Shown here: positions 1 through 32,000 of the stretch, one piece after another
How positions within the stretch are numbered: the first letter of the stretch is position 1
How the letters are laid out: each line of letters opens with the position of its first letter
Assembly: GCF_001997385.1 (NCBI RefSeq)
Contig: NZ_CP019633.1
Span: forward strand, 2,760,001-2,792,000
DNA: 32,000 nt
Origin: Sedimentisphaera cyanobacteriorum
Lineage (GTDB): Bacteria > Planctomycetota > Phycisphaerae > Sedimentisphaerales > Sedimentisphaeraceae
Reading direction: 5' to 3'
Notes under the pieces: generated by a model
Database searches by the model: none
Seen by the model: only the letters and a program-made list of their open reading frames with translations
What the model was told of the DNA's origin: nothing
Translations under genes and position numbers: made by a program

Positions 1-3
1 GGG

Positions 4-309
4 GTGCTTATGAATGAAAATATAGCAGAGCAGTACAGCGTTAAGATCATCTCACGAAGCGAAGCGCTTACTACAATACAGATTAATTCTACCCGTGAGG
101 CCTACGAGGCCTATAAGGCCAAGCAGTATCAGATGATAGTGTATGTGTATCCTGAAGACCTTCCCGGTTCGGATAAAACCGAAAGCGAGCCGATAGAACG
201 AAAAGTGCACTACTTCTTCCCGGAAGAATACCGGAAGGAAGACCTTATCTCGCCTGTGGAATCGGGAGTAGAGCCGAGAGTTACATTCAAGCTTATTTCT
301 GTTGAGTAG
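4..309 (+). CDS. hypothetical protein (possibly 5'-truncated at window edge)
   Basis: Frame is open from nt 1; candidate starts GTG 4 / ATG 10; TAG stop 307-309 abuts the start of the next gene; no motif recognised. Confidence 0.35.
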   Translation: MLMNENIAEQYSVKIISRSEALTTIQINSTREAYEAYKAKQYQMIVYVYPEDLPGSDKTESEPIERKVHYFFPEEYRKEDLISPVESGVEPRVTFKLISVE

Positions 310-310
310 A

Positions 311-1483
311 ATGAATATTGTCCACGTTATAACGCGTCTGATTGTAGGTGGCGCTCAGGAAAATACTATCATAACCTGCCGTGAGCAGGTAAAACGAGGG
401 CACAATGTTACGCTGATAACAGGCCCGAGCCCAGGCCCGGAGGGCGATTTAATGGAGCAGGCCGAGAAGGAAGAATTTGACTTGATTCTTCAGCCTGATA
501 TCCTCCGCCCGATTCTCCCCCTAACCGATATGCGTGCTTATACCGGCCTGAAAGAACTGCTCAAAAGCCTCAAACCTGATATCGTGCATACTCATTCGGC
601 AAAGGCAGGCATACTTGGAAGGCTTGCGGGCTGGAATATAAAAGATGAAAGCTCCCGCCCCGCAGTTGTGCATACCATTCACGGACTTGCCTTTCACGAA
701 TACCAGAATCCGCTCTTAAGCCGGATGTATATCGAGATTGAAAAATTTGCCGCAAAAAAATGCGATGCGATTATCTCTGTTGCAGACACTATGACGCGAA
801 AATGCCTTGCCAATGGAATAGGAAGCCCCGAGCTTTTCAGCACGGCATATTCTGCTGTTGATGTTGAGGATTTTCAAAACCCTCCTTCACGCGAGCAGAG
901 CGAAGAATTCTGCGAAAAATATTCTTTAGGCAAATCCAGCACCGTTGCCGCCTGCATAGCAAGGATTACAGAGCTAAAAGGGCATAACTATATCATTGAG
1001 GCCGCTGAAAGGCTCGTCAGCGAATATCCCGATCTCATCTGGCTCTTGGTTGGAAACGGCAGCCTCACCGAAAAGATTAAGGCCGATATCGAAAGGGCAG
1101 GGCTGAGCGATAATTTCCGTTTTACAGGCCTGCTTCAGCCCTCAGAGATACCTCTTGCCATCCATTGCAGCGATTTCCTCGTTCACTGCTCCCTGCGAGA
1201 AGGGCTCGCTAGGGTTCTGCCTCAGGCAATGCTCTGCGGGAAACCTGTGGTGAGCTTTGATATCGACGGAGCAGCGGAAGTGGTGAATGAGAATACCGGA
1301 AGGCTCATTGCTCCGATGGATATTGAAGGGCTCACCCGCGCGTGCAGTGAGCTTGCAGAATCCCCGCAGCTTCGCGAACAGCTCGGCGCAGCAGGAAGAG
1401 AGCTTGCAGTTAAGCTTTTCAGTCCTGGAAAGATGCTTGAATCTATCGAAAATGCCTATCGCAGGGCCGGTGCTGCTATCTAA
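311..1483 (+). CDS. glycosyltransferase, GT4-type (GT-B fold)
   Basis: N-terminal VHVITRLIVGGAQ glycine-rich loop; C-terminal SLREGLARVLPQAMLCGKPVVSFDIDGAAEVV resembles the E-x7-E donor-binding region of GT4/GT1 enzymes; ATG 311 preferred over TTG 302. Confidence 0.85.
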   Translation: MNIVHVITRLIVGGAQENTIITCREQVKRGHNVTLITGPSPGPEGDLMEQAEKEEFDLILQPDILRPILPLTDMRAYTGLKELLKSLKPDIVHTHSAKAGILGRLAGWNIKDESSRPAVVHTIHGLAFHEYQNPLLSRMYIEIEKFAAKKCDAIISVADTMTRKCLANGIGSPELFSTAYSAVDVEDFQNPPSREQSEEFCEKYSLGKSSTVAACIARITELKGHNYIIEAAERLVSEYPDLIWLLVGNGSLTEKIKADIERAGLSDNFRFTGLLQPSEIPLAIHCSDFLVHCSLREGLARVLPQAMLCGKPVVSFDIDGAAEVVNENTGRLIAPMDIEGLTRACSELAESPQLREQLGAAGRELAVKLFSPGKMLESIENAYRRAGAAI

Positions 1484-1489
1484 AGCCCT

Positions 1490-4285
1490 CTAATATTCAC
1501 TAAGCCACCAATTCGCACCGATTGAGAAGTCTGTGATATCCACTGTCCCGTCTCGGTTGAAATCGGCCTCCGCTGGGGTTTGGCTCAGCCAGTTATAGGC
1601 AATATGTATAAGGTCGTCTCCATCTACGTAGTTATCGAGATTTATATCCACTCGTGATATCTGAACCGGATACCTGCCCGGGCTTAGATGCCAGAGCGTC
1701 CGCCAAGGCCAGTCGGCGTAATTTGAGCGGGTTTTCATCTGCTCGGTAGTTCTCGGGTAAGCAGTGATTCCGGCATTCTCAGCCAGCCCTGCAGAGGGCT
1801 CTTCAGCGCTGCCGGGAGCCATAATGGAGCTGTCCCAGTATGAAGAGCTGATCTGAGCGTTCCTCACAGCCCCTGCCAAAGGCCCCGCATAGTACGAAGC
1901 TTCAAGACCATCTGTTGCAGAGAAGCACAGCGTAAGATCTGCCCCCGAGCTCACCTCTCCAGCAATTCCGCCGGCATACAGAGAGGCGATTATCGTTTCC
2001 ATTGCAAAGCTTGAGCAGTCGCTGATTTCAGCAGAGCTGCCATCGGCCGAACCTGCAATCCCCCCTGCATATTTGGATATGTATTCTGCATCCACTGTTG
2101 AATTTTTGATTGAACAGCCTGTGATTTTTCCTTCCAGAAGGCCTGCAAATCCGCCTGCATAGTTGGCTCTTGATATCCTTACTTCCGCTTCGGATATGTG
2201 CAGATTTTTTATCTCGCCGCCCTCTGCTACCGCCCCGAAAAGGCCTGCATAGTTGGTATATGGGGCATTGATCGTGAAATTTCTAAGCACCCTGCCAGCT
2301 CCGTCGAATGTGCCCGTGAATTTTGCACCTGTAAAGCTGCTCTGCATAGGGTCGTTCGGGCTGATTACCGAATTGTCAAAAAACTCACCGCCCATATCTA
2401 TATCATCAGTCAGTATGTAGCTCTTGTTGTATAGAGAGGGGTTTTCTCCGAGATAGATAAGTTCGGATTTGTCCGATATCCAGAACGGGTCTTCGGGTGT
2501 TCCGGAACCGCCGGAGAAGGCATATATCTGCGAGGACAAAACATCTGAGCAGTTGTTTGTTTCATCGCTTTCTTCAACGCTGCGTCCGCTGTCTATCATA
2601 AGCACGAAGTATATATCCCCTGAGAGTTCGGGTACCTCAAAGCTCACCTGCTCCACGCGGGATTCGCCCGCCTCCAGCTCGCCTATTTGCTGGAAACCCG
2701 CAGAAGATGCGGTTTCGCAGTTTACCGGCTCCTGGCCTGCATAGTATATCCTCATCCGGAAACTTCCGTTGGTGGAGGCTGCTCCGGAATTCAAAATGCT
2801 AACGTCTAAGGTGATAATCTGGCCTGAAGAAATATTTTCCGGCAGGCTCCCCGGGGAGGTTATTGAAAGCTCTGCGAGCTCATTCTGCGGAGCCGCTGCC
2901 TCCTGAAGCTCTGGGTATCCTCCATCTGCAGGCATCTGCCATACAGAAGCAAAATCCCAGCCTGCATCAATGAATGATGAAGAGCTCTGCATCTGGGCAG
3001 TGGTTAGCCCGGTAATATCAAAGCTTAACCCGCTGTTTCGTGCTATTGCATTATCCAGCCCGCTTGCCTCTGTGTCCCAGAAGCAGGCCGTGCCTTGGCC
3101 GTCGGAAGTTTTTCCGATGAATCCTGCTGAGCTGTCTGTTTTTCCTGAAGCCGAACCTGCTGAATAGCAGTTTGATATTTCACCTCCAGTGCAGTTTCCT
3201 ATAAAACCGCCTGAAAGAGCTATGTCCGGACTGCCGGAAGCGAGAGATTCGGCCGAGCCCAAGGCGAAACAGCTGCTTACATTGCTCCCGGACTGACCGA
3301 AGAAGCCTCCAGAATAGCTGTATGCGCTTTGCCCCTGGGCATCCGCTGAGGCAGTATAAGACGCAAAGCTTTTCTCAGCTGCGGTTTCGGTATTGCTCTG
3401 GCCAACTCCGCCGCCTGCAAATGCGCTTGCTGTCAGGCCGGAGGAGAATGAATTAACCTCGCAGTCTGTGCCGGATTTGCGTATGCTGGAATACTGGTCG
3501 CAGTAGCCTGCGAATCCGCCGGCGCAGGAGGTTGTGTTTTTCGAATCGAGGTTTACGGATGCATCCACAACGCCCGTTGAGGAGCACAGCTTAATCGCTC
3601 CGTCGATTCCGTTTATCCCTGCAATTCCTCCGGCATACACAAAGCCCGCTGGATTGTCTCTTGCGATTACCGTTGCTGAAACAGTGCATTCGTCTATGAG
3701 GCCTTCGCTTATTCCAGAGATTCCGCCTGAGGTGCTGTTGGAGAAAACTGTGCCCGAAAAGCTGCTCTCGGAGATAACCCCGAGATTTTCATTAGAGCCT
3801 GCTATCCCGCCTGAATAAGCGGTAGATGAGTCTATGCTCACTGTCCCGTTAGTCGTGCAGTTGAGAATGAAGCCTCTGTTGGCGCCTGCAAGCAGGCCGC
3901 CGTAAACCCAGCCGCCATCTGAGCAAACAACAGTTCCAGTCAGCGTTAGATTTTCCACTATTGCATCATCGCCAATCATTCCGAAAAGACCGAGCACTGA
4001 GAGATCGCTTCGGTTTATGCTGAGCCCGCTCACAGAGTAGCCTGAGCCGTTGAAATTCCCGTAAAAGGGCTGTGAGGCTGTGCCTATCGGGGTGAAATCC
4101 TCCCCTGTCAGCTCAATATCGGAAGTGAGAACGAAGTTGGAAAACCAGTCGCTGCTGGAAGAGCTGAGCTGGAGAATATCCGCTGAAGAGCTGAGCTGGT
4201 ATGGATCCCCAGCAGAGCCGTCCCCGCCTGAATAACCCATAACAAGCCCGGAGAGGGTAATCAAAATAATGATATGCCTGAGCAT
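1490..4285 (-). CDS. secreted GLUG-repeat protein with central CARDB-like domain and C-terminal dockerin-like module
   Basis: Signal peptide MLRHIIILITLSGLVMG; two blocks of repeated (Y)AGG(I/F)AG GLUG motifs; central beta-sandwich ending ESDETNNC (CARDB-like); C-terminal DINLDNYVDGDD...DFNRDGTVDITD Ca-loop pair; GGAGG RBS just upstream of ATG. Confidence 0.8.
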   Translation of the reverse strand: MLRHIIILITLSGLVMGYSGGDGSAGDPYQLSSSADILQLSSSSSDWFSNFVLTSDIELTGEDFTPIGTASQPFYGNFNGSGYSVSGLSINRSDLSVLGLFGMIGDDAIVENLTLTGTVVCSDGGWVYGGLLAGANRGFILNCTTNGTVSIDSSTAYSGGIAGSNENLGVISESSFSGTVFSNSTSGGISGISEGLIDECTVSATVIARDNPAGFVYAGGIAGINGIDGAIKLCSSTGVVDASVNLDSKNTTSCAGGFAGYCDQYSSIRKSGTDCEVNSFSSGLTASAFAGGGVGQSNTETAAEKSFASYTASADAQGQSAYSYSGGFFGQSGSNVSSCFALGSAESLASGSPDIALSGGFIGNCTGGEISNCYSAGSASGKTDSSAGFIGKTSDGQGTACFWDTEASGLDNAIARNSGLSFDITGLTTAQMQSSSSFIDAGWDFASVWQMPADGGYPELQEAAAPQNELAELSITSPGSLPENISSGQIITLDVSILNSGAASTNGSFRMRIYYAGQEPVNCETASSAGFQQIGELEAGESRVEQVSFEVPELSGDIYFVLMIDSGRSVEESDETNNCSDVLSSQIYAFSGGSGTPEDPFWISDKSELIYLGENPSLYNKSYILTDDIDMGGEFFDNSVISPNDPMQSSFTGAKFTGTFDGAGRVLRNFTINAPYTNYAGLFGAVAEGGEIKNLHISEAEVRISRANYAGGFAGLLEGKITGCSIKNSTVDAEYISKYAGGIAGSADGSSAEISDCSSFAMETIIASLYAGGIAGEVSSGADLTLCFSATDGLEASYYAGPLAGAVRNAQISSSYWDSSIMAPGSAEEPSAGLAENAGITAYPRTTEQMKTRSNYADWPWRTLWHLSPGRYPVQISRVDINLDNYVDGDDLIHIAYNWLSQTPAEADFNRDGTVDITDFSIGANWWLSEY

Positions 4286-4334
4286 AATATTACCTCCATT
4301 TTAATAAAGATATCTGAAGCCGCCGAGAACTGAA

Positions 4335-5006
4335 TCAGCTTTTGATTGCTGAATCGGCGATTTTCTCAATCGCTTCTCTGCGGTTTCTGCTGCCGAAAAC
4401 AGCCGAGCCGGCAACTAATGTATCTGCCCCGAGCTGCCCGGCTTTGCCTGCGGTCTGTTCGTTTATTCCGCCGTCAACCTCAATTCTCAAATCCTTGCCC
4501 AGAGTTTCTCGGAGAAAAGCGCATTTCTCAGCGCACTTCTCGCGGAAAACCTGCCCGCCGAAACCCGGCTCTACTGTCATAACGAGAATCATCCTGCATA
4601 AGGATGCAATCTCAAGAACCTCTTCAGGGCTCGTGGCAGGTTTAATGCAAATCCCTGCACTGCAGCCGGCCTCTTCAATCATTGCAATTGTATCTCGGGG
4701 GTCTCCCTCTGCTTCAATGTGGAAAGTTATATGGTCTGCACCTGCATTTGCAAAATCCTTTATGTATCTTTGCGGCTGGGAAATCATCAGATGCGCATCA
4801 AAGCACAAATCGCTGGTTTTCCTCAATGATGAAACTACAGGCGGGCCTATCGTTATATTCGGAACAAAATGGCCGTCCATAATGTCCAGATGTATGATCT
4901 TCACCCCGCTGTTCTCAACGTCTGAAACTTCCTCTGCAAGGCAGGAGAAATCCGCACTGAGCAGGCTGGGGGCTATTTCTATTGTTCCGGGTTCAGGCAG
5001 ATGCAT
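4335..5006 (-). CDS. rpe: ribulose-phosphate 3-epimerase
   Basis: IAPSLLSADF, HLDIMDGHFVPNITIGP, MTVEPGFGGQ and VDGGIN motifs characteristic of Rpe; typical length 223 aa. Confidence 0.95.
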   Translation of the reverse strand: MHLPEPGTIEIAPSLLSADFSCLAEEVSDVENSGVKIIHLDIMDGHFVPNITIGPPVVSSLRKTSDLCFDAHLMISQPQRYIKDFANAGADHITFHIEAEGDPRDTIAMIEEAGCSAGICIKPATSPEEVLEIASLCRMILVMTVEPGFGGQVFREKCAEKCAFLRETLGKDLRIEVDGGINEQTAGKAGQLGADTLVAGSAVFGSRNRREAIEKIADSAIKS

Positions 5007-5100
5007 TAAAGCTCCAAGAGGTTATTGATGTTGTTCTCTTTTCTATGATAAACATTTAAACGATTATGACAAGCCGTATTATTGGAGGCGTTTCTGATAG

Positions 5101-5805
5101 CTATTGAAAAATTCCGCTGATCTTTTCTGCGCTTAGTTCAGCAAGCGAATCAACAACCATATCCGCCTTAGCCTCGAGCTCGCTGCGGCTGTATGTACCG
5201 GTAACGCCGACAGTTTTCGCTCCCGCTGCTGCTCCGGCCTCCAGTCCCCAGTGCGAATCTTCTATTACTGTGCACTCTGCTGGGCTTAGCACGCCTGAGG
5301 CAGTGCGTCCAAGCTTCTCAACGGCTTTTAGATAGCCTTCCGGATGGGGCTTGCCACGGTTTACATCATCCGCTGTTACTACAGCATCGAAATATTTAAA
5401 GAAGTTTTGCCCGCTTCTCTCCGCTTCAGCGGAAAATATACCCTCGATATCAGAAAAAAGTGCACCAGAACAGATTGCCATCTTAATCCCGGCTCTCGAA
5501 AGCGAACTTGTAAGCCTGCTGAAGCCGTCAAGTATGCAGCTTTCTGTGCTTGCAAGCTCATCAAAAACTGCCGCCTTCTCATCAATAAGCCAGCCCAGCT
5601 TCTCTTCGGTGAGCTCGAAGCCGTAATCTCGGCTCATCGCCTCAAGAGCCTCTTTGTCCGTGAAGCCAAGGTATTTATCCCAATATGTGTCTTTCTCTAT
5701 TTTACCCGCTTCCTTCTCGAGGACTCGGCAGAAAGCCATATAGTGAAGCAGCTCTGTATCTGCTATCACCCCGTCAAAATCGAATATTACTGCTTTAAAT
5801 TTCAT
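5101..5805 (-). CDS. HAD-superfamily phosphatase (beta-phosphoglucomutase/phosphoglycolate phosphatase-like, subfamily IA)
   Basis: Motif I AVIFDFDGVIADTE, motif II ICSGA, motif III/IV GKPHPEGY ... VIEDSHWG; AGGGA RBS; immediately upstream of rpe on the same strand. Confidence 0.85.
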   Translation of the reverse strand: MKFKAVIFDFDGVIADTELLHYMAFCRVLEKEAGKIEKDTYWDKYLGFTDKEALEAMSRDYGFELTEEKLGWLIDEKAAVFDELASTESCILDGFSRLTSSLSRAGIKMAICSGALFSDIEGIFSAEAERSGQNFFKYFDAVVTADDVNRGKPHPEGYLKAVEKLGRTASGVLSPAECTVIEDSHWGLEAGAAAGAKTVGVTGTYSRSELEAKADMVVDSLAELSAEKISGIFQ

Positions 5806-5839
5806 AATGAATCCCTTATTGCTGATAAATTCATAATGT

Positions 5840-5867
5840 ATGATATTTTACTTTACCACTTTTGCAA
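5840..5867 (-). promoter_or_regulatory. candidate sigma70-like promoter for the HAD-rpe transcription unit
   Basis: On the minus strand, TTGCAA (5867-5862), a 16-nt spacer, then TATCAT (5845-5840), about 35 nt upstream of the HAD ATG; consensus for this lineage unknown. Confidence 0.25.
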
Positions 5868-6097
5868 CTACAATGCAAAAATCCACCCCAGACTTTGAGA
5901 ATTTGGCGAAAGGAAAAGATAGGTTAAGCCAAGAAGTTATTGCATTGGGAAACTGTGAACAAGCTCGTGCTCACTCTGATTGGCGTTATAGTTATGCAGT
6001 GATATTCATGATAAATCTGATTCAATGCTTTGTCTTAGTGGGAATCTTGCAAAGCTGCTAAGATTTTCCCCAAATAATTCGCAGGTTAGCGATCTAA

Positions 6098-7402
6098 TCA
6101 GATATTGTATTCCGGCTGTGCTGTTTCGGTGTTGAGTTTATTCACCTTAAACGTTACCAAACTTGTGTCGTCCTGCTGCTGTGATAGTCCGGTAAATCTG
6201 CGGCGGTAATTCAGCACAGTTTTAGTTATTGTTTCAGCATCCATTTTGTGGGTACATCTCTTTGCAGTTTGATAGAGGTTGTTTTTGCCCCAGAAATGGC
6301 CGTCGAAATTCACCGCATCCACAAGCCCGTCTGTGTAGAACATATAGATATCGTTTTCCTTGAGGTCTATTGTTCCGCTTTCAAACTGGGACTTAATATC
6401 AAGCCCGAGAACCGGCCCGCCCTTATCCAGCTCGATAATCTCGCTGTTTCTCAGAAGCAGTCCGGGTTCGTGGCCGCAGTTGGTGTAGTGCAGAAGCCCC
6501 TTCCTGAATTCGAACACCCCGATAAATGTCGTTATGAATTCGCCCTTATTGCAGTGTTTGCAGGCGAAATTGTTCAAAACGTCTGCAAAATTGAATATGC
6601 TGTATCGCCGGCAGCCTCTGCCGCATTCGATAAGCGCTTTGAATCCCCCGTGAAACATAGACATAATCATGGCAGCGGGAATCCCCTTGCCGATTACGTC
6701 TGCCATGAGGAAAACGAGCGTCTTATCGTCGATTAGGGTGAAGTCGTAGAAATCCCCGCCCACGCTGTAGCACGGCCGGTATGATGCAGCGATATCGAGC
6801 CCTTCTATAGCGGGGAGTGTTTTGGGCATCATCCTTCGCTGGATAATCCCTGCAAGGTCCATTTGCCCCTGCATCTGATTCATTTTTATAGCTGTTCCGT
6901 ACAGGCGGGCATTGGTTATCGCCACGGCGCACTGCGAGCCCACCAGCCTTGCTATGGAGATATCGTTCTCGCCGAAGAAGTGTTTCCTTGAGGCGTAAAG
7001 CCTCAGCACCCCTACCGGCCTCTGGCGGAATTCCATAGATACAGTAAGCTGGCTCACAAGACCTTCCTTCTGGCTGGCAATGGGATACTGAACCCTTTTG
7101 TCGTTCTGCATATCGTTTATCACAACCGCTTTTCCCCTGAAGGTCTCTTTGATTACCGGGTCGTCCTTTGTTACCACACCCTTATTCTTGTAAGCCTCGC
7201 TGAGCCCATAGGTGCTTCGCATTTCAAGGTCCATCGTTTCAGAAGAGAGAAGCCTCATAGAGCAGGCCTTTGCACCGGAGATCTCAACCGCTGCCTTGGC
7301 GAGCTTATCCAGCACCTCCTGCAAACTGAATGCGCCCGCTGCAAGGGTGGTGATATTGTATATCTCTTCGTGTATTTCTTTTTTCTTCAGCTTCTTTGCC
7401 AT
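6098..7402 (-). CDS. GAF domain-containing PP2C/SpoIIE-family serine phosphatase (RsbU-like)
   Basis: N-terminal GAF-like region (ACSMRLL...VGVLRLYA...AVAITNARLY), then SpoIIE/PP2C motifs GGDFYDF, ADVIGKGIPAAMIMS, YTDGLVDA, DDTSLV. Confidence 0.85.
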   Translation of the reverse strand: MAKKLKKKEIHEEIYNITTLAAGAFSLQEVLDKLAKAAVEISGAKACSMRLLSSETMDLEMRSTYGLSEAYKNKGVVTKDDPVIKETFRGKAVVINDMQNDKRVQYPIASQKEGLVSQLTVSMEFRQRPVGVLRLYASRKHFFGENDISIARLVGSQCAVAITNARLYGTAIKMNQMQGQMDLAGIIQRRMMPKTLPAIEGLDIAASYRPCYSVGGDFYDFTLIDDKTLVFLMADVIGKGIPAAMIMSMFHGGFKALIECGRGCRRYSIFNFADVLNNFACKHCNKGEFITTFIGVFEFRKGLLHYTNCGHEPGLLLRNSEIIELDKGGPVLGLDIKSQFESGTIDLKENDIYMFYTDGLVDAVNFDGHFWGKNNLYQTAKRCTHKMDAETITKTVLNYRRRFTGLSQQQDDTSLVTFKVNKLNTETAQPEYNI

Positions 7403-7432
7403 ATCTGTCTTTCTCTAAAGCCCCACCGGGCT

Positions 7433-8098
7433 TCAGTATTCTTCTTCCAAACTGCGGGGCAGGTGCCCAAGCGGGCATTCATCGCATAGCGGCTTTCGCT
7501 TTTTACAGTAATTTTTACCCAGCTGCACTATCAAAGCGTGATACTCGTTGTAAAGTTTGCTCTCTTCTGGAAGAGCGCCTTCGAAAAGCTCTTTAATTTG
7601 TTCATAATCTGCTGTCTGGTCTATAAACTGATGCCGGATAAATATCCTTGCTGTGTATGCATCAACAACAAAAGACGGCTTGTCAAGGCAGTAAAGGATT
7701 ATAGAATCTGCCGTTTCCCTCCCGATGCCTTTAATGCTCAAAAGCTCTTCACGCAGATCGCCAGCATAGATACTTTCGAGCGAATCTATATCTGCGCCGT
7801 GATTTTCAATAAGCCATTTCAGGAAGGCTTTCAGCCTTTTTGCCTTTACGTTGAAATACCCTGCAGGTCGGATAAGCTCGGTGAGTTTCTCCTCTGGGCA
7901 TTTGTAAAGGCTTTCGGGGCTGAGCATATTTTCAGCCTTTATATTGTTTATAGCTTTCTCAACGTTATTCCAGTTTGTGTTCTGAGTTAGAATCGCCCCA
8001 ACTGCTATCTCAAAGCGGCTGTCCCCGGGCCACCAGTTCTGTCTGCCGAATTCGCAAAGAAGGATCTCGTAAATTTCTAAAAGTCTTTCCTGAATCAT
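7433..8098 (-). CDS. endonuclease III-related HhH-GPD DNA glycosylase (COG2231-like)
   Basis: WWPGDSRFEIAVGAILTQNTNW, helix-hairpin-helix LLSIKGIGRETADSIILY, catalytic Asp context VVDAYTARI, C-terminal CKKRKPLCDEC Cys cluster. Confidence 0.8.
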   Translation of the reverse strand: MIQERLLEIYEILLCEFGRQNWWPGDSRFEIAVGAILTQNTNWNNVEKAINNIKAENMLSPESLYKCPEEKLTELIRPAGYFNVKAKRLKAFLKWLIENHGADIDSLESIYAGDLREELLSIKGIGRETADSIILYCLDKPSFVVDAYTARIFIRHQFIDQTADYEQIKELFEGALPEESKLYNEYHALIVQLGKNYCKKRKPLCDECPLGHLPRSLEEEY

Positions 8099-8146
8099 AA
8101 GATAATTATACTCTCGAAAAGTTTGGTTTCAATTCCAGTTTGCTGT

Positions 8147-8848
8147 TCACGGCCTAATTGTAAAAATTATATTTGTCCCGTGCCCAGGCAGAGATTGGAT
8201 TTTCAGCTCCCCGCCGTGCCTTTGAACTATTCTCTTTACCACTGCCAGCCCCATGCCGCAGCCGGGATGATCCTCGCGGGGATTGAGCTTTGTAAAAAAG
8301 CCTGCTGCCTTCTGCGCATTTTCAGGGTGCATACCAATGCCGTTATCGCTTACGGTAAATTCAACCGTCCCCTTTTTTGCTTCAGCGTATATTCTTATTT
8401 TAGGCGCTGACTCGCCTTGAAACTTGATCGAATTGTCGATAATATGCCGGAACAGCTGGAGAAACTGCCTTTCGTCCACCAGAATTGCAGGCAGCTGAGA
8501 GTAAGTTATCTCCGCTCCGCTCGCCTTGATCTCATTTCGCATATCCAGCTTCACATCTTCGATTAATTCGTTCAAATCGGTAAGCTCAAATTTATGGCCG
8601 TCCGTTGTAACCCTCGAATATTCCACGAGACCGTCGATAAATCCGTTCAAATCTCTTGCCCCTTTGAGGGCGTTGTCCATATAGGTTCTGCTTTCTTCGG
8701 TGAATTTATCCCCAATCTCCATCTCGATAAGCTGAAGGTAGCTTGCAATCATCCTCAGCGGCTCGCGCATATCGTGAGATACAGCGTATGCGAGCCGCTG
8801 AAGATCTTCTTCTGTGCTGCATTTCTGATTTTTATTGTTTTTTTCCAT
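8147..8848 (-). CDS. histidine kinase core (HisKA + HATPase_c) without sensor or transmembrane domain
   Basis: H-box AVSHDMREPLRMI begins about residue 32; N-box IIDNSIKF, G1 DNGIGM, G2 GCGMGLAVVKRIV; only 233 aa. Confidence 0.85.
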   Translation of the reverse strand: MEKNNKNQKCSTEEDLQRLAYAVSHDMREPLRMIASYLQLIEMEIGDKFTEESRTYMDNALKGARDLNGFIDGLVEYSRVTTDGHKFELTDLNELIEDVKLDMRNEIKASGAEITYSQLPAILVDERQFLQLFRHIIDNSIKFQGESAPKIRIYAEAKKGTVEFTVSDNGIGMHPENAQKAAGFFTKLNPREDHPGCGMGLAVVKRIVQRHGGELKIQSLPGHGTNIIFTIRP

Positions 8849-8961
8849 TACTGCTTCCTTTATTATATTATCTTCTGATTTATTTTATTGTTCATTGTCT
8901 TGCTATAAAGGCAAATTTCAGTAACATTTTTATAATTGTTTCTAATATCGGAGAATAATTG

Positions 8962-10140
8962 ATGAAAAGACTAAGCATACTCGCCTGTGCAGCAGGAATA
9001 ATGTTTTTATTCACGGGCTGTAAGACAGTAGAAAAAGAAGAATTAGACTACAGCACCCCTCTTCTACCTGGAGAAGATGCGCTTATAAAGATAACTGACC
9101 CGGCCAAACTTCCGGACTTTAGAAGGGCTTGCAGAAATCTATACAGTCTTGAGAAGGCCATAGACAAGAGTCTCAACTACCTTGCCAAGCCCTCATCTGA
9201 GAATCATTTTCCGATGCAGGGAATCACCCACAGCGACGTTAAAGAAAGCCTGAATCTTTTCAAGGATATTATTCATTCCGGGCTGAACCCCGCTCAGATG
9301 TCCGACAGAATAAGAAGCGAGTTTGATGTTTATATGTCCGTGGGCTGCGATAAGAGGGGGACGGTTCTTTTTACCGGCTACTACACCCCGATATTCAACG
9401 GCTCATTCGAAAAAACCGAAAGGTTTAAGTATCCGCTTTATAAGGCTCCAGAGGATCTGGTTAAGGCCGATAACGGCCAAATCCTCGGAAGAGAGAATCA
9501 GTCGGGTGAGATTGTTCCTTATCCGCCCAGAAGAGAGCTTGTTAATTCGGGTATGCTCAACGGGCTCGAGCTGATTTACCTTGAAGACCCGTTCGAGGTT
9601 TATATTGCACATGTGCAGGGCTCAGCGAAGATAAGGCTTCCCGGCGGAAGACTTATTACCGTTGGCTACGATGCCACTAACGGGCATGAGTATAAATCCA
9701 TCTCCGAGAAGGTCAGCAGTGTTTCTGGAATACCAATGGACGAGATGAGCCTTCGGGCGATGATTGATTATTTCAGCGCCAACACGGGGCAGGTGGAGGA
9801 TATCGTCGCTCAGAATCCGAGGTTCGTTTTCTTCCGCAAATCCGAAGGCCCTCCGCATGGCAGCATCAATGAGCCCGTAACACGAATGCGCACTATCGCA
9901 ACTGACAAGAGCATTTTCCCGCGAGCAGCCCTCACCTTCCTTGATACTTCTCTGCCGCGTCTTGTAGGGCAGAACGTGGTTATATACCCGTATCAGGGCT
10001 TTATGCTTGATCAGGATACAGGCGGAGCCATTCGAGCCCCCGGCAGATGCGATGTTTATATGGGGCAGGGTGCTAAGGCCGGCGAGGTCGCCGGGAAGAC
10101 CTATGAAGAAGGAAAACTTTACTACCTTATTGCGAAATAA
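8962..10140 (+). CDS. mltA: membrane-bound lytic murein transglycosylase A (lipoprotein)
   Basis: Lipobox LFTGC after MKRLSILACAAGIM; MltA-type core (VLFTGYYTP, YIAHVQGSA); C-terminal 3D-domain motif DQDTGGAIRAPGRCDVYMG; ATG 8962 preferred over TTG 8959. Confidence 0.85.
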   Translation: MKRLSILACAAGIMFLFTGCKTVEKEELDYSTPLLPGEDALIKITDPAKLPDFRRACRNLYSLEKAIDKSLNYLAKPSSENHFPMQGITHSDVKESLNLFKDIIHSGLNPAQMSDRIRSEFDVYMSVGCDKRGTVLFTGYYTPIFNGSFEKTERFKYPLYKAPEDLVKADNGQILGRENQSGEIVPYPPRRELVNSGMLNGLELIYLEDPFEVYIAHVQGSAKIRLPGGRLITVGYDATNGHEYKSISEKVSSVSGIPMDEMSLRAMIDYFSANTGQVEDIVAQNPRFVFFRKSEGPPHGSINEPVTRMRTIATDKSIFPRAALTFLDTSLPRLVGQNVVIYPYQGFMLDQDTGGAIRAPGRCDVYMGQGAKAGEVAGKTYEEGKLYYLIAK

Positions 10141-10146
10141 TAATCG

Positions 10147-10866
10147 ATGAGAAAAACAGCAGTAATCACCGGTGCTGCCGGCAAGCTCGGAGTAGATATC
10201 ACATCATCGCTTGCGAGAAACGGCTTTAACTGCATCTGCCTCTACAATCGCAGTGAGCTCAAGGCGTTTTCTGTTTCAGAGCACATCAGGAAGGGCTGGA
10301 ACGTCTCAGCAGCAGCCGTTCAGGCAGACCTTGCATCAGAGGACACAGAGCTGGTGTGTGAAAAGATAAAGCAGAGCCTTGCGAGCCTGAATACTGAAAA
10401 AACAGTACTTATTAACTCCGCAAGCATATTCAAGAAAGACAGCGAGCTTGATGAAAGCGAGGATATTTTCAAACTCAATGCAGAAGTTCCTGAGAAGCTT
10501 GCTGAATGCCTTTTCGAGGATGAGAAGGTGGGGCTTGAAAGTGTTGTGAATATTTCTGATGCCGCAGCAGGGTTAAGCTGGCCTTCATACAGCTTGTATT
10601 GTCGTTCAAAGGCCGAGCTGAATAATTCCACCTTAATCCTTGCAAGGAAATTTGCACCGAAGGCACGTGTTAATGCAGTTTCCCCGGGGCTGATAAATAC
10701 CGAAGGGCTTACGGAAGAGGAGGTTGATTGGCTTATTGGCAAGATACCTCTGAAACGCACAGGAAGCGGGAGAGATGTTTCAAATGCTATTATTTTTCTC
10801 GTTAAAAACAGCTACATAACCGGCCAGATAATCAATATTGACGGCGGGAGAACCCTGAACGACTAA
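10147..10866 (+). CDS. SDR-family oxidoreductase (pteridine reductase/FolM-like is possible)
   Basis: Cofactor motif TGAAGKLG, INSAS, catalytic YCRSK (YxxxK), C-terminal ITGQIINIDGG. Confidence 0.85.
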   Translation: MRKTAVITGAAGKLGVDITSSLARNGFNCICLYNRSELKAFSVSEHIRKGWNVSAAAVQADLASEDTELVCEKIKQSLASLNTEKTVLINSASIFKKDSELDESEDIFKLNAEVPEKLAECLFEDEKVGLESVVNISDAAAGLSWPSYSLYCRSKAELNNSTLILARKFAPKARVNAVSPGLINTEGLTEEEVDWLIGKIPLKRTGSGRDVSNAIIFLVKNSYITGQIINIDGGRTLND

Positions 10867-10875
10867 CGCAGGCCG

Positions 10876-11646
10876 TTAGATTTCCGGCATACATGCAGCC
10901 TCCCTCTGGCTTGCAGCAAACAGCTGAATCTTTTTACCTGAGGGTTTTAAGGCCTTTTGAAACACTGAAAGGGCGGTTTCGGGGGTATTGTTGTTCTCTG
11001 ATATATGCGAAAGACACGCCCAGCTGAGCCTGTCGTTTGCGTTTTCAATGAGCAGCTCTGCTGCCTGCTGATTCGATATATGCCCTCCGTCTCCCTTGAT
11101 CCTGCTTTGGACGCTGTAGGGATATGGCCCGTTTTCAAGCATATAGGGGTCGAAGTTGCTTTCGAGCATCACAGCATCAAGCCCCCTTATAATCCCCGAG
11201 AGCTCAGCAAATGCATAGCCAAGGTCGGTGAGTATCCCGAGGCGTTTGCCTTCTGCCTCTATCACAAATGCGCAGGGGTCTGCCCCGTCGTGGGGTGTTG
11301 GATGGGTTTCCACGCAAACATCACCAAGCTCGATTCTCTCGCATCTCTGGAAGTGGTGAAGGATTTCAACATCTCCAAGCCCTCCGCTTCTGGACTGGTA
11401 GGTCTTTTCTGATACTAAGAGCTTATGCCCGAATTTTCTGCTGAATACGCCGGCATTTTTGATATGGTCGCTGTGGTCGTGTGAGATGAAAAGCCCGTCC
11501 ACATCCCTGATGTCTTTCCCGAAGGCTGCGAGCCTTGCCTTAGCGGCCTTGCCGCTTATGCCTGCGTCAAAAAGCAGTTTTGTCTTGTTAGTTTCAACAT
11601 ATATGCAGTTGCCTCTGCTGCCGGACTGAAGCGATATTACTTTCAA
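10876..11646 (-). CDS. MBL-fold metallo-hydrolase
   Basis: HxHxDH motif ISHDHSDHI, downstream His/Asp ligands (THPTPHDG, LTDLG, SHIS); TTG start with GGAAAG RBS. Confidence 0.8.
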   Translation of the reverse strand: MKVISLQSGSRGNCIYVETNKTKLLFDAGISGKAAKARLAAFGKDIRDVDGLFISHDHSDHIKNAGVFSRKFGHKLLVSEKTYQSRSGGLGDVEILHHFQRCERIELGDVCVETHPTPHDGADPCAFVIEAEGKRLGILTDLGYAFAELSGIIRGLDAVMLESNFDPYMLENGPYPYSVQSRIKGDGGHISNQQAAELLIENANDRLSWACLSHISENNNTPETALSVFQKALKPSGKKIQLFAASQREAACMPEI

Positions 11647-11822
11647 AACTCTTTCCTTTTTCTTTGAGGGTTTTTCAAGATTCTAACGAAATCCGATTAT
11701 TTGGCAATCCTCAATGCAAAATCAATTCTGCGTATCAGCGGAATAGCAGTTTAAAAGTCTTGATTATTTCTTGAGAGAATTTATATTAGCTCTTTATGAT
11801 TTATGTGTAAGAGAGCGATTCT

Positions 11823-12848
11823 TTGGGAAGACTGAAATATATAGACTGCGCAAGAGCCCTTGCGATACTGCTGGTTATGCTTGAGCATGCAATTGGGGTA
11901 ACCGAGTATTTTGGCTGGCCTTTAATGATCACAAGCAAAGGCTTTGCAGCCTTCCATATGCCTGTTTTTTTTACGGCAGCCGGTTTTATGCTTGCTTTGG
12001 GCGGCCGGGAAAAGTTTTCTCTGGATAACTATCTTTCATTCGAGAAGAAAAAATTCCTGCGTCTTATTGTTCCGCTGTTTGTAATAACAGCAATCACTTT
12101 CGCAGGGGAGCTGGCAATAGGGCAGTCTTCTCTGAAAGAAACCGGTTCAGTGTTTTACAAAATGATATTTTATCCGTTGAGCAGTCCCGCCGGCCACGGT
12201 TGGTTTCTGATAACGCTTATGAATATATTTCTAATTTTTCCTCTCGTCATAAGCCTCTTCGATAAGTCTAAGCTTGTATTGATTGCTGTATTTGCAGTTT
12301 GCATTATGCCTGCATCTCTGCCAAAGCACGATTATGCCTATTTCCTTGAACTCGAGCGTACAAGATGGTATCTGCTGTTTGTTTTATTCGGATACTATGT
12401 TTTCGGAAGGCTGAATATCACAAGGCACGGAAATATGCTTGGGGCGCTGAGTTTTTTGGCTATTGCTGCTGGCGGCTCGATGCAGGTGATTGAGTGGGAA
12501 AGCTTGGGGCAGTCGTGGTTTATACGTTCAGCATTGAGGCTGATTAAACTTGTATTCTGCTTTGCAGGTATGCTCGGAATGTTCTATCTGTCCTCCTGCA
12601 TAGCAAACAGAGCCGGTATGATTAAGGCATTTTTTTCAAAGCTGGGCAGATTCTCTTACGACGTTTACCTCTATCACCTTATCGCAGGGATGTTCTGCGG
12701 CGTAATCCTCTCCAGAGCGGGCATCTCTGAAGAATACAGCTGGCTTATGCTGATTATTATCTATGCCGTTTCGGGAATCGGTTCGTTTGTGTTTGGGCAG
12801 ATCATCAGGAAATCCCGCCTGATCTCTAAGATTATGCTTGGCAGCTGA
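11823..12848 (+). CDS. acyltransferase family 3 integral membrane protein
   Basis: N-terminal YIDCARALAILLVMLEH motif, about 10 predicted hydrophobic helices, length 341 aa; TTG start. Confidence 0.75.
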   Translation: MGRLKYIDCARALAILLVMLEHAIGVTEYFGWPLMITSKGFAAFHMPVFFTAAGFMLALGGREKFSLDNYLSFEKKKFLRLIVPLFVITAITFAGELAIGQSSLKETGSVFYKMIFYPLSSPAGHGWFLITLMNIFLIFPLVISLFDKSKLVLIAVFAVCIMPASLPKHDYAYFLELERTRWYLLFVLFGYYVFGRLNITRHGNMLGALSFLAIAAGGSMQVIEWESLGQSWFIRSALRLIKLVFCFAGMLGMFYLSSCIANRAGMIKAFFSKLGRFSYDVYLYHLIAGMFCGVILSRAGISEEYSWLMLIIIYAVSGIGSFVFGQIIRKSRLISKIMLGS

Positions 12849-12922
12849 GCGAACATCGCGGCGGAAGGCCGGCAAAACCGCTGAAAAAGGCGTAAGATGC
12901 TCCCCAGTTTTACTCTATTGCC

Positions 12923-13591
12923 TTATTCTTCTTCCTGCTCCGTAGTATGGCGAACTATCTTGCCTTCAATCATATATATAACATCTTCTGCGATGTTGGC
13001 TGCATGGTCTGCAATCCTCTCGAGGCTCTTTGGTATGTTCAGCAGCTGCATATAATTCTCAAAATCGCTGTCTATTTCGGTAATCCCTTTTCGAATTTGT
13101 TCTGAGATTTCGATATTAAGCCGGTCGATCTCATCGTCCATACCCCTCACCTGCTTTGCGAGGGTCTGATCCATCTCAACGAGGGCATCGAGGCTTTTTT
13201 GCAGCATTAGCTGCACTTTCTGAGCCATATCCACATAATCCGGCTCAACGCTTACCTGAAAATTCTCGGCAATGCAGGGAACCCGCTCGGCGATTTTAAC
13301 AGCAAGATCGCCAATTCTTTCAAGGTCGTTGTTTATCTTCAAAACTGATACAATGAACCTGAGATCTATCGCTACAGGCTGATGAAGTGCAAGAACCTTC
13401 AAACATTCCTCTTCAAAATCAACCTCCATCTCATCGATCATTATATCTTTTCTGATAACCATCTTTGCAAGCTTTAAGTCCCTGTTTTTCATTGCTATAG
13501 TAGCCTGCTGTACAGCTTCTTCTACCAGAGACCCAAGCTTCAAAACCTTGGTTTTTAATTTTTCTATTTCTCTTTTCAGATGTAAAGACAT
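12923..13591 (-). CDS. phoU: phosphate signalling complex protein PhoU
   Basis: Two PhoU repeats with LERIGDLAVKIAE and LERIADHAANIAEDVIY plus acidic DEMEVD / DDEIDRL motifs; last gene of the pst cluster. Confidence 0.9.
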   Translation of the reverse strand: MSLHLKREIEKLKTKVLKLGSLVEEAVQQATIAMKNRDLKLAKMVIRKDIMIDEMEVDFEEECLKVLALHQPVAIDLRFIVSVLKINNDLERIGDLAVKIAERVPCIAENFQVSVEPDYVDMAQKVQLMLQKSLDALVEMDQTLAKQVRGMDDEIDRLNIEISEQIRKGITEIDSDFENYMQLLNIPKSLERIADHAANIAEDVIYMIEGKIVRHTTEQEEE

Positions 13592-13632
13592 CTTACACTC
13601 CTGTCCTGCTGCCTAAACGCTGAGGCGATAAA

Positions 13633-13980
13633 TCAAAATACCCTGCTGTCGTTGGATGTGTAAATTAGAACTTCTTTCGAGCCGTCTGTGAGGTTTATCT
13701 GCCCTTTTTCCCCCATGGAAAGCTGGGCGGATTTGTATTCGAAGTCTTTATCAAGCACGTTTACTATCTCTATCCTGCTCCACGGCATTATGCGATACTC
13801 AACTTTGCCGACTTGAATGTCCCTTACGGTATTTACATTTTTCCCGAAATGAAAGGTTTTGCATTTAAGCAGAACATAAGTGCTGTTAATCTCTGAGGGC
13901 TTTCCGACGAATATATGATTCTTCGCTTCAGGGTAGCTTTTTACAGAACGAACTTTCCATACGCATTCTTTGGCGTTCAT
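13633..13980 (-). CDS. hypothetical small protein embedded between pstB and phoU
   Basis: ORF with AAGGA RBS 7 nt upstream of ATG 13980 (the track starts at TTG 13986); co-oriented with 64-nt and 41-nt gaps to pstB and phoU; no recognisable motif, beta-rich composition. Confidence 0.55.
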   Translation of the reverse strand: MNAKECVWKVRSVKSYPEAKNHIFVGKPSEINSTYVLLKCKTFHFGKNVNTVRDIQVGKVEYRIMPWSRIEIVNVLDKDFEYKSAQLSMGEKGQINLTDGSKEVLIYTSNDSRVF

Positions 13981-14050
13981 TTTCAAATCCTTTTACCTAA
14001 TACTGAACTTCCGAGTCTATTATACTCTCTAATAAGCTTTGGTTCAATAA

Positions 14051-14818
14051 TTATCCAAACCGGCCGGTTATATAATCCTCTGTGGATTTTTCCTGCGGGT
14101 TTGTGAATATCTTGTTGGTATTGTCGTACTCTATCAAATCCCCCATGCAGAAAAAAGCAGTAAGCTGGCTAACTCTTGCCGCCTGCTGCATACTGTGGGT
14201 TACCATTATTATCGTGTAGTAGTCTTTGAGCTCCTCAACAAGGTCTTCTATTTTGCCTGTGGCGATCGGATCCAGCGCCGAGCAGGGCTCGTCCATCAGA
14301 ATCACCTTCGGCTTATTTGCAATTGTCCTTGCAATGCAGAGCCTCTGCTGCTGACCGCCTGAAAGGGCAAGTGCGCTTTTGGCAAGATCATCTTTAACCT
14401 CGCCCCAAAGCGCAGCCTGCTTGAGAGAAGTTTCCACTATCTCATCAAGGCTGCTTTTCTTCTGGACGCCCTTGAGTCTCGGCCCGTATGCGATGTTGTC
14501 ATATATGCTCTTGGCAAACGGATTGGGCGTTTGGAAAACCATCCCTATCTGTCTTCGCAGGTTTACGAGATTGATCTTGTTGTCGTAGATTTGCTGACCG
14601 TTTACCGTGAGCTCGCCCTTCGTTGAGCAGTTCGGTATCAGATCGTTCATACGGTTGATGCTCCGCAGGAAGGTGCTTTTCCCGCAACCGCTCGGGCCGA
14701 TTATCGCTGTTACTTTCCTCGGGAATATATCCAGTGTGATATCCCTCACGCCAGCGTGACTGCCGTAGTAGAAGTAGAAGTTTTTCGCCCGTATTATGCT
14801 TTCCTTTTTATTTGCCAT
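14051..14818 (-). CDS. pstB: phosphate ABC transporter ATP-binding protein PstB
   Basis: Walker [10 protein letters not shown], signature LSGGQQQRL, Walker [13 protein letters not shown], PstB-typical [20 protein letters not shown]-terminus. Confidence 0.95.
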
Positions 14819-14828
14819 ATATAACCTG

Positions 14829-16457
14829 CTATTTTTGTCCTTTTAGCTTCGCACTCATCCTTGAACGAATGCATATTGCTATGATGTTTAGTATCAGTAC
14901 AAGCAGGATAAGCGTTGCCACCATCCCGTACTGCTTGTGTGGCACCTGCATTGCAAGCCTGTCTCCCACTGCTATATCGTAGCTGCCGTATGATAGAGTT
15001 CTTGTGGGCGAGAATATGCTGTCTGGAATAGGCCCGAGAGCTACAGCACCTGTGAAAAGTATTGGGGCTGTTTCGCCGGCAGCCCTCGATAAACTAAGAA
15101 TAATTCCGGTGAGAATGCCGGGCATTGCCGCAGGCATGGTAACAAAGATAAATGTAGAAAAGTTGCCCGCTCCTAAAGCCAGCGAAGCCTCTTTGTATGT
15201 CCTGGGCACTGCCCTTATTGCCTCTTCGCTCGCCCTGATTATCACTGGAAGCACAAGTACAGCAAGAGTCATTGATGCCGTTAAAATGCAGGCCTGAGGT
15301 TGTTTGCCGAATAAAGGCAGAAGGTACATCACAAAAAACGCCATGCCGAAAAGACCGAAAACAATACTGGGAACGCCTGCAAGGGTGTTGATAAAGCCCC
15401 TTATGATCTTAACAACTATATTCTCGCCTGCACATTCCACAAGATACGCTGCTGCTGTGATTCCAAGCGGGATAGACATCGCCATAGCAAGAAGAGTAAG
15501 CGTTAGAGTACCGATTATCTCCGGACCGACGCCGCCGAAATAATGTCCGGGTGTGCTGTCGTCTATGAAATACTGCCAGTAGAAGGTTGTTTTGGGCTTC
15601 AGGATTTCTTTTGCCTTTCCAGGAAGTACATCAAAGAATGCCTCGAATTCTGTTCCTTCGAATGTCTTTCTGCGATCAACCTTCTTCTTCGCAAGGGCTG
15701 CTGTGCCTTCCTGTTCCACCCACTTGGTTTTGTGAATTATCTCATCAATAACTTTTTGAGCCATATCCCAGCGAGTAGCCCCATACTGTTCCATAATAAG
15801 GGCAGGTTTTTCTGCGCCCGGGGCAGGTCCGAAGAGCTCTTTTATAAGCTCCTTAATACGCACAAGATCTTCCTTGTACTGGTCTCTCTTGGAGAAGTCT
15901 ATTTTTTTGCTTGTTTGCTGAAAACGCTCAGCAAGTGTGAATATTTTCTCAAACGCAGTGCCTTGAAAGTCTTTATTATCCTGCTCAGCAAAAACCTTTT
16001 CTAAAAAGCTGTTCACCTTTTCTGAATCTTCGCTCTCAATCGCATCGAGAAACAGATCCCGAACTTCTCTTGCCTTTCTTCTCTTGCCGCTGTATTCATC
16101 GTAAGGCAAATCCAGGCTTCTAAGATTTCTGCTGTATTTTCGATAGACATCTCTGGCACTGTCATACATCTCAGAAGTGTCTATGCCAACATTGAAATCT
16201 TCAATCATCTGATGGAGCTTCCGTCTTTCCTTCTGCCCCTGATTTATCTCAGCAAGCACCTCTTCTTTGCTGCCTCTTGAATGCTCTTCAAGCTGAAGCC
16301 TTCGGAATTCGCTTGTGCCTTCAAATACAACTGCCGTAAAGCCTTTGGCGAGCATTGGCCCCAAAACAACAATCAAAGCCAGGACAAGCAGAATTACAGA
16401 AACGTTCGCTGATAATGTAAAAAGCTTATCCTTGATATGCCTTAATTTCTCTCTCAT
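14829..16457 (-). CDS. pstA: phosphate ABC transporter permease PstA, long form with N-terminal soluble insert (DUF3333-like)
   Basis: C-terminal permease core with EAA-type loop ([22 protein letters not shown]); one N-terminal TM then about 260 charged residues; start overlaps the pstC stop (ATGA). Confidence 0.9.
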
Positions 16458-17425
16458 CAGCGTTTACCTCCCATAGTTCTCTTGAAGCTCGAGGTGAATA
16501 TCTCGCTGAGCAGATTGAGCAGCATAGTGAATATCAGCAGAAGAACGCCGAGGGCAAACAGAGCGAATCTGTGTTCTGAGCCTTCAGGTGTTTCCCCCAT
16601 TTCTCCAGCGATTGTTGCGGTCATCGTTCTAACGCTTGCAGATACATCCCACCAAGGGCTCGGGAACTGATTGGCATTCCCCGATGCCATCCATACTACC
16701 ATTGTCTCGCCTACAGCCCTCATCACTCCCAGTATAAATGCGGCTATTATCCCGCTGTGTGCAGCTGGAAGAACAACTTTCATCATAGTTTCAGCTCTTG
16801 TTGCTCCAAGCCCGTAAGATGCCTCTCGGATATCTCTGCCTATAGAAGACAGGGCGTCTTCTGCAACGCTGATTATCGTAGGAAGAGCCATAACAGCCAG
16901 TATGATGCCTGCGTTCAGAGCGTTTGTGCCAGTGGAAAAGCCGAAATGATCCTGAAGCCAAGGTGCAAGCACAAGCACAGCAAAGAAGCCGTATGCAACT
17001 GAAGGGATTGCAGCTAAAATTTCAATAACAGGCTTAACAATCTGCCGAAGCCGGAAAGGTGCTATATCGCTTAAAAAAACCGCACTCAGAAGACCAATTG
17101 GAGAAGCTATGAGCATCGCAATCAGCGTTACGTAGAAAGAGCCGGTTACTATCGCAAGGGCTCCAAACTCTGCATCTTCAGCCTGAGGATACCATTGATC
17201 GCTCGAAAGAAACTCTGTCCACTTGCCGCTGACTATAAAAGGCCAAGCCTGCTTCATCACGAAAAACAGAATCAGAAGTACAGCAACCACAGAAAAAGCA
17301 GTGATGCTGAAAAGAACGGCTCTGCCTATATGCCTTCCCGCATAGCCGGCAATGTCCTGCCCGGGGGTAAGCAGCAGCGGCAGGTCGAATTCGTTTTTGT
17401 TTTTCTTGTTATTCTGCACGTTCAT
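16457..17425 (-). CDS. pstC: phosphate ABC transporter permease PstC
   Basis: Six-TM permease with EAA loop (EASYGLGATRAETMMKVVLPAA); first gene of the pstCAB order. Confidence 0.9.
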   Translation of the reverse strand: MNVQNNKKNKNEFDLPLLLTPGQDIAGYAGRHIGRAVLFSITAFSVVAVLLILFFVMKQAWPFIVSGKWTEFLSSDQWYPQAEDAEFGALAIVTGSFYVTLIAMLIASPIGLLSAVFLSDIAPFRLRQIVKPVIEILAAIPSVAYGFFAVLVLAPWLQDHFGFSTGTNALNAGIILAVMALPTIISVAEDALSSIGRDIREASYGLGATRAETMMKVVLPAAHSGIIAAFILGVMRAVGETMVVWMASGNANQFPSPWWDVSASVRTMTATIAGEMGETPEGSEHRFALFALGVLLLIFTMLLNLLSEIFTSSFKRTMGGKR

Positions 17426-17455
17426 CCCAAAAGATTCATAAAAAACAGGTTTTTA

Positions 17456-17509
17456 GCTTGCATCCTCTGCAAGCGAATCTCTATCCTATATGCAGGAGGA
17501 TTTTCCTGC
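17456..17509 (-). promoter_or_regulatory. two stem-loops in the presumptive pstC leader
   Basis: GCTTGCA-TCCTC-TGCAAGC (17456-17474) and GCAGGA-GGATTT-TCCTGC (17492-17509), 31-85 nt upstream of the pstC ATG. Confidence 0.3.
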
Positions 17510-17576
17510 TTGTATTTTTCCTCAAAGCTATTTTATGCAAAAGATACATATATAAAATTAAATTTTACTGAGAAAA

Positions 17577-17640
17577 TGTTAAAACACGGTGAGCGAAAAA
17601 TTAGCATAATGTTAGAAAAACTGTTAAAAGGTATTAAAAC
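17577..17640. promoter_or_regulatory. Pho-box-like direct repeats (TGTTAAAA-type) in the pstC / esterase divergent intergenic region
   Basis: TGTTAAAAC (17577), TGTTAGAAAAAC (17610), TGTTAAAAG (17622), TATTAAAAC (17632); start spacings 33, 12 and 10 nt, near the helical repeat. Confidence 0.3.
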
Positions 17641-17738
17641 ATTTCTTCTTTTTCTGAAATTTAACTTTTCATTATTCATCAGCCGGTTATTATATTAATC
17701 TAAAAGAAACTGAAATTTATTAATATCCGGAGGTTTTT

Positions 17739-19733
17739 ATGAAGACTTTCAAAGTTTGTTTAATACTTTTCTTTGTTGGCGTTTCAGCGGCGTTTTCTGA
17801 TATTTGGATGCCTGCAATTTTCTCAGACGGTATGATTCTTCAGCGGGGAAAGGAAAATGTTATCTGGGGAACCTGCGAAGAAGGGCAGAAGGTTGAATTC
17901 AGCTCAAGCTGGATTCCCGGCAAAATGGTCCACAAACCGGATAACAGCGGCAGATGGGAATTCAGGTTTCTCCCGCCGAAGGCGGGGCAGGGCTATTCAA
18001 TAACCATAAAAACCCAGAAAGACCAGCATATTATCAACGATGTCTCCTGCGGCGAGGTTTGGGTGTGCTCTGGGCAGTCCAATATGGATACCAGCTCCAG
18101 CAGTTATCCCGATAAGTACAATCTTGCCGAAAAGATAGACCTACCAAAGGTGAAGATGTTCCACATCCCCCACACCCTCTCACGGACACCTGAAAAAGAT
18201 GTAGATGCTGAATGGTTCAAGGCAGTTTCTTCTGATCCCAGAACCTCTGAGTTCAGCGCAACCGGATATTACTTCGGCAAAAAACTTTACGATGAGCTGA
18301 ATGTCCCTATTGGTCTGATACATACCGCTTGGGGCGGTTCTCGCATAGAGCCGTGGACACCGCTTTGCGGGTATGAAGGAATCCAAAGGCTCTCTATGCT
18401 CAAAAAGAGCATAATAGAAGGTACACCCGGAACGCCGGAGTATAAAAAGAGAATGAAAAATTATTTCGCAAGCCGTAAAAAATGGCTCGATAGAGCTGAA
18501 GAAACGCTTGCAGAAGGCGGCTTCGTTTCTCCCGGGCCGGAATTCCCTGAAATGCCGGGAATGGGCAATAAAGGCGATGTCGGAATATACAACGCAATGA
18601 TTCACCCCATCGAAGGCCTTGCGATAAAGGGCTTTATATGGTATCAGGGCGAGGCAAACAGGGCTGACGGTATGCTCTATGCTTGGAAAAAGAAGGCCCT
18701 TGTAGAAGGATGGCGTAAGGTATGGGACGATTATACCCTCCCGTTCTATTATGTTCAGATAGCGCCGTATCAGTATGGAGATGAAGACCCTTCAATGCTC
18801 CCTCGCCTGCAGGCGGGGCAGGAGTATGCACAGAAAATTACAAAAAACACTGCGATGGTGATAGTGAATGATTTTGCAACAATAAACGATATTCATCCCC
18901 CGCAAAAAAGACCTGTAGGCGAGAGGCTCGCAGGGCTCGCTCTCAGCAGAGACTACGGTTTTGAAGATTTGAAGGCATACAGCCCGCAGTTTGAATCAAT
19001 GGAAGTTGAAAACGGCAAAGCGGTTTTGAGCTTCACCCATACCTACGGCAGCCTCAAATCCCGAAACGGCAAACCGCTTACTCATTTCGAAATTGCCTGG
19101 GAAGACGGCAAATTTTACAAGGCAAAGGCTGTTATAAGAGGTGATAAGGTGGTTGTATCAAGCGGGGAGGTTTCAAAACCGGATGCGGTGCGTTTTGCTT
19201 GGCACAAAACCGCCGAGCCCAATCTCGAAAACGCTGCTGGATTGCCTGCCGGGCCGTTTACTACCAATCTCGACGAGCTTATCCCCCCTGAGGGAGTAAA
19301 TCTTGCCCCTTACGGAAGCTGGAAATGCTCTGACAGAAATCCCTGGAACTGGGATTCCGGCCTTACAGACGGAAGCTGGGAAGGCAAAAGGGGCTCTTGT
19401 ATGGCTTCGGGAAGATCAGAAGAATTTCCAAAGCATATCCTGCTCGACCTTGAAGATGTGTGTAAAGTTGACAAGATCGTTTTCGGCGTTCCGAATTTCG
19501 GGTCAACCAAAGATGTGGATGTGTATGCAGGTAAGGACAAAGGCAATCTCAAAAAGCTTGCCTCCAAAACATTCGAGTTCAAAAAAGCCTCAAAACGTAC
19601 AGTGAATGCCGGCAGTAAGGATGTTAGATACGTAAAGCTTGTTTTCCGTGATAACTACGACAGAACAGCAGGCTACGATTCGGACTTTATCTTCATAACC
19701 GAATTGGAAGTCTGGGGCGTACCGGGCGAATAA
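17739..19733 (+). CDS. secreted sialate O-acetylesterase (SASA family) with C-terminal F5/8 type C (discoidin) domain
   Basis: Signal peptide; GEVWVCSGQSNM catalytic-Ser motif, HTAWGGSRIEPW, WYQGEAN; C-terminal discoidin-like domain ending ITELEVWG; GGAGG RBS. Confidence 0.85.
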   Translation: MKTFKVCLILFFVGVSAAFSDIWMPAIFSDGMILQRGKENVIWGTCEEGQKVEFSSSWIPGKMVHKPDNSGRWEFRFLPPKAGQGYSITIKTQKDQHIINDVSCGEVWVCSGQSNMDTSSSSYPDKYNLAEKIDLPKVKMFHIPHTLSRTPEKDVDAEWFKAVSSDPRTSEFSATGYYFGKKLYDELNVPIGLIHTAWGGSRIEPWTPLCGYEGIQRLSMLKKSIIEGTPGTPEYKKRMKNYFASRKKWLDRAEETLAEGGFVSPGPEFPEMPGMGNKGDVGIYNAMIHPIEGLAIKGFIWYQGEANRADGMLYAWKKKALVEGWRKVWDDYTLPFYYVQIAPYQYGDEDPSMLPRLQAGQEYAQKITKNTAMVIVNDFATINDIHPPQKRPVGERLAGLALSRDYGFEDLKAYSPQFESMEVENGKAVLSFTHTYGSLKSRNGKPLTHFEIAWEDGKFYKAKAVIRGDKVVVSSGEVSKPDAVRFAWHKTAEPNLENAAGLPAGPFTTNLDELIPPEGVNLAPYGSWKCSDRNPWNWDSGLTDGSWEGKRGSCMASGRSEEFPKHILLDLEDVCKVDKIVFGVPNFGSTKDVDVYAGKDKGNLKKLASKTFEFKKASKRTVNAGSKDVRYVKLVFRDNYDRTAGYDSDFIFITELEVWGVPGE

Positions 19734-19823
19734 GAGTTCATTGCTTTTTAAAATTTCTTTGGATGCTTAAGATATTGCGTTCTTCGAAATTAGAAGTGAT
19801 TTTTTAGTATTATTCCAAATAAC

Positions 19824-19852
19824 AAAAAGGCTCTCTTATGAGAGCCTTTTTT
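19824..19852. terminator. bidirectional rho-independent terminator
   Basis: AAAAA-GGCTCTC-TTAT-GAGAGCC-TTTTTT: 7-bp GC-rich stem, 4-nt loop, A-run and T-run flanks; 90 nt after the esterase stop. Confidence 0.75.
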
Positions 19853-19873
19853 AAATAAGCAGCCGTTTTTTTG

Positions 19874-19911
19874 TTTAAGAAAAAGAGAGTTAACCCCGAT
19901 TTCTCACTTAG
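19874..19911. repeat. IS left inverted repeat
   Basis: TTTAAGAAAAAG-AGAG-TTAACCCCGATTTCTCACTTAG; the 22-nt core 19890-19911 is the exact reverse complement of 21860-21881. Confidence 0.8.
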
Positions 19912-20040
19912 CGTTCAAAATCGTGAAAAATCAAAATTTTTTCTTTGATTCTGCGTTGTAATCGGCGTTTTAAAGTCTCTTTAGTCTCTGGTACAGACCT
20001 GCCCTATTGCAAGTGATTTTTCATCAGCAATAATATTGTT

Positions 20041-21801
20041 ATGTACTTGAAGAAGCACAAGCGAAAGAAGAATGGTAAGATCAATTCCTATTACAGCATA
20101 GCGGAGAAGCGTAAGGTTTCTCGCGGGCGTTATGTTGAGAAGATGGTGCTGTATCTTGGTGAAATCTCTGATTCTCAGAAGAAGTCTTGGCAGAGATCCA
20201 TTGAGATAATCAACGAGGACAACAAGCCTGTCCGCAAGTCATTATTCGCTTTTGATCAGGACAATCACACACATCACGACATAGATACGATTCCGGTAAA
20301 GCTCTCAAAGATGAAGCTTAACAACCCCAGAACATTCGGGGACTGCTGGCTCGGCTGCGAGATATGGGATATGCTGGGATTAGACACCTTCTGGTCGGAG
20401 AGGATAGACACTGCCAAATCGCCGGTTGACTATTCAAAAGTTGTAAAATTGCTGACAGTAAACCGTCTTATCAAGCCCGGAGCGGAGTTTTATGTCCACC
20501 GGCACTGGTTCACTCAGACCGCAATGGATGTATTGCTGGGCTGTGAATTTGATGTTGCCGAAAAAAACCGGCTTTACCGTTGTCTGGACAGGATATTGCC
20601 GTATAAAGAAGAGCTTTGTTCTTATTTGAAAGACACATGGCAGATGATGTTCAATCTGGAATATGACATTCTGCTTTACGATATAACCAGTACTTATTTT
20701 GAGGGATTATGCAAAAGCAATCCCAAGGCAAAATTCGGCCACAGCAAAGACCGCAGAGGCGATTGCAGGCAGATTCTTATCGCTTTGGTAGTTACCCCTG
20801 AGGGATTTCCGATCAATTATGAGATACTCGCCGGCAACACCTCAGAGAGAACAACGCTTAAACCCTTGTTAAACAAGATAGAGTCGAAATACGGCAAGGC
20901 AGGCAGGTTATGGCTGATGGACAGAGGTATTCCAACAGAAGCTGTGCTGGAGTATATGCGTGATAACGGGATTGATTATCTTGTCGGAACGCCCCGTAAG
21001 CTGCTGGATGAATTCCAAGAAGAGCTTTCTGTGAAAAGCTGGTTTGATGTAAATGGAAGCGTTCGCATAAAGCATATAGCCAAAGATGACGAATGCTATA
21101 TTCTTGCTCGAAGCAAAGAGAGAATGGCTAAAGAACGGGCTATGCGTAAAAGAAAGCTCCGTAATTACTTAGAAGGACTGGAGAAGTTAAAGAAATGCCG
21201 CAGCCGAGATGTTTTTATGCAAAGGCTCGGCAAACTCAAACATCAGGCGGGCAGCTGCCGTAAGTGTGTAACTCTTACGATTCCCCGAAATAAGGAAAGG
21301 ATTGAGAAGGGCGAGTTTGATTATAAGTTTGAAGCGAGCAAATATAAAGAAATGATATACCGCGACGGCACATACTTTTTGCGTACAAACCAGTCTGGCA
21401 AGGATGGTGCAGCCCTGTGGAAGGAATATATGCTTCAGTGCAACGTTGAGCAGGCATTCAGGGAGCTCAAGAGCGATCTGGGAATTCGTCCTGTCTATCA
21501 CCATAAGCAAGACAGGGTTGAGGCTCATGTGTTTGTAGCGTTTATGAGCTATTGTTTGCAAGTAACACTGAGGCATAAGCTCAGGGCAAGCGCCTGCGGG
21601 ATGACTGCTCAGGCGGCATTAGCAGCAATGTCTCGGATCCAGATGCTGGATGTTTCATTTGAAACGCAAGACAGCAGAACTCTGCTTATGCAGAGATATA
21701 CAGAACCGGAAGACGAACACAAGCTGCTGCTGCAGAAATTGAAGATAGAACTGCCGCCGCAAAAACCTCCGAAAATATACAGCGGGAAACTGAAAAAATA
21801 A
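20041..21801 (+). CDS. IS1634-family DDE transposase
   Basis: N-terminus MYLKKHKRKKNGKINSYYSIAEKRKVSRGRYVEKMVLYLGE typical of IS1634-family transposases; DDE candidates in LYDITSTYFEG, WLMDRGI and NVEQAFRELKSDLGIRPVYH. Confidence 0.9.
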   Translation: MYLKKHKRKKNGKINSYYSIAEKRKVSRGRYVEKMVLYLGEISDSQKKSWQRSIEIINEDNKPVRKSLFAFDQDNHTHHDIDTIPVKLSKMKLNNPRTFGDCWLGCEIWDMLGLDTFWSERIDTAKSPVDYSKVVKLLTVNRLIKPGAEFYVHRHWFTQTAMDVLLGCEFDVAEKNRLYRCLDRILPYKEELCSYLKDTWQMMFNLEYDILLYDITSTYFEGLCKSNPKAKFGHSKDRRGDCRQILIALVVTPEGFPINYEILAGNTSERTTLKPLLNKIESKYGKAGRLWLMDRGIPTEAVLEYMRDNGIDYLVGTPRKLLDEFQEELSVKSWFDVNGSVRIKHIAKDDECYILARSKERMAKERAMRKRKLRNYLEGLEKLKKCRSRDVFMQRLGKLKHQAGSCRKCVTLTIPRNKERIEKGEFDYKFEASKYKEMIYRDGTYFLRTNQSGKDGAALWKEYMLQCNVEQAFRELKSDLGIRPVYHHKQDRVEAHVFVAFMSYCLQVTLRHKLRASACGMTAQAALAAMSRIQMLDVSFETQDSRTLLMQRYTEPEDEHKLLLQKLKIELPPQKPPKIYSGKLKK

Positions 21802-21833
21802 CACATCTTTGGCGACAGACCAACCCCTCTGAC

Positions 21834-21860
21834 GGGGGTAAAAACGCACTTTTTACCCCC
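21834..21860. other. perfect 11-bp stem hairpin abutting the right IS end
   Basis: GGGGGTAAAAA-CGCAC-TTTTTACCCCC; its last nucleotide is the first nucleotide of the right inverted repeat. Confidence 0.6.
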
Positions 21861-21894
21861 TAAGTGAGAAATCGGGGTTAAACTTTTTCTTAAA
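21860..21894. repeat. IS right inverted repeat
   Basis: CTAAGTGAGAAATCGGGGTTAA-A-CTTTTTCTTAAA, reverse complement of the left repeat with a 1-nt versus 4-nt spacer difference. Confidence 0.8.
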
Positions 21895-22056
21895 AGTGTT
21901 ATTGTTAGTAGAAACAAATTTTACTCAAAAGTCTTTAAAAGTAAATCCTTAAAATAAGCTTCACATTATATTATAACACCCACGAAATACCTTTGTCCTG
22001 CAGCTTGCAGGAGAACAGTCTCGATATTATTACTCATCAGAAAAGAGGAGTCTTTT

Positions 22057-22569
22057 TCAGTGCTCATGTCCTTCGTGCCCGTTATGTCCCCCGTGAGCGT
22101 GGCCGTTTTGGCCGCCGTAGGCGTGGCCGAAATCGTGAAGCAGCTCTCTTAAGTTTTCAATATGCTCGAAGTCTGTAGTCTGCTTTGTTTTCATCGCTTC
22201 CACAAGCATCTTGTGCAGGAGGGTGAGCTGGGTCTGATATTTATCGAACGCCTTTTCATCGCTCTTTTCTGCTGGCTTAATGCGCTGCGCCATATAGTAG
22301 TAGGTGATAATTTCCGAGAGCTGCTGGGCGTGCTGTTCCTTGTTATTCACCCATCTTACAATCTGGTTGTAATTCTTTTCTTCTTCCTCAGACAGCTCTT
22401 TAATCAGCCGCATCGATTTTTCGATTGTTGTGATATGCTCTGCCATCATTTTCATACGCATATCATCATCGTAGATCCCGCAGGGAATTTGGCAGTGCGC
22501 ACCTGCTGGCGAATAAAACATAAGCGCCGCAGCCAAGGCCGGAAGTACGAATAAAATCTTTTTTCTCAT
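22057..22569 (-). CDS. sodN: nickel-containing superoxide dismutase with Sec-type leader and His-rich C-terminal tail
   Basis: Residues 25-33 HCQIPCGIY = Ni-hook motif (His1, Cys2, Pro5, Cys6, Tyr9 of mature NiSOD); helical bundle-sized body; leader MRKKILFVLPALAAALMFYSPAGA; tail HDFGHAYGGQNGHAHGGHNGHEGHEH. Confidence 0.85.
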   Translation of the reverse strand: MRKKILFVLPALAAALMFYSPAGAHCQIPCGIYDDDMRMKMMAEHITTIEKSMRLIKELSEEEEKNYNQIVRWVNNKEQHAQQLSEIITYYYMAQRIKPAEKSDEKAFDKYQTQLTLLHKMLVEAMKTKQTTDFEHIENLRELLHDFGHAYGGQNGHAHGGHNGHEGHEH

Positions 22570-22700
22570 TTCAGTACCCTTTCAATAACAATTATCATTT
22601 TAAAAAGCTTTACACCCAGCCCCTGATGATTGTTCATTTTCATTTTTCTGAGCCTCGCAAATATCTCCGGGCAGGCAGCCCTCTGCTTTTCGCAAGCTTC

Positions 22701-25088
22701 TTATTTCCAGTTCTCAGCGAATACAGATAAATCCATCATATCTACTGATGAGTCCATATTGAAATCGCACCTTGTTTTCGTTTCGCTGCTTGAGCCGGCG
22801 AGCCATTCTGAGATAAACAGCGATAAATCCGCAAGGCTGATCTCCAGATCGCTGTTTATATCGCAAACAGTTTTGTTCCAGCTGCTGTGAACATTGGAGA
22901 AGATTACGTCTGAGAGTTTGCTGTCGTTATGTGCTGTAACGCACAGTCCTGCCCTGAACCCGCCTGTAATATCTATGGTTCTCGAGCCCACCTCTCGCCA
23001 GTCTGAGCCGTTGGAGGAGTAGTATCCGGTTAGAAGGCTGCCTGCTTTTTCCAGCCTCAGCCATCCTGAAGAGCCGCCTGAGGCGTCTTTAACGCTGTCG
23101 CTCTCACCGGCCTGCTGCTCTCGATACTGGAAGCTCGCTCCCTGACCGGCAGTGCACGCTATCATTGCGTGTTTGGAATCGCTGCTGAGGCTCTGGCGAA
23201 CCATCAGTCCTGCCTTTGCCCAGTCGCTTGTATTTACCATACTCTCAACCTTTGCGGTTATAAATCCGTCTGCCTCGCCGACAAAGCTTGCGTAATGGAA
23301 ATTGTCTGATGAGCCCCATATATCATCTCCGCCTCCGCAAACGGTGTATATGCCTTCTGAATAATAGCATTTCCCGTTTTCTGAAGGAGAGCCTATATCG
23401 CGGGCATCCCAGCCAAGAGGCAGGCTGTTGTCTGCCTGATTGGGTCTTGTAGGCTGATTGCGGTAGATAAGGCCGGTGGAGGTGAGCTCCCCGTCCTCCA
23501 TAAAGGTGCCGAACCCACCGTTCGGCTCGAAATACGAGTACCTTTCAACATAACCTATCTTTTCGAGATAAGGAAGTGCAAGCTCCAGAAAACCATCCTG
23601 AATCGGCCTCTGCCTGAATTTGTTGGCGTTGAATTCTGTTATCCATATTGGTTTTTTGTATAATGTATGAACGCGGTTTAAATAATTCTTGAACCGACGG
23701 AAAACATTCGCCGGATTCGGGTTTGTGTTATTTTCGGGATTGCTGCCCCAGTCGTACCAGTGCACGCCGATAAAATCCATCCGGATATCCTGCTGTTCTG
23801 CCAGATCAGCAAAGTAAGGCAGCCACGTAAAAACGGCATTCTCCCTGCAAGAAGGAGACCCGAGCCTGAGCCCTGCCATCTGGAGGTTGCTGAAATACTG
23901 AATAGACACTGTCTGGTCGCACATATTATACCACTGTCCGGACTGGTCTTCGCAGTTGTCCACTTCATTAAAGCCCAGAAGATGAGTTACATAAGGTTTT
24001 GATATATAATAGTCAATATCAGACATCTCATCCGCCCCGTTTTTCCCCCAGCTCATCGGAACGAATTCATACTCAGGCGAGGAGCTGCTTCCCGAGCCCC
24101 AGTTGTAGAACCACTGCTGGTTTACCGGTGAATCCCGTCCGGTGCATACCCCTTTTTTCCCGAGGAAATTCAACGCCAGCACACGCACAAACGAAACATC
24201 TCCTGCAAGTTCTGGAGGAAGGTTTACAATCAGATCTCTGTCGTAGGCGCTGTAGCAGCGGCTCCCGCCCGTTCCGTTTACGTTTACACCGAGAACGGCC
24301 TGATATCCCTGCTTCAGAAGTATTGAAGCGGCCTGATTATCTAAGCCGTTGGGGATATCTGACCCGCTGAAGATATCGAATGTGCCGATTTCGCAGGAAT
24401 CCCCGTAAAGGCCCTGCTGAGAATACATCGTAAGCGGAAGGCCTGTATCCGCAGAGCTAACCTTATGCAGAACGTAGCCGAGAAGCTGCCCGCTGGACCC
24501 GTCGTGATCGCCAAAGTTAATGCGCAGGGTTTCCTTTTCCTTTCTGCATCGCCATATCCCGCCGATCAAATCTGCTGTTGCGCCGGTGTTTCCGTTGAGA
24601 AATGTGCTGTCCAGCTCACCGCTGAGGTCCTCATCCACGGGGAATATCATCTCCTGTCCGCACCAGCTCCATGAAGGCCCTGTTATCGCCTGAAGCCTGT
24701 AGCTCTCTCCGGGCTCCAAATCGGTGAGTGCTATCTCTATAAATCCGTTCCAGCCGGATCTGATGCCTGTAGAGATGAAATTCAAGGCATCTGAATCCGA
24801 AGGGTCTGAAAGACTGGCTGTGTATTTGCTGAAATTTTCAAAATCCCCGCCGCCTGAGGATATATTTCCTGTTTCGGTGGAGAAGCTGATTCCTGCTATG
24901 ACTGCTGAATCGGCATTATTCCCGCAGTTAACAGCGGCCGTGAGCTCACCGGTATTCTGGATTTGGTCAGGAAAAATCAAATCATTAGATTTGAAAAAAG
25001 TTGAGGCATCCAGAGCCTCTGCGGGAATGGCAGGTGCTAGCATAATAAGTGTATAAAAAACTTTGCGGATACTGAATTTTGCAGTCAT
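22701..25088 (-). CDS. secreted glycoside hydrolase (Glyco_hydro_cc / GH128-like core) with N-terminal beta-sandwich region, ConA-like lectin domain and C-terminal dockerin-like module
   Basis: Signal peptide; WFYNWG, FVPMSWG, LGFNEVDN (acid/base Glu) and IWITEFN (nucleophile Glu) motifs of clan GH-A Glyco_hydro_cc; DUF1349/ConA-like segment DWAKAGLMVR...GWLRLEKAG...YYSSNGSDW; C-terminal DINSDLEISLAD...DFNMDSSVDMMD. Confidence 0.8.
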   Translation of the reverse strand: MTAKFSIRKVFYTLIMLAPAIPAEALDASTFFKSNDLIFPDQIQNTGELTAAVNCGNNADSAVIAGISFSTETGNISSGGGDFENFSKYTASLSDPSDSDALNFISTGIRSGWNGFIEIALTDLEPGESYRLQAITGPSWSWCGQEMIFPVDEDLSGELDSTFLNGNTGATADLIGGIWRCRKEKETLRINFGDHDGSSGQLLGYVLHKVSSADTGLPLTMYSQQGLYGDSCEIGTFDIFSGSDIPNGLDNQAASILLKQGYQAVLGVNVNGTGGSRCYSAYDRDLIVNLPPELAGDVSFVRVLALNFLGKKGVCTGRDSPVNQQWFYNWGSGSSSSPEYEFVPMSWGKNGADEMSDIDYYISKPYVTHLLGFNEVDNCEDQSGQWYNMCDQTVSIQYFSNLQMAGLRLGSPSCRENAVFTWLPYFADLAEQQDIRMDFIGVHWYDWGSNPENNTNPNPANVFRRFKNYLNRVHTLYKKPIWITEFNANKFRQRPIQDGFLELALPYLEKIGYVERYSYFEPNGGFGTFMEDGELTSTGLIYRNQPTRPNQADNSLPLGWDARDIGSPSENGKCYYSEGIYTVCGGGDDIWGSSDNFHYASFVGEADGFITAKVESMVNTSDWAKAGLMVRQSLSSDSKHAMIACTAGQGASFQYREQQAGESDSVKDASGGSSGWLRLEKAGSLLTGYYSSNGSDWREVGSRTIDITGGFRAGLCVTAHNDSKLSDVIFSNVHSSWNKTVCDINSDLEISLADLSLFISEWLAGSSSETKTRCDFNMDSSVDMMDLSVFAENWK

Positions 25089-25171
25089 AAAAAGCTCCTA
25101 AATTGCTTGAATTACCTCTTTTGTCAGTTTTATACTTGTATGAGAGAAAATATGATTTTGTGAAAAATAAT

Positions 25172-27487
25172 TTAGAAAAGCGGGTCTATGTCGAAAAATA
25201 ATTTAGACCTCACCCTCCTAATCTCTGAGAATCGTGCCTTGGTCAGAAAGCTCATCATAACAAAGGGGCTTGCTGCGTTGAGCAGTATGTTCATCCTGAA
25301 TTCTCGTCCAATTCTGCCAATAGCAGGCTCGAAAGGGCCTTTGAGCCTTATGTCAATCCCGTTTGTTTTGATAATCGAGCTGAGGATTTCTGCTGCCTCT
25401 TCGGCATCTTCTTCCGCTCTTGTCTTTTTTTCATTTCGCACCTGAACCAGCGCCTGTTTCCGGAAGGGGGGAAGCCCCAGCATTTCCCGCATGGGGATCT
25501 GATTCTTGTAAAAGCCGTCATAATCGTGCAGTTTTGCGAACTTCACTGCCGGACTGTCTGGTTTAGCGGTTTGGATTATCACCTTCCCTGGTTTGCTGCC
25601 TCTGCCGGTTCTCCCTGCTACTTGGCTTATAAGCTGGAAGGTTTTCTCGGCAGAGCGGAAATCTGAGGAACTGGTGGATGTATCTGCATTCACAATGCCC
25701 ACAAGCGTAACGTTGGGGAAGTGCAGTCCCTTAGCGAGCATTTGAGTGCCCGCGAGGATGTCGTACTCGTGTTTTGAAAACGCCTCTATGAGTTCCCTGT
25801 AGTCTTTGCCTTTCATTGAGTCGGTGTCTATTCTTGCGATTTTAGCCTTGGGGAATTTATCGGCAAGCTCCATTTGAAGTTTCTGCGAGCCCGAGCCCCG
25901 CATTGTAAGCTGTCTGGTGCAAATTGGGCATCTCTTCGGAACGAGCGTCCTGCTGCCGCAGTAATGGCACAAAGCAAGACCGCTGGTGTTGTAGAGCCCT
26001 TCCGTGCTGTTTTGATTAAGCACTTCTGAAAGGTGGAATTTCAGGCTCGCATCGCAGTTTCTGCAGTGGATTGTATGTCCGCACTCAGGGCAGTATATAA
26101 AATTGCTGTAGCCCCTGCGGTTTAAGAGCAGAATAGCCTGCTCGCCCGAGCCGAGGGAGCTTTCAAGGGCTTCTTTGAGCTTCTCGCCAATCATAAACTC
26201 AGACATAAAGCTGCGTCTGCCGGACATATCAACTTCCTGCATCTGCGGCATTGGCCTTTTCTCAACCCTTTCCGGGAGGTTTAGCAGTTTGAAATGTTCT
26301 TTTCTCTTGCAGTTGAAGTATGATTCAAACGAGGGCGTAGCAGAGCCGAGTATGCAGGCTGCGTTTTCTATCTGAGCGCGCTTTACAGCAGTATCACGTG
26401 CATTGTATCGCGGGGCGGTATCCTGCTTGTATGAAGATTCATGCTCTTCATCAACGATCACAACCCCGAGGTTACTGCAGGGAGCAAAAACAGCAGACCT
26501 CGCCCCGATAATTACATCCGCTCTGCCCAGCTTGATCTTATGCCACTGACTTGCCCGCTGGGCTTCAGTGAGCCCTGAATGCAGTACAGCGAGCCGTTTG
26601 AATCTCTTCTGAAATCTCAGTATAGTCTGGCTTGTAAGGGCTATCTCTGGAAGAAGTATAATCCCCTTTTTCCCCTGCTCCACGGCATTCGCAAGAGCCC
26701 TTATGTAAACCTCAGTTTTCCCGCTGCCCGTTACACCGTGCAGTACAAAGACGCCGAAGGCTGATTCATCAATTTTTTGATTGATTTGCTCGATCGATTT
26801 TTCCTGAGAGCTGTTGAGGGTGATATCCGGCTCTTCCACAACAGTCTGTTCTTGAACTGATTTCAAAACCGCTCTCTTCTCGGATACCGCTGCACCGGTA
26901 TTAATAAGATTCTTAAGCGTTTGCGAGGTTGTTTCTGCCTGTTTTACCAGCTCTGAGCTCTCTATCCCGCCGCTGGCAACAAAGGCATGTTCAATAATTA
27001 AAATCCTTACTAAACTTTTCTGCTTAGACCCTTCTCTCAGTTTTTCATATATTTTTCTCGCTTCGTGAATATTGCTGCAGTTTAGTTTTATAAATCGTTT
27101 TTGAACGAAGCCCTGCCCCTTCTTAACTCCTGCCGGAAGCATTGCTGAGAGCACCTGCCCCAAAGGGCATACGTAATACAAACTCAGCCAATTGGCGAGT
27201 TCAAGGAGCTCGGGAGTAAGCAGGGGGGAGCTGTCGATTATTTTGCTGAGCCTTTTGAGCCCCTTTGTGTTTGAAGTCTTTTCTGAGCTGATGCAGAAGC
27301 CATTAAGCTTCTTATTGCCCTTGCCGAAAGGCGCCTTTACTCGCTGGCCTGGCTTGATTTCTCCAAGCTCTTCAGGGACGATATAGCTGAACGAGCGGTC
27401 GAGATTGTGGTCGAATACTATCTCAGAGGTAATCGCCTCTTCTCTGCTGCCATCTGAACAATCAAAAAGTGTTTTGCTCTCAGACAT
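25172..27487 (-). CDS. priA: primosomal protein N' (replication restart helicase PriA)
   Basis: Walker A HGVTGSGKTEVY, DEEH box VIVDEEHE, Cys-rich zinc region CPECGHTIHCRNCD...CHYCGSRTLVPKRCPIC, helicase motif VI QVAGRTGRG. Confidence 0.9.
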   Translation of the reverse strand: MSESKTLFDCSDGSREEAITSEIVFDHNLDRSFSYIVPEELGEIKPGQRVKAPFGKGNKKLNGFCISSEKTSNTKGLKRLSKIIDSSPLLTPELLELANWLSLYYVCPLGQVLSAMLPAGVKKGQGFVQKRFIKLNCSNIHEARKIYEKLREGSKQKSLVRILIIEHAFVASGGIESSELVKQAETTSQTLKNLINTGAAVSEKRAVLKSVQEQTVVEEPDITLNSSQEKSIEQINQKIDESAFGVFVLHGVTGSGKTEVYIRALANAVEQGKKGIILLPEIALTSQTILRFQKRFKRLAVLHSGLTEAQRASQWHKIKLGRADVIIGARSAVFAPCSNLGVVIVDEEHESSYKQDTAPRYNARDTAVKRAQIENAACILGSATPSFESYFNCKRKEHFKLLNLPERVEKRPMPQMQEVDMSGRRSFMSEFMIGEKLKEALESSLGSGEQAILLLNRRGYSNFIYCPECGHTIHCRNCDASLKFHLSEVLNQNSTEGLYNTSGLALCHYCGSRTLVPKRCPICTRQLTMRGSGSQKLQMELADKFPKAKIARIDTDSMKGKDYRELIEAFSKHEYDILAGTQMLAKGLHFPNVTLVGIVNADTSTSSSDFRSAEKTFQLISQVAGRTGRGSKPGKVIIQTAKPDSPAVKFAKLHDYDGFYKNQIPMREMLGLPPFRKQALVQVRNEKKTRAEEDAEEAAEILSSIIKTNGIDIRLKGPFEPAIGRIGREFRMNILLNAASPFVMMSFLTKARFSEIRRVRSKLFFDIDPLF

Positions 27488-27499
27488 AAAAACACTGCA

Positions 27500-29707
27500 T
27501 TAAATTATTGGTATGGTAAAGCAGAATGTTGACCCGCCTCGGTCGTTGGGTTCAACCCAGATATTCCCGCTGTGTTTCTGAACAATTTTCTTGCATATAG
27601 CCAGACCGATGCCAGTACCTTCGTATTCTGACCGGGAGTTGAGACGCTTAAATGTCTCGAATATTTTATTTCTGTACTCCTCGCTTATCCCTAAGCCGTT
27701 ATCTGCAACATTAATCTGCCAGTAGTTGTCTTTCATCTCTGAGCTTACAAACACCTCAGGTGCAGTGTCCTTTTTGTGGTATTTCAGGGCATTGCTGAGC
27801 AGATTAGTGAAAAGCCTGTACATCTGTGTACGGTCGCAGCGGACCATCGGCAGCTGTTCAATTTTCACTTTTGCCTCAAGCTCGTCGATTCTCGGTTTCA
27901 GGCTGTTTTTAGATTCTTCTGCAACCTCAGAGAGATTCCAAGCCTTGAATTCGTATTCATTAGACCCCGCACGCGAATAGCTGAGAAGGTCTTTTATAAG
28001 GGAATTTATCCTTTCAGAACCATCCTTTGCATATTTTATGTATTTCCAGATTTCCTGATTGGATGATTCCATCTCAGATTCGAGAAGGTCTAAATAGCAG
28101 GTAACCATTCTCACCGGCTCCTGAAGGTCGTGAGAAGCTATATAAGCAAACTGTTCGAGGTCGCTGTTGGATCTTTCGAGCTCCTGTTTTTTCTCTTCGA
28201 TTTCAAGACGCATCTTAACTTCCCGGGAGATGTCGTATATAAAGCATAAAATTTCATTTTGAGCGCTGTTTTCGCTGCTGAGCTGAGTTACTCTGATATC
28301 GTAGTATCTGCTGCTTCCCGGGAATTGGAATATCTCACGGAATTCCTTGTCCGAATCGATTGCTCTTTTGATTGAATCGAAGGCGTCGGTTAAGTTTATT
28401 GCCGCAGTTACATCGCAGAAGTCTCTGCCTTTGAGCTTTTCTTTTTTGCTGAAGCCGAGAAGTTCCGCTGCGTATTCGTTGTAGTCAATGCATCTGAAGT
28501 CTTTGTCGCAGCGTATTATTGCACCGGGAACGTTTCTTACAAGCGTATCAAGATACCTGTTTGCTGAGTGCAGTTTCTTTTCGGCTTTGCGTCTTTTCGT
28601 AAAGTTTATTGCGAGGATTGCTATTATCACAATAAGAAGCACTGTTATCAGTGAATACCAGCCTATAATATTTATCAGGCTCTCGGCAGTAAGCGGTTTC
28701 TTTGAAATAACAGGGTTGAGATTTTTTATTGGCTGGCAGTCTTTCCCAAATTTCTGGAGGTTGTCAAGATTTATATGCAGTCTGTTGTGCGGCTTGTCAA
28801 CCACTGACTGCCCGGCCAGCGCGGCCTTCCCATTGAGCACTCTTCCTGCAAATTCTCCCGCAATGGCTCCTTCTTGAAAAGGCTCTGTGGGATAGCCGCC
28901 GATAACTGCACCTTCCATATACGTGTAGTTTAATACGAATACAGGCATATTCAGCTTTGAAATGATCTGCACGAGACTTTTTGTGTCGTAGTATCTGCCC
29001 TGATCATCTCTCTGATAGTTCATAAGAAGTATGGCGTACTGATCTCTTTTTTTTCTAAGCTTCCCGCAGATTTGCTTGAAAGTTCCGTTTGTGAAGTATT
29101 CTATTTCAATTCCTTCGGGAAATTCTGGTCTGTGATTTTCAAAAAGCTCTATAGAGAGCCTTCCGGAAATGGTGTTGTCCTCGCATACAAAGGCAAGCTT
29201 TCGTTTTGGGAATAGCTTTTGAACCACTTCAACGGTTTCAATCACCATCGGATGCTCTGTAAACACCCTTACCGGCCTGTTCCAGTTTTCCAGCAGATTG
29301 GTTTGATTCCAGTTTATTCCGCAGGCTATCAGCGGGGTGGCAGGGTAGAATGTTTCATCGTTCTTTTTCAGGAGTCTGAAGGCGGCATTGTCGCATGATA
29401 TAATCAGGTCAACATCGCTTACGTTCTGATATTTTGTTTTGAGCATTTCGAAGAATTCAGAAAAATATTTTTCCGAACTAACCCTCTTGGCATCCAGATA
29501 CTCAGAATAAATGTGCGCCTCAGGACAGACTTTTCTGACCTCTTCGGTGATACCGCTCTGGATTTGTTTGGTCCATGGGTATTCAGGCGAATAGGACTGA
29601 ATCACAAGAACATTTTCTGCTTGAGCACGAAGCCCGTCGGCAAAAAACAATACAGAAATCAGGATTATGATTATTTCTGTTATTTTCAGCTTGGGAAGGT
29701 AAAACAA
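27500..29707 (-). CDS. sensor histidine kinase: periplasmic ABC-substrate-binding-like domain, TM, PAS, HisKA, HATPase_c
   Basis: Signal/TM1, VLVIQSYSPEYPWTKQIQSGI (ABC_sub_bind-type sensor), TM2 IIGWYSLITVLLIVIIAILAINF, PAS region, H-box IASHDLQEPVRMV, N-box LLSNALKYH, G-boxes DNGLGI / GTGIGLAICKKIV; TTG start with AAGGGG RBS. Confidence 0.85.
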   Translation of the reverse strand: MFYLPKLKITEIIIILISVLFFADGLRAQAENVLVIQSYSPEYPWTKQIQSGITEEVRKVCPEAHIYSEYLDAKRVSSEKYFSEFFEMLKTKYQNVSDVDLIISCDNAAFRLLKKNDETFYPATPLIACGINWNQTNLLENWNRPVRVFTEHPMVIETVEVVQKLFPKRKLAFVCEDNTISGRLSIELFENHRPEFPEGIEIEYFTNGTFKQICGKLRKKRDQYAILLMNYQRDDQGRYYDTKSLVQIISKLNMPVFVLNYTYMEGAVIGGYPTEPFQEGAIAGEFAGRVLNGKAALAGQSVVDKPHNRLHINLDNLQKFGKDCQPIKNLNPVISKKPLTAESLINIIGWYSLITVLLIVIIAILAINFTKRRKAEKKLHSANRYLDTLVRNVPGAIIRCDKDFRCIDYNEYAAELLGFSKKEKLKGRDFCDVTAAINLTDAFDSIKRAIDSDKEFREIFQFPGSSRYYDIRVTQLSSENSAQNEILCFIYDISREVKMRLEIEEKKQELERSNSDLEQFAYIASHDLQEPVRMVTCYLDLLESEMESSNQEIWKYIKYAKDGSERINSLIKDLLSYSRAGSNEYEFKAWNLSEVAEESKNSLKPRIDELEAKVKIEQLPMVRCDRTQMYRLFTNLLSNALKYHKKDTAPEVFVSSEMKDNYWQINVADNGLGISEEYRNKIFETFKRLNSRSEYEGTGIGLAICKKIVQKHSGNIWVEPNDRGGSTFCFTIPII

Positions 29708-32000
29708 AACGTTGACCCCTTGCCTAACTCAGATTCAACCCAGATTGCGCCCCGATGTCTATCAATAATTTTCTTGCAGATAGCCAGCCCAACACCCGTT
29801 CCGCGAGCCTCGGGTTTCTCGTGCAGCCGTTTGAAAATGGTAAAGATCTCTTTACGCATACTTTCCTCTATGCCGATGCCGTTATCCTTGACGCAAATAC
29901 GCCAGATTCCGTCAATAGATTCGGCATAAATTTCCACTTTTGGCTTCTGACCAGCTTTATTAAAACGTACAGCATTGCTTATAAGGTTCATAAACACCCT
30001 GTATATCTGCAATCTGTCGCATTTCAGCGTCGGCAAATCATCAATGCTGATCTCTGCTTCAGTTTCGTCAATGAGGCCTTTAAGGTCTCCAGCAGCCTCT
30101 TCAGCAAGCTCTTTGAGATTGGCCTGTTCGAGATTGAGATCTTTGAAGCCCGCCTTTGAAAACTGCAGAAGGTCATTTATAACGCTGTATATCTTCAGGC
30201 TGCCGTTTCTTGCAAATTTCAGGTATTCTTTTGCCTCGCCGTTTACATCTTTTTCTTCCAGTTCGGAATCAAGCAGGTCAAGATAGCAGGTGATTGTTCT
30301 CACAGGCTCCTGAAGGTCGTGTGAGGTTACATAGGCAAACTGTTTCAAATCTTCATTGGTCTGCCTAAGTTCAATATTTGCCTGCTCAATCTTTTCCCGA
30401 TCTTTAATAGATTCCGTTATATCATCTATTATAACGATATACGCACGTTTTAAAATACTTTCTGAGGCGTTTTTTTGCGGAGTTACCCTTACTTTAAGAG
30501 TTTTTTCAGATTGCCCGGAGCTTTCTGCGGCTTCCTCCGAGTGTTGTGTTTTGGTTATAAAATCGGTTGCTTTATGATTTCTTATATCTTCGAGTCTGTC
30601 CTCAGGTATGGCGATGTATTTTTCAAAAAAATCTCCTGTAATTTCTGACTCGTTTTTGACCTCCAGAATCGAGAGGCAGTTTCTGTTTACAGAGAGGATT
30701 TCCCTGTCGAAGTTTAGCATCAAGATACCCGCAGGAGCCTGCTCGAAGATCTCACGGAAAAATTCTTCATTTTCCTTGATGCTGTTTTCTGCATATATCC
30801 GGACTAAAGCATTAACAAGAGGCTCGGAACATATCTTCAGCATACTTTCGCAGTTTTCGCCCCAGTCCGAGCTGTCATTTTTGCTGAGAAACACGCTGCA
30901 AACGCCCGAGCCCACAAAGCTCCTGAAGCAGATTGAGTTTTCGGGTTTTGTTTCGCAGAATTTATTCAGATATTCTCTTTCCTGATCGTTTAATGAAACG
31001 TTTTGAAGATTGAGAATATTATCTTCAAACTTTGGTGTAAGGCTTTCGGGCATCTCCACGAAGTTTGTAGAGCTCAGGGTGAGCTGGCCGTGAACGTGTT
31101 CATAGCTGTAAATGTCTGAAAAGAGCTCGTCAGATTTTCTGTATTCGAGCGTGCAGCGGTCAGCTCCGGTGTAGGAGCATAAAGAGCGGAAGAGGTCTTT
31201 GAGCATATAGTCAATGTTGTCGTTATTGAGCTTTGCGATATTTTCAAGCGAATCGGAGAGCGATTTCTCGAAGTCTATCCTCATCTCTAATTCTTTCTTA
31301 GACCGAACCTTTTCAGTTCTGTCTGAAACAATAGTTGCAAGGAAGCCTTCTTCTGGGCTTGCCGCTGTTATCTCAAAATATCTGTCTGAAGTTTCAGAGA
31401 ATGCCTCAAAAAAAATCTTTGACCCCTCTTCAGCGGCTACCCTGTAATTATCAATCCAATCCCGTTCCTCGGGGCAGAGCACGCCTATCCTGCTGTCCCT
31501 GTAAGCCGGTTTAATGCAGAGATTTTCAAACTGCTGGTTTGCTTCAATAAGGTAAAAGTCTTCAAACTCCCCGTCATTATATTCTGTACGGTAAAGGGCA
31601 AAACCGGAGGGCATATTCTGGAAGAGCTTCTTGAAACGGTTCTCCTCGGAAAACTGTCTGAACGTTGCGCTGATTCGTTTTACAGTATTGTTGAGCACCT
31701 CACCGGTAACTCTGAGAACACGAAGGAGATTTTGATTGAATTTCGGAGGATAATTTATGCTGTCCAGAGTTATAAAGCCGGTAAGTTCTTCATTTTCAAA
31801 TATGCCTGTAAACAGCGATGATTCAGCGAGCTTTTTCTTGAGGAATGTCCTTTCCCCTCCGGATTCTTCAGATATATCATCCAGTGAACTTATGAAGATA
31901 GAGCCTTTTTCTTTCAAAACCTCTACGAACATCGGAATGCTTTGTGCAGGTATGCTGCTGAAGTCATCAAGCTCAACTTCCGCCTTTTCGACCGCCCATT
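29686..32000 (-). CDS. cytoplasmic multi-PAS/GAF sensor histidine kinase (5' end probably beyond the window)
   Basis: H-box VTSHDLQEPVRTI, N-box LISNAVRFN, G-boxes DNGIGI / GTGVGLAICKKII; upstream PAS/GAF-like segments, no TM; frame stays open from ATG 31932 to nt 32000. Confidence 0.85.
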   Translation of the reverse strand, partial: WAVEKAEVELDDFSSIPAQSIPMFVEVLKEKGSIFISSLDDISEESGGERTFLKKKLAESSLFTGIFENEELTGFITLDSINYPPKFNQNLLRVLRVTGEVLNNTVKRISATFRQFSEENRFKKLFQNMPSGFALYRTEYNDGEFEDFYLIEANQQFENLCIKPAYRDSRIGVLCPEERDWIDNYRVAAEEGSKIFFEAFSETSDRYFEITAASPEEGFLATIVSDRTEKVRSKKELEMRIDFEKSLSDSLENIAKLNNDNIDYMLKDLFRSLCSYTGADRCTLEYRKSDELFSDIYSYEHVHGQLTLSSTNFVEMPESLTPKFEDNILNLQNVSLNDQEREYLNKFCETKPENSICFRSFVGSGVCSVFLSKNDSSDWGENCESMLKICSEPLVNALVRIYAENSIKENEEFFREIFEQAPAGILMLNFDREILSVNRNCLSILEVKNESEITGDFFEKYIAIPEDRLEDIRNHKATDFITKTQHSEEAAESSGQSEKTLKVRVTPQKNASESILKRAYIVIIDDITESIKDREKIEQANIELRQTNEDLKQFAYVTSHDLQEPVRTITCYLDLLDSELEEKDVNGEAKEYLKFARNGSLKIYSVINDLLQFSKAGFKDLNLEQANLKELAEEAAGDLKGLIDETEAEISIDDLPTLKCDRLQIYRVFMNLISNAVRFNKAGQKPKVEIYAESIDGIWRICVKDNGIGIEESMRKEIFTIFKRLHEKPEARGTGVGLAICKKIIDRHRGAIWVESELGKGSTFCFTFPS

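Follow-up and report, generated by a model that had tools for sequence, protein, structure and literature searches.

On the minus strand of the window, by which we mean the whole 32,000-nucleotide stretch of DNA analysed here, lies a sodN-like gene of 170 codons and a stop, whose predicted product opens with MRKKILFVLPALAAALMFYSPAGA followed directly by HCQIPCGIYDDD. The first-pass annotation, which named no strand, had placed it between an IS element and a glycoside hydrolase, and Pfam resolves these neighbours into a DDE transposase on one side and a protein combining Glyco_hydro_cc and dockerin domains on the other. The features of the gene and its surroundings are as follows.

20041-21801, plus strand: DDE transposase of an IS element (Pfam)
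22057..22569, minus strand: sodN-like gene (open reading frame list, Pfam Sod_Ni, identity to Sedimentisphaera salicampi, dN/dS)
22060..22137, minus strand: His-rich C-terminal stretch, residues 145-170 (translation, His count, AF2)
22069..22110, minus strand: insertion of 42 nt or 14 codons, QNGHAHGGHNGHEG (DNA alignment and protein comparison with S. salicampi)
22114..22467, minus strand: predicted four-helix bundle forming the body of the protein, residues 35-152 (AF2 model, Foldseek)
22471..22497, minus strand: Ni-hook HCQIPCGIY, residues 25-33 (translation, homologue conservation)
22498..22569, minus strand: predicted Sec-type signal peptide MRKKILFVLPALAAALMFYSPAGA, residues 1-24 (leader anatomy, homologue pattern, AF2)
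22577-22583, minus strand: Shine-Dalgarno-like site GAAAGGG (sequence), within the 5' leader of the gene at 22577..22596
22582-22596, minus strand: imperfect palindrome GATAATTGTTATTGA, resembling a Fur/PerR box (sequence; block conserved with S. salicampi)
22701-25088, minus strand: Glyco_hydro_cc and dockerin protein (Pfam)

A chance open reading frame or a pseudogene at this position is ruled out by a dN/dS of 0.05 across 153 codons shared with the S. salicampi orthologue, indicative of strong purifying selection, together with a leader that is identical in the two species at 24 of 24 residues. Sedimentisphaera salicampi supplies the closest relative (94% identity, annotated as 'superoxide dismutase [Ni]') and conserves the synteny of the locus (SASA esterase, pstCAB-phoU); what sets the window copy apart is a 14-residue His/Gly-rich insertion in its tail and the IS element just downstream.

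Family membership, fold and genomic company

Residues 22-151 of the translated protein match the Pfam family Sod_Ni (PF09055) at E=4e-30, their 105.4 bits lying above the family threshold of 25, and residues 25-33 do read HCQIPCGIY, the hook from which the first-pass annotation had recognised a nickel superoxide dismutase (NiSOD). Across 74 homologues H25, C26, P29, C30, G31 and I32 are invariant and Y33 is nearly so; we take the working parts of the hook in this protein to be the amine and imidazole of His1, the thiolates of Cys2 and Cys6, and the substrate-gating Tyr9. Behind the hook, the AF2 model (overall pLDDT 86) predicts helices at residues 35-61, 67-93, 105-130 and 134-152, with pLDDT of 96-98 over most of residues 35-152, and the best 11 Foldseek matches in the PDB are all Streptomyces NiSOD chains (target-normalised TM 0.69-0.81), other helical bundles in the same search reaching about 0.35. 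Profile match, hook and predicted four-helix bundle thus bear out the original identification, and on the strength of sequence and model the encoded protein is a member of the NiSOD family.

It is nonetheless, as far as sequence can tell, part of a divergent clade. Its score on the NCBIfam sodN equivalog TIGR02753 is 41.8 bits, below the cutoff of 90; a phmmer search of all PDB sequences with the NiSOD-like protein returned no match at E<=0.01; and a profile search of the PDB got as far as 1q0d (E=0.0016), in an alignment confined to the hook and helix 1. Because identity to NiSODs of known activity or structure is only about 15%, we infer, rather than observe, that the protein dismutates superoxide, and its loading with nickel is likewise a prediction.

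Such distance from the characterised enzymes invites a different reading, in which the exported product uses its Ni-hook chiefly for something other than dismutation, such as binding or buffering Ni in the periplasm or delivering it, with the His tail as part of the metal-handling equipment. The sub-cutoff equivalog score and the restriction of sequence alignment with a characterised NiSOD to the hook and helix 1 would both suit this reading, as would a His-rich tail like those used for Ni storage and the observation that, among secreted proteins whose signal peptide is followed by His1, many bind metals or assist in transport (PMC12537917). We consider it unlikely, since conservation extends to every part of the catalytic hook, the substrate-gating Tyr9 among them, the predicted fold resembles that of NiSOD alone among helical bundles, and the operons of the relatives are stocked with genes for rubrerythrin, AhpC, flavodiiron protein, desulfoferrodoxin and catalase rather than with those for Ni transport, hydrogenase or urease.

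That genomic company, which lends support to the predicted Ni binding, hexamer formation and dismutase activity, was observed directly. In other genomes the gene sits within clusters of Fur-family, rubrerythrin, sodN, AhpC, flavodiiron, desulfoferrodoxin and ferritin genes, with catalase also among the operon partners, so that the relatives' genes are parts of anaerobe oxidative-stress operons, whereas SodN of Streptomyces belongs to a Nur/sodF circuit. None of the 20 commonest clusters in the neighbour tallies, which cover 78 of 85 loci, is a family of Ni transporters, Ni chaperones or peptidases; nor did a Ni transporter or chaperone turn up when 23 long open reading frames from across the 32-kb window were scanned with Pfam. 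The palindrome ahead of the window gene may be a Fur/PerR operator.

The leader and its predicted removal

The 24 residues that end directly before HCQIPCGIY have the anatomy of a secretory signal in all the compositional features that had been claimed for a substrate of signal peptidase I (SPase I): an n-region, MRKK, with a net charge of +3; an h-region, ILFVLPALAAALMF, of 14 residues with a mean Kyte-Doolittle value of 2.64; and a c-region, YSPAGA, with Ala at both -3 and -1. The maximum 8-residue hydropathy of the leader is 2.89, and AF2 sets it apart from the body as a separate, low-confidence helix at residues 5-17. A Tat signal was rejected, the leader having no RR motif and a single Arg, as was a lipoprotein signal, there being no lipobox Cys at +1, which is His, with Cys following at +2.

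This anatomy is a property of the clade. All 120 of the closest homologues carry an n-h-c leader directly before His1, usually with A, S or G at -1, and the pattern recurs in 92% of the 138 sequences with a hook that occur among 150 diverse representatives of 50%-identity clusters; these leaders have median lengths of 24-27 aa and a maximum 8-residue hydropathy near 3.0. In the closest homologues the residue at -1 is A, S or G in 112/120, K or R occurs within the first 8 residues in 117/120, and D or E intrudes upon the last 20 in only 2/120. Identity across the clade is 27% in the leader against 65% in the mature part, and conservation of pattern without conservation of sequence is just what marks out a signal peptide. 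The leaders of 120 Streptomyces NiSODs, in contrast, are polar and 14 aa long, and their maximum 8-residue hydropathy has a median of 0.93 and does not exceed 1.38. That the leader is a Sec/SPase I signal peptide is thus well supported, though indirectly, with the cut predicted after Ala24; export through Sec, the exact cleavage site and the peptidase responsible are projected from the same sequence features, and the protein is probably periplasmic, whereas SodN of Streptomyces and cyanobacteria is cytoplasmic. A periplasmic home would carry a hazard of its own, as Ni binding by NiSOD needs two free Cys thiolates and Dsb oxidases, in a periplasm that has them, could join the pair in a disulfide bond.

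With the SodN and SodX pair of Streptomyces and cyanobacteria (1T6U, 1Q0D; TIGR02753, TIGR02754) the window protein nevertheless shares its Pfam family, the H-C-x-x-P-C-G-x-Y hook, the predicted four-helix bundle (TM 0.7-0.85), and the need for an exact peptidase cut before His1, at a site that obeys the small-residue rule at -3 and -1. What it does not share is an adjoining sodX. The absence of a nearby S26 peptidase, remarked upon at first pass, holds well beyond the gene's immediate neighbours: no Peptidase_S26/S24 appeared in the Pfam scans of the 23 long open reading frames of the window, none among the genes called at six related loci (L001-L006), and phmmer with Streptomyces SodX found no SodX-like gene either in the window or at any of 86 related loci, each covering +/-6-10 kb around the gene in a related genome. 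The positive control, the Streptomyces locus L087, did yield a Peptidase_S24/S26 gene, 146 bp from sodN and scoring 88 bits on TIGR02754.

It could still be argued that the enzyme is cytoplasmic and that its hydrophobic leader is an unusual propeptide, removed by an S26 protease of the SodX type whose gene lies at some other place in the genome. SodX is itself a homologue of signal peptidase (the signal peptidase I model gives Streptomyces SodX 55 bits), and the classical propeptides of Streptomyces NiSOD end in V-S-A, so the cleavage-site rule fits both kinds of leader and does not discriminate between them. Furthermore, our search of the gene's own genome for sodX covered the 32-kb window, and some sodN-bearing cyanobacteria have no recognisable sodX, so that the linkage of the two genes is not absolute (PMC8346466). 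Yet a charged start, an uncharged hydrophobic core of 14-19 residues and a small-residue c-region recur across hundreds of divergent homologues, a conservation of pattern left unexplained if the leader never meets the Sec machinery, and an S26-like neighbour occurs in 0/86 loci, against its presence in the Streptomyces control. A cytoplasmic enzyme of this kind strikes us as improbable.

More improbable still is that the hydrophobic segment acts as an uncleaved signal anchor and leaves the protein tethered to the membrane. The core of 14 residues, and the uncharged stretches of up to ~19 in relatives, come near the lower limit for spanning a membrane, which lends the idea some colour; but an uncleaved protein would be inactive, because the free alpha-amine of His1 is required for Ni coordination in NiSOD, as the Streptomyces structures make plain, and the 120 close homologues place their canonical small-residue site, of the A-x-A/S type, directly at the His. 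We attach very little credence to it.

Removal of an ordinary signal peptide to expose a metal-binding N-terminal His, as proposed here, has parallels in the LPMOs, CopC, DUF4198 and Ang-1/2 proteins, in which SPase I generates that residue (PMC12537917). Those proteins bind Cu (Ni in DUF4198) with a histidine brace that does not involve the thiolates of Cys2 and Cys6, and they differ further in their folds and functions. A second parallel comes from eukaryotic algae, which have N-terminal ubiquitin-NiSOD fusions (PMC6332867). These give a further example where a general machine might stand in for SodX: deubiquitinases may cut exactly before His1 and expose it. The algal system is eukaryotic and cytosolic, with a folded ubiquitin domain for a leader where the window protein has a signal peptide.

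The histidine-rich tail

The C-terminus was noted at first pass for its 8 His in the last 26 residues, and the count is correct; the other 120 mature residues hold 5 (binomial P=7e-6). Such strong local enrichment within a flexible terminal segment recalls the tails of HypB, UreE, SlyD and Hpn, and residues 153-170 are predicted to be disordered (pLDDT 58-63 in the AF2 model). The further proposal that the tail is a built-in device for Ni capture was, however, overstated. Most of the enrichment comes from the 42-nt insertion, 14 residues that the S. salicampi orthologue does without, and no more than 16/119 close homologues (13%) have >=5 His in their last 26 residues. Because the tail is not conserved, Ni capture is offered here as a plausible hypothesis, drawn from composition; its variability fits neutral low-complexity expansion just as well as it fits function.

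The neutral case deserves a full hearing. On this account the tail does nothing by itself and simply lengthens a short C-terminal HxH motif with low-complexity sequence prone to slippage, as would befit a disordered segment with weak internal repetition (NGHAHGGH / NGHEGH), acquired as an insertion absent from a 94%-identical orthologue, in a clade whose tails vary freely in length and composition and lack any His in the last 30 residues in 6/120 members. Against it, His enrichment has recurred independently in the clade, where, besides the 16 richest tails, 60/119 close homologues carry HxH within the last 8 residues, and it is missing from the cytoplasmic Streptomyces enzymes (HxH in 0/116). 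Moreover, the topology of 1T6U, an up-down four-helix bundle, suggests that the C-terminus adjoins the N-terminal hook. We know of no Ni chaperone in the periplasm, and there is a precedent for metal capture in cis: Battistoni and colleagues are said to have described, in 2001, a His-rich domain of this type in a periplasmic Cu,Zn-SOD. Weighing these points, we put the neutral explanation at a little short of an even chance.

The comparison with periplasmic Cu,Zn-SOD (SodC) is instructive in both directions. SodC too is a Sec-exported dismutase, and its His-rich extension in Haemophilus and Actinobacillus has been proposed as a metal chaperone for a compartment without dedicated ones; it is also an unrelated beta-barrel that binds Cu and Zn, and its extension is N-terminal and has been studied experimentally.

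A probable exported nickel superoxide dismutase

Taking the evidence together, we think it likely that the product is a NiSOD precursor that is exported through Sec and matured by signal peptidase I to remove superoxide in the periplasm, the tail perhaps aiding Ni loading. In outline, the 24-residue signal peptide would guide the chain, still unfolded, through the cytoplasmic membrane by the Sec route; signal peptidase I of the housekeeping, LepB type would then cut after A-G-A and leave His25 as the new N-terminus; the free amine of that His1, with Cys2 and Cys6, would then fold around Ni(II) to form the hook, and the mature four-helix-bundle enzyme would clear superoxide from the periplasm of a Sedimentisphaera-like anaerobic planctomycete. 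General secretion machinery would thereby replace SodX, the dedicated, signal-peptidase-derived protease of cytoplasmic NiSODs, and if that machinery does the job of SodX, sodX is not needed. The His-rich tail would be a variable appendage that leaves the bundle at its hook-bearing end, where it would most plausibly raise the local concentration of Ni(II) for hook loading.

The window gene is an ordinary member of its clade. The first-pass annotation had raised the commonness of the leader architecture, and a survey of homologues shows it to be neither rare nor undescribed: signal-peptide NiSODs are present in many phyla, in no fewer than 595 species-representative genomes, and number thousands more among metagenome proteins, a distribution that, by sequence, makes them widespread in uncultured, mostly anaerobic bacteria. 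A 2025 paper had already used a planctomycete NiSOD signal peptide with His1 after it (Roseiconus lacunae WP_230780104.1) as search bait (PMC12537917), and that protein, like the S. salicampi enzyme, has the architecture seen in the window, with signal peptide, His1 hook and bundle. The literature we searched contained no biochemical characterisation of an exported NiSOD.

The reading can be stretched further, into a speculation to which we would give only a small chance. Signal-peptide NiSODs may form the periplasmic arm of an oxygen-defence regulon in many anaerobic and microaerophilic lineages, replacing Cu,Zn-SOD, matured by the housekeeping signal peptidase I and loading themselves with Ni through HxH or His-rich tails. 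The exported form might also be ancestral, and the cytoplasmic SodN and SodX of actinobacteria and cyanobacteria an internalised pair of signal peptide and signal peptidase, with SodX a soluble derivative of LepB and the V-S-A propeptide a degenerate c-region.

To our knowledge, NiSOD biochemistry consists almost entirely of cytoplasmic Streptomyces enzymes and cyanobacterial work, all of it SodX-dependent, and the solved NiSOD structures found in our PDB searches come from Streptomyces only. In sequence space the signal-peptide form seems to be no less widespread than the form that depends on SodX. The former may offer a simple route to active heterologous NiSOD without SodX, by way of periplasmic expression, and its His-rich tails provide a natural test case for metal capture in cis. 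If these enzymes are truly periplasmic, then the maturation of NiSOD can pass to the general secretion machinery, superoxide in the periplasm can be met by a nickel-dependent alternative to Cu,Zn-SOD, and strict anaerobes that keep superoxide reductase and rubrerythrin in the cytoplasm would possess an outer line of defence.

Family membership of the protein

The open reading frame that the first-pass annotation had read as a nickel superoxide dismutase (NiSOD) is indeed one by Pfam, with Sod_Ni covering residues 22-151 at 105.4 bits (E=4e-30, cutoff 25). It lies on the minus strand, the plus strand of the same interval giving many stops in translation.

22057-22569, minus strand: sodN ORF, 170 residues, start MRKKILFVLPALAAALMFYSPAGA, then HCQIPCGIYDDD

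Its best homologue is a 'superoxide dismutase [Ni]' (156 aa, 94% identity) of Sedimentisphaera salicampi, an anaerobic member of the planctomycete class Phycisphaerae. Between these orthologues dN/dS is 0.05 across 153 codons, and sodN is under strong purifying selection; the 24-residue leader does not differ at all.

Both belong to a clade of NiSODs with a signal-peptide-type leader before the hook (in the window protein HCQIPCGIY, residues 25-33, opening with His1). By sequence this clade is far from the only characterised NiSOD enzymes. A phmmer search with the window protein matched no PDB chain at E<=0.01, and a 22-sequence profile reached Streptomyces NiSOD at only E=0.0016, limited to the hook and helix 1. 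On TIGR02753, the NCBIfam sodN equivalog model, the protein scores 41.8 bits, below the cutoff of 90; the entire clade falls outside this curated model, though NCBI names the sister-species protein NiSOD. Membership of the NiSOD family is accepted on three grounds. The hook does not vary at H25, C26, P29, C30, G31 and I32, and hardly at Y33, across 74 homologues; AlphaFold2 models four long helices (35-61, 67-93, 105-130 and 134-152) at a mean pLDDT of 86; and when this model is searched against the PDB with Foldseek, Streptomyces NiSOD chains take all of the first 11 places, with target-normalised TM scores of 0.69-0.81 at ~15% identity, against ~0.35 for unrelated helical bundles. Superoxide dismutase activity would be expected of such a protein.

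Leader and maturation

The leader has the three parts ascribed to it in the first-pass annotation: an n-region MRKK of charge +3, a hydrophobic core of 14 residues (mean Kyte-Doolittle 2.64) and a c-region, YSPAGA, in which positions -3 and -1 are both Ala. It contains neither a twin-arginine motif nor a lipobox, which rules out a Tat or lipoprotein leader. In the AlphaFold model residues 5-17 form a separate helix of lower confidence, with a disordered linker between it and the hook.

How common such a leader is had been left to a homologue survey, and it proved common. Among the best 120 of 3584 matches, all 120 have leaders 15-60 residues long (median 27) whose hydrophobic core reaches a maximum 8-residue hydropathy of 2.3-4.1, and the residue directly before His-Cys is A/S/G in 112, P in seven and T in one. 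In a more diverse set, drawn from 1.84 billion 50%-identity representatives and comprising 888 clusters at E<=1e-3, the hook is present in 138 of the best 150, and 92% of these 138 have a signal-peptide-like leader. None of 120 Streptomyces-type control precursors qualifies as such, their leaders being of 14 residues with hydropathy 0.65-1.38. Pairwise identity across the clade is 27% in the leader versus 65% in the mature part; among the 120 closest homologues, K/R occurs within the first eight leader residues in 117 and an acidic residue within the last 20 leader positions in only two, and the uncharged run has a median of 19 residues. The clade thus keeps a leader pattern rather than a leader sequence, and this looks like the profile expected under selection for Sec targeting.

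The dedicated NiSOD maturation peptidase SodX is encoded beside sodN in our positive control, a Streptomyces locus, as a divergent 144-residue Peptidase_S24/S26 gene 146 bp away that reaches 88 bits on TIGR02754 ('nickel-type superoxide dismutase maturation protease') and 55 on signal peptidase I. When this SodX was searched by phmmer against all ORFs of 50 codons or more from the window and from 86 related loci (+/-6-10 kb), it matched only itself, so that the signal-peptide type is unlinked to sodX in the loci examined. Across the window, 23 long ORFs were scanned with Pfam and yielded neither a Peptidase_S26/S24 nor a nickel transporter or chaperone, in agreement with the earlier observation that no S26 peptidase lies beside the gene; the Pfam labels for genes surrounding six homologues likewise included no S26/S24. 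The best explanation, and a likely one, is that the precursor would be exported by Sec and matured by SPase I, without SodX.

Other NiSODs may reach the same end differently. PMC6332867 describes algal NiSODs with a fused N-terminal ubiquitin, which we read as possibly another route for a general protease to expose His1. PMC8346466 places sodN in planctomycetes as well as other phyla, and reports that some cyanobacteria are without sodX.

The histidine-rich tail and the locus

The eight His noted earlier in the last 26 residues stand out against five in the other 120 mature residues (binomial P=7e-6). Most of this enrichment comes from a 42-nt insertion at 22069-22110 encoding QNGHAHGGHNGHEG, which the S. 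salicampi tail (…HEFGHAYGGHEH) lacks.

Histidine in the C-terminal tails of 119 close homologues of normal length and 116 Streptomyces enzymes
HxH within last 8 residues: 60/119; 0/116
His in last 3 residues: 69/119; 0/116
At least 5 His in last 26: 16/119; 0/116
At least 8 His in last 26: 3/119; 0/116

Tails vary widely among homologues (HGHAHG, HDHHDHDHHDHEH, HSHGHDHGH…), a diversity that points to expansion having occurred repeatedly and independently. The tail of the window NiSOD is predicted to be disordered, and by analogy with the topology of 1T6U the C-terminus and the N-terminal hook would share one end of the up-down four-helix bundle, so that local Ni capture is a reasonable role for it, though one with at best even odds. 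The tail's lability is equally consistent with neutral expansion of low-complexity sequence. For a tail role, the His-rich domain found in certain periplasmic Cu,Zn-SODs is reportedly a precedent (work attributed to Battistoni et al. in 2001). Long C-terminal extensions also occur on signal-peptide NiSODs among the representatives: that of P0253 is a DUF6370, the 708-aa P0268 has a weak DUF4864-like match, and those of P0249, P0353, P0259, P0276 and P0296 have no Pfam match, while the tails of P0245 and P0248 are rich in Cys/Pro/His/Lys at the C-terminal end.

Around sodN, the neighbours are the IS element and glycoside hydrolase described in the first-pass annotation.

12923-17425, minus strand: phosphate-transport cluster pstC-pstA-pstB-(117-aa ORF)-phoU
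12924-19718: phoU, pstBAC and SASA esterase block, 84% nucleotide identity to the S. salicampi chromosome
19874-21894: insertion sequence (transposase, 31-nt terminal inverted repeats, outer 12-nt inverted pair)
20041-21801, plus strand: DDE_Tnp_1 transposase (Pfam)
22582-22596, minus strand: imperfect palindrome GATAATTGTTATTGA
22701-25088, minus strand: Glyco_hydro_cc/dockerin protein (Pfam)
27500-31932, minus strand: two overlapping adjacent PAS-HisKA-HATPase sensor kinase genes, 735 and 748 aa

The IS, whose 31-nt repeats (19890-19920 and 21851-21881) are 87% identical, sits in the SASA-sodN spacer, which in S. salicampi is ~180 bp and IS-free. With its ~70 nt of upstream sequence sodN aligns to S. 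salicampi at 91%, and synteny is kept on one side only: in S. salicampi the corresponding upstream position holds a different gene, a PAS/GAF histidine kinase, so synteny breaks ~70 nt upstream of sodN. The hydrolase immediately upstream is 795 aa, secreted-looking and ends in a type I dockerin; sodN is monocistronic in the window. The palindrome directly precedes its ribosome-binding site, in a region conserved with S. salicampi, and by resemblance is a candidate Fur/PerR-family operator; of 78 related loci, 13 have a gene for a Fur-family regulator next to the sodN cluster. Elsewhere, the 117-aa ORF between pstB and phoU has no Pfam match and a counterpart in S. salicampi (115 aa), and no response regulator was seen in the window to go with the two sensor kinases.

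Distribution and gene context of the clade

Counting one genome per species, relatives are encoded in at least 595 genomes. The best 80 of these span Planctomycetota (Phycisphaerae, Sedimentisphaerales, Pirellulales), Omnitrophota, WOR-3, Aminicenantes, Calditrichota, Zixibacteria, Riflebacteria, Poribacteria, Eisenbacteria, Marinimicrobia, Kiritimatiellales, Desulfobacteraceae, Spirochaetales, Ignavibacteria and Acidobacteriota, and in all 80 a hydrophobic leader precedes the hook. Such an architecture is therefore common, chiefly among uncultured lineages from anoxic habitats.

On long contigs the gene order is Fur-family regulator, rubrerythrin, sodN, AhpC/peroxiredoxin, flavodiiron protein, desulfoferrodoxin, ferritin, rubrerythrin, rubredoxin. 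Three loci around homologues hold apparent operons of this kind, G6PD also being among their genes, and these clusters are anaerobe-type oxygen defence.

L003, 4823-11308: apparent operon with signal-peptide NiSOD
L004, 5040-11005: the same
L006, 5495-9130: the same

Genes within 4 kb of sodN, clustered across 78 loci (number of loci)
Rubrerythrins: 21 and 12
Flavodoxin-domain (flavodiiron) protein: 16
AhpC/Redoxin: 15
Fur-family regulators: 13
Ferritin: 11
2-oxoacid:ferredoxin oxidoreductase subunits: 11 and 9
Desulfoferrodoxin: 10
Flavin reductase-rubredoxin: 7
G6PD: 5
Catalase: 4

These oxidative-stress neighbours, with no recurrent nickel-handling gene or peptidase within 4 kb in the 78 loci, support an antioxidant role. 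The signal-peptide-plus-His1 architecture of NiSODs has been recognised in the literature, though not studied: PMC12537917 takes the leader of a planctomycete NiSOD to be a signal peptide with His1 directly after it. Our literature search found no paper characterising an exported NiSOD or tying one to anaerobe oxidative-stress operons. The window NiSOD is a typical member of this very large, database-annotated clade, noticed in the literature without experimental study; only the 14-residue His/Gly insertion in its variable tail and the adjoining IS element are specific to this copy. The interest lies mainly in the clade-level picture, not in the window locus. Gene context across the clade suggests a division of labour, with superoxide reductase and rubrerythrin in the cytoplasm and NiSOD outside the membrane.
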